Source of the DNA: a virus
Lineage: Duplodnaviria; Caudoviricetes
Length of the DNA: 52,846 nucleotides
IMG/VR virus record: IMGVR_UViG_3300047457_000684
Location: 1-52,846 of that record
Direction: 5' to 3' (one strand)
Positions 1-52,846 of the stretch are shown here, piece after piece. The notes under the pieces are model-generated. The model ran no database searches, was not told the DNA's origin, and saw only the letters and a list, made by a program, of their open reading frames with translations. The number at the start of each line of letters is the position of its first letter. Position 1 is the stretch's first letter. Both the position numbers and the translations under genes were made by a program.

Positions 1-25
1 GTTCCACAACCATAGGCCTGGGGAA

Positions 26-424
26 TCACTGTGGAAATCCCAGGATGCACTGTGCGTCAGAAACGCTGCGCACGATTCCAGAACACCCGCCAGCACTGGC
101 CACATGGTCCAGAAAACGCTGTTGTTCCGGAGTTGCACGGCCTGTTGATGACTTCACCTCCAGCGCCACAAACTGCGCCACCCCGCCCACGGTGCGGTAG
201 CCGATCAGGTCGGAGGATCCGACGCACAGCCCCGCATGGAGCGGCCGGCCGCCACGAACCACCACATCACCAGGCCGCAGTGCTGCCGCCACGGCGCGGA
301 TATTGCCCGCTGAGACCCGTGTGGATGGCCCAGCCCAGCCGGTGCCCACGTTGTTGCGCCACAGCCTGGTGGAACCGGATCCGCATGCCAACAGGATGCG
401 TTGCTGGGTCTCGTGTTCGCTCAT
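26..424 (-). CDS. VRR-NUC domain nuclease (allele 1)
   Basis: MSEHETQQRI...LWRNNVG...GSSDLIG...FVALEVKSSTGRATPEQQRFL, a PD-(D/E)xK VRR-NUC pattern; start moved to ATG 424, matching the copy at 47476. Confidence 0.85.
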   Translation of the reverse strand: MSEHETQQRILLACGSGSTRLWRNNVGTGWAGPSTRVSAGNIRAVAAALRPGDVVVRGGRPLHAGLCVGSSDLIGYRTVGGVAQFVALEVKSSTGRATPEQQRFLDHVASAGGCSGIVRSVSDAQCILGFPQ

Positions 425-486
425 GCATGCCGGTGCTGCTGTTCCGTCAGTCAACGGATGGCGAGTGACGTTCTGTGTACCGGTCT

Positions 487-564
487 GCCAGGTCGGCCCT
501 ACCGGTAACGCGGGCGCCGTGGTCGGCTTCGATGGGGCCACCTGAAACGGTACCGAAGGCCTGG
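487..564. other. Conserved structured intergenic element (candidate ncRNA), copy 1
   Basis: Retained at 48356..48434 although both flanks differ; CCAGGTC/GGCCTGG ends pair, internal GGCTTC-GAT-GGGGCC hairpin, TACCG/CGGTA pairing. Confidence 0.4.
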
Positions 565-596
565 CCCATAACCTGCAACCAACGGCCACTAGCCGG

Positions 597-977
597 ATGC
601 GGGCTCAGATCGTCGGCACTGAACTGCTCACCCGTCGATCATTTCGCGCCGACATCTTCCAGGCCTGGCAACACCGCTGCGCGTACTGCGGCGACCCAGC
701 ACAATCACTCGATCACATCATGCCCAAGGCCAGAGGCGGCCTCACCGTCCGTTCCAACCTGGCCGCAGCATGCCTCACCTGTAACCGCCGCAAGGGGCAC
801 AGGGAGGTGTTCTCGTGGTGGCGTGAGCAGCACTTTTGGTCCGAGATCGGTCAGTCACGCCTCATCGAATGGCTGACCTCAAACAACGAACAGTCAACAG
901 CAAACCCAGGCCCTTCTTCCCCTGGATCAGGAAAACCCATCCCGCAACGATCACGCGCCCAATGTTTGCAATCGTGA
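597..977 (+). CDS. HNH endonuclease (HNH-1, intact allele)
   Basis: CAYCG...LDHIMPKARGG...NLAAACLTCNRRKG. Confidence 0.9.
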   Translation: MRAQIVGTELLTRRSFRADIFQAWQHRCAYCGDPAQSLDHIMPKARGGLTVRSNLAAACLTCNRRKGHREVFSWWREQHFWSEIGQSRLIEWLTSNNEQSTANPGPSSPGSGKPIPQRSRAQCLQS

Positions 978-1336
978 CATGACGGCCCGCTCTGCCCTCG
1001 CCATCGCGGAATCTCTGGGCATGTATTCCGGTGCAATACACCGCGCCGTATAGCTGAGATCGCCTCCTTGGATCGCCCCAGCTGCCGCCCCAGTTGATAC
1101 GCCGGCAACTCACTGGTGAGCACCAACCTCACATCATCTGGCGTCAGCGGTGGCTTATTCCCACGCCCAACGCCACGAGCATGTGGCGCACGCCCTGGTT
1201 TAGGCCTTTCACCCTGCCAGACCGTCCAGCGAAAATCGCAGTCACGGCACCACACACGCTGACGCCTGCTGCCATTCAGCAACTTTCGGCTGTCAACCAC
1301 CTTCGTGCAACTACTACCGCAGCTCTTGCAGCTCAT
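851..1336 (-). CDS. Zn-ribbon plus HTH-like DNA-binding protein
   Basis: CKSC...TKVVDSR...CRDC (NrdR-like N-terminal ribbon), extra C-terminal Cys cluster; positional homolog at 50599..50943. Confidence 0.6.
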   Translation of the reverse strand: MSCKSCGSSCTKVVDSRKLLNGSRRQRVWCRDCDFRWTVWQGERPKPGRAPHARGVGRGNKPPLTPDDVRLVLTSELPAYQLGRQLGRSKEAISAIRRGVLHRNTCPEIPRWRGQSGPSCHDCKHWARDRCGMGFPDPGEEGPGFAVDCSLFEVSHSMRRD

Positions 1337-2148
1337 TCGATTTCATGCATTGGCTTGAATGTCATTCCCAGTGATTGCACTGATCGGCCCTGTCGTATCG
1401 CAAGGCTGATCGTTGATTCATCAACATGCAAGCTACGCCCAGCATCAGCGCAGCTCTGCCATATCCTCCCGGTTTCTATGCATTTAATCCTGAAGTCACC
1501 CATTCGTCGCGGATACTCAGAAGCGATGGTATCTGCTAGTTCACGATCCTCCAGCAGGAGAAACAATGCATCAGCACTGAAACCACCTAACACCCTAGGC
1601 ATCTCACGTGCTAATCTCCGCCATGATGATCGTTTGATGTAATGATAGCTTTTGACCTTCCACGGCTTGAGGCATTCACGAATCTGTTTCCGTTTTGCCC
1701 ATGCCCATATTCTCGAAGCAGGGCAGCCTAAAATCCTAGCCGTTGATCCAAGCGTCAGCCATTCACCGTATCGACTGCCGCACCGATACCCATTACGTTT
1801 CAACCACTCAGATACTGAATTTTCAGATCGCAATGGCCACCCACATTCAACAGCTCGCTTCAGCATTCGCTGCATCATGATAGGAAACGGCACATCATCA
1901 ATCATTGATTCAAGGAAGGCAATCTCATCGGCCGACCACTTGGTGGGCGGTGTCTTCGTTGTAATCGCGTTGCCATAACCTACTGCTATTCCAGAACGTC
2001 GTAACCGTGCTGCAATAGATTTTTTTGATCGTACTGGCCAGCTATTCAGCCTCGCCAGTTGTTCCATTCGTTCCACAATCTGATTGAACGACATCCGCTG
2101 CGCTAGATCCTCCAGCGCTTTGCGTTCTTCTGGTAGCCAGTTACTCAT
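1333..2148 (-). CDS. Hypothetical DNA-binding protein (repeated Trp-helix units, HTH-like C-terminus)
   Basis: ATGA-coupled ORF; homolog at 50940..51752; C-terminal IKCIETGRIWQSCADAGRSL resembles NUMOD1-like HTH. Confidence 0.65.
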   Translation of the reverse strand: MSNWLPEERKALEDLAQRMSFNQIVERMEQLARLNSWPVRSKKSIAARLRRSGIAVGYGNAITTKTPPTKWSADEIAFLESMIDDVPFPIMMQRMLKRAVECGWPLRSENSVSEWLKRNGYRCGSRYGEWLTLGSTARILGCPASRIWAWAKRKQIRECLKPWKVKSYHYIKRSSWRRLAREMPRVLGGFSADALFLLLEDRELADTIASEYPRRMGDFRIKCIETGRIWQSCADAGRSLHVDESTISLAIRQGRSVQSLGMTFKPMHEIE

Positions 2149-2876
2149 GCCACGCCCTCCAGCTCCAGAACCCGCGCCAACGGGATCGCTGCCACTTGCG
2201 GCACCACGGCATTGCCCAGTGCCTTCAGTCGGTCCATCCCGCTGGGTATCCCATCAGAGCCTCGGCATAGCTTGGGTGTACCAGGGGCGGGTCCGTCTCT
2301 GAGCATCTCAAACTCTCTGATGTTCTGACTCCGCGCCAGTGCGGGCTGCCAATGAATCGGTTTTTCGATGCACCCTTCCATTCGGTAGCTGTCGGGGTAG
2401 GAAATAGCCCACCAGCGATTGCGAACGTGCCAAGCTCCAAGATCGGCAGCTGATACGCATGCCCATTCGCAAGCACGCCCATCATTGGCCAGCTCTCCAA
2501 GAACAGCTGCCAACCCGTCAGAACAGATGCCTGCGACGTTCTCCATGACGAGGTATCTGGCTCCCACTTCGCGAACCACTCGGAGCAGTTCGTAAAACAG
2601 GCCGGAACGGGTCTCCAATCCAATACCAGCACGTTTGCCGGCGATCGAGACGTCTTGGCAGGGAAAACCTCCACACACAACGTCAGCTGATCCTGGCTCT
2701 GGTCTAAAGGTGCAGATGTCATCGTGAATGGGGACAGTGGGCCAGTGTTTCTTCAGGATGCGTTGGCAATAGGGATCCCGTTCCACAAACTGAACGGTCT
2801 GGAATCCACCGAGCCAGCGGGCGGCGAGGCTGAAACCGCCGATGCCGGAGAAGGTGTCAAGCAGGCGGAGGGTCAT
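2145..2876 (-). CDS. C5-cytosine DNA methyltransferase, main (alpha-like) polypeptide
   Basis: Motifs I (FSGIGG), IV (GFPCQD), VI (ENV), VIII (HVRNRW) and X (LKALGNAVVP); motif IX not found in this frame. Confidence 0.9.
   Translation of the reverse strand: MTLRLLDTFSGIGGFSLAARWLGGFQTVQFVERDPYCQRILKKHWPTVPIHDDICTFRPEPGSADVVCGGFPCQDVSIAGKRAGIGLETRSGLFYELLRVVREVGARYLVMENVAGICSDGLAAVLGELANDGRACEWACVSAADLGAWHVRNRWWAISYPDSYRMEGCIEKPIHWQPALARSQNIREFEMLRDGPAPGTPKLCRGSDGIPSGMDRLKALGNAVVPQVAAIPLARVLELEGVA
2225..2722 (-). CDS. Overlapping alternative-frame polypeptide (beta-like subunit) of the C5 MTase
   Basis: Nested same-strand ORF with FPTPTATEWKG and LVHPSYAEALMGYPAGWTD, resembling TRD and motif IX. 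Confidence 0.65.
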   Translation of the reverse strand: MTSAPLDQSQDQLTLCVEVFPAKTSRSPANVLVLDWRPVPACFTNCSEWFAKWEPDTSSWRTSQASVLTGWQLFLESWPMMGVLANGHAYQLPILELGTFAIAGGLFPTPTATEWKGASKNRFIGSPHWRGVRTSESLRCSETDPPLVHPSYAEALMGYPAGWTD

Positions 2877-2909
2877 GCCGCCACCTCCGCCTGCGCTGCG
2901 ACAAAACCT

Positions 2910-3143
2910 CTACATTTGCTCGTCGGTGTCGCTGAATTGTTGCTCGTACTCGGCGATGTGGTCCTCTGTCGCCTGCTCAGACAGGCAACTGAGCTGCAGA
3001 TCCAAGAACGTGGTGAGAGCGGCAAGATTGGCCACCATTTCAGACGCTTCAGGGCTGCTGGCATCACGAGCCAGCTGGGGGATCCAGTGAGCAATCCAGT
3101 CTTTGAGCGACTTCTTGGCGTTGAAGATCGTCGGGTGATACAT
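2910..3143 (-). CDS. Hypothetical protein (allele 1 only)
   Basis: MYHPTIFNAKKSLKDWIAHW...; start lies in one 29-bp repeat unit, ORF can extend to 3233. Confidence 0.45.
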   Translation of the reverse strand: MYHPTIFNAKKSLKDWIAHWIPQLARDASSPEASEMVANLAALTTFLDLQLSCLSEQATEDHIAEYEQQFSDTDEQM

Positions 3144-3207
3144 GGCAAGTTGAAGATCGTCGGGTGATACATGGCAAGTTGAAGATCGTCGGGTGATACA
3201 TGGCAAG
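3121..3207. repeat. Perfect tandem repeat, 3 x 29 bp (TTGAAGATCGTCGGGTGATACATGGCAAG)
   Basis: Units at 3121, 3150 and 3179, no spacers. Confidence 0.95.
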
Positions 3208-3237
3208 CGGTTAACGCTGCCTTCTATTGCCATTGGC

Positions 3238-4620
3238 TCATGCCACCCTCCCCCAGTGCCCCTTCGCCTGCCGCGCCGCCATCACATGCCGGGCCCAGCC
3301 ACGGGGGTTCTTCATGCCGCGACGTTTCCCGATATCCACCAGCTGCTCCAGCGTCTGCGCCTGGCCCTGTTCACGTTTCGCCTCTCGCCGCTGCACTTCC
3401 ACAAGCTCACCATCCACATGCACAAGCTCTCGACGCTCAGGCTGGAACTCGTGGCCGCAGTCCGGGCAAATCTGTTTCGCTGATGGCATCGCGGCGAAAC
3501 ACTTCGGGCAGACCCGCACGCTCGGGGCTGCCTGCCGGTCGCGCTTCGTCACGCCCTCCAGCGTCCATTCCCTCTCTTCGAGGTGATGGCCCAGTCGCTG
3601 GGTGTTCCCCACGTGGTCGAGGATCACCGCTTGCTTGCCCTCCTGTGGCCGCAGACAACGGCCGATCATCTGCAGGTGCAGGCTCAGCGATTGCGTTGGG
3701 CGCAGCAGAATGCAGCCGCTCACCGATGGCACGTCCACGCCCTCGCCGATCAGTGCGCAGCTGGTGAGCACCTTCAACCGGCCGGCGCCCAGGTCCGACA
3801 GAAGACGCTCCCGAGTGGCCGCATCCATGGTCCCGTCGATCGACGCGGCGGCCACGCCGTGACGATTGAACAACGCCGCCACCGCTGCGGCGTGGCTGAT
3901 GCTGCAGCAGAACGCAATCGCCGTCTGGCCCTCCAGATACTTCCGGTAGTGCGTTAGACAGTCGCCCATCGCTTGCCCCGTCTGCAGGGCCTGGCCGGCC
4001 TGCGTCATGTCGAAGTCGCCCATCCGCTTTCGCAGGCCACGCGCATCAAATCCGATCGGTGGCGCCAGCACACGCGCCGGGGCCAGATACCCAGCAGCCG
4101 TCAGCTCAGCTGGACTGGGGCCCATCACCATCGCTGAATACCACTCGCCAAGGCCTCGGCCATCACAACGGACCGGCGTTGCCGTCACACCCAGAACACG
4201 GGCACTGGAGTAGTGCGCCAGCACCTTCGCCCACGTGCCCGCGTTGCTGTGGTGGGCCTCATCCACCACCAACAGGTTGAACAACTCCTGGGGGATTCGA
4301 TGCAGCCGTCTGGCCAGGGTCTGCACTGAGGCCACCTGCACCGATGCCGACAGGTCCATCCCATGGCCCGCAGCGATCAGCCCATGGCGCACACCAAGGC
4401 CCCGCAGACTGGCGCTCGCCTGCCGTAGCAGTTCCTGCCGATGCACCAAGATGCAGATCCGTGAGCCCTTAGCCGCAGCCTGTTCGGCGATGTGGCTGAA
4501 TACCACAGTCTTACCGCCACCGGTCGGCAGCACGAACAGCACCGATCGATTCCTCGCCTGGTAAGCCTGGCGGATCTTGGCGACGGCTTCGGCCTGGTAG
4601 GGGCGGAGGGTGAGGGTCAT
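3238..4620 (-). CDS. SF2 (DEAH) DNA helicase with C-terminal Zn ribbon
   Basis: LPTGGGKT, DEAHH, GVTATP, QMIGRCLR, CPKC...CPDC. Confidence 0.95.
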   Translation of the reverse strand: MTLTLRPYQAEAVAKIRQAYQARNRSVLFVLPTGGGKTVVFSHIAEQAAAKGSRICILVHRQELLRQASASLRGLGVRHGLIAAGHGMDLSASVQVASVQTLARRLHRIPQELFNLLVVDEAHHSNAGTWAKVLAHYSSARVLGVTATPVRCDGRGLGEWYSAMVMGPSPAELTAAGYLAPARVLAPPIGFDARGLRKRMGDFDMTQAGQALQTGQAMGDCLTHYRKYLEGQTAIAFCCSISHAAAVAALFNRHGVAAASIDGTMDAATRERLLSDLGAGRLKVLTSCALIGEGVDVPSVSGCILLRPTQSLSLHLQMIGRCLRPQEGKQAVILDHVGNTQRLGHHLEEREWTLEGVTKRDRQAAPSVRVCPKCFAAMPSAKQICPDCGHEFQPERRELVHVDGELVEVQRREAKREQGQAQTLEQLVDIGKRRGMKNPRGWARHVMAARQAKGHWGRVA

Positions 4621-5267
4621 GACTCAGACTCCTCGCTATTCATCAGAGCCGCTGCAATCTCACCCGCTTCGGTCATTAGCTCGTCAATCAGGGAGCGGCC
4701 GATACGATCTGCAAGCAACTCGTAGAAGATGCGCCGCTTGTGATACTCAAACTTGACCAGCTTATCTTGATGCTTTGCGTGTTCCCGTGCCTTGCGCTTT
4801 CGTTTCTCTTCGCGGAGTCGCTCAACTTCAGCCTTAAGGCGCAGCTTTTCCAGGTGCTTGCGATCGTTCTCTTCAGCTTTGGTCTGTTTGCGATGCTTTC
4901 TTTCCGCTATCAGACACTGCCTAAACAGAAGATTGATGAAATTCTTGAACCTTAGGCGTTTTGCGGTCGCTGGAGGCAGTGAATCTAGCAGTTCATTGAA
5001 TGAAGTGCTGCCGCCGCGAAGTTCGGCAATCTGAGCATCAACCTCCGAAAGCAACAGCGTGAGGTCGTCAGAGTGAAGCGATAGTAGCTCGGCAAGATAG
5101 ACATCCCTTCCCAGTGCCTTGCTTTTGTAAAAGAAATTTTTTACCTCTGGGTCTCGAACGACGCTGCGGTCGTTGAGCCAACGTTCGTTGTCGTGCGTCA
5201 TTGTGGTTTTTGCAGTTGCCGCCGCAATGGCTGTGGTGGTGGATTGGTAGTGCCGGAGTTCAATCAC
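4617..5267 (-). CDS. Hypothetical protein (charged coiled coil); start uncertain
   Basis: Long ORF with overlapping start/stop coupling to both neighbours. Confidence 0.6.
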   Translation of the reverse strand: MIELRHYQSTTTAIAAATAKTTMTHDNERWLNDRSVVRDPEVKNFFYKSKALGRDVYLAELLSLHSDDLTLLLSEVDAQIAELRGGSTSFNELLDSLPPATAKRLRFKNFINLLFRQCLIAERKHRKQTKAEENDRKHLEKLRLKAEVERLREEKRKRKAREHAKHQDKLVKFEYHKRRIFYELLADRIGRSLIDELMTEAGEIAAALMNSEESES

Positions 5268-5542
5268 CGACAGTCCCTCACCCAGCGAGACATATCAATC
5301 ACATCCACATAGACACTCTCGCCATTACGCATAACCATTACTGGTTCGCGTTGTGGTGCCCAGTTCTCACGTATCGCCACCCTGATCGCCTCAAGGTGAT
5401 CAACGCCACTCTGCCGTAACTGGCAGTAACGCTGACCGGCAAGATTTGGATAAAACGATTGCGCTGCCGCAGGCATCGCCCACAGCATCACTGAAATCAG
5501 AGCAAGCCTTTTCATGTGTTTCATTGAATAGGGTGCCGCCAC
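5264..5542 (-). CDS. Small protein with signal-peptide-like N-terminus
   Basis: MKRLALISVMLWAMPAAAQ; start may be internal. Confidence 0.55.
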   Translation of the reverse strand: MAAPYSMKHMKRLALISVMLWAMPAAAQSFYPNLAGQRYCQLRQSGVDHLEAIRVAIRENWAPQREPVMVMRNGESVYVDVIDMSRWVRDCR

Positions 5543-5788
5543 GTTCTCCCCGCTTAGAGCTGGCCCAGATGCCTAGACGCCCCAGGTTGGAACCACCAGC
5601 TCTCCTCGATGGGACCTAGACAGACCAGAGGCCATACCAACGGGCTATCACACCCGTAGGCACCCACCGCATGGTCCGGGCAGCGGATGGCATGGTCACG
5701 GAGCAGGGCTTGAACGCAACGACTCCGGAATCATACCCCTTCCCTTCCGAAACCGCACGGCTACCATGGGAGAACCACATCAGTTCCC

Positions 5789-5959
5789 ATGCCCGACGAC
5801 CGCCGCACGATCACCCTTGAGCTCTCCGCTCAACACGTCCGTCACCTCGACGCTCAGGCCACCTACTACGGCTGTTCACGTGCCGCCTACATCCGTCAGC
5901 TCATCGTCCGCGACCAGGAACGCCAGGGCGCAGTAACCCGCACCACGGCTGCGGCCTGA
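5789..5959 (+). CDS. Ribbon-helix-helix (CopG/Arc-like) regulator, 56 aa (not in ORF track)
   Basis: Manual translation MPDDRRTITLELSAQHVRHLDAQATYYGCSRAAYIRQLIVRDQER...; directly precedes the primase. Confidence 0.75.
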   Translation: MPDDRRTITLELSAQHVRHLDAQATYYGCSRAAYIRQLIVRDQERQGAVTRTTAAA

Positions 5960-5963
5960 TCCG

Positions 5964-8477
5964 GTGCCCTCCGCAATCGATGCCGCAGACGGCCAGTGGC
6001 CTCGTCTGTTACAGGAACTCGGCGGCCTCGCGCCTGAGCAGCTCACCAACACCCATCAGCCCTGCCCAGCCTGTGGTGGCACCGACCGTTACCGCTGGGA
6101 TCGTGATGACGGCCCCGGCGGCTGGTTCTGCAATCAGTGCGGCGGCAAAGATCACCGTGGCGGCGCTGGTTCCGGCATGGACCTGCTCACCCGCGTCACC
6201 GGCTGGCCCTTCGCTGATGCCTGCCGCCGCATTGAGCAGCACCTCGGCATCACCATCACCCCACCCATCCCCGAGCCGCCTACCGCTGGCGCTGAGCACG
6301 TCTGGCGCTACTCCGACACCTTCTACGTCTGCCGGTTCCCTCAGAAACGCATCCGGCCGCTCTGGTACGACGGCACCGCCTGGCGGTGGAAGGTGCCACC
6401 ATCCCCGCGCCCGCTCTACTGGGCCCGTCGTGCTGCTGGCGCTCCGGTACTCATCACCGAAGGCGAGAAGGCCGCTGATGCCGCCGCCACCCTTTTCCCC
6501 GATCACGCCATCGCCACTTGGCCATCGGGCTGCAAGGCCATCGACAAGGCCGACTGGAATCCACTCCGTGGCCGCTCCGTCGTCCTCTGGCCCGATGCCG
6601 ACCAGCCAGGCCGTGATGCCATGGCGAAACTCGCCACACGGCTCCTAGCCCTCAATTGCACTCTCCAGGTCGTCAACCCACCTGAATCTGCACCCAACGG
6701 ATGGGATCTCGCCGATGCCCTCGCCGAGGGCTGGACACCTGATCGCGCTGCACGCAACCTCCAGCAATTCGCTCGGACCATTGAGCCGCCTGAGCCGGAA
6801 ACCGTGCAAACCGTGCAGGCCGAGCCCGGAACCGTGCAAACCGTGCCGGCCGCCGCAACACCACCCGCTCACCAGCCTTTCACGTGCCTTGGATTCGACG
6901 AAGGCAACTACTACTACCAACCCTCCAGCACCGGACAGATCACACGCATCGGCCGCGGCAACCACACCGAGACGCATCTGCTGACCCTCTGTCCTGAACT
7001 CAGCTACTGGGAAACGCTCTATCCCAGCCGCAATGGCATCAACTGGACAGCAGCCAAAGCCTCACTCTTCGCTCAACAGGCGAAGGTCGGCATCTTCTCC
7101 CCAGACCGCATCCGTGGTCGCGGCGCCTGGTGGGATGACGGCCGCGCGGTCCTGCACCTCGGCGATCGCCTCATCGTTGACGGCGTGGCGCACAGCGTCA
7201 TGAAACCGCCGCCGTCGCGCTTCTCCTACCAGCGTCTAGCCGCCATCGACATTCCCGCTGACCTCCAGCCGCTCACTGATCAGCAAGGCGCTGAAATCCT
7301 CGACATCGCCTCTCGCTTCCTATGGGAGGTGCCCGCATCCGGCCTACTCATCGCTGGCTGGGCTGCCCTCGCACCCATCTGTGGCAGCCTCAGCTGGCGC
7401 CCACACATCTGGCTCACCGCTTCCGCAGGCTCCGGTAAGTCCGTCCTGCTGGATCGCTTCCTTGGCACCCTGCTGGACAGCCTCGCCCTCTGGCCTGAAG
7501 GCTCCACCAGCGAGGCCAGCATCCGCCAGGAACTCCGCGCTGACGCCCTGCCGGTGATCATGGATGAGGCCGAGTCCAACGAACTCGCGGACCGCAACCG
7601 GATTCAGAACATCCTCGCCCTAGCCCGTGTCGCCTCCAGCTCAGGCCGTGGCTTCGTCGGGCGTGGTGGTGCCGATGGCGCTGCACAGCGCTACGTGATC
7701 CGCTCCATGTTCCTGCTGTGCTCCATCTCAACCGCGCTGAAACAGGGAGCCGATGCGTCCCGCTTCGCACAGCTCACACTGCGCAACCCATCCTTCATGC
7801 CGCTGGAGCAGCGTCAGGCCCACTGGACCGAGCTAGATCGCGACCTCACCGCCATCATCACCCCAACACTGGGCCATCGGATGGCGCTGCGCTCCGTAGC
7901 CCAAATCCCAATCATCCGCGATTCCGTGGCCGCCTTCCGCCGTGCTGCGGCTAACCGCTTCGACTCCCAGCGCCAGGCCGATCAGTACGGCACCCTCCTA
8001 GCCGGCGCCTGGTCGCTCATGAACGACCGCGTAGCTACCGATCAGGACGCCTACGCCCTCATCGACGCCAACGACTGGACCCAGTACCGCGAAGCCACCG
8101 AGCAGTCCGATGAGGAACGCTGCCTGGCGCGCATCCTTCAACATCAGCTCAGGGTCGAGGCCGATCGCGGCGCCGCATATCAGCGCACCGTTTGGGAGCT
8201 CGTTGAGATCATCCGGGGCACCGCCACCTGCATTGAGATCACCGCAGCCGTCGCTGAGGCTCACCTAGGCCGCATCGGTCTGCGCGTCATGGATGGCCGC
8301 CTGCTGGTCGCCAACACCGCCCTGGGCCTGCAGCGCATCCTCGCCGATACCCCATGGGCCACCAGCTGGCCAACCATCCTGTCCCGCCTGCCCGATGCCC
8401 AAAAGCCCGGCAAGGTCCGCTTCCGTGGAATGGAGCGCAACAGCCGGGCCGTGTCCCTGCCGCTCGATCTGGGCTGA
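5964..8477 (+). CDS. P4-alpha-like primase-helicase (Zn ribbon, TOPRIM, C-terminal helicase)
   Basis: HQPCPACGGTDRY...CNQCG; ITEGEK...WPDAD; ASAGSGKS and MDEAE Walker motifs. Confidence 0.9.
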   Translation: MPSAIDAADGQWPRLLQELGGLAPEQLTNTHQPCPACGGTDRYRWDRDDGPGGWFCNQCGGKDHRGGAGSGMDLLTRVTGWPFADACRRIEQHLGITITPPIPEPPTAGAEHVWRYSDTFYVCRFPQKRIRPLWYDGTAWRWKVPPSPRPLYWARRAAGAPVLITEGEKAADAAATLFPDHAIATWPSGCKAIDKADWNPLRGRSVVLWPDADQPGRDAMAKLATRLLALNCTLQVVNPPESAPNGWDLADALAEGWTPDRAARNLQQFARTIEPPEPETVQTVQAEPGTVQTVPAAATPPAHQPFTCLGFDEGNYYYQPSSTGQITRIGRGNHTETHLLTLCPELSYWETLYPSRNGINWTAAKASLFAQQAKVGIFSPDRIRGRGAWWDDGRAVLHLGDRLIVDGVAHSVMKPPPSRFSYQRLAAIDIPADLQPLTDQQGAEILDIASRFLWEVPASGLLIAGWAALAPICGSLSWRPHIWLTASAGSGKSVLLDRFLGTLLDSLALWPEGSTSEASIRQELRADALPVIMDEAESNELADRNRIQNILALARVASSSGRGFVGRGGADGAAQRYVIRSMFLLCSISTALKQGADASRFAQLTLRNPSFMPLEQRQAHWTELDRDLTAIITPTLGHRMALRSVAQIPIIRDSVAAFRRAAANRFDSQRQADQYGTLLAGAWSLMNDRVATDQDAYALIDANDWTQYREATEQSDEERCLARILQHQLRVEADRGAAYQRTVWELVEIIRGTATCIEITAAVAEAHLGRIGLRVMDGRLLVANTALGLQRILADTPWATSWPTILSRLPDAQKPGKVRFRGMERNSRAVSLPLDLG

Positions 8478-8480
8478 TCC

Positions 8481-8743
8481 GTCCCGCATGTCCCGGCCGT
8501 CCCGCTGGCTCGGGACGTGGGAAACGCCTGCAAATACTGGGTTTGTCCCGCTTGTCCCGCTTGTCCCGCTTTTTCGTGGGGGATAGCCCCTCATGCGCGT
8601 GCGCGTGTGCGCGTGCGCGCGCGTGTGTGTGTGTATGTCTATCTGTAGAAACGGGACAAACGGGACAAAGCGCTCAGATCGCAGTGGTGGCGCGGTTTTT
8701 CGGCTGTCCCGCCTACCGGGACATGGCGGGACATGGCGGGACA
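8481..8743. repeat. Candidate replication origin: GTCCCG/CGGGAC iteron cluster around an alternating purine-pyrimidine tract
   Basis: About a dozen GTCCCG/CGGGAC motifs in both orientations (TTGTCCCGC x3 at 8543..8569, ACGGGACAA x2 at 8651..8668); RY tract 8592..8638; directly after the primase gene. Confidence 0.6.
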
Positions 8744-9092
8744 GTCTTTGTGCTTCCGGAATCGCAGGGCTAGGATTCAGGCATCGGGCACAGCTACGCT
8801 GGCCCCGCCGGGTCGGTCCTACCCGCAAGGATGGACGCGGTGTCGGGGTTACGAGTGGCCCTGGCTGAAACCGCATCGGAGGCCCGGTTTCACGGGTTGG
8901 GGTCTATGGGATTTCCCATAGACCCCTTCTCGTTGGTGGGGTCGGCTCAGATCTCAATGCAGCCATAGGTCCGTCGGATTTCCGACGGACGTACGCCGCG
9001 ATACAAAACCCAGGCCCTTGACGTGCTGCGGTCTGCTGTGCTTATGCTGCAGATGTCGGCAGCGATGCCGGCGCTCACTCGCTGCATTCACC

Positions 9093-9779
9093 ATGACCAA
9101 TACCGGCATCGTTGTCCGCACCTGGAACGACGCACCGATCAGCCGCCGCGATTCCGACGGCTACGCCGACGCCACAGCCATGTGCCAGGCCAACGCCAAG
9201 CACCTTCCGCATTACCTCAGCAACCAGCGCACCACCGAGTACATCGCCGCCCTGGCCGATGCCACCGGCCTCCAGCCCGCTCAGCTGGTGATCACAACCA
9301 CCACAGGCCCCAACCACCTTCGCGGCACCTGGATTCACCCGCGCCTCGCCGTAGACCTCGCACGCTGGATCTCACCCGCCTTCGCCGTTTGGATGGATGG
9401 CTGGTTCCTCGATGCCGCCCATCAGTCACCACAGCCCGCTGCTCTGCCTGACCATCACTGCCAATACTGCGGCAAGCCGATCGACAATCTCAACGGTCGC
9501 CGTTACTGCTCCGCTGCATGTCGCAAACGCGCCTGGCGCCGTGCTCACAATCCTGCACTGATGGCGTCTTCACCGCCGCCTGCTCTCTCCATCCACCAAC
9601 CAGCACCAACCCTCCCCCACGGCGTCCACGTCGTCGCCAACTCTCATCGTGAAGCAAGCTGGTTATGGGCTCTCGCTGTAGAAAAACACGTCGGCCAAGC
9701 ACTCATGGCCAAAATCGTCGATGAGCGACAACGCCACATCACTCCATCGGTCCAGCTTCATCTTCTCAACGCTGCCTAA
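9093..9779 (+). CDS. KilA-N domain protein with Cys4 Zn finger (antirepressor-like)
   Basis: DGYADATAMCQAN...GTWIHPRLAVDLARWISPAFAVW; CQYCG...YCSAAC. Confidence 0.9.
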   Translation: MTNTGIVVRTWNDAPISRRDSDGYADATAMCQANAKHLPHYLSNQRTTEYIAALADATGLQPAQLVITTTTGPNHLRGTWIHPRLAVDLARWISPAFAVWMDGWFLDAAHQSPQPAALPDHHCQYCGKPIDNLNGRRYCSAACRKRAWRRAHNPALMASSPPPALSIHQPAPTLPHGVHVVANSHREASWLWALAVEKHVGQALMAKIVDERQRHITPSVQLHLLNAA

Positions 9780-9789
9780 CGTCTCCACA

Positions 9790-9819
9790 GCCTCGCCCTC
9801 CCAGGCGGGGCTTTTTATT
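9790..9819 (+). terminator. Intrinsic terminator
   Basis: GCCTCGCC-CTCCCA-GGCGGGGC followed by TTTTTATT. Confidence 0.75.
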
Positions 9820-9856
9820 ACCTCACCCAGCAGACTGAACCAGCTGCTCATCCACG

Positions 9857-10069
9857 GTGAAGCGCGCCCCCTCCCTGGCCCTGCTCCTCGATCGCCAAAC
9901 CCCCTGGCTCGCTTGGTGGCAGGAGCTCATCCTCAACTGGGTCGCCTCCTGGCCCAACGTCACCCAGCTCGAAGTCACCTCAGCCGATGGCCTCGAAACC
10001 ATCACCTGGCAGTCCCCATCCCCACTAGACCGCCAGCGCCAGCACCTCGAACAACTCCTCAGGCGCTGA
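9857..10069 (+). CDS. Hypothetical protein
   Basis: 70-aa ORF between the terminator and the next ATG (2-bp gap). Confidence 0.55.
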   Translation: MKRAPSLALLLDRQTPWLAWWQELILNWVASWPNVTQLEVTSADGLETITWQSPSPLDRQRQHLEQLLRR

Positions 10070-10071
10070 AC

Positions 10072-10797
10072 ATGCTCGACATCAGGCTTGATACTGACCT
10101 ATCGACGCAGCTCGATCGGTTCTTCCTTCTGACCGAGCGAAACATTCGCTTTGCGACCGGCAAGGCGATGACCGCCACCGTTCGTCATGCTCAGGCTGCC
10201 CTCAAGGAAGACCTGCGTCGTACCTCCGGCGGCCCTATCCAAGGCGGTGCCACTCCCTGGACCATCGGCGGCACCTACATCCGCTTTGCGCGCCCTGATG
10301 ACCTCACAGCAGAGGTCGGCCTACGCACTGATCAGCCACGCGCTGCAGGCCGCTACATCTCCGTGCTCACCAAAGGTGGCAAGCCACGCACCAAGGCCGT
10401 AGACCTCAAGGCCTCATCTCTCACCGACGGCCGGCGCTACACACTCGTCCCATCCCCGGCCCAACCCCTCGACAGCCGCGGCAACATCAGCCGCTCCAAC
10501 CTCCGTAAGGCCCTTGAAAACCTCAACACCAGCGCCCTCAACCAGTCGCGCCCTAAGCAAGGCAACTCCCCGTTCTTCGCCCTCCCACTCCGCACCGGTG
10601 ACCGCATCGGAATCTTCCAGCGCACTGGCCGTGGTCGCCGAACTACCACCCTGCGACTAATCCTCGACCCCACACCCAAGCCACGCGCCTCCACCTACGA
10701 CCTGCGCGGTGATCTCAACCGCTCTGTGCAGCGTGTCTGGCCTGGTGAGATTCGCAAGGCCCTTGAAGCTGAGCTGCGGCGGGCCGGCTTCGGGTGA
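10072..10797 (+). CDS. Phage protein, possibly virion morphogenesis or neck (gpZ-like)
   Basis: 3' part of ORF 9721..10797; basic protein (RFATGKAMTATVR...) upstream of terminase. Confidence 0.55.
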   Translation: MLDIRLDTDLSTQLDRFFLLTERNIRFATGKAMTATVRHAQAALKEDLRRTSGGPIQGGATPWTIGGTYIRFARPDDLTAEVGLRTDQPRAAGRYISVLTKGGKPRTKAVDLKASSLTDGRRYTLVPSPAQPLDSRGNISRSNLRKALENLNTSALNQSRPKQGNSPFFALPLRTGDRIGIFQRTGRGRRTTTLRLILDPTPKPRASTYDLRGDLNRSVQRVWPGEIRKALEAELRRAGFG

Positions 10798-10880
10798 TGG
10801 CCTATTGATTCTCAGTAGGCCACGCTGTTGTCTCTCAGTAAGCGGCTACTAATGAGAGCCATTGCACCGCAGGGGATCTC

Positions 10881-10923
10881 GGGTCCTACCAGGGCCTCGG
10901 CTGCGGTTATTTCCGACACCGCA
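10881..10923 (+). promoter_or_regulatory. Candidate cos packaging site
   Basis: GGGTCCT (lambda cosQ sequence), then TGCGG-TTATTTCCGACA-CCGCA dyad around 12 nt, upstream of terS; + strand changes from C-rich to G-rich nearby. Confidence 0.55.
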
Positions 10924-11040
10924 CGTATTTCCTAGCGGGGCTATTGAGAACTGCTTAAAGCTCAGGGCATAGAGCCCCCTGCCCCATCAGGCTCTTTTAA
11001 GCGGTCCGTAGCTTTAACTTAAACGCTTAAAGCCCGTTTC

Positions 11041-11601
11041 ATGCTTGTCAGCTTCAGCGACTTTGCTCGACTGAAAGGCGTCTCGCCGGCTGCGGTGACG
11101 ATCGCGAGCAAAGAGCGGATCAAAGACGCGATTGTGCTTCGAGACGGCAAGAAGTTGTTAGATCGGTCAAAGGCTTTGGAGCTATGGGACCGGAATACAA
11201 GCCGAAACGGCTCAGAGCGGCTGTCAAAACGAGCCAAGGAGCGTGATCGCAGGCCGTTCGATGGCCAGGTTGTTGATCAGCCGACCAAACAGGAGCTGCG
11301 AACGCTGATCATGGGCCTGCCTGAGGATCAGATTCCAGGGCTGGATGTGAGCAGGGAGCGTAGGGAGCACTACAACGCGGAGATTGCGCGGCTTGATGCG
11401 TTGGAGAAGCGGAAGGAGTTGGTGTCTAATGATGAGGTGGTCAGAGAAGCCAGCCGGCTAGCGCGGCAGGTGCGTGATCTGCTGCTGATGATCCCAGGCC
11501 GGAATGCGGCAAAGCTGGCCACGATGAGCGATACGGAAGCGGTACGCGCCTTGCTGAGTCAGGAGATTGAGGCAGCGCTGAGAGGGCTGGCCAATGCCTG
11601 A
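11041..11601 (+). CDS. Terminase small subunit
   Basis: N-terminal HTH (SFSDFARLKGVSPAAVT), coiled coil, overlaps terL. Confidence 0.85.
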   Translation: MLVSFSDFARLKGVSPAAVTIASKERIKDAIVLRDGKKLLDRSKALELWDRNTSRNGSERLSKRAKERDRRPFDGQVVDQPTKQELRTLIMGLPEDQIPGLDVSRERREHYNAEIARLDALEKRKELVSNDEVVREASRLARQVRDLLLMIPGRNAAKLATMSDTEAVRALLSQEIEAALRGLANA

Positions 11602-13459
11602 TGGTGCAGCGATCTATCGGCAGGCGTTCATCGATGCGATTCAGCCCCCACTGGATCTCACGGTTAGCGAGTGGGCAGATGCTGAACGTGTGCTGACGAG
11701 GCGCAGTAGCTCAGAGCCTGGAGCATGGCGAACTGATCGGGTGCCATATCTGCGTGAGCCAATGGACCTGTTGAGCCCGCGAGAGAAGCAGATCAAACGT
11801 GTGATTCTGATGTTCGGCAGCCAGTCAGCTAAGACCGAAGCTGGATTGAACTGGTTAGGGCGAACGATTGCACTGGATCCAGCGCCATTTCTGTGCATGT
11901 TTCCAACAGAGAGCTTTGCTAAGCGTCAGATTCGGCAACGACTTGTGCCATTGTTTAATGATTCACCAGCGGTGAAGGCTAAGCAGATAAGTAGCAAGTC
12001 TCGCGATGCTGCTAATTCGATGTTTTTGAAAGAGTTTCAGGGAGATATGCTGCTCAGCATTATTGGCGGCAATAGCGGAAGTGCAGCGCAGGGGATGCCA
12101 GCCCAGAACGTATGGGCTGATGAGGTGTCTAGCTTGCCGCTGGAGATTGATGATAAGGGTGACCCGTTAGAGAATGCAGAGGCTAGGCAGACAAACTTTC
12201 CAGATCGAAAAGCACTGATTACGAGCACACCAGGAACACGTGGAGCATGTCGGATTACATGGGAGTTTGAAACCAGATCAGATCGTCGACGTTATGGAGC
12301 ACTGATGCCATGTTGTAGCAAGCATGTATTTCTGGAATGGAAGCACATGGTATGGAATCGACCTGATGGAGAGGTATTTTGCGAGTGTCCAGAGTGTGGT
12401 GAACGTGTTGAGCAGCACCATAAGGGAACGATGTTGGCTGGTGGTATCTGGATACCGACAGCAAAGGGAGATGGTGAGACAGCTGGCTTCCATCTACCAG
12501 GCTGGTATGCACCATATGGCTGGTTGAGCTGGGAGAAGATACGAGACGAGTTTCTAAGGGCAAAAGGTGATCCGCTACTGCTTAAGGGCTGGGTGAATAA
12601 GCGTGCTGCAGAGGCATGGGAGGATGAGAATCTGGCGAGGGTTACGGCTGAGGGACTGTTAGCGCGGATTGGCGATGGTGCACACGATTCTGGTATGTGT
12701 CCATCTGGTGTTTTAGCTGTGCTAATGGCAGTTGATACACAAGACAGCTGGCTTGAGGTAAGTGTGTGGGGATATGGTAAAGGCGAAGAGAAGTGGAGGA
12801 TATGGCATCAGAAGATAGAAGGTGATCCTGGTAAAGATGATGTATGGGAGCAGGTAAGCACGATTCGGCGGATAGAATGGCCGCATGAAAGCGGAACAAA
12901 GATGAAAGCAACTTTCTGTGCTGTTGATACGGGTGGGCATTATACGGGCGAAGCGTATGAGTATTGCAGACAGCATGCGAACGAGGGCGTTGTAGCGATT
13001 AAGGGGAGCAATCAGAAGAATGCACCGGTATTAGGCAAGCCAAGTAAGCAGGATGTGAATTTCCGTGGTCGAGTGGTTAAGAACGGCGTGAATCTGTACA
13101 TGGTTGGAACTCATGCTATTAAGCGAACAATCTACAGCCGTCTGAAGATTGAAGAACCAGGGGCTGGATACGTCCATTTTGATCGTGGTACTACTGAGGA
13201 ATACTTGAAGGGTCTGACTTGTGAACGGCTGCAGCCAAGGTACGTGAAAGGGTTTCAGGTGCTGGAGTGGGTGAAACCAGCGGGTGCGAGAAATGAGCCG
13301 CTTGACCTCGCTGTGTATTGCGACGCAATGCTTGAGCTACTGAAACGCCGCTACAACCGCGCAACGATGTGGGATCAGCTGGAGGCGCAGCTTGAGGCAG
13401 CACGTGAGCGGCCTGGTGCTGGTGGGTTGCTGTCGAGGTCTAAACGGTTTGGTTCATAG
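11594..13459 (+). CDS. Terminase large subunit (lambda gpA family)
   Basis: TVSEWAD, PYLREPMD, GSQSAKTE, ADEV, STP, AVDTQ, RNEPLD. Confidence 0.97.
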   Translation: MPDGAAIYRQAFIDAIQPPLDLTVSEWADAERVLTRRSSSEPGAWRTDRVPYLREPMDLLSPREKQIKRVILMFGSQSAKTEAGLNWLGRTIALDPAPFLCMFPTESFAKRQIRQRLVPLFNDSPAVKAKQISSKSRDAANSMFLKEFQGDMLLSIIGGNSGSAAQGMPAQNVWADEVSSLPLEIDDKGDPLENAEARQTNFPDRKALITSTPGTRGACRITWEFETRSDRRRYGALMPCCSKHVFLEWKHMVWNRPDGEVFCECPECGERVEQHHKGTMLAGGIWIPTAKGDGETAGFHLPGWYAPYGWLSWEKIRDEFLRAKGDPLLLKGWVNKRAAEAWEDENLARVTAEGLLARIGDGAHDSGMCPSGVLAVLMAVDTQDSWLEVSVWGYGKGEEKWRIWHQKIEGDPGKDDVWEQVSTIRRIEWPHESGTKMKATFCAVDTGGHYTGEAYEYCRQHANEGVVAIKGSNQKNAPVLGKPSKQDVNFRGRVVKNGVNLYMVGTHAIKRTIYSRLKIEEPGAGYVHFDRGTTEEYLKGLTCERLQPRYVKGFQVLEWVKPAGARNEPLDLAVYCDAMLELLKRRYNRATMWDQLEAQLEAARERPGAGGLLSRSKRFGS

Positions 13460-13468
13460 ACTCGGGAT

Positions 13469-13711
13469 ATGGCAGGAATCACGCTCGTTACGGCACAGAC
13501 TCGGCTAGATGATTATCTAGCGGCAGAGCTTGCTGTGCTTGGGAACCAGGAATATACGATCGGCAGCGGCACAGCAGGCGCTAGGAAGCTACGGCGTGCT
13601 GATCTGGCTGAGATCCGTAAGGGAATTGAGTATTGGGAAGCGAAGGTTAAGGACTTGACGATGCGTAGCCAGGGCCGTGGGCGGTCGATTACGTTGCGTC
13701 CGAGGTTCTGA
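13469..13711 (+). CDS. Head-tail joining protein (gpW position)
   Basis: YLAAELAVL.NQEYTIG...LRRADLAEIRKGI; between terL and portal. Confidence 0.8.
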   Translation: MAGITLVTAQTRLDDYLAAELAVLGNQEYTIGSGTAGARKLRRADLAEIRKGIEYWEAKVKDLTMRSQGRGRSITLRPRF

Positions 13712-15279
13712 TGGGTCGTAGCAAACGGCGACAGAAGGATGTTGCAGCTATCGCTGCACAGCAGGAACCAGCGGCGATGTTGTCGTGGGGCTTCGGGATG
13801 GGAATGCCCGGCACCTCACGGCTAGCTGGTAATGATCGGTTTGTGAATTGGCGGCCGATCGTTACTGATGCTGATGGCCAGGCTCAGTTTGATCTGGCTG
13901 ATCAGCGTGCGTTTTCACGTGATCTAGAGCGTACGGCGCCGATCGCTACAGCTGGCATCGAGACTAAGGCATCGTATGTCATTGGCGGCGGGTTGACGCT
14001 GCAAAGCCGTATCGATGCGGAAGAATTGGGCCTTAGCGCAGAGGAAGCTAGCGCATGGCAACGTAGAACAGAGCGGCGTTTCAATATCTGGGCATCAGAT
14101 CGGCGTTCTTCGACGAATCGTAGGCATGATTTCTACGATTCGCAGGATTTAGCGTATCGCGGCAGGCTTGTAAGCGGTGATTCGTTTGTGTTGTTGGCAG
14201 ATCGGGAGCGTAGGGACTGGCCATTTCGGTTAGCGCTGCAGGTTATTGAGGCTGATCGTGTTTGTAATAGGGATAATGCAATGAATACAGCCACGATGGT
14301 GGATGGTATTGAGTATGACACGTCTGGAGAGCCTGTAAAAGCATGGATTGCAGCGCATCATCCTGGCCGGTTGCTGCCTGGTGGTGCTCAGAGCTGGTCT
14401 GAAGTGCCGTTTTACGGTAATTCAGGCCGTTGTAACCTGATTCAGGTAGCCAGGATTCTGAGGCCTGGTCAAACACGCGGCATTCCTGATCTGGCGCCGA
14501 TTATCGCCACGATTAAGCAGCTGGATCGTTATAGCAATGCTGAGGTTGACGCCGCTGTCAATAGTGCAGCGCTGGCGTTGTTCTCTACGATGGATGCGGA
14601 GGCGTTTCGGGACGTATTTTCGGATCCAGCAGACCAGGCTTCGTATATTCAGAAAGCAGCAGAGTGGGATGGGACGGTAAATAGCGGCAAGGCTATCAAT
14701 TTGTTCCCTGGTGAGAGCATCACATCACCAACACCAGGGCGACCGAATCCTAATTATGACCCGTTCTTTAACTCATTCCTGAATTTGGTTGGGATGGGTC
14801 TGAATATCCCTAAAGAGGTGCTGCAGAAGGCGTTCAATTCGAGCTATTCAGCCAGTCGAGCGGCATTGATGGATGCATGGCGGACGTTCAGGATTGAGCG
14901 TACGAGGTTTGCACGGCAGTTCTGCCAGGTGGTATATCAGGAATGGCTGGCGGATGCTGTAGCACTTGGGTTGATTGAGGCGCCTGGATTCTTTGCTGAT
15001 CCGTTTATTCGTGCCGCATGGTGCGGTGCGCAGTGGAGTGGTGATGGCCCTGGGGCGCTGGATCCGAAGAAAGAGGCGGAAGCTGCTGAGATTCGGATGC
15101 GATCTGGTGTGACGACGCTGGCGAAGGAAACGGTGGCATACGACGGTTCGGATTGGGAGGATAACCACCGGCAGCGTGCCGAGGAAGTGCGGCGTCGTAC
15201 TGCGGACAATCTGGAGATGCCTGCACCGGTTGATGCTACGAATCAGGCGCAGGACAATACCGATAACACACCTCCCTAG
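13711..15279 (+). CDS. Portal protein (lambda family)
   Basis: LQVIEADR, RPGQTRGIP, SSYSASRAAL, DPKKEAEA. Confidence 0.95.
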   Translation: MGRSKRRQKDVAAIAAQQEPAAMLSWGFGMGMPGTSRLAGNDRFVNWRPIVTDADGQAQFDLADQRAFSRDLERTAPIATAGIETKASYVIGGGLTLQSRIDAEELGLSAEEASAWQRRTERRFNIWASDRRSSTNRRHDFYDSQDLAYRGRLVSGDSFVLLADRERRDWPFRLALQVIEADRVCNRDNAMNTATMVDGIEYDTSGEPVKAWIAAHHPGRLLPGGAQSWSEVPFYGNSGRCNLIQVARILRPGQTRGIPDLAPIIATIKQLDRYSNAEVDAAVNSAALALFSTMDAEAFRDVFSDPADQASYIQKAAEWDGTVNSGKAINLFPGESITSPTPGRPNPNYDPFFNSFLNLVGMGLNIPKEVLQKAFNSSYSASRAALMDAWRTFRIERTRFARQFCQVVYQEWLADAVALGLIEAPGFFADPFIRAAWCGAQWSGDGPGALDPKKEAEAAEIRMRSGVTTLAKETVAYDGSDWEDNHRQRAEEVRRRTADNLEMPAPVDATNQAQDNTDNTPP

Positions 15280-15288
15280 GTTGAGAGT

Positions 15289-16611
15289 ATGACTACTGTT
15301 CTCGACATCCTGTCTTCACCGTGGGCGATTGAGCCTGAGCGGTTGCAGCAGATTCACGCGATCTACGATGCGCGTGTCAGAGGTGAGCAGCCTGATTTTG
15401 AGGCGATCGAGGCGCGGCTTGGTAGGCAACTGAGCAATGAGCGTCAGCAGGCTTATGAGGTGCGCAATGGAGCAGCGTTGATCCCGCTGCGAGGCGTGCT
15501 TGGCCGCCGCATGAATCTCATGTCCAACATGAGCGGCGGCACGTCTACTGAGTTGTTTGCACGTGATGTGCAGGCAGCGGTTGCAGATCCAGAGGTGCAG
15601 TCAATCGTGTTGATGGTTGACAGCCCTGGCGGGACTGTAGCCGGTACGCAGGCTGCTGCATCGGTGGTGATGGCAGCCAGGGGCACCAAACCCATTGCGG
15701 CAATGGTGGAGGGCACGATGGCCAGTGCTGCGTACTGGATCGGCAGCGCTGCTGATGTAGTGGTGTTGGATTCGACCACTGCGCAGGTCGGCTCGATTGG
15801 TGTGGTGGCTACGCACACGGACATCAGTAAGGCTGAGGAAGCAGCCGGCGTGAAGACTACCGAGATTGTTGCTGGATCCTACAAACGGATTGCATCGCAA
15901 CATGGTCCGCTGACTGAGGCAGGGCGTAAGTCGATCCAGGATCAGGTGGACTATCTATATGCGCAGTTTGTGCAGGACGTAGCCATGCAGCGTGGCGTGA
16001 GTGAGGAAAAAGTGCTCAGCGATATGGCTGATGGTCGGGTGTTTATCGGTCAACAGGCTATCGATGCTGGATTGGCAGATGGGGTCAATACATTGGATGG
16101 TGTAATCGCTTTGCTTAACGAGCGGGTGCAGTCCCGTTCAATTCTGCCCACCGCAACCTTTTCTATGACTCCTGAAGATCTGGCCGCTGAATGGGCGGCC
16201 GAAAACCCTGAGGCTGCAGCAGTTCTGCGAGCTGAGGGTGCTGCTGCTGAAACCCAGCGTGTTAATGATGTGCGCGCCCAGCTGGTGCCTGGTCACGAGG
16301 CTCTGATTGAAGAGCTCGCATCCGACGGCCACACGACTGGTGACGAAGCCGCCCGTGCGATTGTGAAAGCAGAGCGCCAGGTTCGTGCTTCGCAAGCGCA
16401 GGAGCGTGTTAGCGAAGCCGTTGCACCGCTGCCTGATGCCCCTGCCCCTGAGGGTCTGGAGGCTAAGGAGCAGGAGCCTGCGCCTGAGATCAATCCGCAT
16501 GAGCTCGCCGCACGTGCGCGCGAAATCGTTGATGAAGCCCAAGCGAAGGGCCGGTCTATTTCGCTGCCTAACGCCGTGGCTCAGGCCCGGCGTGAACTCA
16601 CCGCCGCCTGA
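15289..16611 (+). CDS. S49 family prohead protease with scaffold-like C-terminus
   Basis: DSPGG, MASAAYWIGS, GSIGV. Confidence 0.95.
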   Translation: MTTVLDILSSPWAIEPERLQQIHAIYDARVRGEQPDFEAIEARLGRQLSNERQQAYEVRNGAALIPLRGVLGRRMNLMSNMSGGTSTELFARDVQAAVADPEVQSIVLMVDSPGGTVAGTQAAASVVMAARGTKPIAAMVEGTMASAAYWIGSAADVVVLDSTTAQVGSIGVVATHTDISKAEEAAGVKTTEIVAGSYKRIASQHGPLTEAGRKSIQDQVDYLYAQFVQDVAMQRGVSEEKVLSDMADGRVFIGQQAIDAGLADGVNTLDGVIALLNERVQSRSILPTATFSMTPEDLAAEWAAENPEAAAVLRAEGAAAETQRVNDVRAQLVPGHEALIEELASDGHTTGDEAARAIVKAERQVRASQAQERVSEAVAPLPDAPAPEGLEAKEQEPAPEINPHELAARAREIVDEAQAKGRSISLPNAVAQARRELTAA

Positions 16612-16619
16612 GGTTCATT

Positions 16620-17009
16620 ATGACTCTCCGCAATCAAGGACTTACCAAAACCTATAACGCTGGCGGCACCGTCAACCCGTCGCGTTTCGTGAAGCTGAAC
16701 GACGATGAAACCGTCGTGCAATCAGCTGCAGCTGCTGATCTGACGATCGGCGTGTCGGACTACAACCCGAACGCCACCGCTGCCGTAAGCGGTGAGCGTG
16801 TGGATGTGGTGATGGAAGGCATTGTGACCGTGACCTATGGCGGCACTGTGACTCGCGGCCAGATTGTGATGGCTGACTCCCAAGGTCGGGCCGTCAATGC
16901 CACTGCTGCAGCTGGAACCAACATCCGTGGCTGTGGCATTGCGCTGATTAGCGGTGTTTCCGGTGATCTCGGCGCGGTGCTGCTCTCTCCTGGTTCGTTC
17001 CAGGGCTGA
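16620..17009 (+). CDS. Capsid decoration/cement protein
   Basis: Small Gly/Ala-rich beta protein between protease and capsid. Confidence 0.75.
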   Translation: MTLRNQGLTKTYNAGGTVNPSRFVKLNDDETVVQSAAAADLTIGVSDYNPNATAAVSGERVDVVMEGIVTVTYGGTVTRGQIVMADSQGRAVNATAAAGTNIRGCGIALISGVSGDLGAVLLSPGSFQG

Positions 17010-17031
17010 CCTTTTCTCTGAGGATTGAACC

Positions 17032-17994
17032 ATGGCGAACATGAATTTTCCGTTTCCTATTCAGCAGGAACTGACCGCCATTGCATTGGCGTATCAGAAC
17101 CGCAGCCTGATTGCTGATCTCGTGCTGCCCCGCACTCCTGCCCCTGCGCGGGAGTTTAAGTGGCTGCAGATGAATCGTGATCAGATGTTCACCGTGCCTG
17201 AAACCACGGTGGGCCGTAAAGGTCAGCCCAATGAGGTTGAGTTCGGCGGCACTGAAGTTCCGGGCTTTGTCCGTGATTACGGTCTGGATGACGTTGTACC
17301 GAATGAGGACATCTCATCTGCTCCTGCAGGGTATGACCCTCTTGGGATGGCTGTTACCGGAATCTCTGAGCTGATCGCGCTTGACCGTGAGAAGCGAGTG
17401 GCTGATACGGTTTTCAACCTGAATACCTATCCGGCTGCTAACCGCACCACGCTGAGTGGTACAAGCCAGTGGAGTGATTACACCAACTCGGATCCATATA
17501 CCGCCATTATGACGGCGATGGATGGGATGCTGATGCGCCCCAATATTGGTGTGATCGGTCGTCTGGCATTTTCCAGGCTGCGTGTTCACCCGAAGATCAC
17601 TGCGGCCTTGGCGCCGAGCTCTAACGGCAATAGCTCGACTGTGAACGCTGGTGGTGCACCTGCTACAGCACAGGCGATCGCTGATCTTCTTGAGCTGGAT
17701 CAGATCATCATCGGCGAGGCGTTTATCAACACCGCTAAGCCCGGCCAGACCGCCAGCCTGAGCCGTTGCTGGGGCAATCACATGGCTCTGTTGCATCAGA
17801 ACCCGATTGCCACTATTCGCGGTAACGCGATCACGTTCGGCTTTACGGCTGAGTGGGGCAATCGTGTGGCGGGTAGCATGCCTGAGCCGAAGGTTGGTCT
17901 TCGCGGTGCTCAGCGTGTGCGCGTTGGCGAGAGCGTCAACGAGCTGATCGTGGCCTCTGATGTGGGCTACTACTTCCAGAACGTGGTGGCCTGA
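17032..17994 (+). CDS. Major capsid protein
   Basis: Position and size; LTAIALAYQN..LIADLVLP...SGTSQWSD...DVGYYFQNVV. Confidence 0.9.
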   Translation: MANMNFPFPIQQELTAIALAYQNRSLIADLVLPRTPAPAREFKWLQMNRDQMFTVPETTVGRKGQPNEVEFGGTEVPGFVRDYGLDDVVPNEDISSAPAGYDPLGMAVTGISELIALDREKRVADTVFNLNTYPAANRTTLSGTSQWSDYTNSDPYTAIMTAMDGMLMRPNIGVIGRLAFSRLRVHPKITAALAPSSNGNSSTVNAGGAPATAQAIADLLELDQIIIGEAFINTAKPGQTASLSRCWGNHMALLHQNPIATIRGNAITFGFTAEWGNRVAGSMPEPKVGLRGAQRVRVGESVNELIVASDVGYYFQNVVA

Positions 17995-17996
17995 TC

Positions 17997-18164
17997 ATGA
18001 CTGCTTACACGGTGTTGATTGGTCCCATTGATCACGATGGGGAGCGACATGAAGAAGGCGCTCATCTGAGTATGAGTGCAGAAGAAGCCGAGCTGTTGGT
18101 GTCGCAAGGCATCATCAGCGAAGCTGAGGCGCCAAAGCGTCGGCGTGCTGAGGCGGAGGGCTAA
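17997..18164 (+). CDS. Small virion-associated protein, 55 aa (not in ORF track)
   Basis: MTAYTVLIGPIDHDGERHEEG...; TAATG coupling to the next gene. Confidence 0.65.
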   Translation: MTAYTVLIGPIDHDGERHEEGAHLSMSAEEAELLVSQGIISEAEAPKRRRAEAEG

Positions 18165-18520
18165 TGGCATTTGTCGAGGATCTCAGCATCTTCCTGGCTG
18201 ATTTCGGTAAGCCAGTGGTTGCAGGGGCTCAAGCGGGCCTCGGGATCCTCGATATGCCTGGGGAGTACGTGCTGGGTGATCGTGTGATCAATAACCAGCA
18301 CGTACTCACCGCCGAAGCATCCAAGTTTGGTGGCCTGTCATACGGTGATTCGCTTACGGTTGATGGGCAACCATATGCTGTAAAGGAAGGACCTCTGAGT
18401 CTGGCGGATGGGGCATTCTGCGCCATTTTGCTTGAGGTATTGGAGGCAATTGAAAGCATCGGAATGATCTACGTCGAGACGATCATTCAAGCCAGCACGA
18501 CAATCAGAGCGCAGCCATGA
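18164..18520 (+). CDS. Head-tail joining protein
   Basis: MAFVEDLSIFLADFG...GILDMP...LTVDGQPYAV; position after capsid. Confidence 0.7.
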   Translation: MAFVEDLSIFLADFGKPVVAGAQAGLGILDMPGEYVLGDRVINNQHVLTAEASKFGGLSYGDSLTVDGQPYAVKEGPLSLADGAFCAILLEVLEAIESIGMIYVETIIQASTTIRAQP

Positions 18521-18915
18521 CAAACATTCCTCAGCTACCGTTTAGTGGCCAGCAGCTGCGGGATACGCTGAGCGCGCTGGATACAGCGATAGATGGTAAG
18601 GAAGCAGCTGGAGCGGCTACAGCTGCTGTAGCGGCGCACGTTGCAGCTGCAGATCCTCATCCTGCTTATCTAACTCAGGGTGAGGGTGATGCGAGGTATG
18701 CGCCTATTGGCACTGGCGGCCTTGCTGCCTACACGCATACGCAATCCACGCCAGCAACGACGTGGACAATCAATCACAATCTGGGTTATCGCCCGAGCGT
18801 TGAACTGTTCAACAGTGGAATGCAAGAGATTGACGCGGAGATTGCACATCCGAGCGTGAATCAAACCGTCGTTACACTGAACCCAGCAACAGCTGGACTC
18901 GCCCGCCTGATCTGA
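18517..18915 (+). CDS. Virion fibre-like structural protein
   Basis: AHVAAADPHPAYL and WTINHNLG motifs seen in fibre proteins. Confidence 0.6.
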   Translation: MTNIPQLPFSGQQLRDTLSALDTAIDGKEAAGAATAAVAAHVAAADPHPAYLTQGEGDARYAPIGTGGLAAYTHTQSTPATTWTINHNLGYRPSVELFNSGMQEIDAEIAHPSVNQTVVTLNPATAGLARLI

Positions 18916-18922
18916 GGTCATC

Positions 18923-19714
18923 ATGCCCCGCAACGTTTTCACCGACTTCGACTTCCAGGGAGTCTCGAAGCCCATCAATCTTCCGGCCCCGACCAATAGC
19001 GGTGACGCAGCGAACAAGGCCTACGTGGATTCGGCCGTTGAGGGCCTCGCGTGGAAGGATTCGTGCCGTGTTGCGACGCAGGCGAACCTGAACCTGGCCA
19101 GCCCTGGCGCGACGATCGACGGCATCACGATGGCCAGCGGGGATCGGGTGTTGGTGCGTGCGCAGACAGCGGGCGCTGAGAACGGCATCTACGTGTGGAA
19201 CGGCGCCGCGACGGCAATGGTCCGGTCGCTCGATGCCAACACGTTCCCTGAGCTGGAGCAGGCCACCACGACCGTGGAGGAAGGCACCGGCGCTGGCGTG
19301 ACCTACCGGCAGACAGCGGTGAACGGCACGCTGGGCACTACGGCGGTGAGCTGGACCACGCTGGGCACCAGTGCGCCGACGGCCAGCACCACCCAGGCCG
19401 GCATCATGCGCCTGGCGACCCAGGCTGAGGTCGACACTGGCACCGCTGCTGATCTGGCAGTGTCGCCGCAGACGCTGACAAGCTGGAGCGGTCGACTGCG
19501 GAAGGTCTCCGCAAACGTAGGCGACGGTAGCGCTACCAGCTACACGGTGACGCACAACCTGAACACCCGCGATGTGATCGTGCGTGTGTTCCCCAACTCA
19601 GGCACCTTCGATGATGTGGAGGTGGATGTGCAGCGCACCAGTGTGAACGCGGTGGCGGTGGTATTTGCAACGGCTCCAGCTGCTAATGCTTACCGCGTGG
19701 TGGTGCTCGGCTGA
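18923..19714 (+). CDS. Virion fibre-like structural protein
   Basis: PTNSGDAANKAYVD, DRVLVRAQT..ENGIYV, GIMRLATQAEV, VTHNLNT. Confidence 0.7.
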   Translation: MPRNVFTDFDFQGVSKPINLPAPTNSGDAANKAYVDSAVEGLAWKDSCRVATQANLNLASPGATIDGITMASGDRVLVRAQTAGAENGIYVWNGAATAMVRSLDANTFPELEQATTTVEEGTGAGVTYRQTAVNGTLGTTAVSWTTLGTSAPTASTTQAGIMRLATQAEVDTGTAADLAVSPQTLTSWSGRLRKVSANVGDGSATSYTVTHNLNTRDVIVRVFPNSGTFDDVEVDVQRTSVNAVAVVFATAPAANAYRVVVLG

Positions 19715-20403
19715 TGACCAGAGAGTTTCTCACACCACTTGATTTGAAGACTGAGCTGCTGCTGAGCGGTTCGGCCGGCACGTCTGGTCAGCAGGTCACG
19801 TCACAAGGCCCTGGGCTGCCGCCGGTGTGGGGTGCGCCTGGGAGTGGCGGCGGCGGCCTGCCATCCCCCGGCGTGGCGCCATGGAGCGGCGGCAGCGGGT
19901 CGATAATCGCGCCGAATAGCTGTTCTGGCACGCTTTCAACTGCCAACGCCCAAGCAAGCACTATTTATTTCCATCAGATCTTCATACCTGAGACGATTAC
20001 CGTCACTCAGTTGATCTGCCGCACAAGCTCAACATATTCCGGAACCAATGACGTACTGCTTGGCATCTATGCAAATACCCAATCACGTCCGACCACAAAG
20101 ATTGTTGAGGCATCGCTGCAGATAACAGCAAGTGGGGCGGCAACGTATGCGGTAGCAATTAGCCAATCTTTGTCAACCGGTTGGTACTGGCTGGCGTTTT
20201 TATCAACATTAAACGGCACGCCGAATTTTGCCGCCAACACCGCTAGCGCAGCTGGTATTAGTGGCGGCATGTTTGGTGAATATACCAATGCTGGTGCTCC
20301 AATCAGCTTTGTTCAGCAAACCGGCACGTCCGTGCTGCCCGCCACCGTGGGAACGGTTACAGGAGTATCTGGAAACCGCCCTGTCTGTTTCTTGGGGGTG
20401 TAA
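19714..20403 (+). CDS. Ser/Thr/Gly-rich structural protein
   Basis: Coupled ORF in the structural operon. Confidence 0.6.
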   Translation: MTREFLTPLDLKTELLLSGSAGTSGQQVTSQGPGLPPVWGAPGSGGGGLPSPGVAPWSGGSGSIIAPNSCSGTLSTANAQASTIYFHQIFIPETITVTQLICRTSSTYSGTNDVLLGIYANTQSRPTTKIVEASLQITASGAATYAVAISQSLSTGWYWLAFLSTLNGTPNFAANTASAAGISGGMFGEYTNAGAPISFVQQTGTSVLPATVGTVTGVSGNRPVCFLGV

Positions 20404-20405
20404 GC

Positions 20406-20756
20406 ATGAACCGCGTGGTCTTGATTGATAGCAACGGGCAGACCATTCAGACACTTGAGACTGAAGGTGACGCGCCAGCGCCTAACTACCAGGACTTCTA
20501 TAACAGCTTGCTGGGGAGCATGACCTATCAGGCGGTTCTTCAGACACCCGCCACTGCAGAGCAAGCCAAGGCACTGGCCATTTTTGTGAGCGCGATGCAG
20601 GACGCAATGGCGGGCCGGGTGAACCCTCCGGCGCTGCAAGGCGCAATCTGGCTACTGCTGAGCCAGGTGGCGCTCACTGAAGCTCACGTTGTTGAGCTCT
20701 CGGAACTGATGACCAGATACCACCTGAGCAGCACGTACACGCTGTCCCCGCAATGA
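20406..20756 (+). CDS. Hypothetical protein (possible fibre chaperone)
   Basis: Coupled ORF after fibre-like genes. Confidence 0.55.
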   Translation: MNRVVLIDSNGQTIQTLETEGDAPAPNYQDFYNSLLGSMTYQAVLQTPATAEQAKALAIFVSAMQDAMAGRVNPPALQGAIWLLLSQVALTEAHVVELSELMTRYHLSSTYTLSPQ

Positions 20757-21202
20757 CCGCCAGCATTCGCGAGCAGATCCTGAACCGGATTCATACGGTT
20801 ACGTTGCCCGGCACAGTGCAGGTTGGTAGCAGAATCTATCGCTCCAGGGCGCAAGCGTACGCTCGCAGCGAAGCACCGGCCATAACGATCAGCCCCGGCG
20901 AGGAAAAGCCGATCAACGCACCGCGCACGATCGGTGCCAGCATGGGCCGTTTAGACCTTTACCTACCGGTGCTGATCGAGGTCTACGTTCGTGGTGACGT
21001 ACCGGATCAGCTAGCAGATCCGATCGGCGTTGATATTCATGCCCGGATGATGGCCGATCGCACGATGGGTGGTCTGGCCATTGATGTGCAACCCGATGGC
21101 TGGCGGCCTGACTACGAGCAGGCTGATGCCACTGCTGGATGGATGGGCTCCAAATTCCTGATCCGCTATCGCTGCCTCGACGATGCGATCAATCAACAAT
21201 GA
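20753..21202 (+). CDS. Tail terminator/completion protein
   Basis: SIREQIL...RIYRSR...IHARMMADRTMGGLA; precedes the tail tube gene. Confidence 0.7.
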   Translation: MTASIREQILNRIHTVTLPGTVQVGSRIYRSRAQAYARSEAPAITISPGEEKPINAPRTIGASMGRLDLYLPVLIEVYVRGDVPDQLADPIGVDIHARMMADRTMGGLAIDVQPDGWRPDYEQADATAGWMGSKFLIRYRCLDDAINQQ

Positions 21203-21241
21203 GGTGGTCCATAGGCTGATGCAGTAACGCTTGCTGAGCTA

Positions 21242-21394
21242 ATGGCTGAGCACTATCAAAACCATGGACGCAGTGGAGAGTATGTGATGCTCCCTACTGG
21301 CGAGGTTGTGCCAGCCGCAGAGGCTGCGAAGGTTAAGCCTGCTGCTCCAGCAAAGGCTGTTACAGAGTCCACTGATAAGGCTGGAGACAAATGA
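21242..21394 (+). CDS. Small hypothetical protein, 50 aa (not in ORF track)
   Basis: MAEHYQNHGRSGEYVMLPTGEVVP...; ATGA overlap with the tail tube gene. Confidence 0.55.
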   Translation: MAEHYQNHGRSGEYVMLPTGEVVPAAEAAKVKPAAPAKAVTESTDKAGDK

Positions 21395-22566
21395 GCCTCC
21401 TCATTCGTAACTCGTTTCTGCTGGTCAAGAGCGAAGCAACCTACAGCACAGCTGGCAGTTTGGCGGCCACTGACGCCATGCGGATTATCTCATTGGAGGT
21501 GAATCCGATTACCGGCGATCGTATCCAGCGGAACCAGATCAAGGGCTTCCTCGGTGCTGATCGTGCTGCCCTGGCCCGCGAGCATGTTGCTGTCACCATC
21601 ACGTTTGAATGGGGCGGAAGTGGTGCAGCTGCTACTGCTCCCAGGTTCTCGCCGCTGCTGCTGGCCTGTGGGATGAACCTAACCAGTTCAGCGGAGCTTG
21701 CCGGTAGCGCCGTCGCTGGATCAGCCAACACCATCACGCTGGCGGCAACTGCAAGCGCTACAAGCGGCATTTACGTTGGCTATCCGATCATCATTACCAG
21801 CGGCACCGGTAATGGCCATGCTGGCATCATCACGGCCTACAACGGCACTACAAAGGTAGCCACTGTGGTTCCGACTACAGCTACATTTGTGCCTGGTGCC
21901 AGCAGTGGGTACAAGATCCCAGCAGTATCGCTGTATCAACCGATCAGTACCTTTGGCGCTAACTCCAGCGCAACGCTGATCGCCGTGAAGGATCAGAACG
22001 TGCATCGTATTGAGGGCTTCAGGGGTAGCATTGCACTTAATGCACCTCTGAATCAGTACGGTACATTCACTGTTACTGGGCTTGGTCGTTATACGACACC
22101 AACCGCGCGCACCACTGAGTCGTTCACGTTTGGCAACCAAGCCGATCCTGTGCCCGTGACCCCGCGTCACACCAGGGCGTTGCAGTTCCAGGGTTATGGG
22201 CCGTGTGCTGAAGGTTTCACATTTGACTGGGGCCTGAGCACCACGTTCCGCAGTCTGATTGGTTGCACGCCAGAGGCTGAGATTACCGATCGTGCAAACC
22301 CGAACGGTACGCTCACAATCGAAAATCCGCCTGTAGCAACGAAGGATTTCTTCACTGCTGCAGCAGATAGCACGGGTGCTAGTGATGGTCCCTTCATGGT
22401 GCAGCAGGGCACTGTTGAAACGCAGAGCTCGATTTTCTATGCACCACGAACGGCAATCAGTGGTGACCTGTCATTCTCTGATTCAGAGGGGGTTGACATG
22501 CTGAACATTCCGTTTACTGCACTGCCGACCAGTGGCAACGACGAAACCCGCCTGATTTTCTTCTGA
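21391..22566 (+). CDS. Major tail tube protein
   Basis: LLVKSEATY...PRFSPLLLACG...; upstream of chaperone and tape measure. Confidence 0.8.
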   Translation: MSLLIRNSFLLVKSEATYSTAGSLAATDAMRIISLEVNPITGDRIQRNQIKGFLGADRAALAREHVAVTITFEWGGSGAAATAPRFSPLLLACGMNLTSSAELAGSAVAGSANTITLAATASATSGIYVGYPIIITSGTGNGHAGIITAYNGTTKVATVVPTTATFVPGASSGYKIPAVSLYQPISTFGANSSATLIAVKDQNVHRIEGFRGSIALNAPLNQYGTFTVTGLGRYTTPTARTTESFTFGNQADPVPVTPRHTRALQFQGYGPCAEGFTFDWGLSTTFRSLIGCTPEAEITDRANPNGTLTIENPPVATKDFFTAAADSTGASDGPFMVQQGTVETQSSIFYAPRTAISGDLSFSDSEGVDMLNIPFTALPTSGNDETRLIFF

Positions 22567-22570
22567 TCTC

Positions 22571-23008
22571 ATGTTTGTACTCGATCAGTCTGATTCCTAT
22601 TTCTGGCCGGTTAGCATCGAGCTGCCGGAGAACGGAAAGAAGAAGACCTTTACCTTTGATGCGGAGTTTAAGCGGCTGCCGCAGGAGGATGTAGAGAAAC
22701 TACGGCAGCGTCATACAATCCAGATCAAACGGATTGTAGAGGCGATGGACAGTTACAAAGATGAGGATGGTCTAGGCATCAATGATGCTGGCGATGAAAC
22801 GCGCGAGCTTTGTGATGCCGTGATTTGCGGCTGGGCAAAGGTTAAGGATGCCGCTGGTGATGATGTGCCGTTTACGGAAGCATCCAAGCGGCGGATGTAT
22901 CAGGTGCAGGGTGCCCCGGCTGCGATTTTTGACGCCTGGATTGAAAGCCTGGGCCAGCCCAGTGAGAAAGGCGCTGCGAGAGCTGGAGGATTTCGGGCAA
23001 AAAACTAA
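22571..23008 (+). CDS. Tail assembly chaperone (gpG-like)
   Basis: FDAEFKRL...GWAKVKDAAGDDVPFT; ends in slippery A AAA AAC TAA. Confidence 0.85.
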   Translation: MFVLDQSDSYFWPVSIELPENGKKKTFTFDAEFKRLPQEDVEKLRQRHTIQIKRIVEAMDSYKDEDGLGINDAGDETRELCDAVICGWAKVKDAAGDDVPFTEASKRRMYQVQGAPAAIFDAWIESLGQPSEKGAARAGGFRAKN

Positions 23009-23349
23009 GGGACGCGGCGCGGTTCATAGCTGACGCCGCGAAACAGTCGGAACCTGATGATGGCAAGGATGCCGAGGATGCAGCAGCAGTCTTCGGCATC
23101 CCGCTTGATACTGAACCGCGAACAGAGCAGCCAGCTGAGTTTGCGATTGTGCCAGACAATGCTGCTGTTGTTGGATGGTTCATGCGAATGCAGACGCAGT
23201 GGCGTGTGGGCATGAACGGCCCGATTGGTCTGGATTATGGCCTATTTCTAATGTGGGCTAAAGATGAGGGTGTGAAGCGTAAGGATCGGCTATGGCTGCT
23301 GGATGATCTCCGATTGATGGAGAGCGAGTATCTGAAAGCGATCCGTTGA
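22999..23349 (+). CDS. -1 frameshift extension of the tail chaperone (gpGT-like)
   Basis: Heptamer AAAAAAC at 22999..23005; the -1 frame is open to 23349 (...MQTQWRVGMNGPIGLDYG...). Confidence 0.8.
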   Translation, partial: KKLRDAARFIADAAKQSEPDDGKDAEDAAAVFGIPLDTEPRTEQPAEFAIVPDNAAVVGWFMRMQTQWRVGMNGPIGLDYGLFLMWAKDEGVKRKDRLWLLDDLRLMESEYLKAIR

Positions 23350-23380
23350 TCCGTAATCTGTAGTAGGGACGGCCTGGTGT

Positions 23381-26300
23381 ATGGCGCTGAATCTGGACAC
23401 TGCGATTCGGCTGAGTGCTCAGGTAAAGGGTCTTGATCAGTTCAAGGCGTTGGCTGATCGGCTGCTTGGCGTTAAGTCTGGCTCTGAGTCAGCGAGCGGT
23501 GCTGTTCAGCAGCTATCAGGCGAATCAACGCGGCTGGGGCAAGAAGCGGTCAAGGCGGCCAGTGGTGTCAAGGTTCAAGGTGCAGCGCTGCAGGATTTGC
23601 AGGCAAAGACCAGGGCCAGTGGCGCAGAGGCCCGCCGCACCGGTAGCGAGTTCGGATCGCTGGGCGGTGTGTTTCAGCGGCTGCGTAGCCAGAGTGCTGG
23701 TGTACTTGATGGCGTCACCCAGTCCAGCGGGAAGGCCGCCAATGGGATCAGGGAGTTTCAGCGGACGATTCAGCTCACCGACGGCGATCTCGTGCGGATG
23801 CGTGAGCAGCAGCTGCAGCTGGCGGCATCAAGCAAGACGACCGAGCTATCGCTGAAGCAGCAAGCGGAAGCGTTGAAGCGGCTGCGAGAGCATGCCGAGG
23901 TTGGTGGTGGCGTCTACAAAGCACTCAGTGGCGATATTGCCAGGCTGCAGGCGGCAAACAAGGGTCTCGATGGCGCTGCGCAACAGAGCAGCCAGTCGAT
24001 TGCGCAGCAGATCCAATCGCTGACGGCGCTTCAGGCCAGCCTGCAGCGGACCGGGCATGACTTCGGCGCCACCGGCCAGCAAATCAATGCGTTGAAGCAA
24101 CGCGCCGCCGAGCTTGGCCAGGCATGGGAGCCAGGCATTCGTGGCCTGAAGTTGCTTGGCAAGGCAACAGAGGAAATGACAAGTCAGCAGTCCAGCCAAA
24201 TGGACAAGCTGAAAGGTGTGCTGGCGCAGGCGGGCGAAGGTTACAAAGCACTGGGACAACAGATCCAAGACCTGAAGGCAAAGGCCGCAGGGCTGGATCT
24301 GAGCAAGGGCCTCACCGTTGGCAACGTTGCTCAGGGCACCACCAGCGCGATTCAAAGCATCGTGCAGATGCGTCGCGACTTAGCCAAGTCAATGACTGGT
24401 CGTGTGCTTTTGACCGGTGAAGGCTTGGCCACTGCTGGTGTTGCGGGTGCTGCTGGTATGGGAGCTGCATCCGGTCTCGGCGGACTGGCTGGTGGTGCTC
24501 AGTCAGTTGCTAGCAGTCTTGATGCAATTGCCGCTAAAGCCGCAGCACTACCTGGCTTGCTTAAGCCGTTGGGTGGGCTGCTGTCTGAACCTGCAGCAGC
24601 TGCGGCAGGGGGGATTGCTGATCTGGCATCTAATCTCACCGCAGCACAGGCGAAGCTGGCGGCATTGTCCGCGCCGTTTGAAGCAATCGGCACAGCTATC
24701 AGTGCGATTGGCCCTGAAGCATCTGCTGCCGCTGGCGTGGCGTCACTGGCGATCGCTGGTGTGTATCAAGTGCTTAGCCGGCAAGCGGATGAAGCACAAG
24801 CTGATCTGGAGCGGTCGTTTAAGGGAATCAGTGACAGTGCTCAAGAGGTATTGCAGAACCTTACACGTCTGTATGACAAAGTTCCTGCTGCTCGACTTGC
24901 GGCACAAGAAGAACTGAGGCAGCGGAATCTACAGCGATTGGGTGAGCTGCCTTCTGATTCAGTTGAAGCGCGCCGGGCAGCAAATGCAGTCGCCACCGCA
25001 GAACGCGAGATTGAGCGAATCCAGATCCAGCAGCAGAACCTGCTGGAGCGGGCCAGGGGCGAGGAGAACCGCCGAACAGATGCGGTTCGCGAGCAGATCA
25101 ACCTGGCTCGCCAGCGGCTGTTTCAGCAGCAGGCCGAGACTCGTCTCGCTCAGGAGGCCTACAACTGGGAATGGCTGCGCAATCGCGAGGCTGCAGCGCG
25201 GACCCGTGCCAGCAGCGGCAATTCTGCCGCCGTTCAGGATGCACGGCTACGGCTGGAGGATCAACGCCGCGCGACGGCTGAAGCCCAGTCTTCACGCAAC
25301 TGGGAATGGCTCCGCAACCGCGAATCACGCGCCAAGATCGGCCAGGACGAAGCCCTGATGGCGCGATCAGCGGCGGCCGATGCTGCAGCTGCTGCCGACC
25401 TGCGCCGCCGCGCTGCAGCAGCATTCCCGGCGCCTACCACCCTTGCGCTACCAGCTGCAGGGCAGACCAGCTTCCAGGGTGCCATTGACAGCAGAGGCTT
25501 TGGTGGTGGTGCAAGGGCTCGCGTCAACAGTGGCGAAACGCCTCTGATCATGGCCACCGATCGCCCAAGTCGTCAGGCATTCCGTGGTGGCAACGACTAC
25601 GCGGGGCCTGGATTTGGCATCAACAGCAATACTGCCAATGCAACGACCCAAGCGGCAGGCCGCACCCGTGGCGCTTTGGCGGAGCTGTTCCTGACCATTG
25701 ATCGAGTCACAAGCTCAAGCAACGGCAGCATCAATAGCCTCCAGCGGCAACGGTCGGCATGGGAAGCGCTGCGTAACGCGGTGAACCCTGCGGCGCCGGC
25801 TTATGCCAAGGCCACGCGAGAGGTGGAAGCCCTCGATAAACGGCTGCAAGCGCTGACCGCTACCCAGCAGAAACAGGAGCGCCAGGGCATCGGCCGTGAG
25901 GTATTTGGTAGCGCTATTGGCTCACTCGCTGCTGGTGGTGGGTTCCAGGGTGCTGTGGGTGCTCTAGCTGGTGGTCTGGCGTTTAGCGGTGGCCCTGCTG
26001 GGATTGCTGCTGGTGCTGGCATCAGCGCAGCGCTGGGTGTTGGTGCGTTGGCCAGCCGGGTTGGTGTGGACGCTGAGATGGCTCAGGTGCGGCTGAAGGC
26101 TCTGACCGATCAGTTCGGAGAGTACAACCAGGCGCAAGCTGCAGCGGCACGGATCGCTAGCACGCTGCGGATCAGCACGGTGGAGGCGCAGGATAGCTTC
26201 GGCAAGCTGTATGCGGCGCTACGGCCTACTGGAGTGACGCTGCAGGAGGTGGAGGATGCATTCATTGGGTTTACCGCTGCTGCCAGAGCCAGTGGTGCCA

Positions 26301-28471
26301 CGGCTCAAGAATCGAGTTATGCGTTGCTCCAGCTGAAGCAAGCGCTGGGTTCTGGGATTCTGCAGGGCGATGAACTGCGGTCTATCAGGGAGCAGGCTCC
26401 GGCAGTGGGGCAGGCGATTGCTAAGGAGATGGGCGTCACGATCGGTGAGCTGAAGAAACTAGGTGAACAGGGCAAGATCACCACGGATATTGTGCTGCGT
26501 GCATTAGCGAAGCTGAAAGGCGAGAAGCTGGATCAGCTTAATGAACAGTTCAATACCAGCGCTCAGGCTATTAAAGACCTACAGATTGCTACTGAGAACT
26601 TTGGGAGGATTGTCGCTCAAGTATTTGGCCCTACCGCTGTTGCGCTGTTGAAAGGTTTTACTTTTGCCCTTCAAGGTGTAAATGCAGCTGCTACGGATGC
26701 TGCAAACGCACTTACAAAACCGAAGGCATATGCGGCTGAAGTCTCAATTCGGCAGGGACGCCTGCCTATGGGCATTGATGGAGCTGCTGAACTATTTAAG
26801 GGTTCTAGCGGTACTGGTGGAGTTGGTCTTACTGGATTGATTGCTGAGGCAAAAGAACTATCAAGGATGCGCAGGCAACCATACAACGATGTACTTCTGA
26901 AGCTAATGCAAGATAGGCTCAACCGTCTAGACACGCAGCAACAAGGAGGAACAACTCTGCAGCAGCAGGAGCGTGATGCTGCAGCAGGCGAGCGATCCGC
27001 CCCCCGTCGACGTGCTGCCGCTGCTGCTGCTGAAGATGCTGCCAAGAAGGCTGAAAAAAACAAGCCATCAGTAGAGGAACGGATCGCCGCACGCCCCTTC
27101 GGCCGCCAGATCATCGCTGCCGCACGTGCCAACAGCCTTGACCCAGCGCTGCTCGCTGCTGTGGTGTCCCAAGAGTCTGGTGGCAATCCACGCGCAATCA
27201 GCCGTTCCGGTGCCATCGGCCTTACCCAGCTCATGCCTGGCACTGCCCGTGAGCTCGGTGTGAACCCATACGATCCGCTCCAGAACCTCATGGGCGGTGC
27301 TCGATACCTCCGTCAGCAGATCAGCCGCTTTGGGCTGGAGGGTGGTTTGCGGGCCTACAACCAAGGCCCTGGCGCACAGATGCGTACGCCTAGCGGCAAC
27401 AGCCGCGAATCACGGGAATATCCCGGCAAAGTGCTGGCTCGCTACCGCCAGCTCACTGGTGGAGAGGGTGATCTCACCGGGATGGATACCGAAGCGCTGC
27501 AGGCGCGGATCGAAGAACAGAAACGCATACAAGAGATCCTGCGCAGCCGTACCGCTGAAATTGATCTCCTAGGAGTCAAGGTAAACCTAGAAGATCAGAT
27601 CGCTCAAGCACAGGGCCAGGGTGATCAGCTGCTGGCCCGCAGGCTGCAGGGTGAACAGAATATCGTAGATGTTCAGTCTCGTTACACTGAACTGCTGGCT
27701 GATCCGCAGAATCAAGATGCACAGATTCAGGAGCTGCTGACACGCCAAGGATTGCTTGAAGTGCAGGCCGAACAGCTTCGCACCGAACGTGAGCTACAGG
27801 ATCTGCAGCGTCAGCGCGCCCAGGAACAGATGCAAGCGCTGCAGCAATACATCGAAAAACAGTATGAGCTGAACACTGCGGTACAGCAGCAGAAGGCGAT
27901 GGCGGAGAGCATCTCCGGCACGATCGGCCAGGGTATGACCTCGGCTTTCGATGTACTAATCAGTGGCGCTGAGAACTGGGGTGAAAGCCTGAAACGTATC
28001 GCATCCGAAGCGCTGGTGGAGATCGCTAACCAGCTCATAAGGATCTACGTGATTGAGCAGGCTGTTAGTGCTATCAAGAGCTTCCTGTCGCCATTTAGTT
28101 CATCGACACCGATCGGCGCTGGTGGTGGCCAGGTTGGCAAGTTTGGCACTCTCGGCCCTAACTACGGTATACGGCAGTTTGAAGGCGGTGGTTTTACTGG
28201 CTACGGCTCTAGAAGCGGCGGAATTGATGGTCGTGGGGGTTTCCCTGCAATTTTGCATCCGAACGAAACGGTAATCGACCATACGCGCACTCGCGCTCCT
28301 GCTGGTGGCAGCTCTGCAGCACCGATCACCGTGAACGTCAGCGTCGATGCCACCGGTAGCAAGGTGCAGGGCGATGCCGGCAATAGTCAACAGCTTGGCC
28401 GTGCTGTTGCTGCTGCTGTGCAGGCTGAACTGGTTAGACAGAAACGACCTGGAGGGCTGCTGGCGAGCTGA
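23381..28471 (+). CDS. Tape measure protein with lytic transglycosylase (SLT) domain
   Basis: 1696 aa, Ala-rich; LQGDELRSI tape-measure motif; AVVSQESGGNPRAIS..GAIGLTQLMP SLT motif. Confidence 0.95.
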   Translation: MALNLDTAIRLSAQVKGLDQFKALADRLLGVKSGSESASGAVQQLSGESTRLGQEAVKAASGVKVQGAALQDLQAKTRASGAEARRTGSEFGSLGGVFQRLRSQSAGVLDGVTQSSGKAANGIREFQRTIQLTDGDLVRMREQQLQLAASSKTTELSLKQQAEALKRLREHAEVGGGVYKALSGDIARLQAANKGLDGAAQQSSQSIAQQIQSLTALQASLQRTGHDFGATGQQINALKQRAAELGQAWEPGIRGLKLLGKATEEMTSQQSSQMDKLKGVLAQAGEGYKALGQQIQDLKAKAAGLDLSKGLTVGNVAQGTTSAIQSIVQMRRDLAKSMTGRVLLTGEGLATAGVAGAAGMGAASGLGGLAGGAQSVASSLDAIAAKAAALPGLLKPLGGLLSEPAAAAAGGIADLASNLTAAQAKLAALSAPFEAIGTAISAIGPEASAAAGVASLAIAGVYQVLSRQADEAQADLERSFKGISDSAQEVLQNLTRLYDKVPAARLAAQEELRQRNLQRLGELPSDSVEARRAANAVATAEREIERIQIQQQNLLERARGEENRRTDAVREQINLARQRLFQQQAETRLAQEAYNWEWLRNREAAARTRASSGNSAAVQDARLRLEDQRRATAEAQSSRNWEWLRNRESRAKIGQDEALMARSAAADAAAAADLRRRAAAAFPAPTTLALPAAGQTSFQGAIDSRGFGGGARARVNSGETPLIMATDRPSRQAFRGGNDYAGPGFGINSNTANATTQAAGRTRGALAELFLTIDRVTSSSNGSINSLQRQRSAWEALRNAVNPAAPAYAKATREVEALDKRLQALTATQQKQERQGIGREVFGSAIGSLAAGGGFQGAVGALAGGLAFSGGPAGIAAGAGISAALGVGALASRVGVDAEMAQVRLKALTDQFGEYNQAQAAAARIASTLRISTVEAQDSFGKLYAALRPTGVTLQEVEDAFIGFTAAARASGATAQESSYALLQLKQALGSGILQGDELRSIREQAPAVGQAIAKEMGVTIGELKKLGEQGKITTDIVLRALAKLKGEKLDQLNEQFNTSAQAIKDLQIATENFGRIVAQVFGPTAVALLKGFTFALQGVNAAATDAANALTKPKAYAAEVSIRQGRLPMGIDGAAELFKGSSGTGGVGLTGLIAEAKELSRMRRQPYNDVLLKLMQDRLNRLDTQQQGGTTLQQQERDAAAGERSAPRRRAAAAAAEDAAKKAEKNKPSVEERIAARPFGRQIIAAARANSLDPALLAAVVSQESGGNPRAISRSGAIGLTQLMPGTARELGVNPYDPLQNLMGGARYLRQQISRFGLEGGLRAYNQGPGAQMRTPSGNSRESREYPGKVLARYRQLTGGEGDLTGMDTEALQARIEEQKRIQEILRSRTAEIDLLGVKVNLEDQIAQAQGQGDQLLARRLQGEQNIVDVQSRYTELLADPQNQDAQIQELLTRQGLLEVQAEQLRTERELQDLQRQRAQEQMQALQQYIEKQYELNTAVQQQKAMAESISGTIGQGMTSAFDVLISGAENWGESLKRIASEALVEIANQLIRIYVIEQAVSAIKSFLSPFSSSTPIGAGGGQVGKFGTLGPNYGIRQFEGGGFTGYGSRSGGIDGRGGFPAILHPNETVIDHTRTRAPAGGSSAAPITVNVSVDATGSKVQGDAGNSQQLGRAVAAAVQAELVRQKRPGGLLAS

Positions 28472-28473
28472 TT

Positions 28474-28809
28474 ATGGCCACATTTACCTGGGCACCGAGC
28501 TTTGAGGCTACTGAATCCAACCGGCCTCGTGTCACTAAAGCTCAATTTGGAGACGGATATGAACAACGTGTCAGATTCGGGCTAAATACCAACCCAAAAG
28601 AATGGAGTCTCGTGTTTGAAGGTTGCAGCGATGCTGAGCGAGATGAGATCTGCGCCTTTCTTGAGGCGCGTGGTGGTTCAGATTCTTTCGACTGGACACC
28701 ACCACGAGGCACTGCTGGGAAGTACGTCTGCGAAGACTGGCAGGTGACGCTACAGGTTTTCAACTACAGCAACATTCGGGCTACGTTCCGCCAGGTGTTT
28801 GAGCCGTAA
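28474..28809 (+). CDS. Minor tail protein (lambda gpM-like)
   Basis: FGDGYEQR...FLEARGG..SFDWTPP...ATFRQVFE. Confidence 0.9.
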   Translation: MATFTWAPSFEATESNRPRVTKAQFGDGYEQRVRFGLNTNPKEWSLVFEGCSDAERDEICAFLEARGGSDSFDWTPPRGTAGKYVCEDWQVTLQVFNYSNIRATFRQVFEP

Positions 28810-28845
28810 GCGGTCATTAGTCTGTAGCTAAATCTGTCCATCGTA

Positions 28846-29268
28846 ATGAGCACCATCGTTACCCGCTCTGGTAAGGGCTCGCCGCTCACCCATAACGAGC
28901 TGGACGCGAACTTCAATAACCTCAACAACGACAAAGCAGGTTATATCGCTGGCGAAGGTGGCGCCGTAGTTCAGGCCACCAGTAAGGCTACTGGCGTCAC
29001 GCTTAACAAGCGTTGCGGTGACATCACGCTGAATGGCGCTGCACTTGCGGCTAGCACCAACGTTACATTTACGCTGACCAATAACACAATCGCCGCAACC
29101 GATTTGCTGGTGATCCAGCATGTCTCTGCTGGTACTGCTGGAGCCTATACGCTCACAGCTCAGCCAGCTGCGGGTAGCGCCACAATCACCCTGCGAAACG
29201 TGACGGCAGGCAGCTTAAGCGAAGCAATCGTTCTGCGGTTTGCAGTCATTAAAGCTGCTAACACCTGA
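28846..29268 (+). CDS. Tail-associated structural protein
   Basis: TRSGKGSPLTHNELDANF N-terminus of fibre-like proteins; inserted between gpM and gpL. Confidence 0.6.
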   Translation: MSTIVTRSGKGSPLTHNELDANFNNLNNDKAGYIAGEGGAVVQATSKATGVTLNKRCGDITLNGAALAASTNVTFTLTNNTIAATDLLVIQHVSAGTAGAYTLTAQPAAGSATITLRNVTAGSLSEAIVLRFAVIKAANT

Positions 29269-30047
29269 TGTATGTAATCAGCGGCTATTGGATCGCTGGG
29301 TATGTCATCAGCGATAGCCAGGCAGCAGTCGTTAGCAATCTGCAGGGCGTTGCACCAAGTGCCATCATTGAGCTGTTTCAGCTTGAGCTGAACCAATCAC
29401 AGCATGGCGTCAATGAAACGTATTATTTTCATGCTGGCGTTAACGGTGCTAGTCAGGCGATCGTATGGGCAGGGCAGGAGTACATGGCGCTACCCATCGA
29501 GGCCGATGGTTTTGCTTGGAATGGTCAGGGCACCCTCCCGCGTCCGACATTGAGGGTAGCCAACGCACTCGGGACGATCACCACGCTGCTGTTGACGCTG
29601 CCTGACGGCTTGGAAGGCGCCAAGGTTACGCGGATCAGAACGCTAGCCAGATACCTAGATGAGTTTTCGTATGTTGCTGTTCAGTACGTCGAAGTAGGTT
29701 ACGCAGAAAGCGGCGACGAATACGCAGAATGGCCCCGTGAGGTGTATTACATCGACCGGATGTCAAATGAAACGCCCGATGTTGTTGAGTTTGAACTGTG
29801 TAGCATCTTTGACTTGGCCGGCATTAGAGCGCCGAAACGCCAGTGTATCACCCGCTGCCAGTGGAAATATCGCTCTGCAGAATGCAGCTACAACGACAAC
29901 AAATACTTTGATTCGACAGATAAACCAGTAGCAAATCTAAGTCAGGACGTATGCGGCAAACGTATCAGCAGCTGTGAAGCAAGGTTCGGCGTCAATCGGC
30001 GGCTTCCGTTTGGCGGCTATCCGGGCATCGGAGCGTATTCAGCATGA
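29268..30047 (+). CDS. Minor tail protein L (gpL-like)
   Basis: [45 protein letters not shown]. Confidence 0.92.
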
Positions 30048-30751
30048 CCTGGCGTGATGCTGCTCTGGAGCACGCCAGAACTGAGGCGCCGCGTGAATCG
30101 TGCGGCCTGGTGGTGGTTATCAAGGGCCGTGAGCGGTATGTGCCATGTCGCAATATAGCCGCGCAGCCTGACCAGATGTTCGTGATCGCCCCCGAGGACT
30201 ACGCCGCTGCCGAAGACCTGGGCGAGGTGGTTGCGATCGTGCATTCGCATCCTGTGACCGCTGCAGTGCCCAGTGAGGCTGATCGGGTCGCGTGTGAAGC
30301 CAGCGGCTTGCCCTGGCACATTGTCAACCCAGCCCTGAAGAGCTGGGGTACATGCACACCCTGTGGCTACAAGGCCCCGCTGATCGGTCGCCAGTGGGTG
30401 TGGGGCATTACCGACTGCTGGAGCCTCGCTCGTGATTGGTACGCCGAACAGGGGATCATGCTGCGCGACTGGGACCGCCCGAGCGATCCGGCCGAATTTC
30501 TGGCGGCTCCGATGTTTGATCAGTGCTGGGCTGCGACTGGATTCCGCCAGCTCTCCGATAGCGAACCACTGGAGCATGGCGACTTGTTATTGATGAGCCT
30601 GAATGCGCCAGGCCTGAATCACTGTGGTGTGTTTCTTGAGGATGGCACCGTGCTGCATCACATTCAGGGCCGTCTGAGCAGCAGGGATTTGTTAGGCGGC
30701 TGGCTCCTAAAGTGTGTAGGTAGGAGGCTGCGTTATGCTGCGCAAGATTAA
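30044..30751 (+). CDS. Tail assembly protein K (JAB plus NlpC/P60)
   Basis: [22 protein letters not shown]. Confidence 0.92.
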
Positions 30752-31334
30752 GCTCTACGGCCAGCTGGCGAAGTTTATTGGTCGTCGTGTTCTGCAGGCT
30801 GATGTTGCTACTGCTGCTGAAGCTGTGCGGTTTCTGCTGTCGAACTGGCCGGAGCTGGAGCAGCACATGGCGGATCAGCATTACCGGGTGAGTGTTGGTC
30901 GTTATGACGTATCAGTTGATGAGCTGCATGATCCAGCAGGTCGAGCAGATATTGAGATCGTGCCGGTGATTGCAGGAGCTGGAGCGACTGCACGGATTAT
31001 TGCTGGTGTTGTATTACTAGCTGTTAGCTTTCTCGCAACTGCAGGTGGTGGCGCAATCTTTGGAGCTGCATTCGCAAAGAATCTAGGATTACTGGCCGCT
31101 GGACAGGCTATCGGCGCTAGTCTCATTCTCGGCGGCGTTGCCCAACTCCTAACGCCTGTCCCCAAGATTCCTCAAGGCCCAGATACTCAATCAGACCCTA
31201 GAAAAACGTTCAATTTCTCAGGCCTACAGAACTCCAGCCGCGCCGGTACTCCGGTGCCGCTGGTGTTTGGAAAGACGCTTACCGGCAGTGTTGTGATCTC
31301 TGCTGGCATTGATACCGTTCAGGTGAAAGTATGA
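30735..31334 (+). CDS. Tail assembly protein I
   Basis: [10 protein letters not shown]...IVPVIAGA...[17 protein letters not shown]. Confidence 0.92.
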
Positions 31335-34300
31335 AGATCAGTGGCGCTGGTGGCGGCGGCAAGGGTGGCGGTGGCGGTAGTGCTCGTACACCGTCTACTG
31401 CACCAGATAGCCTTGATTCGCGCCAGTACGCAACGGTCATAGACCTGATCTCAGCTGGTGAGATCGAAGGGATCGTCTCAGACGGCAGCGCTGACGACGC
31501 CTATCTGAAGTCTGTATATTTCAACGACACACCAATCAAGAGTCAGGTTGGTAATTACAACTTTAAGGATGTAGAAATATACACACGCAATGGTACGCAG
31601 ACACAAGATCCGATCCCGTTTGCAGTTGGCACTGAAAACACAATCGGCCTAGGGGTCACAGTCCGCCAGGGTGTCCCTGCAGTCGTCACTGTGACTGATC
31701 AGGAAGTCGATGCCGTACGAGTTACGATCTCGATTCCAGCTCTCCAGCGGATTGATACGAAGACCGGCGACACCTCTGGATCATCGGTCACCATTGAACT
31801 TGCCGTATCGTATGCAGGTGGCAGCTACACAACAGTCGTTAATAGCGCTAACGGTGGCACGATCTCAGGCCGTACCGGTGATGAATATCGCAAGGACTAC
31901 CTAATCAACCTAAAGCGTCCGAATCCTACCGATAATGTCAGCATCAGAGTTACACGTGTCACACCAGACAGCACTGATCAGCTACTGAGCAATGATACAC
32001 AGTTTCTTAGCTATACAGAAATCGTCTACGCCAAGTTGGCCTATCCCAACTCTGCACTGGTTGGCCTGCGTGTTGACGCCGAACAGTTTAGCAGCATCCC
32101 ATCGCGCAAATACTTAGTTAAGGGAATCAAGGTACGAATTCCGAATGGCGTTACAGTTGATCCTGATAATGGCCGCATTATCTATCCTGCTAATTTTGTG
32201 TGGGATGGAACGTTTGCACCAGCGACATGGACAGCATGCCCAGCCTGGATCTTGTATCACCTGCTTACCGACACAACGGATGGATTTGGTGATCACATTC
32301 TCACGCCATCTGAGCGGGCATCCTTTACAGGTAATGCTGCTAACCTCGACAAGTGGGCTTTCTACGCAGCGAGCAAATACGCCAATCAGCTCGTTGATAC
32401 GGGCCTTGGTGATGGCAAGAAGGAAGCACGGTTCTCCTGTAACTGCACGATCCAGACTGCAGAGGAAGCCTACAAGCTAATCAATGATCTGCTTTCAGTG
32501 ATGCGTTGCCAGGGCTTTTGGAGCAATGGCGGCCTCACGATTGCGCAGGATGCACCAGCAGATCCGAGCTACCTATTCACTAACGCAAATGTCATCGATG
32601 GTGTTTTCCGTTATAGCGGTAGCAGTCTTAAGACCCGGCCTAATGTTGCGATCGTTAGTTACCTAGACCTGGATCTCAAAGACATCGCCTACGAGGTGGT
32701 GGAGGATGCCGAGGCTATCGAAAAGTACGGTGCGGTTCGTACTGAAATCTCGGCGTTTGCCTGCACCAGTCGCGGACAGGCAAACCGCATCGGTCGCATG
32801 CTGCTCTATACCGAGCGGTACGAGAAGCAAGTTGTAGCGTTCACCGTTGGCGTCGATGCTGGTATCGCTGTACGACCTGGACAGGTAATCAAAATTGCCG
32901 ATCGAATGAAAGCCGGATCGCGGCGTGCTGGGCGGATCGCTGCCGCCACGCTTACGACCGTGACAGTAGACGATACAGCAGAAACAGATTTGTCTGCTCC
33001 TGGTGGCTCTACGTTCAGCGTGGTGTTGCCGGATGGCAGCGTTGAAAGCCGCGAGGTGTCGTCTATTCAGGGGAATATAGTGACGGTCCAGGCACCATAT
33101 TCAACAGTGCCAAATAGAAACTCAATCTGGATGCTGGAATCACCGGCATTGCAAAGCTCGCTGTGGCGTGTGTTGGCTATCGAAGAACAGGATGGGATTA
33201 ACTATGCGGTTACAGCACTTGCGCATAACCCGAGTAAATACGCCTACATTGAAAACGGTGAGCCGTTGCAGCAGCGTGATATTACGAATCTGAACCAGAT
33301 TCCGCCTTCTCCTGAAGCGCTAGCGCTTAACACCAGCAATGGTGCTGAGCAGCAGTATGTTCTAAATGGTCGTGTTGCTGTACGGATTACGTTCAGCTGG
33401 AAGCCGGTTGCTGGCATCAAATACTACCGTGTGAAGTACCGCCACGAAGATGATAATTTCACCACTGTTCAGTCACAGGGGCCGGTTTTCAATATCGAAG
33501 ATGTAAAGCCTGGTGTTTATGAGATTCAGGTTTCAAGCATAAGCGCAAGCGGCATCTTATTTAGCGAGCCAGCCATTGCGCAATATACCGTCCAAGGTAT
33601 TGGAGCAGCGCCTAGCAATGTTACAGGCTTGAGTCTTACGGCAATCAGTGAAACACAAGCCATTCTGACCTGGAACGAAGCCACTGATCTTGATGTCCGT
33701 GTTGGTGGCCGCGTGATTATCCGCCATGACCCGAGATCGGCAGCACAAGCGGAATGGGGTGCTTCTAACCAGGTCGTTGATGGTGTTGCTGGCACTTCTA
33801 CTCAAAAACAGGTGCCGCTTATCCCTGGCACCTATCTGGTGAAGTTTGAGGACTATACCGGAGCACGATCAGTTAATGCGGCTATGCTGTACGTGAACCT
33901 GCCACAGTATCAGGCGAGGCTACACCTTGGGTTATACGTCGCTGAGAACTATGTCCTTGATTACTACGCTGGCGGCGTGCGATGGCGCGATGATCTGCGG
34001 CCTACACCGTTTGACGGGACCAAGCTGAACGTTGCCTATGACAATGCTGAGACGGCGTTGCTGCTGGCGCCTGATCTGTATGTTGCTGCAGATTATGCCG
34101 ACGAATACTACGTCCTAGGCGGCCAGGCTGGTGAATACACGTTCGCTGAGACTCTGGATATGGGCGCAGTGTATGACGTGTTCTTCTATCGCAATATCCT
34201 AAGCCGCACTATTTCATCTGGCACGTTGTTTGATAGCACGTCTGGCCTCTTCGATTCTCAGGTTGGGTTGTTTGATGGTGTCAGTGAAGATGTCTCTAAC

Positions 34301-34714
34301 GTTACGGTCTACATCCGTACCACGAACGACGACCCGAGCGGTTCTCCGAGCTGGGGCAACTGGAACGAGCTGGTTCATTCCACGATTCGTGGCAGGGGAT
34401 TCCAATGCAAGGCGGTCCTCACCATCGCCAGTCAGCAGGCGAAGCTGGCGGTCGAGGAACTGGGCGTGATCCCGTACCTGCAGCAGCGCTCGGAGGTGAG
34501 CGTGGCGCCGACTCAGGAGTCTGCTATCACGTATCCTGCCGCGTTCTATGACGTAAACGCACTGGGGATCACACCACTGGATCTGCAGGTTGGTGATCTG
34601 TATTCAATCAGTAGCTCTAGCGCTACTGGCTTCTCAGTGAATTTCACATCAGGCGGTCTCCCTATAGTGAAGGCATATAACTATGCTGCGACGGGCTTTG
34701 GTCGGAGGATCTAA
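31331..34714 (+). CDS. Tail tip / host specificity protein J
   Basis: DLISAGEIEG, YPNSALVGL, WDGTF, PAWILY, ACTSRGQANR, Fn3-like repeats. Confidence 0.95.
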   Translation: MKISGAGGGGKGGGGGSARTPSTAPDSLDSRQYATVIDLISAGEIEGIVSDGSADDAYLKSVYFNDTPIKSQVGNYNFKDVEIYTRNGTQTQDPIPFAVGTENTIGLGVTVRQGVPAVVTVTDQEVDAVRVTISIPALQRIDTKTGDTSGSSVTIELAVSYAGGSYTTVVNSANGGTISGRTGDEYRKDYLINLKRPNPTDNVSIRVTRVTPDSTDQLLSNDTQFLSYTEIVYAKLAYPNSALVGLRVDAEQFSSIPSRKYLVKGIKVRIPNGVTVDPDNGRIIYPANFVWDGTFAPATWTACPAWILYHLLTDTTDGFGDHILTPSERASFTGNAANLDKWAFYAASKYANQLVDTGLGDGKKEARFSCNCTIQTAEEAYKLINDLLSVMRCQGFWSNGGLTIAQDAPADPSYLFTNANVIDGVFRYSGSSLKTRPNVAIVSYLDLDLKDIAYEVVEDAEAIEKYGAVRTEISAFACTSRGQANRIGRMLLYTERYEKQVVAFTVGVDAGIAVRPGQVIKIADRMKAGSRRAGRIAAATLTTVTVDDTAETDLSAPGGSTFSVVLPDGSVESREVSSIQGNIVTVQAPYSTVPNRNSIWMLESPALQSSLWRVLAIEEQDGINYAVTALAHNPSKYAYIENGEPLQQRDITNLNQIPPSPEALALNTSNGAEQQYVLNGRVAVRITFSWKPVAGIKYYRVKYRHEDDNFTTVQSQGPVFNIEDVKPGVYEIQVSSISASGILFSEPAIAQYTVQGIGAAPSNVTGLSLTAISETQAILTWNEATDLDVRVGGRVIIRHDPRSAAQAEWGASNQVVDGVAGTSTQKQVPLIPGTYLVKFEDYTGARSVNAAMLYVNLPQYQARLHLGLYVAENYVLDYYAGGVRWRDDLRPTPFDGTKLNVAYDNAETALLLAPDLYVAADYADEYYVLGGQAGEYTFAETLDMGAVYDVFFYRNILSRTISSGTLFDSTSGLFDSQVGLFDGVSEDVSNVTVYIRTTNDDPSGSPSWGNWNELVHSTIRGRGFQCKAVLTIASQQAKLAVEELGVIPYLQQRSEVSVAPTQESAITYPAAFYDVNALGITPLDLQVGDLYSISSSSATGFSVNFTSGGLPIVKAYNYAATGFGRRI

Positions 34715-35670
34715 TGGCGCAGTCTGATCAGATTGTCCAGGACGCGACATTTCCGACCGTACGGGCGGACATCAACGACAACCTGGCGGCGCTGTTTTCG
34801 CAATCCAGTGGGCCGAGCGCACCCGCGACAACGGTTGCATTCCAGCCGTGGGTGGATACCTCATCCACGCCTCCGGTTTGGAAGGTGCGCAATGCCAGCA
34901 ATAATGGCTGGATCACAGTTGGCGTCCTAGATCCTGCAGGGTTCAAGACTGGTGGGGTCACGCCGATTGTCAATGGTGGCACTGGCGCGACGACGGCAGC
35001 AGCGGCGTTAGCTGCATTGTTGCCATCGCAGACTGGTCAAGCTGGCAAGGGTCTTACGACTGATGGAACGGTCGCCAGCTGGGGCACAATTGCCGCTGGA
35101 GCCAGTATTCAGATATTTACAGGATCTGGCACCTATACGCCAACAGCAGGCAAGACTACGTTCTTGGTATTTGCTACGGGTGGTGGTGGTGGTGGTGGTG
35201 GTGGTTCTTCTTCAGGGACAACATACACATCTGGAGGCGGAGGCGGAGGCGGAGGTACTGGTATTCAACTGTTCACATCATTAAGCCTTGGCGCTAGCGC
35301 AACTATCACCATCGGAAATGGTGGAGCAGGTGGAACTACTGCCTTTTCAACTTCTTCAACAGCGGGTTCAAATGGTGGATCATCTAGTGTCACTCCTGCA
35401 AACGGATCTACTCCTATTCTGACTGGTCAAGGCGGCGCAGGTGGTGGACGCGGTGTTGCCTCTTCGACTCCTCCCGTAAATGGCAGTGGTGGCAATGGCG
35501 GCGGAACTATAAATAGCATTCTGAATATCACAGGTTCTGCCGGTAATGATCGCCTTGCAGGTGTTTCTTTTTGGGGCTCTACGATTGCTGGAGGGGGTAC
35601 GGGTGGCATTGGTCCAGGCATAAATGGCACTGCTGGTCAGCCTGGCGTCGTCTTGATTCTGGAATGGTAA
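34714..35670 (+). CDS. Glycine-rich tail fibre protein
   Basis: VRADINDNLAAL N-terminus; poly-Gly C-terminal domain ending GVVLILEW. Confidence 0.8.
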   Translation: MAQSDQIVQDATFPTVRADINDNLAALFSQSSGPSAPATTVAFQPWVDTSSTPPVWKVRNASNNGWITVGVLDPAGFKTGGVTPIVNGGTGATTAAAALAALLPSQTGQAGKGLTTDGTVASWGTIAAGASIQIFTGSGTYTPTAGKTTFLVFATGGGGGGGGGSSSGTTYTSGGGGGGGGTGIQLFTSLSLGASATITIGNGGAGGTTAFSTSSTAGSNGGSSSVTPANGSTPILTGQGGAGGGRGVASSTPPVNGSGGNGGGTINSILNITGSAGNDRLAGVSFWGSTIAGGGTGGIGPGINGTAGQPGVVLILEW

Positions 35671-35855
35671 TGAACTACGCCATCATTGACACCTCTACCA
35701 ATCTCGTTGTTAATGTCATCATCTGGGATGGCAACCCACCATGGCAGCCGCCTACAGACACCATCGCCGTTCCACTCAGCGACGGCGCAGGAATCGGCTG
35801 GTCCTATGTCGATGGCGTCTTCAACCCACCTGAGCCGGCGGCTGTTGATCCTTAG
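35670..35855 (+). CDS. Small fibre-associated protein
   Basis: MNYAIID...VVNVIIWDG...GIGWSYVDGVFNPP; TAATG coupling. Confidence 0.7.
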   Translation: MNYAIIDTSTNLVVNVIIWDGNPPWQPPTDTIAVPLSDGAGIGWSYVDGVFNPPEPAAVDP

Positions 35856-35879
35856 CCTTTTGGTAGGCACTTCTAAGCG

Positions 35880-36125
35880 ATGGCTGACAACCATTCCCCG
35901 CCATCGTTCAGCTGGGCGGGCGTCAAACAAGAAGCAATTGCTGGCTTGATCACCATTGCGGCAGCATCAGCCGTTGGCGGTATTGGTTACATAGCCTACA
36001 CTGTACCTAGCAAACTTGATCACGTCATTAAAAACCAAGAAGAGTACAGAGGCCGATTGATCAAACTCGAAGCACAGAACGAAGAGCAAGAGGTAAGAAT
36101 CATCAAACTGGAGATGCGAAAATGA
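35880..36125 (+). CDS. Membrane protein, putative holin/antiholin
   Basis: One TM segment plus coiled coil, upstream of the endolysin. Confidence 0.5.
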   Translation: MADNHSPPSFSWAGVKQEAIAGLITIAAASAVGGIGYIAYTVPSKLDHVIKNQEEYRGRLIKLEAQNEEQEVRIIKLEMRK

Positions 36126-36331
36126 CCATCACTCCTGATCACGTTGATGTGCTGATTGGTTTCGGCTTATTCTTTCTCTCTGAGTATTGCGGAATCAACA
36201 GCAAGCTGAAATCTAACAGCGTTCTGCAGCTTCTCTTTGCCGTGGCATTGAGGGCGTTCCCGTATGAGGTGCGCCGCAAGCAGCCGCCGGAATCGGCGAA
36301 AAGCAGCATTCTGAACGTATTCCGCCGATGA
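36122..36331 (+). CDS. Putative holin
   Basis: Hydrophobic segments (LIGFGLFFLSE...KSNSVLQLL), coupled to the endolysin. Confidence 0.55.
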   Translation: MTITPDHVDVLIGFGLFFLSEYCGINSKLKSNSVLQLLFAVALRAFPYEVRRKQPPESAKSSILNVFRR

Positions 36332-37494
36332 CCATTGCAACCGTTCGCGCTGCTGCGGAGCACATTGCCCGCACCGGCACCATCACGCCGCATCAGCTGG
36401 CCGCTCTGACAGCGCATGACGAGCGCCTCACCGACGAGCAGCGCCAGGCCTTCAGCGCCGACTGGAGAGCACAGGGCAGCCCAGCAGCACCATCGCCACC
36501 GCCGCCGTGGTTGGCGCCAGCACTCCAGATCATCCGAGAGTTTGAAGGCTGCAGGCTCACCGCCTACCAGGATTCCGTAGGGATTTGGACGATCGGATGG
36601 GGCTCGACTCGGCTGATTGATCGGCCAGTTCAACAGGGCGATGTGATCACCCGCGAACTGGCTGATGATCTGCTGCAGAACGATGTTGAGATCCGCTACC
36701 GGCAGCTGCTCGGCCTCATGCCGGTGCTCAGCTACTGGAGCGCTAACCGGATCGCCGCGCTGCTCAGCTGGGCCTACAACGTCGGCATGACCGCCGTGGC
36801 TGAATCCAGCCTGCGGCGGCGCATCATCGATCGCGAAGACCCGCTAACTGTGATTCGCGAGGAACTGCCGCGATGGAATAAGGCCAATGGCCAGCCGCTG
36901 GAGGGCCTCACCCGCAGACGCACGGCTGAGGTGGCGTTATTCGTCGGCGGCTCAGCCAAACCATTCAAAGCACCTGCCAACATGATCGGCCCAACAAAAC
37001 GACCTGATCTCAAGCCCGGCGATCACCACCTAATCGCCAACGACGTGGCTGAAACCATGACGGCCTACAGCCATGATGGAAAACGGCTATGGCAGATCCC
37101 CTGCCTCTGCCGTGGCCAGGGCCGTGAAGCCGAATGGAACACCACCGGCACCGATACACCTCCAGGCCTGTATCTGGTGGGCACGGTGCATCGCGACTAT
37201 GAGAAGGATCCATCGGCCACATTCACCGCTGATCGCCGTGCCTACGGCTGGTTCTCATTTGATCTGCTGGGCCAGGAAGGTCAAGAAGGTCCCGGCAGCC
37301 GCTACGGCCGTGACGGGATCATGATTCACGGCGGCGGTACAGCCTGCGGCTGGCCTGGGGCTTGGGCGCCGCGGCAGGCGTTGCATCCCACCCTCGGCTG
37401 CATCCGGTTGCACAATGCGGATCTGCGCGATCGAATCCTGCCGTTGCTGGGGTTGGGCAGGATCTGGGTGTCGGTGTATCAGGAGGCTGGCTAG
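36328..37494 (+). CDS. Endolysin: GH24 lysozyme fused to a YkuD/L,D-transpeptidase-like domain
   Basis: FEGCRLTAYQD..IWTIGWG...AYNVG...GLTRRR; C-terminal IMIHGGG...TLGCIRL. Confidence 0.85.
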   Translation: MTIATVRAAAEHIARTGTITPHQLAALTAHDERLTDEQRQAFSADWRAQGSPAAPSPPPPWLAPALQIIREFEGCRLTAYQDSVGIWTIGWGSTRLIDRPVQQGDVITRELADDLLQNDVEIRYRQLLGLMPVLSYWSANRIAALLSWAYNVGMTAVAESSLRRRIIDREDPLTVIREELPRWNKANGQPLEGLTRRRTAEVALFVGGSAKPFKAPANMIGPTKRPDLKPGDHHLIANDVAETMTAYSHDGKRLWQIPCLCRGQGREAEWNTTGTDTPPGLYLVGTVHRDYEKDPSATFTADRRAYGWFSFDLLGQEGQEGPGSRYGRDGIMIHGGGTACGWPGAWAPRQALHPTLGCIRLHNADLRDRILPLLGLGRIWVSVYQEAG

Positions 37495-37684
37495 GGCACC
37501 ACGCCTCCACCGCTGCGGCACATTGCCTCCAGCACCGCTAACGCTCGGACGCCGCTTGCGCATTCCACACGCTGGCCACCACCTACCACAACCCAGCAAA
37601 CCGACCCACGATCATCAACATCAACCGTCAGATAAGGCTGCTCCACATCTGAGGCTGTCATTGCTACCAAGGCTCATACCCTTA

Positions 37685-38653
37685 TCAGCCTGCTGACAGA
37701 AGCCGTATTGGCAAGCACAACTGGCCATCTACTACCGTCAGCCGCCGCCGCCGTTTCCAGCATGGCCTGATCGTATTGGCGGATCGTGTCGTAGGAATTG
37801 CCACCAATACCAGCTGAAGTGCCATCCCGCGAAGCTGCTGCTCCAGCAGCCGCAGCCGGGCTTCAACACGGCGAACACTCCAGCCCACAGCACGCGCCAC
37901 ATCCTGCGGAGTGCGTTCTTCGCCATCCAACTGATAAGCCAGGCTCACGAGTTGGCGATCTGCTGGCGGTAGCCGATTCACCAAGCCCCGTAGCTGCTCC
38001 GCCTGCCGCAGCCGTTCTGCCCGTTCCTCAAGATCCTCCAGGCTTGGGTCATGACAGGCGATCGTCTCACCCAGCTCCAGCCCGTCATCACTCACGATCA
38101 AATCCAGTGATGCCACCGGCCTGGCGTTGATCGCTAGCTGCTCGAACACCGCCATGCTCACACCGAGCTCAGCTGCGATTTCCTCCCTGGTGGGCGTGCG
38201 GTTCAGCTCAAGCTCTAACCGCTGCACCACCGGGCCCAGGCGGCTGAGGTGTTGGGAGTGGCTGCCCGGTATCGCCACGATCCGGCCATGGCGATCACAC
38301 CATGCGTTGACGCTCTGTCGAATCCACCAATAGGCGTAGGTGGAGAACCGGTATCCCCTGGTGGGATCAAACCGCTCAACTGCTTTGATCACGCCCTCGT
38401 TTGCCGCCTGGATCAGCTCGTCGGTGTCGTATGCGCGCGCTAGGCGCTGACAGCGTTTCTGGACGTAGGAAACCGCCAGCCTGAGATTGGCGGTGATGAA
38501 TCGTTCCCGCGCCCGCTGCCCGCGCCGTCTGATGCCCGGCGGACAGGGTTCGGGGTGATTGAGCCAGCGCTGAATGGCGGTGCCCAGTTCGATTTCCTCA
38601 GCTGGCGTGAGGAGCGGCACGCGGCCGATGGTGTTCAGCCACCACTGGGACAT
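37685..38653 (-). CDS. Phage-encoded sigma-70 family factor (group 2-like)
   Basis: PLLTPAEEIEL, ANLRL, AVERFDPTRGYRFSTYAYWWIRQ, PTREEIAAELG. Confidence 0.95.
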   Translation of the reverse strand: MSQWWLNTIGRVPLLTPAEEIELGTAIQRWLNHPEPCPPGIRRRGQRARERFITANLRLAVSYVQKRCQRLARAYDTDELIQAANEGVIKAVERFDPTRGYRFSTYAYWWIRQSVNAWCDRHGRIVAIPGSHSQHLSRLGPVVQRLELELNRTPTREEIAAELGVSMAVFEQLAINARPVASLDLIVSDDGLELGETIACHDPSLEDLEERAERLRQAEQLRGLVNRLPPADRQLVSLAYQLDGEERTPQDVARAVGWSVRRVEARLRLLEQQLRGMALQLVLVAIPTTRSANTIRPCWKRRRRLTVVDGQLCLPIRLLSAG

Positions 38654-38738
38654 GGTTCACCGCATTGCTGTCCGCCCATCGTAGCCGTGCGGATCTGGAA
38701 GTGAACTGCTAGGGTTCCGCTGTTGTTTTGATTGGTTC

Positions 38739-39287
38739 ATGCCGTCACTGTTTGACCTAACCGGCGAGGCGCTCGCCATCCAGCGCCAGATCAATGAATC
38801 CGCTGAGCTCCTGTTTTCTGACGATCCGGCCGAGGTAGCTCAGGCCACGGCCACCCTTGAAACCCTCATCAGCGCTGAGGCGGACACACGCCAGGCGGTG
38901 CGGACCAAGGCCGATGCCTGGTGTTGGGTGATCGATCACCTCCGGGCGCAGGCGGCCACTCGCGTGGCTCACTCCAAGCGGCTGGCCGATCTCGCAGCAG
39001 CAGCCGAGCAACAGGCCAATGCCCTGCAGGATCGGCTAATCACCGCGCTGCAGCGGGTTGATCCTGATGCCACTAGCTGGGAACTGCCGGATCACAAGCT
39101 GAGCAGCAGGCTCAGCACCGCCGTGGAGATTGAGCCCAACGTGGCCGCCACTGATCTGCCAGATCGTTTTCAGCGCGCCCGTACCACATACACACCCGAC
39201 AAAACCGCCCTCAAGGCTGCTCTGCAGGCTGGTGAGCAGATTGAAGGTGTCGCCCTGGTGCAGCGCCGTAACTGGAAAATCGGCTGA
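38739..39287 (+). CDS. Siphovirus Gp157 family protein
   Basis: SLFDLT...KAD...PDKTALKAALQAGEQIEGVAL. Confidence 0.85.
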   Translation: MPSLFDLTGEALAIQRQINESAELLFSDDPAEVAQATATLETLISAEADTRQAVRTKADAWCWVIDHLRAQAATRVAHSKRLADLAAAAEQQANALQDRLITALQRVDPDATSWELPDHKLSSRLSTAVEIEPNVAATDLPDRFQRARTTYTPDKTALKAALQAGEQIEGVALVQRRNWKIG

Positions 39288-39323
39288 TCTCATTTCATCC
39301 ACTTCCGAAACCACATCACCACA

Positions 39324-39668
39324 ATGCCGAAACCGCTCCACTGCGAAACCGTGATCTCTGATGCCGTGCTCCAGGCGGCACGAAACGCTATCCCTGCTGA
39401 CCCATCTCGATGGGTCAACCTGCCTCCTGTGGGTGTGCGCAATCAGCCATTGTTGCCACTCTTGGTAGCACTTATTGACGCCACGCGATGCACTGCTGCT
39501 GCGGTGGCTGATAACGCCTGGGATGATTGCCACCCGCTCCCTTACAGCCTGGCGGAAGAGCTAGCCAAAACACTCCGCTCCACAGCAGATGATCTGATCA
39601 ACGCCACACAGTGCCCTGATTCAAGCGGCTGGTCGCTGCCTTCCTTCAGTGGTAAGGAGTTGGTATGA
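39324..39668 (+). CDS. Hypothetical protein
   Basis: ORF coupled to the next gene. Confidence 0.55.
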   Translation: MPKPLHCETVISDAVLQAARNAIPADPSRWVNLPPVGVRNQPLLPLLVALIDATRCTAAAVADNAWDDCHPLPYSLAEELAKTLRSTADDLINATQCPDSSGWSLPSFSGKELV

Positions 39669-39928
39669 ACCACGTTCTTAGCGAGTCTTCGCTGCAATTT
39701 ATTCGTAGCACACCGACACCAGCGCGAATCCTGGCCGACGGTTATCGCGTGCCTACAAGCGTGATCTACAAAATCAAGAACGGCACCTATCGTTTTCCAG
39801 ACATTAAGGAACCGGCACCACAGAAACGCATCGGTGCATCGTGTGATCAATGCATCCATTGGTCGAATCGTTGCACACTTGATTTCCCTGATGCCAACGC
39901 AGAGGACTGCGGAGCATATCAGCCATGA
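39665..39928 (+). CDS. Small HTH-like protein with Cys cluster (candidate recombination directionality factor)
   Basis: SCDQCIHW..RC.LDFP...DC, similar to the C-terminus of 851..1336; convergent on the integrase. Confidence 0.5.
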   Translation: MNHVLSESSLQFIRSTPTPARILADGYRVPTSVIYKIKNGTYRFPDIKEPAPQKRIGASCDQCIHWSNRCTLDFPDANAEDCGAYQP

Positions 39929-39942
39929 CCGCACGTGAAGCG

Positions 39943-41217
39943 CTACGCCGCATCGCCGCTCGTGCCCTGGCGAACCTGGATTTCAACGCGGTTGGGATCA
40001 CCGATGTAAACAATCTCCGCGACGAACTCCAGCGCGAGCACCCGGAGTTCTTCATCGGTGGCGGCATCAAGAGCGCCCGATCTCATGAACACCTCAGCCA
40101 GCCCTTGCCAGTCAGGTCCTGATTCCGGTGGCGGCATTACCAACGACCGCTCCAGCCGTTCGATTGAATCATCCAGCCCCGGCACCCCCTGGTCCTGCAG
40201 CGCCCGTAGCTGCTCCAGCTGCCGCTGACGTTGCTGTTGCTGCTGATCCATAACCGGCGCTGCCGGTGCAGCGGCAACGGCGCCCAGCTGTTGTGCAGCG
40301 CTGCGCAATGCATCCACCAGTTGCCCGCGAATCTTGAACTCCGCCAAGCCACGCGCGTACCACTGGCACAAGTTGTTGCTGCAACGAAGCCGTGGTTTGC
40401 CTGCTGCCTGGATGTAGTGCATCCGCTTCCCGCAGCATCCGCAGCGCACCAACCCGGTAAGCAGGCGCACGGTTCGTGGTGACCGGATGCGCACCGCCTT
40501 GCGCTGGTCCAGCAGACGGCGCGCTCGATGCCATTCATCCCAGCTGATCAACGCCTGCACCCGATCGGGCTCGTTGTTCACCACGCCGCGCAGGATCGGG
40601 TTATTCAGCCACCGCCCCAGGCCTGGAATAGACCAGTCGAGGCGGCGCTGGCGGATCGTGCGGCCCAGCATGAACTCGTTGGCCTCCAGCGCATCCCACA
40701 GCTGCCGCGCCGCCTGAAACTCCGTTGGGTGTGGCGCCACCTGCGAGCCGTCGTAGATGTAGCCGTATGGCACACGGCCGCAGGCGTAGTGACCCTCGGC
40801 CTTGCGGCGTTTCAGGCCGTTGCGCACGTTGATTGATTTGATCATCGAATCGACCTCGTTCACGGTGGAGAGCACACCGGTCAGCAGCCGCCCTGCTGGA
40901 TCCGCTAGGTCGCTGGGCGTGCCATCCAGAAACCGCACGGTCACGCCTCGCCGGGCGCACATCCGCAGGAATGGGAGCTCTTCGCCGCGGCGACTGAGGC
41001 GCGACTGAGACACGGCGATCACCTCACGGCAGCGACCGGCCGCTACCAGGGCCTGCAGTTCCTCCCAGCCAGGGCGGCGTGCATCCTCCCGGTAGGCGGT
41101 GCCGCGCTCACGAATCACGCGATCGCAGCCGGCCGCCATCAGCTGCTGCACCTGGGCATCGATGCTGATGTCCTGCTCAGCCTTGTCGGTGGAAACCCTG
41201 GCGTAGCCAACGATCAC
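39943..41217 (-). CDS. Large serine recombinase (integrase)
   Basis: GYARVST, SRLSR, PYGY recombinase domain, LLTGLVRCGCCG Zn ribbon. Confidence 0.95.
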   Translation of the reverse strand: MIVGYARVSTDKAEQDISIDAQVQQLMAAGCDRVIRERGTAYREDARRPGWEELQALVAAGRCREVIAVSQSRLSRRGEELPFLRMCARRGVTVRFLDGTPSDLADPAGRLLTGVLSTVNEVDSMIKSINVRNGLKRRKAEGHYACGRVPYGYIYDGSQVAPHPTEFQAARQLWDALEANEFMLGRTIRQRRLDWSIPGLGRWLNNPILRGVVNNEPDRVQALISWDEWHRARRLLDQRKAVRIRSPRTVRLLTGLVRCGCCGKRMHYIQAAGKPRLRCSNNLCQWYARGLAEFKIRGQLVDALRSAAQQLGAVAAAPAAPVMDQQQQQRQRQLEQLRALQDQGVPGLDDSIERLERSLVMPPPESGPDWQGLAEVFMRSGALDAATDEELRVLALEFVAEIVYIGDPNRVEIQVRQGTSGDAA

Positions 41218-41305
41218 AGCCGCTCTGAGGCATAGTGCAGAACGAACCTACAGCAAGCTGAAGTTGCCTTATGTACTACGGCATGCGGGCAGGAGGGCGC
41301 ATGCC

Positions 41306-41341
41306 AAAAGCCCCCCGGGAACACGACTTCCCGAGGGGCCC
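41306..41341 (-). terminator. Intrinsic terminator after the dCTP deaminase
   Basis: Minus strand GCCCCTCGGGAA...TTCCCGGGGGGC followed by TTTT. Confidence 0.65.
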
Positions 41342-41381
41342 GTAGATGGCGGTTGCAAGCCAGCAACCTGTTTCTATCGTA

Positions 41382-41894
41382 TCACCCCTTGCTCGGCTCC
41401 ACCGTTTCCGCTAGGTGGTATCGCCCAGTCTCCGCATAACCACGTAGCGGCACCGCTGACATCTCCAGGAACGTCAGCTGACCAATCCGCATCCCAGGCC
41501 ACAGCGGCACCCGATGGAGCTGGCGGCTATTGACCAGCTCCAGTGTGATCACGCCATGGAATCCGGGATCAATCCATCCGGCCAATAGGTGTTCGATCGC
41601 CTCACGTGCCCGCGAGGATTTCAGGGAGAATTGAGCGGAGAGGTGATTAGGCACCCGCACATACTCCAGCGTGTGGCCTAGTACGAACTGCCCCGGCACT
41701 AGCCAGTACGGATCCTCTGCTGTGTGCCGCTTTAGTGGATATGGCACCAGTTCTGGTGATTCGGCAGATTCAATGAGCAGCGTGTCTCCAAGCCGTACAT
41801 CAAGGCTGGCGGGGTTGATGAGTTCGGGCAGGAATGGTGTCACCATGCCTGATTCACACAGGCTGGTGATCTGCCAGTCGGCTAGTGGGCTCAT
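41382..41894 (-). CDS. dcd: dCTP deaminase
   Basis: NPASLDVRLG, KSSRAR, AGWIDPGFHG.ITLE, IGQL.F; start moved to ATG 41894. Confidence 0.92.
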   Translation of the reverse strand: MSPLADWQITSLCESGMVTPFLPELINPASLDVRLGDTLLIESAESPELVPYPLKRHTAEDPYWLVPGQFVLGHTLEYVRVPNHLSAQFSLKSSRAREAIEHLLAGWIDPGFHGVITLELVNSRQLHRVPLWPGMRIGQLTFLEMSAVPLRGYAETGRYHLAETVEPSKG

Positions 41895-42610
41895 TGTTGG
41901 TTGGTTGGCACCGGCAGGGCATGGTGGGGGAGCCAGTGGGAGAAGCAGTATTTGAGCTGCGGCATTCCGGTGTTGGAATGATCCATCAATCTCCAGTCGC
42001 CCTCTACGATCCCGCAGAGCCAACACCTCCCCTCCGCGTCACAATCCTCAGGCCCCGGCAGCCGCTCAGCGACGGGCACCGGCTTGATGGCGGGGCGGCA
42101 CCAGCGATGCGACACAGGAACAACTGCATCAAGCAGTCGATCGGCCAGCTCGATGTTACCAACGGTGCGACCACCAGAAGACCGAGCGACGCACAGGATT
42201 CTCTCAAAGTGGCCCCGCAGTTCAGGTAGCCAGTCGTGTTCCAGCGGCCCCTGCGGCTCGGGCTGGGCTAGGCGCTCCAGGAGGTCTGCGGCGCGGGTTA
42301 GACGGCTGACGCGAAGGTGAGACTCTTTCTCAGGGTCGCCCTGATGAATGCTGTAAATGTTCTCAGGGTCAAGGCCACGCATTTTCTGATACTCATTGAC
42401 AAAATGACGCAGCTCGGCCACTAACTCACTTACCTCTCCATTGGCAGTCGGCTCGGGCTGGGCCAGTTCGGCGCGGGCGCGGTTAAAAATCTCTCGGCAC
42501 TTCCACATATCACGCTGGTGATAGTGCCCGCAGTTGACGCCCCCAACAAGGGAGCCAATCACGTCCAGCAACTCAGCGCACAGCGCTCGCCAGTCGGTTG
42601 GTGTGGTCAT
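41891..42610 (-). CDS. Hypothetical modular phage protein
   Basis: TDWRALCAEL...VAERLPGPEDCD...HWLP. Confidence 0.7.
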   Translation of the reverse strand: MTTPTDWRALCAELLDVIGSLVGGVNCGHYHQRDMWKCREIFNRARAELAQPEPTANGEVSELVAELRHFVNEYQKMRGLDPENIYSIHQGDPEKESHLRVSRLTRAADLLERLAQPEPQGPLEHDWLPELRGHFERILCVARSSGGRTVGNIELADRLLDAVVPVSHRWCRPAIKPVPVAERLPGPEDCDAEGRCWLCGIVEGDWRLMDHSNTGMPQLKYCFSHWLPHHALPVPTNQQ

Positions 42611-42783
42611 GGTGTGTCGGTGGTGGTGGAATCATGCTGCGCCAGCGCCTGCTGCACCAGCGGTCTTAGCTCCTGCAATTCACGCCAGATGTGACGATCC
42701 TCCGGGTCGCCATAGTCGTACTCCAGGGCCTCATTTACAGCCAGCTCAGCCAGGGCCAGCAGGCGGGTGAGTAAGGCAGTCAT
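42607..42783 (-). CDS. Hypothetical protein, 58 aa (not in ORF track)
   Basis: MTALLTRLLALAELAVNEALEYDYGDP...STTTDTP; ATGA coupling on both sides. Confidence 0.6.
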   Translation of the reverse strand: MTALLTRLLALAELAVNEALEYDYGDPEDRHIWRELQELRPLVQQALAQHDSTTTDTP

Positions 42784-43019
42784 GGTGTGTCGGTGGTAGT
42801 GGAGCCGCGCAGCTCGGCGGCGATGGCGAGGATTTCAGCGCGGATTTGGACTGCAAATGGGCTCCAACTTGCCCGATCAAGCGGACTGGCCGCAGGTAAC
42901 ACCTGATCCGCAGCAGCCTCCAGGACGGCGGCGGCAGAGAGCCGGTAGGTGTCGCCTTCGTCGGGCGCGTTGTAGGCGGCATCCAGCACCGCCTGCGCGG
43001 CGGGGGAGAGGTCATTCAT
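42780..43019 (-). CDS. Hypothetical protein
   Basis: MNDLSPAAQAVLDAA...IRAEILAIAAEL. Confidence 0.65.
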   Translation of the reverse strand: MNDLSPAAQAVLDAAYNAPDEGDTYRLSAAAVLEAAADQVLPAASPLDRASWSPFAVQIRAEILAIAAELRGSTTTDTP

Positions 43020-43221
43020 TACGGCTCTTGTGTATTGCGATGATGTGACTGTTGTACTGCTCGGCAGCATGGCGAAGCTTTTTGGCCAGATCAGAGAATC
43101 TGTCTGGATGTACCGGATGAATGACTCCGTTCAATCCCATGCCGCCAACGAGCGCTAGCGAATGCTCTGCCATTTGACCAGCCCAAGCCAAAGCCTGTTC
43201 CTCGTGAGTTAGTTCAGTCAT
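43012..43221 (-). CDS. Hypothetical protein
   Basis: MTELTHEEQ...; coupled in a small-ORF array. Confidence 0.5.
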   Translation of the reverse strand: MTELTHEEQALAWAGQMAEHSLALVGGMGLNGVIHPVHPDRFSDLAKKLRHAAEQYNSHIIAIHKSRNE

Positions 43222-43552
43222 CTGGCAGGGCCTCCACGGCGCGGCGGATGGTATCAAGATCCTTCATGCCGTCAGAGAAAAACTCTCCGGTCGATTCAAT
43301 ACGACTCAACCCCATCAGCGCCTGCTCTTTCAAGCTCAGCGGCTTCGGGCGGCGCATTTCACGCATCCAATCAGCTCGGCCCTTGCCGTACATCGTGTGG
43401 ATGCTGGCTACACACGCCTCCAGCTCTTGGTCTGCGCCCCATTGGGCGGCGCGGCTAGCTAGGTGCTCACCAAAGATGTTTCCTTCATCTACTTCGTTGA
43501 GCCACTGCTGCACCAGCTCCGGTGGCGGGTTGATGGGGTGTTCATTGGCCAT
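43214..43552 (-). CDS. Hypothetical protein
   Basis: HPINPPPELVQQW...AAQWGADQELEAC...SLKEQAL. Confidence 0.7.
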   Translation of the reverse strand: MANEHPINPPPELVQQWLNEVDEGNIFGEHLASRAAQWGADQELEACVASIHTMYGKGRADWMREMRRPKPLSLKEQALMGLSRIESTGEFFSDGMKDLDTIRRAVEALPDD

Positions 43553-43742
43553 TGATCTTCTCCAGTAGTTTCCTGAGTTGTTGAACTTTGGGCGGCACTA
43601 AATGCCAGCTGCTCACCGTGCCGCATACGTCACCAAAGCAGATACGAATTGGACCGTCGTCGAGTTGGTGGTAGGTGGGACAGTTGGCGTTGCCGACTGT
43701 TGCTCTCAGCGCTGGCATGGTTAGTTGAATTTGTCGGCTCAT
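43542..43742 (-). CDS. Hypothetical protein
   Basis: Coupled small ORF. Confidence 0.5.
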   Translation of the reverse strand: MSRQIQLTMPALRATVGNANCPTYHQLDDGPIRICFGDVCGTVSSWHLVPPKVQQLRKLLEKINGQ

Positions 43743-43772
43743 TGCTCGGCCTTGTGCTGTTCAGTCATGGCG

Positions 43773-44018
43773 TCAATCCGTTGTGGTGGTTTGCAATACG
43801 CTCTCAACTTCACGCCTGATAGCATCAGGCACCATCGGATGTGATGGTCGCCAGCGGCTACCACACCAATGATCACCGCGCCATCGTGCTGTTTGATCCA
43901 GCAGCTTGCCCCTGGTGCCCCATTTTCGCCAGTGAATCAGATCAGGCATCGCAGCGGAATATCTGGTAACGATCCAGTGGTTGCCGCGATGGTCTTCGCC
44001 GTCCCAAAGTGTTGTCAT
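43773..44018 (-). CDS. Hypothetical Trp-rich protein
   Basis: Small ORF in the same array. Confidence 0.5.
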   Translation of the reverse strand: MTTLWDGEDHRGNHWIVTRYSAAMPDLIHWRKWGTRGKLLDQTARWRGDHWCGSRWRPSHPMVPDAIRREVESVLQTTTTD

Positions 44019-44136
44019 GGTGTCAACTCTTCCTCAATCAAACGTTCACATAATGCCCACCACACTGATGTGGCGATCGTTGCAATGCCAACAATCATCA
44101 GCACTGCAAAAATTTCGATGATGCCGGCTAGGTAAA

Positions 44137-44337
44137 TCATTTGGGCATCCACTCACCACACCACTGATCAACCGCAACATGGGGCCAGAATCCCCATGTC
44201 ATCGTTTCATTCTCTATGTCCAGCAACTCCGGCACAATCACAGGTGGCGAGATATGACACGACATGAGATTTTCTAGTTCCCCGCTCCATCTCAGCGGTC
44301 GGCTGAATTTGCAGTTCTCGCAGCGTTCCTCAGTCAT
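44137..44337 (-). CDS. Small Cys-containing protein
   Basis: CENCKF...CHISPP...WP.V..DQWCGEW. Confidence 0.6.
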   Translation of the reverse strand: MTEERCENCKFSRPLRWSGELENLMSCHISPPVIVPELLDIENETMTWGFWPHVAVDQWCGEWMPK

Positions 44338-44440
44338 CGACACTTCTCCCAGTTCGTAGGTGAACACTGATCAGCATAAACCTTATACAGCCAGCCGCTG
44401 AATGGCATAATCACCATCAGCGCGGCAATTAATGTGATTC

Positions 44441-44713
44441 TCATTGCTGCGTCTCCAATATCTGACGCCGCAGGGTGTCAAGACACGTTGCATTGACGCC
44501 ACCGCGATGCAACTCAGCACGCATGTGGTCGATCATTGCCACGATCTGACCCTGCTTTGATGCTGCACCCTGACGCCAAGCCGCCTGCACCGCCTGATCC
44601 TGGCTCAGCTGTTCACTAGCAGCAGCAATAGCCTGCTCGCGTTGTTCAATCTCCCGAGCAGCGGCCTCAATGATCGTATTGAGCTGCTGCCGCAGTGTGG
44701 TGAGGGTCGCCAT
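44441..44713 (-). CDS. Hypothetical protein
   Basis: Coupled to ssb. Confidence 0.6.
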   Translation of the reverse strand: MATLTTLRQQLNTIIEAAAREIEQREQAIAAASEQLSQDQAVQAAWRQGAASKQGQIVAMIDHMRAELHRGGVNATCLDTLRRQILETQQ

Positions 44714-45156
44714 CAGAACGGCACCTCATCAGAGCTGAGCCAATCCGGCTCGGTCTTGGCGGGTGCTGGAGCAGCGGCAGGTTGAGCCGCTGCAGCGGTT
44801 GCACCAGATTGCGGCTTGGCTACGAGCTCCCAGTTCTGCACCAGCACGGTTAGACCATGCTGTTCTTCCCCAGTGCGATCGGTCCAGCTCTCGATCTTCA
44901 CCTGGCCGCTCACGCTGATCAGGTCGCCTTTACTGACAGCATCAGCAAAGGCCTGTGCCTTTTCGCCCCATAGCTCCAGCTTGAAACCGTCCGGCTCTTT
45001 GCCATCGTCGCGCTTGGCACCAGGCTGGTTGATCAGGATTCGAGCATTACAAACGCAGTTGCCAGACTCGAAAAACCGGACTTCAGGATCACGAGCAAGA
45101 CGGCCCACGAAATGCCACTGGCTGGCGCGCAGCAGCTGCTTAATCAGTTCGTTCAT
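44713..45156 (-). CDS. ssb: Single-stranded DNA-binding protein
   Basis: GRLARDPEVRFFESG...KGDLISVSG; acidic tail DEVPF. Confidence 0.93.
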   Translation of the reverse strand: MNELIKQLLRASQWHFVGRLARDPEVRFFESGNCVCNARILINQPGAKRDDGKEPDGFKLELWGEKAQAFADAVSKGDLISVSGQVKIESWTDRTGEEQHGLTVLVQNWELVAKPQSGATAAAAQPAAAPAPAKTEPDWLSSDEVPF

Positions 45157-45183
45157 AACGGTGGTGTGGTTTCGGAAGTGCAG

Positions 45184-46023
45184 TTATGCCGCCCACGCGG
45201 CAGGAAGATCGCCTGGGTCTTCGGCGCCGTTGCAGCGCGCCACGGTTTCGGCGCTTACGCCGGCGCTGGCCAGCCGCTCCAGCGTCGCCTTAGGCAGCTG
45301 GTCCAGTGTTGATGCTGCTCCATTGCTGATCTCGCCGATCAGTGCCATCAAGCCATCATCCGAGAGGCCAGCATCAGCACAGGCCGCATAGGCGCTGGCG
45401 ATCAGCTCAGCCGTTGGCTCTGCTGCTGGAGCTGGAGCAGGTGGTGCCTCAACGACCGTCACCGGTACGACATCACCACCGCCTAGTTCCTCTGGTGTGT
45501 ACGCCGTATGGCCACCGAGAGCGTCTGGGCAATGGGTGCGTATCCCGGCCGTGAGCGCCCTGGAGAACAGCATCGACTCTGGGTACTTCTTCCAGATCGA
45601 CTTGTCCGCCAAGCCGGCACGCCTGGCCATCTCAATCGTGAACTCGCTCACGCCCATCGGCTTGCCGTTGGCGGTGAACTGGATTCGGCAGGTGGTCGCT
45701 GTGTTCTCCAGCACTTGGTAGTCGTACACCGGATGACGGCGGACGGCCTGGGCCAACAGGTTGGAGCTGAACGCCGGCTTGCCCTCAATGATGTGCACGC
45801 CAGTGGCCGATGCAAACGGGCTGAATCCTGCCTCCATACCGGCCATCAGCCGGATAGCGCATTCAGCTACCTGCGTTTCTTGGTTGCCATTACGGCCAAA
45901 CAAGCCTGATGCGGCAAACACCCGCGCTAGGCGGGCGAGATCGTCGACGCTCTGAACCTGAAGGCTCAGAGTTGGTGTGGTGGCGTTTGGCGCCGTTAGC
46001 GCCGAGCTGGTTGGTGGTGCCAT
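45184..46023 (-). CDS. RecT/Red-beta-like single-strand annealing recombinase
   Basis: GVHIIEGKP...FTIEMARRAGL...WKKYPESML.SRA; next to ssb; start moved to ATG 46023. Confidence 0.75.
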   Translation of the reverse strand: MAPPTSSALTAPNATTPTLSLQVQSVDDLARLARVFAASGLFGRNGNQETQVAECAIRLMAGMEAGFSPFASATGVHIIEGKPAFSSNLLAQAVRRHPVYDYQVLENTATTCRIQFTANGKPMGVSEFTIEMARRAGLADKSIWKKYPESMLFSRALTAGIRTHCPDALGGHTAYTPEELGGGDVVPVTVVEAPPAPAPAAEPTAELIASAYAACADAGLSDDGLMALIGEISNGAASTLDQLPKATLERLASAGVSAETVARCNGAEDPGDLPAAWAA

Positions 46024-46158
46024 GCCGGTGTGCGTGGTTCCCGTACAGTAGCAGTTCACTTCCAAAACCGCACGGATCTCCCAGTGTTTCACCACGAAAA
46101 CCACTCCGCCACTAATGCATACAAGTGTTCTAGAACCGGCGCCAGCGGTTCCACTGCC

Positions 46159-46326
46159 ATGCCAATCACCGTCAACTGCACCACCCGCCAGCAGGTCGAT
46201 TCCCTCTGGCGCATGCTCTGCCATGTCCCTGATGGGGACTTCGAGCCTGTGGTGGTGCAGCTGGAGGGCAAGCTGCTCTATCGCATCATTCGCGCGAACG
46301 GCGAGCAGACAACAGTTCCGCTCTGA
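46159..46326 (+). CDS. Small hypothetical protein
   Basis: MPITVNCTTRQQVDSLW...; 3' part of ORF 46030..46326. Confidence 0.4.
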   Translation: MPITVNCTTRQQVDSLWRMLCHVPDGDFEPVVVQLEGKLLYRIIRANGEQTTVPL

Positions 46327-47035
46327 GCTCCGCAGGGCCGTAGCGGCCGACCTGATCGCCGCGAATCACCCGGATCATCTCGGCCAGTGCTGCCATCTCA
46401 AGCTCCAGCTCGCCGGGGCTGAGCAGCGCATCACCGAGCACGATCCGTCTCAGCATCTGCTGCCGGCCAGCGGACTGCGACGGATAGGCCTCGGTGAACG
46501 CCTCCATGGCTTCGCGTGGCGCCCATCCCTGTTCACGCGCCAAATCCTGAAGAAGGTCCGACAGCTGTCGGGTTGCGTGGCTCGATTCAGCTGGCGACAT
46601 CGCCTCACCGAGATACGGCAGCGTGAGCCGGCCAGCGGCCACCATCGCCAGATCGCCCAGATCCAGCGGGTGGCCAGCGTCGTCAGCCTTGGGCAGCCAC
46701 ACCGCAGCGTCAAGCCACTCCGGGTGAACGCCCCAGTTTGAGTGAGGGCCAAACTGCCTGATGGCGGCTTCTGGCCCTTGGGTCTGCCAGGTCCAGATCG
46801 CTCGATTGGCCTCCGCGAGCGAGTCGAGGTATTTCAAACCCACCGGCCGAACGTGGCGCGCATTCCGCAGGCGGCTGAGCTGGCCGCCAACGATGCCGGT
46901 TGGCTCGCCGTACGCCCACTCCAGAATCGTCGCCATCCGTTCCTGGCTGAGCGGCACCAGCCAGCGGCCGACCAGCTGGCCGATGGCGAGGACGCCACGG
47001 TTCAGGCGCTCCTGTGCGGTTTCGGATCTGTCCAT
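46286..47035 (-). CDS. Hypothetical protein, possible HTH regulator
   Basis: LSQERMATIL...GGQLSRLRNA weakly XRE-like; start uncertain. Confidence 0.55.
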   Translation of the reverse strand: MDRSETAQERLNRGVLAIGQLVGRWLVPLSQERMATILEWAYGEPTGIVGGQLSRLRNARHVRPVGLKYLDSLAEANRAIWTWQTQGPEAAIRQFGPHSNWGVHPEWLDAAVWLPKADDAGHPLDLGDLAMVAAGRLTLPYLGEAMSPAESSHATRQLSDLLQDLAREQGWAPREAMEAFTEAYPSQSAGRQQMLRRIVLGDALLSPGELELEMAALAEMIRVIRGDQVGRYGPAELRAELLSARRSRE

Positions 47036-47077
47036 GGTTGGGAAACGCTGTGGTTCCACAACCATAGGCCTGGGGAA

Positions 47078-47476
47078 TCACTGTGGAAATCCCAGGATGC
47101 GCTGTGCGTCAGAAACGCTGCGCACGATTCCAGAACACCCGCCAGCACTGGCCACATGGTCCAGAAAACGCTGCTGTTCCGGAGTTGCACGGCCTGTTGA
47201 TGACTTCACCTCCAGCGCCACGAACTGCGCGATGCCGTTCGTGGTGCGGTAGCCGATCAGGTCGGAGGATCCGACGCACAGCCCCGCATGGAGCGGTCGC
47301 CCGTTACGAACCACCACGTCACCAGGCCGCAGTGCTGCTGCTACGGCGCGGATATTGCCCGCTGAGACCCGTGTGGATGGCCCAGCCCAGCCGGTGCCGA
47401 CGTTGTTTCTCCACAGCCGGGCGTCTCCATGACCGCAGGCCATGAGGATGCGCTGCTGGGTTTCGTGTTCGCTCAT
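47078..47476 (-). CDS. VRR-NUC domain nuclease (allele 2)
   Basis: Same length as and near-identical to 26..424. Confidence 0.85.
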   Translation of the reverse strand: MSEHETQQRILMACGHGDARLWRNNVGTGWAGPSTRVSAGNIRAVAAALRPGDVVVRNGRPLHAGLCVGSSDLIGYRTTNGIAQFVALEVKSSTGRATPEQQRFLDHVASAGGCSGIVRSVSDAQRILGFPQ

Positions 47477-47681
47477 GCCGTCCGTGCGTTTCCGACAGTC
47501 AACGGATGGCGAGTGACGTTCTGTGAACCGGCCCTGAGGTGGCGGTGATGCCGTCAGGCTGTGCGCAGCAACAGTAGGCAAACGAAACTATTCCATCGAA
47601 ATGACGGCAGTTAGCTATACGTTAGTAGCGTATAGCATAGCGGCATGTTATATTTTCTAGGTTGATAGAATCGCAAATCAA

Positions 47682-48302
47682 ATGGCGGATCCCCGCAGCG
47701 CTGAGTACAGCCGCCGCTACCGCGAGCGCAAGGCCGGCCGGCTGCCTCCTCCCACGCTGCCTAAATGCCTGACATGCGGTAAGGAGCACAGGGGCGCACG
47801 CGGTCAATACTGCTCTAGATGCTGGCTGAAAACAGAAGAAGGGCGAGAATGGCAGCGGAATAGAGTTAAAGACTTTCGAGTCAGCAATCCTGAGTCAACG
47901 GCAAGAAATACGTTTGAAAACAACCGCAAGCGGGGGGCATTCCGTCGGGCTGGTCGCCGCAAAGCACTGGTGCCACTAACGCGAGAGCAGCTAAGAGCGC
48001 GATTTGCGTTGTTTGGAGATTCATGCGCCTACTGCGGTAAAGGTGGGAAGGTGTCAATTGATCATGTCATGCCACTGAGCAAAGGCGGGCTAGACGAATA
48101 CAGAAACGTTGTGCCAGCTTGCAAAACATGCAACAGCAGCAAGAACGCAAAAGACGTACAAGCTTGGTATTTACAGCAGCCGTTCTTTTCGCAGGCAAGA
48201 TGGGCAAGGCTACAGCGTCACTGTGTAGAAAGAGTTTGCGGTCAATTGTCATTGGCAATTTCGGATGCGACGCAACAAGCCAGATTGGAAGCTGTCACCT
48301 GA
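47682..48302 (+). CDS. HNH endonuclease (HNH-2) with N-terminal Zn finger
   Basis: CLTCG...CSRC; CAYCG...IDHVMPLSKGG...NVVPACKTCNSSK. Confidence 0.9.
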   Translation: MADPRSAEYSRRYRERKAGRLPPPTLPKCLTCGKEHRGARGQYCSRCWLKTEEGREWQRNRVKDFRVSNPESTARNTFENNRKRGAFRRAGRRKALVPLTREQLRARFALFGDSCAYCGKGGKVSIDHVMPLSKGGLDEYRNVVPACKTCNSSKNAKDVQAWYLQQPFFSQARWARLQRHCVERVCGQLSLAISDATQQARLEAVT

Positions 48303-48310
48303 CCAATTTC

Positions 48311-48333
48311 GCCCCTCACCCGAGGGGCTTTTT
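48311..48333 (+). terminator. Intrinsic terminator of HNH-2
   Basis: GCCCCTC-ACCC-GAGGGGC-TTTTT. Confidence 0.85.
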
Positions 48334-48355
48334 CATGCCGTGCCACACTGGCACC

Positions 48356-48434
48356 GCCAGGTCGGCCCTACCGGTAACGCGGGCGCCGTGGTCGGCTTCG
48401 ATGGGGCCGATCTGTAACGGTACCGAAGGCCTGG
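48356..48434. other. Conserved structured intergenic element, copy 2
   Basis: Homolog of 487..564 with a longer hairpin GGTCGGCTTC-GAT-GGGGCCGATC. Confidence 0.4.
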
Positions 48435-48437
48435 TTA

Positions 48438-49916
48438 CTACGCAGGCAATGACAGCTGCTGCCACTGGCTGGCTGTGACTGTGCGGGCAACGCGGCGTTT
48501 TGGCCTCGCTGCAGCAGGCACAGCAGGACAGGTAATCGCCTCTAGCTGGTGCATGCCAGCTCCCATTGGCGCCGGGGCCATAGGGATCACGGCATCGGGC
48601 TTGGCACGCCGCAGGATGTTCACCGCTGCGTTGTGGTCGGCATTCATCGTGTGCCCGCAGCTGGTGCAGCGGAACAGCGACTGGCTGACGCGGCTGGCAC
48701 CGTCAACCACGCCGCACGCTGGACACGAACGGCTTGTATTGGTAGGGCTGACGCGCTCCACCGTGCGACCCAGGTCGCCAGCCTTCGCCTCCAGCATCGA
48801 ATACAGCCCGCCAATCCCTGCATCATGCAGTGCACGGTTCAGGCCAGCCTTCGACGCTGCATTGTTCGGCAGGTATCCGGTCCCATCCTTGTTCGGCTTT
48901 GCCGCCGGCCGCCGCACCATGTTCGCCAGCTTTAGATCCTCAACCACCACCGTCCCGTAGGTACGCAGCAGGTAGGTAGTGGTCTTGTGAGCGAACAGCT
49001 TTCGCGTGCGCCGGATTCGCTCATGCAGCAGCGCCAACTTCGCCACGGTCTTTTGCCAGTTGGCGCTGCCCTTCTGCTGCCGTGCCATCTGCTGTTGCAG
49101 CCGCTTCAGCTTGCGCAGCCCAGCAGCCAAAGCCGCAGGGCCGTCAATGTGCTTCCCGGTGCTGGTGGTGAGCGTGTGCGCCACGCCAGCATCGATACCA
49201 ACCGCTAACGACGTCTCGCGCACCTTCGGCGCTGCCACGTTGCCCACCAGCAGCAGATACCAGCCGGAGGGCTCGCGGCTCACCCTGAAGGTGCAGCACT
49301 CCAGACCGTCGGGCCATCGCCGACCATCACGGTTGCCCTTAATCCGCAGCTCGCCCAACACCGGCAACTTCACGATGTCGCCATGCACCGCCGTGGATTT
49401 CTTGCAGTCCTGATCGCTCAGTGTGGTGATCGGAAACCGATCAGACTTGAATCGCGGCATCTTCCGCTTGCCCTTGCGATACTCGCCCCACGCCGTAGCA
49501 AGAGCCTTCAGCGTACCGCGCAGCAGATTGTTGGGGCAGCCCTGCAGCTCCGGCCAGCTGGGGTGGTTCTTCTTGGCGAAGAACGACGCCAGGCTGAAAT
49601 AGCTGTCATTGCTCAGCCGCGGCTGCCGGTAATCCTGCGGGATCGGACAGCTCAGGCCGGCGCGACGATGCGTCCTGATCGTGCTGTATGGGATGGCCTG
49701 CCAGCTGTCGTCCGGGGCCTTCTGCCAGCGGTAGGACCACGGCACCGGGCAGCAGGGCGCTAGGGCCTTATCGGCTTTGTTGTAGTGACTGAAGGCCTCG
49801 ATCTCCTGCAGCAGGGCTAGGCCGTAGTTCCAAACCCGCCGCTGGAGCAGCAGCCAGGCCTCCAGCTGAGCCTCCTGGCTGCGGGTTGGGTAGGCTCTAA
49901 ACTCCAATGTGCGCAT
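48438..49916 (-). CDS. TnpB/Cas12-like RNA-guided RuvC nuclease, 492 aa (compact type V / V-U-like effector)
   Basis: MRTLEFRAYPT N-terminus; RuvC-I VGIDAG, RuvC-II VVEDL, CPAC...CTSC Zn finger, RuvC-III NADHNAAVNI; AAGGGG RBS before ATG 49916. Confidence 0.92.
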   Translation of the reverse strand: MRTLEFRAYPTRSQEAQLEAWLLLQRRVWNYGLALLQEIEAFSHYNKADKALAPCCPVPWSYRWQKAPDDSWQAIPYSTIRTHRRAGLSCPIPQDYRQPRLSNDSYFSLASFFAKKNHPSWPELQGCPNNLLRGTLKALATAWGEYRKGKRKMPRFKSDRFPITTLSDQDCKKSTAVHGDIVKLPVLGELRIKGNRDGRRWPDGLECCTFRVSREPSGWYLLLVGNVAAPKVRETSLAVGIDAGVAHTLTTSTGKHIDGPAALAAGLRKLKRLQQQMARQQKGSANWQKTVAKLALLHERIRRTRKLFAHKTTTYLLRTYGTVVVEDLKLANMVRRPAAKPNKDGTGYLPNNAASKAGLNRALHDAGIGGLYSMLEAKAGDLGRTVERVSPTNTSRSCPACGVVDGASRVSQSLFRCTSCGHTMNADHNAAVNILRRAKPDAVIPMAPAPMGAGMHQLEAITCPAVPAAARPKRRVARTVTASQWQQLSLPA

Positions 49917-49922
49917 GGCCCC

Positions 49923-49951
49923 TTGCCATCTGACGCGCATCGTACTACGAT
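49923..49951 (+). promoter_or_regulatory. Sigma70-type promoter for the RHH gene and possibly the array
   Basis: TTGCCA-17 nt-TACGAT; ATG 49958 lies 7 nt after the -10 box. Confidence 0.7.
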
Positions 49952-49957
49952 TGGAAC

Positions 49958-50137
49958 ATGGCTGAGGGGGTTCGGATCCAGCTTGTCGTTCCTGAAGGAC
50001 TGGCGACCGCTCTACGCGAGCGTGCAAAAGCCGAAGGGCGCACCGTCTCCAATCTGGGGGCGTTCCTACTGGAAACCGCACTCCGTCAACTACCTCCCCT
50101 GTTCGGGGGCTCGCCTGGGTTGGACCGGGAGAGTTGA
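49958..50137 (+). CDS. Ribbon-helix-helix (CopG/Arc-like) regulator, 59 aa, probably leaderless (not in ORF track)
   Basis: Manual translation MAEGVRIQLVVPEGLATALRERAKAEGRTVSNLGAFLLETALRQLPPLFGGSPGLDRES. Confidence 0.85.
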   Translation: MAEGVRIQLVVPEGLATALRERAKAEGRTVSNLGAFLLETALRQLPPLFGGSPGLDRES

Positions 50138-50140
50138 AAC

Positions 50141-50260
50141 GCCTGCCCCTGGCCGCTTGCGGTGTCAGCAGGAAGCCACCTCAGTGGCATCTGCTCCCAT
50201 GGGGAGCACCCATCCCACAACGATCACATGCCCTCGATCGTTAGCTCATTTCCTGAGCTG
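50141..50260 (+). ncRNA. Candidate tracr/scaffold RNA
   Basis: Consecutive hairpins: CCTGC...GCAGG, GCCAC/GTGGC, TGCTCCC/GGGAGCA, AACGATC/GATCGTT, AGCTCA/TGAGCT; CCCATC complementary to the repeat's GATGGG. Confidence 0.45.
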
Positions 50261-50312
50261 CGCGCAGATGGCCCTGAAAGCCACTGCACTGCAACGGTTT
50301 TCAACACAGGGG
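50258..50312 (+). promoter_or_regulatory. CRISPR leader-like sequence
   Basis: CTGCGCGCAG palindrome and TGAAAGCC...GGTTTTCA dyad just before the first repeat; recalled as resembling cyanobacterial leaders. Confidence 0.5.
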
Positions 50313-50465
50313 GTCTCTACTGTTGCTCTTGGGCAATAAGAAAGGGCTGATTCAGCAGTCTCTACTGTTGCTCTTGGGCAATTGATGGGCAACGGTGGGC
50401 AAGTGAGTGCTCGACACCAGGCAGGCCTGGTCTCTACTGTTGCTCTTGGGCAATTGATGGGCAAC
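50313..50465 (+). CRISPR. Mini CRISPR array, repeat GTCTCTACTGTTGCTCTTGGGCAATTGATGGGCAAC (36 bp)
   Basis: Truncated repeat 50313..50337 (first 25 nt), 20-nt spacer, full repeat 50358..50393, 36-nt spacer 50394..50429, full repeat 50430..50465. Confidence 0.88.
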
Positions 50466-50627
50466 CTCACCGTCCGTTCCAACCTGGCCGCAGCATGCCT
50501 CACCTGTAACCGCCGCAAGGGGCACAGGGAGGTGTTCTCGTGGTGGCGTGAGCAACCCTACTGGAGCGAGCTTGGGCAGGCCCGCCTGATCGACTGGATC
50601 ACACATGCGTCCAGGTCTTGCGGTTGA
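50466..50627 (+). pseudogene. 3' remnant of HNH-1
   Basis: 50466..50554 identical to 741..829; lacks the CAYC and DH motifs. Confidence 0.85.
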
Positions 50628-50943
50628 CGATCCTGCTCACCGTGGCGGGGGCAATGCCGTATTCGGCAGCCAGCTGGTAGTTCGGCACGCCATCAGCAGC
50701 CTGCTGCCGCATCCGCCTTACGTCTTCCTCCAGCAGCACCGCAGCACCATTACGGCTGCCCGGCGCCTTCGGTCGCCCCAGCTGCGTGCCTGGCACGGGG
50801 CCAGGCTTGGTTGAGAACGGCCGCTCGATGGTGCGCTGCCTGAACCCGCAGCGACACCGATACCAGCGGTGCGTGCCATCGCTACGACGTTCGGTAACAA
50901 TCACCCGTAGCGCATTCACTGCGCCGCACTTCGGGCAGTTCAT
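50599..50943 (-). CDS. Zn-ribbon plus HTH protein (allele 2 counterpart of 851..1336)
   Basis: CPKC...YRCRC; LAAEYGIAPATVSRIV. Confidence 0.7.
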   Translation of the reverse strand: MNCPKCGAVNALRVIVTERRSDGTHRWYRCRCGFRQRTIERPFSTKPGPVPGTQLGRPKAPGSRNGAAVLLEEDVRRMRQQAADGVPNYQLAAEYGIAPATVSRIVNRKTWTHV

Positions 50944-51752
50944 TTACGACGCAATAATTCAAACGTCAGTCCCAACACTGGTACTGACCGGCCTTGCACA
51001 ATCGCATTGCTAATCGTTGCATGTGATACATGCAACTCACTTGCAGCAGCAGTCTGACTAGGCCATACCCTCCCAGTCTCTATGCACCGCACTCGATAAT
51101 CACTACTCCGCAATGGATGCTCACTGGCAACCTGTTCGGCCAACTCACGATCTTCCAGTAACGCGTATAACTGATCTACGCTGTATCCTCCAAGGATATG
51201 AGGCATCTCATGCGCAAGACGTCGCCATGCTGACCGCTTGACATACCACACATTACCAACCCTCAACGGCTCCAGTATCCTCTTAACTCCGTGCTGATGT
51301 ATCCATTTATTGACGCGTGAGTTTTTACAATTCAATATCTCAGCAACGACTCCAGTTGTTACCCACTCACCATTACGACCGCTGCACTGGTGACCCAGCT
51401 TGTATAGACGCACTGCAATCGCCTTAGGTGTGCGTACCGGCCAGCCGTGTTCCGCCGCTCGCTTTGCCATACGTTTGCACAGCAACGGAAACGGGACATC
51501 ACCAACGATTTTCTCAAGATACGCAGTCTCATCAGCTAACCATTTAGCCGCTGGTATTTTCGCTGTAATCGCGTTGCCATAACCTACTGCTATCCCAGAC
51601 CGTCGTAACCGTGCTGCAATAGATTTCCGCGTTCGTACTGGCCAGCTATTCACCTGGGCTAGCTCAGTCATCTGTTCCACGATCTCATCGAATCGCATCC
51701 GCCGCGCCAGATCCTCCAGCGCTTCCCGTTCTTCTGGCAGCCAGTTACTCAT
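50940..51752 (-). CDS. Hypothetical DNA-binding protein (allele 2 homolog of 1333..2148)
   Basis: Shared MSNWLPEER...SIAARLRRSGIAVGYGNAIT...LLEDRELA. Confidence 0.7.
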   Translation of the reverse strand: MSNWLPEEREALEDLARRMRFDEIVEQMTELAQVNSWPVRTRKSIAARLRRSGIAVGYGNAITAKIPAAKWLADETAYLEKIVGDVPFPLLCKRMAKRAAEHGWPVRTPKAIAVRLYKLGHQCSGRNGEWVTTGVVAEILNCKNSRVNKWIHQHGVKRILEPLRVGNVWYVKRSAWRRLAHEMPHILGGYSVDQLYALLEDRELAEQVASEHPLRSSDYRVRCIETGRVWPSQTAAASELHVSHATISNAIVQGRSVPVLGLTFELLRRK

Positions 51753-52734
51753 GCCACCCTCCCCCGTTAAACAGTGTTTGTTGCTCATTGCCAATGCAGG
51801 CAGGCGACAGCCAAAGCCGCTCGCGGCGGCCGTTGAAGCTGTTAGTGCTGTAGCCAGCGCCTCCGCCCGCCTTGCCCTCAGTCACGGTCCAGCCGTGGCT
51901 CAGCAGCGGGTCGTGTTCGTCGTCGTAGCCGCAGAGGATGATCCGCAGCTCACGCGGTGCAGTGATGCACCACTCGCGCACGGCGATGGCGACATCACCA
52001 CCGGCATGGGCATAGAGATCGCCGCTGGTGGCGTAGGGCGGGTCAAGGAATATGGCGCGGCTGCCATCTCCTCCTGTCCCCGATCGGATTACGGATGGTT
52101 TCACCACCCGTTCCCATGATCCGCAGGTAATGCGCACGCGATGCAGCCGATTCGCCAACGCTTTCAAGTAGGCCTGCAGTTGGCCTCTCCCGGCGTTGCC
52201 CAGGTGGGGCAGCTCTCGATTCACGCCTTGCCCGGCGTCGCCCAGGTGGGGCAGCTCTCGATTCACGCCTCTCCCGGCGTCGCCTACTTTCCGCAGGTGG
52301 CCATCGACGACCCGCCACGGGCCAGGGCCGAACGGGTCACCGATGCCGCAGGCCAAGACGTATAGCCACCAGCCTGCGGCCTTCGCGTCGTGCGCTTCAG
52401 GATCGCCCTCCAGCCATGCCACAAGGTCGGGCGTTCGGCGTTCTTGTAGCCAGGCCAACCGGGCGTGATAGTCGATCTCCGCCACCGGACCCCATGCCGC
52501 AGCGGCGACGGCATCAGGGCTTAGCTGAATCGCGCGCCAGGCATTGATCAGCCAGCCGTCGACATCGTTCAGGGTCTCGACGCGGCGGCCCGTGAATGGC
52601 GGGCGGGCCAGCAACACGGCGGCAGATCCGGCGAACGGCTCGACATAGCCGGACGGATCACCCAGCGCCTGCCAGATGCGCGGCGCGGCGCGGCGTTTGC
52701 CGCCGAAATATGGAAACGGTGCAGCGAGAGTCAT
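51745..52734 (-). CDS. N6-adenine DNA methyltransferase (D12/Dam-like)
   Basis: PYFGGK, EPFAGS, ND, FLDPPY. Confidence 0.9.
   Translation of the reverse strand: MTLAAPFPYFGGKRRAAPRIWQALGDPSGYVEPFAGSAAVLLARPPFTGRRVETLNDVDGWLINAWRAIQLSPDAVAAAAWGPVAEIDYHARLAWLQERRTPDLVAWLEGDPEAHDAKAAGWWLYVLACGIGDPFGPGPWRVVDGHLRKVGDAGRGVNRELPHLGDAGQGVNRELPHLGNAGRGQLQAYLKALANRLHRVRITCGSWERVVKPSVIRSGTGGDGSRAIFLDPPYATSGDLYAHAGGDVAIAVREWCITAPRELRIILCGYDDEHDPLLSHGWTVTEGKAGGGAGYSTNSFNGRRERLWLSPACIGNEQQTLFNGGGWHE
52189..52284. repeat. In-frame 42-bp tandem repeat (about 2.3 copies) inside the adenine MTase
   Basis: Encodes GDAGRGVNRELPHL-GDAGQGVNRELPHL-GNAG. Confidence 0.9.
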
Positions 52735-52846
52735 GCCACCCTCCCCCAGTGCCCCTTCGCCTGCCGCGCCGCCATCACATGCCGGGCCCAGCCACGGGGG
52801 TTCTTCATGCCGCGACGTTTCCCGATATCCACCAGCTGCTCCAGCG
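52731..52846 (-). CDS. 3' end of the SF2 helicase (partial, second copy)
   Basis: Identical to 3238..3353. Confidence 0.9.
   Translation of the reverse strand, partial: LEQLVDIGKRRGMKNPRGWARHVMAARQAKGHWGRVA

Follow-up and report, generated by a model that had tools for sequence, protein, structure and literature searches.

We find that positions 48435-50465 of the window, a virus record of 52,846 bp analysed at its full length, very probably hold a V-U2 cassette with a tracr-like scaffold RNA. Whether the unit is also a phage-borne mobile V-U2 cassette whose terminal flank guide hits cassette-free relatives we judge to be about evenly balanced. A putative V-U2 system had been published for cyanophage CL131 in 2018 (PMC6293099, in the part of that paper available), so the kind was already known and the earlier note had overrated its novelty. 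What is new is the conserved scaffold with its anti-repeat, the divergent unit of RHH gene, scaffold and array, the presence of the cassette at differing loci, and an empty site on the contig itself. The parts of the locus are as follows.

48356-48434, no strand: left flank common to the cassette-free version of the site, 96% identical to 487-564
48435-48437, no strand: left cassette junction, 3 nt past the c2c8 stop codon; homology to the cassette-free copy (487-564) stops at 48434
48438-49916, minus strand: c2c8, TnpB-derived RuvC nuclease and type V-U2 effector by Pfam and NCBIfam matches
49923-49951, plus strand: sigma-70-like promoter site TTGCCA-17-TACGAT, a consensus match only, just before the RHH start codon
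49958-50137, plus strand: RHH (CopG-like) gene, 59 aa, Pfam RHH_5 at 1.2e-12
50109-50208, plus strand: tracr-like scaffold RNA of five helices, by covariation and covariance model
50209-50232, plus strand: scaffold tail bearing the anti-repeat, with complementarity to the 3' part of the repeat
50233-50312, plus strand: leader-like stretch from scaffold to array, with partial identity to the related locus L032
50313-50337, plus strand: partial repeat, the first 25 of 36 nt, without the 3' part that pairs with the anti-repeat
50358-50465, plus strand: identical 36-nt repeats (50358-50393 and 50430-50465) around a 36-nt spacer (50394-50429)
50466-50627, plus strand: 3' remnant of a small gene for an HNH endonuclease, Pfam HNH, C-terminal part only
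565-977, plus strand: cassette-free version of the site, with segment 565-739 in the cassette's place and an intact HNH gene at 597-977

The c2c8 ORF occurs once in the record and encodes 492 aa, in which Pfam recognises OrfB_IS605 (1.5e-25), Cas12f1-like_TNB (3e-19) and HTH_OrfB_IS605. The RuvC and Zn-finger residues that the earlier note had taken to be intact (D242, E326, D427; C398, C401, C417, C420) are invariant in 21 relatives, and in an alignment with ISDra2 TnpB the D-E-D residues coincide with its catalytic motifs. The N-terminal Cys/His-rich insertion (CCPVPW...CPIP), also remarked on there, proved to be a Cys-rich family trait, with conservation of 90% or more at C55, C56, P57, W60, C90, P91 and C127. 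We scored the protein against NCBIfam models. It passes V_cas_c2c8 (NF038192) with 362.4 bits, a narrow margin over the cut-off of 350 (for comparison, the CL131 effector scores 450.8 and P0077 404.1 bits), and the generic guided_TnpB model with 239 bits against a cut-off of 100. It fails IS200_TnpB (NF038281; 167.4 bits vs 425) and IS607_TnpB (NF038280; 129 bits vs 350), and reaches 64 bits with the Cas12f2 model, whose cut-off is 450. In a quick tree, midpoint-rooted and with a long CL131 branch, the window protein, the CL131 effector and all scaffold-bearing loci form a 37-row clade (SH-aLRT 90), and eight ordinary TnpB rows fall outside it. The HMM and phylogeny check that had been proposed thus places the protein with the CL131 effector, apart from ordinary TnpB, in keeping with the suggestion of a C2c8/V-U2-like effector and TnpB-to-Cas12 intermediate. 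The closest natural solved structure by sequence is ISDra2 TnpB (8.7e-26), with an AI-designed RNA-guided nuclease slightly higher. An effector 99% identical to the window C2c8 is present in another metagenome.

The divergent RHH gene was confirmed at 49958-50137 (+) by its RHH_5 match. It lies ~40 nt upstream of c2c8, and divergent from it, in 12 related loci (mean column identity, 82%); in the window, the c2c8-RHH intergenic region is 41 bp long. The promoter-like site before its start codon is the sole such site within 48200-50800, where shuffled sequence gives a mean of 0.4. RHH, scaffold and array form a single divergent unit on the strand opposite c2c8, and the final nine RHH codons overlap scaffold helix 1.

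The hairpin-rich stretch of the first reading is present, and it is a conserved RNA of five helices with compensatory pairs (50109-50134, 50142-50172, 50152-50163, 50175-50188 and 50192-50208). When 28 copies were aligned, 17 of the 30 pairs showed compensatory changes and 96.8% of the cells were paired, versus 37-49% with the partners slid; none of 500 shuffles equalled the observed values. The G-U pairs are compatible with the plus strand only. A covariance model gave the window copy 132 bits, the top score among all copies. Its sole match in the window is 50100-50229 (+), and it found no scaffold 3' of c2c8 within the window. An Rfam scan of 47000-52000 (E<=1) returned no family, the CRISPR-DR families included.

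We compared the position of the scaffold across the family. In 14 distant relatives, CL131 included, the covariance model has its match immediately 3' of c2c8; nine close relatives also carry a scaffold 3' of c2c8, and in 23 loci it lies upstream of the gene and divergent from it. The earlier note had set the upstream, divergent array apart from the 3' guides of TnpB. The position was described correctly, but the arrangement is derived within one subclade: family-wide, the scaffold follows the 3' end of the gene, as it does in TnpB.

We call the scaffold tracr-like for the complementarity between its tail and the 3' part of the repeat. Among 14 scaffold/array pairs, cognate tail/repeat duplexes averaged -13.2 kcal/mol and non-cognate ones -11.1 kcal/mol, and 1 of 10,000 permutations was as low. 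The window duplex has -12.9 kcal/mol. That of CL131 has -20.5 kcal/mol, versus -11.2 +/- 3.0 for shuffled tails, 5 in 1000 of which reach the CL131 value. Upstream scaffolds without an array, such as that of L033, end in ...AAC and are followed at once by flank DNA.

The 36-bp repeats, the 36-nt spacer and the leader-like sequence of the first reading were all recovered. The repeat has a predicted hairpin of -8.5 kcal/mol and is absent from the rest of the record. Positions 50244-50326 are 83% identical to the stretch that precedes the L032 array, and a different 35-nt stretch replaces the leader-like stretch in L031 and in run X5. The window array is minimal and irregular, with one truncated repeat and one spacer. 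The C2c8 homologs are array-linked, which the earlier note had asked to see: 16 loci of the close clade have at least two repeats beside the scaffold, and ~12 of 14 distant loci have repeats after it, at a spacing of 57-77 nt. Arrays stand on the RHH/scaffold side in 11 related loci and in the window. Regular arrays of 5-10 spacers occur in L012, L035 and L041, single repeats in L010 and L036. L031, whose protein is 99% identical to that of the window, carries other spacers; array content thus turns over.

We searched for spacer targets. For the window spacer there was no second match in the window with up to three mismatches, no exact 18-mer or 20-mer match in IMG/VR and no match among five related virus records, and GenBank phages gave chance-level partial matches only. 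One L012 spacer, searched with its first 20 nt, had no match in IMG/VR. Spacer 2 of L041 matches six viral contigs and spacer 4 two; the targets lie in a methyltransferase/DUF4942 gene of other viral contigs, and GGC stands directly 5' of 7 of the 8 protospacers. This candidate 5'-GGC motif comes from a relative ~64% identical and with a 28-nt repeat type, and may not hold for the window effector.

The unit boundaries proposed from the sequence, 48435 and 50465, are real junctions, as both sides match the cassette-free version of the site (487-564 on the left, 740-872 on the right). Contigs from runs X1, X3 and X4 diverge at 48435, and the left flank, 48356-48434, has high depth in runs X1 and X3. 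One contig of run X1 joins 48434 to 50465 at a depth of 14; the cassette pieces in that run have depths of 19-42. None of the 15 runs listed for the stretch is an RNA run. On the array side, the cassette ends where the last repeat ends, to the base, and the HNH remnant begins exactly past it, that is, at the position of a terminal guide. The whole HNH gene is carried by 27 related phage loci. The 90 nt of 50465-50554 are identical to 740-829 of the window, so that in the empty allele a potential target runs from 741 with GGC before it (738-740); in the cassette-bearing version, the repeat end AAC precedes the HNH flank. Identity between flank and empty site is expected of any insertion, and only the exact coincidence of junction and repeat end and the PAM exceed that. 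Nor is the site a clean insertion: the cassette replaces 175 bp of the empty version, and on the c2c8 side the window is missing the scaffold present at that place in close relatives.

Both versions of the site, filled and empty, stand on one metagenomic contig, whose final 116 nt recur at 3238-3353. Two strains may have been joined chimerically in this contig, or the genome may truly carry the region twice; were the latter so, the terminal guide would target its own genome. Support for the junction itself is limited to this one contig, together with a word share of 0.97 for runs X1/X2, possibly the source sample. Three further candidates were dropped: a kinship of the 79-nt left flank with the scaffold (no match to the model, missing at other loci), a 13-of-15 direct match between 48427-48441 and 50423-50437 as a recombination scar (it equals other short chance repeats), and an origin of the repeats within the HNH reading frame (the intact HNH genes of the 27 loci have no such sequence).

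The cassette occupies different loci in related phages. Only 48535-50215 of the window is common to the relatives, and their cassette flanks match the window at 3.2-9 kb, 12.7-13.4 kb and 20.7-23.3 kb. Profile searches of the whole record gave no match for Cas1, Cas2, Y1 TnpA or a tyrosine integrase, whereas control genomes matched; the reported absence of cas1, cas2 and tnpA from the window is thereby upheld, and the cas1-cas2 module of canonical adaptive CRISPR-Cas is missing. The sole Resolvase match is a 424-aa serine recombinase with a recombinase Zn ribbon (39943-41217), 7 kb from c2c8.

How might the cassette work? RHH, scaffold and array would be made as a single transcript, in which the scaffold would pair with each repeat and load C2c8. 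The guide would lie 3' of the repeat, like in type V systems and TnpB, giving two guides: spacer 50394-50429 and the flank past the last repeat. The phage itself would be spared because AAC, not GGC, precedes the flank in the cassette-bearing version. Since the flank is identical to the HNH allele and GGC stands before it there, C2c8 would cut co-infecting cassette-free relatives. Cutting would either exclude these relatives or let recombination copy the cassette in, a form of homing without a transposase. The RHH protein would most likely regulate the divergent promoters. We rate it somewhat short of an even chance that the terminal flank guide serves exclusion or homing.

More tentative still is the proposal that the cassette is a transposase-free RNA-guided phage homing element and a living TnpB-CRISPR intermediate. 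Scaffold ends would read outward into the flank, so that cassette-free alleles (GGC plus flank) would be cut in mixed infections, and phage recombination would then copy the cassette into the cassette-free genome. Additional repeat-spacer units would aim the same nuclease at unrelated competitors. The two inverted scaffold copies of close relatives would permit the RHH-c2c8 segment to invert, which would account for the occurrence of arrays on one side or the other and for the window scaffold being chimeric between the two types. Free-standing phage homing endonucleases and "transposon non-restorative homing" share the proposed logic: a nuclease encoded beside a conserved gene cleaves the allele that a co-infecting relative carries, and the nuclease gene is copied over during repair (PMC13565253). 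Unlike in those systems, RNA would choose the target and loss of the PAM would spare self, features that we propose for C2c8.

Alternatively, the cassette could be a plain CRISPR-like weapon or defence of the phage. Its array would direct C2c8 solely at competing phages or other mobile DNA, what follows the last repeat would be roleless read-through, and ordinary illegitimate or homologous recombination would have moved the cassette. The matches of a relative's spacers to the methyltransferase/DUF4942 gene of other viral contigs, the regular arrays of L012, L035 and L041, the different spacers beside the near-identical L031 protein and the 175-bp replacement are all consistent with it. We consider it rather unlikely, because the cassette ends with the repeat to the base, the inferred PAM stands at the target in the empty allele, and array-less and single-repeat scaffolds read straight into their flanks.

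Could the unit instead be a decaying remnant that has lost the gene-proximal scaffold and most of its array, leaving a defunct guided nuclease? The truncated repeat, the single spacer, the lack of the 3' scaffold that nine close relatives have, and the failure to find a spacer target (in the window, GenBank phages, IMG/VR and five related records) would fit. However, both ORFs are intact with every catalytic and Zn residue present, the five-helix scaffold is the best-scoring copy (132 bits), the RHH-side array layout recurs at 11 other loci, and a 99% identical effector exists in another metagenome, all of which makes decay improbable.

It is more doubtful again that C2c8 is a non-cutting RNA-guided DNA-binding regulator, or that RHH is the antitoxin to a nuclease toxin. 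A regulatory role of V-U effectors is raised in the available part of the CL131 paper (PMC6293099) and in the work that it draws on, and a toxin-antitoxin reading has been given to an archaeal RHH/MazE-TnpB pair, where a TnpB relative also stands consistently beside a small RHH gene (Altae-Tran 2023, PMC10691335, from a portion of the text). In that archaeal group, as the same portion has it, RHH lies upstream in the same direction and RuvC-III carries a D-to-H change, whereas the window keeps D427 and an intact triad, and its RHH gene is divergent rather than upstream in one operon, and would be fused to the guide-RNA transcript. A further point against this reading is that relatives' spacers find their matches in foreign phage genes, next to a constant 5' motif.

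An ordinary TnpB of the IS200/IS605 or IS607 type, with an omega/reRNA at the tnpB 3' end and unrelated repeats, would account for the guided_TnpB score (239 bits vs 100), the likeness to ISDra2 TnpB and the 3' scaffolds of distant relatives, but it is highly improbable given that the IS200_TnpB and IS607_TnpB models fail, that there is no Y1 transposase and the only serine recombinase is of the 424-aa integrase type 7 kb off, that the gene has one copy in the record and no scaffold 3' of it in the window, and that the scaffold tail covaries with the repeats.

We return to the V-U2 cassette with its scaffold, and to the systems nearest to it. Shmakov et al. in 2017 reportedly defined C2c8, or subtype V-U2, by a TnpB-sized RuvC effector, mostly from cyanobacteria, that is array-linked without an adaptation module; the window likewise has a TnpB-sized RuvC effector and an array and no adaptation module. 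CL131 resembles the window in its phage-borne TnpB-like effector, 36-nt repeats and lack of other cas genes, and it passes NF038192, falls in the same clade, matches the scaffold model and has a tail that pairs with its repeat. Unlike the window, it has an effector only 31.7% identical, no RHH gene, and 11 repeats downstream on the strand of the gene, where the window has scaffold and array divergent behind RHH. The available part of the CL131 paper reports that no tracrRNA was found (PMC6293099). With IS200/IS605 TnpB the window shares a predicted guide 3' of a structured scaffold and a candidate motif 5' of the target, and with ISDra2 TnpB (PDB 8EXA/8BF8) the catalytic motifs; in the transposons, the scaffold end is the element end, so flank DNA becomes the guide. 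Unlike them, the window has no TnpA, a single copy, a scaffold split into a tracr-like part and repeats, and a C2c8 with a Cys-rich N-terminal insertion and a C-terminal tail, and C2c8 relatives have multiple spacers. Cas12f and Cas12n also combine a small TnpB-like effector with a short array, an anti-repeat RNA and a 5' PAM, but their sequence likeness is weak, the motif inferred here is the GC-rich GGC, and the window scaffold lies behind an RHH gene.

These comparisons bear on a neglected group. As far as the available part of a 2024 review goes (PMC11641405), V-U2 is still without a Cas12 letter, size or PAM, and is the only original "V-U" group lacking letter, PAM and guide description. 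In the open full-text literature that we searched, there was no account of a scaffold RNA, an RHH partner, mobility or homing for V-U2. The locus family offers a testable guide architecture of covarying scaffold and anti-repeat, a candidate 5'-GGC motif, a conserved RHH partner, and filled and empty sites in one community. It ranges from fused single guides into flanks over single repeats to arrays with as many as 10 repeats, the gradation to be expected had arrays come from TnpB guide RNA. This range and the compact 492-aa nuclease make the TnpB-to-Cas12 transition and phage RNA-guided homing testable at the bench.

Finally, we looked at the phage itself. A megablast of 44000-52846 against GenBank phages gave no match. 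The earlier label of a temperate cyanophage is to be taken with reserve: the basis for "temperate" is limited to the 424-aa serine recombinase at 39943-41217, and that for "cyanophage" to close homologs on Cyanobium MAG contigs (L013 and L015). The phage encodes RecT (45184-46224). It is a freshwater phage, and HNH endonuclease genes surround the cassette.

The cassette at 48435-50465 holds the following features, including the two identical full repeats and a shorter copy:

48438-49916 (-), c2c8, 492 aa, with OrfB_IS605, Cas12f1-like TNB and HTH_OrfB domains
49958-50137 (+), RHH_5 gene, 59 aa, divergent from c2c8
50313-50337, partial repeat, 25 nt
50358-50393, full repeat, 36 nt
50430-50465, full repeat, 36 nt, separated from the preceding one by a 36-nt spacer

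The nuclease is a member of the C2c8 family, as the earlier note had considered possible. We aligned the protein with 20 relatives and found D242, E326, D427 and the four zinc-finger cysteines invariant; the catalytic motifs of ISDra2 TnpB align with the three acidic residues, so that the RuvC protein with an intact triad and zinc finger described from the sequence holds. The N-terminal Cys-rich insertion is also present and at least 90% conserved. The protein passed the NCBIfam C2c8 model (362.4 bits, cut-off 350) and fell below both the IS200-TnpB and IS607-TnpB models. Among GenBank phages, cyanophage CL131 gave the top match, its "transposase" (31.7% identity), an effector that its authors assigned to a putative type V-U2 system with 10 spacers and for which they reported finding no tracrRNA (PMC6293099). 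Downstream of that gene we verified 11 repeats, each 36 nt long. Protein searches returned 188 relatives, one of which, 53% identical, bears the NCBI name C2c8. In a quick maximum-likelihood tree (45 proteins derived from the loci, midpoint root), the window, CL131 and all scaffold-bearing loci formed a 37-row clade (SH-aLRT 90), and all 8 ordinary TnpB rows fell outside it. A 2024 review still gives V-U2/C2c8 without size or PAM (PMC11641405).

We compared relatives' loci from viral, genome and metagenome collections and found that a stretch of ~105 nt (window 50100-50215) recurs among them. Alignment of 28 copies yielded five helices with 30 pairs, 17 of which show compensatory changes. Paired cells amounted to 96.8%, versus 37-49% when partners were slid by 1-3 columns, and none of 500 shuffles matched any observed measure. 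Frequent G-U pairs agree with the aligned strand, which is + in the window and opposite c2c8. The hairpin-rich stretch seen earlier is thus real, a conserved structured RNA. A covariance model built from the alignment and searched over 33 sources matched the window at 50100-50229 only (132 bits). Fourteen distant members of the family, CL131 among them, also matched (E 5e-13 to 0.02), directly 3' of the gene and on its strand; none of the 4 ordinary TnpB loci searched matched. The location in the distant members puts the ancestral scaffold place 3' of the gene, like that of the TnpB guide RNA. The window scaffold itself is a chimera: helix 1 is closer to upstream copies (identity 0.89 vs 0.75), and helices 2-5 are closer to the downstream copies that accompany arrays (0.94 vs 0.75, and 0.77 vs 0.61). 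True copies, upstream or downstream, keep largely to one type from end to end. This pattern would fit an exchange between the two inverted copies.

The RHH gene, found divergent as first described, lies ~40 nt upstream of c2c8, likewise divergently, in 12 related loci, namely L042 and every member of the window's 12-row clade besides the window itself (11 loci). In the window, its last 9 codons also form scaffold helix 1, and the sole sigma-70-like site in 48200-50800 (49923-49951, +) stands directly ahead of its start. The RHH-scaffold unit is conserved across these loci, and the simplest role for RHH would be to regulate the divergent control region of 41 bp. Shorter-protein relatives carry the scaffold directly after the c2c8 start, without RHH. 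Altogether, an upstream divergent scaffold follows the start side of c2c8 in 23 loci, and a second scaffold lies 3' of c2c8 in nine. An array stands behind the upstream scaffold in the window and 11 other loci, and behind the downstream one in 5 loci, with one (L010, L036) to ten (L012) repeats per locus. The upstream, divergent array is therefore present as claimed but is a recurrent layout of the subclade rather than this phage's oddity. The proposed check on whether homologs are array-linked found arrays after the scaffold in these loci and, in ~12 of the 14 distant loci, repeats spaced 57-77 nt in the same place; L016 has a tandem-repeat pattern instead, and no repeats were seen after the scaffold of L014. 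In two distant loci at 42% identity, a scaffold-like copy, or two in tandem, lies upstream of the gene in divergent orientation (L046 41-172 and 175-302; L047 182-313) besides a copy 3' of the gene, so scaffold duplication extends beyond the window's subclade.

The 24-nt tail after helix 5 co-varies across loci with the 3' part of the repeat found beside it, immediately ahead of the near-constant ...GCAAC terminus. For 14 scaffold/array pairs, the mean tail/repeat duplex was -13.2 kcal/mol for cognate and -11.1 kcal/mol for non-cognate partners, and 1 of 10,000 partner permutations equalled the cognate mean; single-pair ranks were modest (window 7/14, L034 14/14). The CL131 duplex reached -20.5 kcal/mol (shuffled tails -11.2 +/- 3.0, 5 of 1000 equalling it). 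These computed comparisons show covariation of scaffold and repeats, and scaffold plus tail have the predicted layout of a tracrRNA-like partner.

Arrays turn over much faster than the protein: metagenome contig L031 encodes a 99% identical effector with a different array. Its scaffold is the same up to position 116; beyond that point lie a different 35-nt stretch, three repeats, of which two are a variant type, and spacers of its own (11 and 41 nt).

We next consider the cassette's location. The stretch around the gene common to window and relatives is 48535-50215 only. Flanks of L007, L008 and L033 match window 20.7-23.3 kb, those of L042 12.7-13.4 kb and those of L009 3.2-9 kb; the cassette thus sits at different loci in related phages, which indicates mobility between phage loci as far as sequence comparison can tell. 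Both contig ends are versions of one region:

1-483 and 47053-47531, 91%
487-564 and 48356-48434, 96%
740-872 and 50465-50597, 90%
1883-2160 and 51487-51762, 80%
3238-3353 and the contig's last 116 nt (52731-52846), identical

The left version has an intact HNH endonuclease gene (597-977, 126 aa), which is also intact in 27 related phage loci. The right version has the 2030-bp cassette in place of 175 bp (565-739) that include the 5' half of this gene. The left junction lies 3 nt past the c2c8 stop and the right one coincides precisely with the last repeat's end, after which 90 nt are identical in both versions, then 30/43. A contig from sequencing run X1 joins 48434 to 50465 (depth 14) beside cassette pieces of depth 19-42, X3 has a similar joint, and X5 holds the L031-type array variant. 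Filled and empty forms therefore co-occur, and the unequal depths suggest that the contig joins two strains. Sequence 47053-52730 covers 1-3237 a second time in diverged form, and a circular or permuted ~49.5-kb genome, assembled through two strain variants, is the probable nature of the record.

For the window spacer (50394-50429), no target turned up in the window at up to 3 mismatches, in GenBank phages beyond partial hits at chance level, in IMG/VR by exact 18-mers or 20-mers, or in five related virus records. The effector of L041 is ~64% identical to the window's, and two of its spacers match viral contigs. Spacer 2 matches six by its first 20 nt (four 33/33, two 31/33), inside a methyltransferase/DUF4942 gene, and spacer 4 matches two of the same six (32/34). 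GGC stands directly 5' of 7 of the 8 protospacers, which makes it a candidate PAM; the eighth has GAC. This site, one of the two spacer 4 protospacers (L097 5477-5510), has the look of an escape variant. The stretch after the window's last repeat is preceded by AAC in the filled version; its counterpart in the empty HNH allele is preceded by GGC (738-740). The 25 intact HNH loci compared have GGC (12), GGG (12) or GGA (1) there, and against the window's flank their first 20 nt show 2-9 differences. In array-less upstream scaffolds, flank DNA directly follows the ...AAC end, most clearly in L033, whose flank matches the window at 21.2 kb, starting with the flank's first base. The first L033 array spacer (2316-2348) has a 27/27-nt match 300 nt downstream on the same contig (2636-2662), without GGC before it. 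This is either a spacer of self origin or what is left of a former flank.

We propose that transcription from the RHH promoter, then processing, would yield a guide RNA that loads C2c8. The window effector would need GGC and might cut cassette-free genomes, leading to their exclusion or to homing into them via recombination.

The 52,846-bp virus record (estimated completeness 100%, G+C 52-66%) encodes terminase, portal, head protease, major head protein, tape measure, helicase, primase, a RecT-like annealing protein and a 424-aa serine recombinase with a recombinase zinc ribbon; megablast returned no close GenBank phage. Profiles for Cas1, Cas2, Y1 transposase and tyrosine integrase, each scoring in control genomes, had zero matches in the whole record, in line with the reported absence of cas1, cas2 and tnpA. 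The RecT-like single-strand annealing protein gene (45184-46224), 2 kb from the cassette, adjoins a VRR-NUC nuclease gene (47078-47581), so the phage has its own recombination functions.

The filled version also has an extra 824 bp (47532-48355) with a 206-aa HNH gene (47682-48302) and a terminator. It is missing from the left version (483|487), an X5 contig skips 47532-48354, and it looks like a free-standing homing-endonuclease polymorphism beside the cassette. At the matching place the two versions encode methyltransferases that are unrelated to each other: the left has a C-5 cytosine methylase (2145-2876), the right a D12-class N6-adenine methylase (51745-52734). Finally, the 79-nt flank element (48356-48434 and 487-564, 96% identical) was not found in the other loci compared. 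Its predicted fold is strong (-48.5 kcal/mol for 48340-48437), X1 and X3 cover it at a summed depth far above that of the neighbouring sequence, and other contigs continue from 48435 in several different ways. Such features could mark a recombination hotspot or a small RNA.

Follow-up and report, generated by a model that had tools for sequence, protein, structure and literature searches.

The window (the whole stretch of DNA analyzed here) is a complete viral record of 52,846 bp in which the same region of the genome is traversed twice, once as a cassette-free haplotype (1–3353) and once as an occupied haplotype (47053–52846), as revealed by self-BLAST of the window ends. Judged by its sequence, the cassette is a type V-U2 (C2c8) CRISPR-Cas unit in a Cyanobium-type freshwater cyanophage. 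It is composed of a TnpB-like nuclease, a divergent Arc-like RHH gene, a structured scaffold RNA of approximately 95 nt, and a mini-array of three repeats. The features of the locus are as follows, with positions being those of the window:

48356–48434, no strand assigned: conserved 79-nt element of the left flank, 96% identical to 487–564
48435–50465, no strand assigned: whole cassette, delimited by self-BLAST and by a contig of run X1 that joins 48434 to 50465
48438–49916, minus strand: gene for a C2c8 (type V-U2) TnpB-like nuclease of 492 aa (Pfam, NCBIfam, motifs)
49923–49951, plus strand: promoter-like site TTGCCA-17-TACGAT, a consensus match only (one found versus 0.3 expected)
49958–50137, plus strand: RHH (Arc/CopG-like) gene of 59 aa (Pfam RHH_5, E 1.2e-12)
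50114–50221, plus strand: predicted structured scaffold RNA (24 aligned copies, RNAalifold)
50222–50312, plus strand: leader between scaffold and array, homologous to the gene-side leader of relative L010
50313–50337, plus strand: truncated first repeat, 25 nt, followed by a 20-nt spacer (50338–50357)
50358–50393, plus strand: repeat 2, 36 nt, followed by a 36-nt spacer (50394–50429)
50430–50465, plus strand: terminal repeat, 36 nt, whose 3' end is the right boundary of the cassette
50466–50554, plus strand: 89-nt tract equal to 741–829, of which the first 20–36 nt or so are the putative flank-derived guide
50466–50627, plus strand: 3' remnant of an HNH endonuclease gene, lacking the N-terminal part including the DH...GG motif
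597–977, plus strand: intact HNH-1 gene of the cassette-free haplotype (Pfam HNH; aligned with 15 homologous loci)

The nuclease gene (coding part 48441–49916) terminates in a stop codon at 48438–48440, only 3 nt from the left junction. Its inferred product contains the Pfam domains OrfB_IS605, Cas12f1-like_TNB, and HTH_OrfB_IS605. It passes the cut-offs of the NCBIfam models V_cas_c2c8 (NF038192; 362.4 bits, cut-off 350) and guided_TnpB (NF040570; 239.3 bits, cut-off 100), and it scores below those for IS200_TnpB (167.4 versus 425) and IS607_TnpB (129 versus 350). The nearest solved structures are those of ISDra2 TnpB (E 9e-26). The D/E/D motifs of the RuvC domain appear to be intact (GIDAG, VVVEDL, and NADHNAA), as does a zinc ribbon with two CxxC pairs. 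The original prediction had invoked a Cas12-type effector; the assignment to type V stands, but the score against NF038192 places the protein not with the standard Cas12 enzymes but with the TnpB-like nucleases of C2c8/V-U2. In the literature that we searched, including the available part of the report on cyanophage vB_AphaS-CL131 (PMC6293099), we found no demonstration that a V-U2 effector cuts DNA, and that report cites the view that V-U effectors may be regulatory.

The RHH gene is divergent from the nuclease gene across a 41-nt intergenic region, in which the promoter-like site is located, and the scaffold RNA begins within the 3' end of the RHH gene. The scaffold is predicted by RNAalifold to form five helices over 50114–50208, followed by a tail (CCCATCCCACAAC) at 50209–50221, and compensatory changes were seen in 14 of the 26 predicted pairs. 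Many of the pairs are G-U, which on the opposite strand would give A-C mismatches, and hence the transcribed strand is fixed as the plus strand. We propose that the scaffold has a tracrRNA-like or omega-RNA-like role. A scan with RNAduplex for an anti-repeat within it was dominated by trivial self matches, only a GAC:GTC pairing being constant across loci. A search with the scaffold motif returned only five contigs, all already known, and Rfam, applied at permissive thresholds to 47000–52846, returned no family. The core motif of the scaffold is unique in the window, and no scaffold is present there at the left (nuclease 3') end; the cassette ends on that side with the nuclease stop codon plus 3 nt and has no guide module. 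We also note that the sequence at 936–960 resembles the scaffold tail. No terminator-like site was found across 49700–50800.

The two full-length copies of the 36-nt repeat (GTCTCTACTGTTGCTCTTGGGCAATTGATGGGCAAC) are 100% identical. Repeats end in ...GCAAC beside the spacer in all relatives of the cassette, and the structured RNA lies upstream on the strand that is fixed by its G-U pairs. The 5'-repeat/3'-guide direction that had been proposed for the array is thereby upheld. No match to Cas1 (PF01867) was found in the whole record, nor was there a match to the Y1 transposase TnpA (PF01797), a model that did match in control genomes. The claim that a RecT-like protein and SSB are encoded nearby proved correct: the genes for SSB and for a RecT-like annealase (PHROG 561, E 2e-47) are located at 44.7–46.2 kb, at a distance of 2–5 kb, and, together with a VRR-NUC nuclease gene, lie within 1–5 kb of the cassette.

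Self-BLAST of the window ends aligned the two copies of the region in five segments:

1–483 (left copy) with 47053–47531 (right copy): 91% identity
487–564 with 48356–48434: 96% identity
740–872 with 50465–50597: 90% identity
1883–2153 with 51487–51757: 81% identity
3238–3353 with 52731–52846: 100% identity, the last 116 nt of the record

The simplest reading of this arrangement is that the genome would be circular or permuted, with a length of approximately 49.5 kb, and that it was assembled full circle and then into a second haplotype. Two features set the occupied copy apart from the empty one: the cassette, which takes the place of 565–740, and an additional HNH gene at 47532–48355. Since 176 bp of the empty allele (565–740) are missing on the left side of the insertion, the insertion, as measured against this empty allele, was not a clean single cut-and-paste event. 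In different metagenome contigs the 79-nt element of the left flank is followed by different sequences, and loose ends at 48435 were found in runs X1, X3, and X4, at depths of up to 230.

Sequencing run X1 contained a fraction of 0.97 of the sampled words of 48300–50700. The contigs of an independent assembly of this run tile the occupied copy with zero mismatches, and one piece (48379–49271) bridges the left junction of the cassette. Another contig joins 48434 directly to 50465 and thus represents the empty allele. The empty allele had a depth of 14, as against 27.9–30.1 on the cassette side and 28.5 in the right flank. Because run X1 holds contigs and depth for both alleles, the two haplotypes co-occur in one sample, and the "alleles" of the original prediction are therefore real. 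Among the matches listed, no piece of run X1 spans 50460–50524, so that bridging contigs speak neither for nor against the right junction.

At the right junction, the 89 nt that follow the terminal repeat are an exact copy of the middle of intact HNH-1, just as had been reported for this site. An exact repeat of this length in 52.8 kb cannot have arisen by chance. The junction is ambiguous by 1 nt because a C is present at both 740 and 50465; the base before it differs. The 5' contexts are likewise as they had been quoted, ...AGAGGCGGC preceding 741 and ...GATGGGCAAC preceding 50466. The putative target begins at 741, directly after GGC GGC (735–740), the codons of the two adjacent glycines conserved in the HNH motif.

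On the right side of the junction, the alleles are identical at 89 of 89 positions, after which identity falls abruptly to about two-thirds over the HNH remnant and the sequences then become unrelated. Selection does not explain the stretch of identity, given that homologous HNH genes exhibit many synonymous differences within it. The break at 829/830, 89 nt from the junction, is evidently a recombination breakpoint, with transfer having occurred by homologous recombination. Thus, the cassette and 89 nt of the flank of one lineage evidently now reside in the gene of another lineage, or the reverse. The sharpness of the break thus bears out the suggestion that transfer took place through flanking homology. 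The 89-nt tract as a whole is probably a co-conversion tract, and, being longer than a guide needs to be, it reflects the history of recombination rather than selection for a guide. In the manner of a homing element, then, occupied and empty alleles co-occur (run X1) and flanking markers are co-converted up to an abrupt drop in identity.

We identified 17 close relatives of the locus with 63–99% protein identity, of which six are viral, eight are metagenomic, and three come from Cyanobium-type genome bins. All 17 have at least one copy of the scaffold, which is always upstream of the repeats and on the same strand, and 12 have the RHH gene. Cassettes occupy at least six different places in related phage genomes. 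In most phage cassettes the RHH gene and a scaffold face outward on one side, and the nuclease gene, a second scaffold, and a mini-array of one to five repeats face outward on the other; the second scaffold was found 3' of the nuclease gene in nine relatives. The RHH gene, scaffold, and array are on a single side in the window and in L009 and L012. Inversion between two scaffold copies was considered as the source of the layout in the window and was dropped because L009, L012, and the host-type loci are equally divergent. The host-type loci (L013, L014, L020, and L021) have no RHH gene and consist of a scaffold and an array of three to at least ten repeats divergent from the nuclease gene; in L013, L020, and L021, there are five to at least ten repeats of approximately 28 nt, with spacers of 33–36 nt. 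Spacer lengths across the cassette family range from 18 to 41 nt.

Three of the relatives are informative as to where guides come from. The nuclease of L009 is 99% identical to that of the window and its repeat is identical, but its spacers are different, and so arrays evidently turn over. L007 has an intact nuclease of 489 aa, a scaffold, and one repeat with zero spacers; its sole possible guide, if it works at all, is therefore the flank sequence. Finally, spacer 1 of L011 matches, at 31 of 33 positions, a small gene approximately 150 nt past its own cassette and, as far as sequence can tell, provides another instance of a guide directed against a cassette's own neighborhood.

Occupied and empty sites could be compared in three instances, and in all three the array-side boundary lay 0–2 nt from the 3' end of a repeat (the slash marks the boundary):

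Window pair: ...GGGCAAC/CTCACC (self-BLAST)
L011 versus the window at 21.2 kb: ...GGGCAA/TCCATAGGCTGA, the last repeat being degenerate
L004 versus the window at 23.34 kb: ...GAAGCAAC/GATCCGTAGCC

The insertions in L011 and L004 are near-precise and at single sites, with both flanks contiguous in the empty genome, and in L011 the 8-bp sequence TCCATAGG is also present at the other flank, constituting an 8-bp duplication. L010 and L016 have different arrays and share a common right flank directly after GGGYAAC. On the RHH side of several relatives, the scaffold is followed by a short tail ending in ...CAAC and then by the flank. Among seven phage genomes, none was close enough to provide an empty site for L003, L006, L007, L008, L010/L015/L016, L012, or L022. 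Because all three independent sites are bounded at a repeat end, the ends of the cassette are not random. Together with the flank shared by L010 and L016, the tails on the RHH side, and the spacer-less L007, these boundaries indicate that the arrangement of repeat followed by flank is a property of the cassette family, and not an accident of one contig, and that it has the geometry of the right end of a TnpB element. A survey of homologous cassettes thus extends the last-repeat junction of the original prediction to two further comparisons, and the geometry in all three would be compatible with a flank guide that has the empty site as its target, as in TnpB elements.

We found no clear 5' motif in common among the three empty sites, which have GGCGGC, GGTGG, and CCGTT, respectively. 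GGYGG was entertained as a PAM/TAM motif and was dropped: the L011 site has GGTGG in the window but CTGAG before TCCATAGG in the left-flank copy of L011 itself, the L004 site has CCGTT, and the GGYGG in the HNH gene corresponds to Gly-Gly codons. A candidate for a repeated insertion motif, CCRTAGSCTGA, was not enriched (six matches versus 3.6 expected). Searches of IMG/VR for protospacers gave zero matches for spacer 2 of the window, for the 41-nt spacer of L009, and for the putative guide (its first 24 nt); a search there with the repeat of the window type was equally without matches. The host arrays of L020 and L013 had no match among GenBank phages, and 60 spacer and flank strings compared with seven related phage genomes yielded only self matches and 741–776. 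In the searches made we found no array bearing a spacer against the HNH-1 target, and the HNH-1 region had no useful match in the records of five relatives. As no protospacers were found, no PAM or TAM could be derived.

The best reading of these observations, which we advance tentatively and which may well prove wrong, is that the cassette would spread by RNA-guided homing in the manner of TnpB, using a guide that consists of the last repeat plus flank. TnpB is a homing nuclease with flank-derived guides (10.1101/2023.03.14.532601; 10.1101/2023.11.20.567912; see also PMC11870625). In the present case, transcription from the RHH promoter would proceed through the scaffold and the array into the flank, and the last repeat together with the first 20–36 nt or so of the truncated HNH gene would become a guide, much as happens at a TnpB right end. 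Cutting of the occupied genome itself would be prevented because there the repeat end ...GGGCAAC stands in place of the ...GGCGGC found before the target in the empty allele. During co-infection, the nuclease would cut the intact HNH-1 allele from 741 onward, and the break would be repaired from the occupied genome by RecT/SSB-dependent recombination of the phage, such that the cassette would be copied in a non-restorative form of homing. Non-restorative homing into co-infecting phages is termed theoretically possible in the available part of PMC13565253, and our literature search found no case of TnpB-type homing between co-infecting phages, a matter on which supplementary tables of V-U2/TranC loci may bear.

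Homing is the best-supported mechanism on the strength of the recurring boundary at repeat ends, the intact nuclease of the spacer-less L007, the chimeric flank, and the co-occurring alleles. Thus, the homing that was originally predicted is supported with respect to the anatomy of the cassette, its repeat-end boundary, the co-occurring alleles, and the recombination scar, but not with respect to simple insertion, given the missing 176 bp. The junction RNA, the compatibility of the PAM, cleavage, and cleavage-driven recombination are all inferred. Several considerations count against homing. The three empty sites disagree in their 5' contexts, and sequence comparison yielded no PAM or TAM for the cassette family. 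The empty allele persists in run X1 at about half the depth of the occupied one. The insertion is unclean, and the left end of the cassette is without a guide module. Moreover, a terminal repeat followed by non-array DNA occurs in every array.

Alternatively, the cassette could be passive, its boundary having been set by a guide-free mechanism specific for the repeat end (such as a transposase acting in trans) and its spread being due to ordinary homologous recombination. The repeat-plus-flank transcript would then be a by-product, and the array would serve only for interference with other phages or host elements. The breakpoint at 829/830 requires nothing beyond homologous recombination, for which RecT and SSB are present. 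The variety of sequences that follow the conserved 79-nt left flank suggests a general point of module exchange, and no support was found for a PAM. However, the boundary is at the repeat end at three independent insertion sites, no Y1 transposase was found in the phage, and L007 retains an intact nuclease with zero spacers; we regard a passive cassette as a serious competitor but an improbable one. A little less probable still is the possibility that a crossover between a protospacer and an anti-HNH spacer in an array of the host or of another phage fused the repeat to phage DNA, in which case any present-day guide would be a consequence rather than a design feature. Recombination of this kind reportedly occurs in staphylococci. 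It would yield a junction exactly at the repeat end without a trailer, as observed. The target is in the most conserved part of the HNH genes, where a spacer would be likely to be directed, and host-type loci of the same family carry long arrays. Nevertheless, 89 nt of identity exceeds any spacer in the family, the near-precise insertions in L011 and L004 and the 8-bp duplication in L011 are unexpected from a one-sided crossover, and no array with such a spacer was found. Capture of this sort explains the 89-nt tract and the near-precise insertions less well.

Two further explanations appear to us less probable than these. The terminal guide could serve to cut or silence the intact HNH-1 alleles of rivals without the cassette being copied by gene conversion. 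Virus-borne mini-arrays that target related viruses are known, and the putative guide exactly matches a co-occurring rival allele. Also, DNA binding without cleavage is known for some small type V effectors (PMC11013384). But the RuvC motifs are intact and the chimeric flank shows that the cassette moved by recombination, making mere exclusion or regulation distinctly unlikely. Lastly, the junction of repeat and HNH gene could be a mis-join in the assembly through the 36-nt repeat and the 89-nt stretch that is common to the two haplotypes. The record visibly concatenates two haplotypes, its last 116 nt being those of 3238–3353, and, because the terminal repeat is the same as repeat 2 and the next 89 nt are the same as the other allele, short k-mers cannot phase the junction. 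Against this, the words and mismatch-free contigs of run X1 account for the occupied allele, depth is equal on the two sides of the junction, unlike that of the empty allele, and relatives (L011 and L004) have the same kind of junction, and so we consider an artefact very improbable.

A bolder version of the homing reading, which we consider no more probable than a passive cassette, is that the unit as a whole would be a self-propagating CRISPR system in which the repeat functions as a transposon-like end and the DNA past the last repeat as the guide, with siblings being cut and RecT/SSB doing the copying. In most relatives, DNA beyond the second, outward-facing scaffold at the other end would likewise serve as a guide. 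Terminal spacers of approximately 36 nt could serve as homology arms of recombineering length for jumps to new sites, which would account for the 8-bp duplication in L011 and for boundaries at repeat ends at three or more sites. Earlier flank guides might be retained in the array, amounting to array growth without Cas1, with which the match of L011 spacer 1 to a neighboring gene and the resemblance of 936–960 to the scaffold tail would fit. On this view, the cassette family would represent an extant intermediate step from omega-RNA guides to CRISPR arrays.

How does the cassette compare with known systems? With the IS200/IS605 TnpB elements it shares a RuvC/zinc-ribbon nuclease of the same fold. 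In those elements the scaffold RNA ends at the boundary of the element such that flanking DNA becomes the guide, as it would in the cassette, and the element interrupts its own target, which would likewise separate self from non-self in the cassette. The divergent placement of an Arc-like RHH gene is shared as well, Arc repressors in some IS605 elements having the same layout (10.64898/2026.09.24.754181). In contrast to these elements, neither the cassette nor the phage encodes a TnpA, and the nuclease fails the IS200_TnpB and IS607_TnpB cut-offs. The omega RNA of IS200/IS605 elements is at the 3' end of tnpB, whereas the scaffold in the window is upstream of the gene and divergent from it. 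Also, in the window the scaffold is separated from the flank by true repeat-spacer units, and the carrier is a phage genome. Like the cassette, the V-U2 locus of cyanophage vB_AphaS-CL131, whose effector is 31.7% identical to that of the window over 88% of its length, is of cyanobacterial or cyanophage origin, has 36-nt repeats, and lacks cas1 (PMC6293099). The available part of that report describes a 10-spacer array and no tracrRNA; the cassette, on the other hand, has a covarying scaffold RNA, an RHH gene, a three-repeat mini-array, and a defined pair of occupied and empty alleles, and its family is found at no fewer than six sites.

TranC systems, compared here by description only, are TnpB-derived nucleases whose omega RNA has been divided functionally into a tracrRNA and a crRNA (PMC13565253). 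The anatomy of the cassette is compatible with theirs, and the cassette family includes forms ranging from the omega-RNA-like L007, with its single repeat, to L020, with a long array; the description of TranC in the available part of that source mentions neither phages nor homing. Type V-K CAST elements, which likewise occur in cyanobacteria, have a self-site guide at or beyond the end of the array in the form of a truncated, att-targeting repeat-spacer unit, but this spacer belongs to the transposon itself and guides an inactive Cas12k in Tn7-type transposition (10.1101/2021.02.06.429022), whereas in the cassette the guide would be the flank itself, the nuclease appears to be active, and there are no transposition genes. 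Finally, free-standing homing endonucleases of phages (intronless homing, as with T4 Seg/Mob) spread between co-infecting relatives by means of a double-strand break with co-conversion of flanks (PMC13565253), and the window similarly has a chimeric flank beside the insertion. Unlike the case for Seg/Mob, recognition by the cassette would be by RNA rather than by protein, and the gene that the cassette disrupted is itself of a protein homing-endonuclease type (HNH).

For IS605 elements residing on bacterial chromosomes and plasmids, flank-guided homing by TnpB has already been described. Loci of type V-U2 have been described as well, to our knowledge without functional characterization. The locus described here unites a natural pair of occupied and empty alleles from one population, a last repeat in the position of a TnpB right end, and a recombination scar. 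The family also offers a compact nuclease, of up to approximately 490 aa, whose scaffold RNA is defined and whose guide and PAM requirements could be determined. If the junction guide works, the cassette would be an RNA-guided gene drive acting between phages and would provide a concrete, testable intermediate for the emergence of CRISPR arrays from the guide RNAs of transposons.

The window joins two haplotypes of one region end to end, the empty, cassette-free one at 1-3353 and the occupied one at 47053-52846, and its last 116 nt repeat 3238-3353 without a difference. Although the record is classed as linear, the genome itself is probably circular or permuted, with a length of about 49.5 kb. 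Each haplotype also carries a set of tandem repeats:

3120-3207, three exact 29/30-nt tandem repeats, empty haplotype
52183-52308, three 42-nt tandem repeats inside a methyltransferase-like ORF, occupied haplotype

The cassette (48435-50465) is bordered on its left by a short element that recurs in the window, and the occupied haplotype holds a second HNH endonuclease gene:

48356-48434, 79-nt element, with a further copy at 487-564 and a weaker one at 8807-8859
47682-48302, second HNH endonuclease gene (206 aa), within an insert at 47532-48355

Depth over the 79-nt element reached up to 230 in the metagenome contigs, and at least four different sequences followed its end at 48434/48435 in three sequencing runs. 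The element looks like a recurrent boundary for module exchange. The insert with the second HNH gene lies between the VRR-NUC gene and this conserved element. Because a contig from run X5 skips the insert, joining 47532 to 48354, the second HNH gene is itself a presence/absence polymorphism.

A resemblance was also found between the cassette and the intact HNH gene of the empty allele (HNH-1). A 25-mer at the 3' end of HNH-1 (936-960) agrees at 22 of 25 positions with the tail of the cassette's scaffold RNA (50209-50233; CCCATCCC.CAACGATCAC...), and is preceded by a hairpin-like TTCC...GGAA. A second match to the scaffold-tail 25-mer arose in none of 100 shuffles. The likeness may be a scar left by a cassette that inserted at an earlier time or, alternatively, a former flank retained in the cassette leader.

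Further observations concern cassettes in relatives' loci. At L011, the 8-bp TCCATAGG flanks the cassette on both sides (about 215-222 and 2531-2538), as compared with a single occurrence in the window's empty site (21206-21213), and the doubling resembles a target-site duplication. The leader-proximal spacer of the L011 array (2316-2348) matches 2636-2668 at 31 of 33 positions, with GGCCT as the 5' context of the match; the matched sequence belongs to a small ORF that begins about 40 nt past L011's own cassette. Two other loci, L015 and L010, have cassettes at the same site, past the terminase gene, and share the outermost 12-nt tail, TACTYGAYCAAC, which adjoins the flank (regions compared: L015 about 760-900, L010 about 2590-2620). 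Compared with L010, L015 has some 80 extra nt separating this tail from the scaffold, as though its cassette had gained a unit at the scaffold end.

Finally, two further genes of the phage were noted:

39943-41217, minus strand, large serine recombinase (domains Resolvase and Zn_ribbon_recom)
41382-42026, dCTP deaminase-like gene

The presence of the recombinase gene suggests that the phage is temperate.
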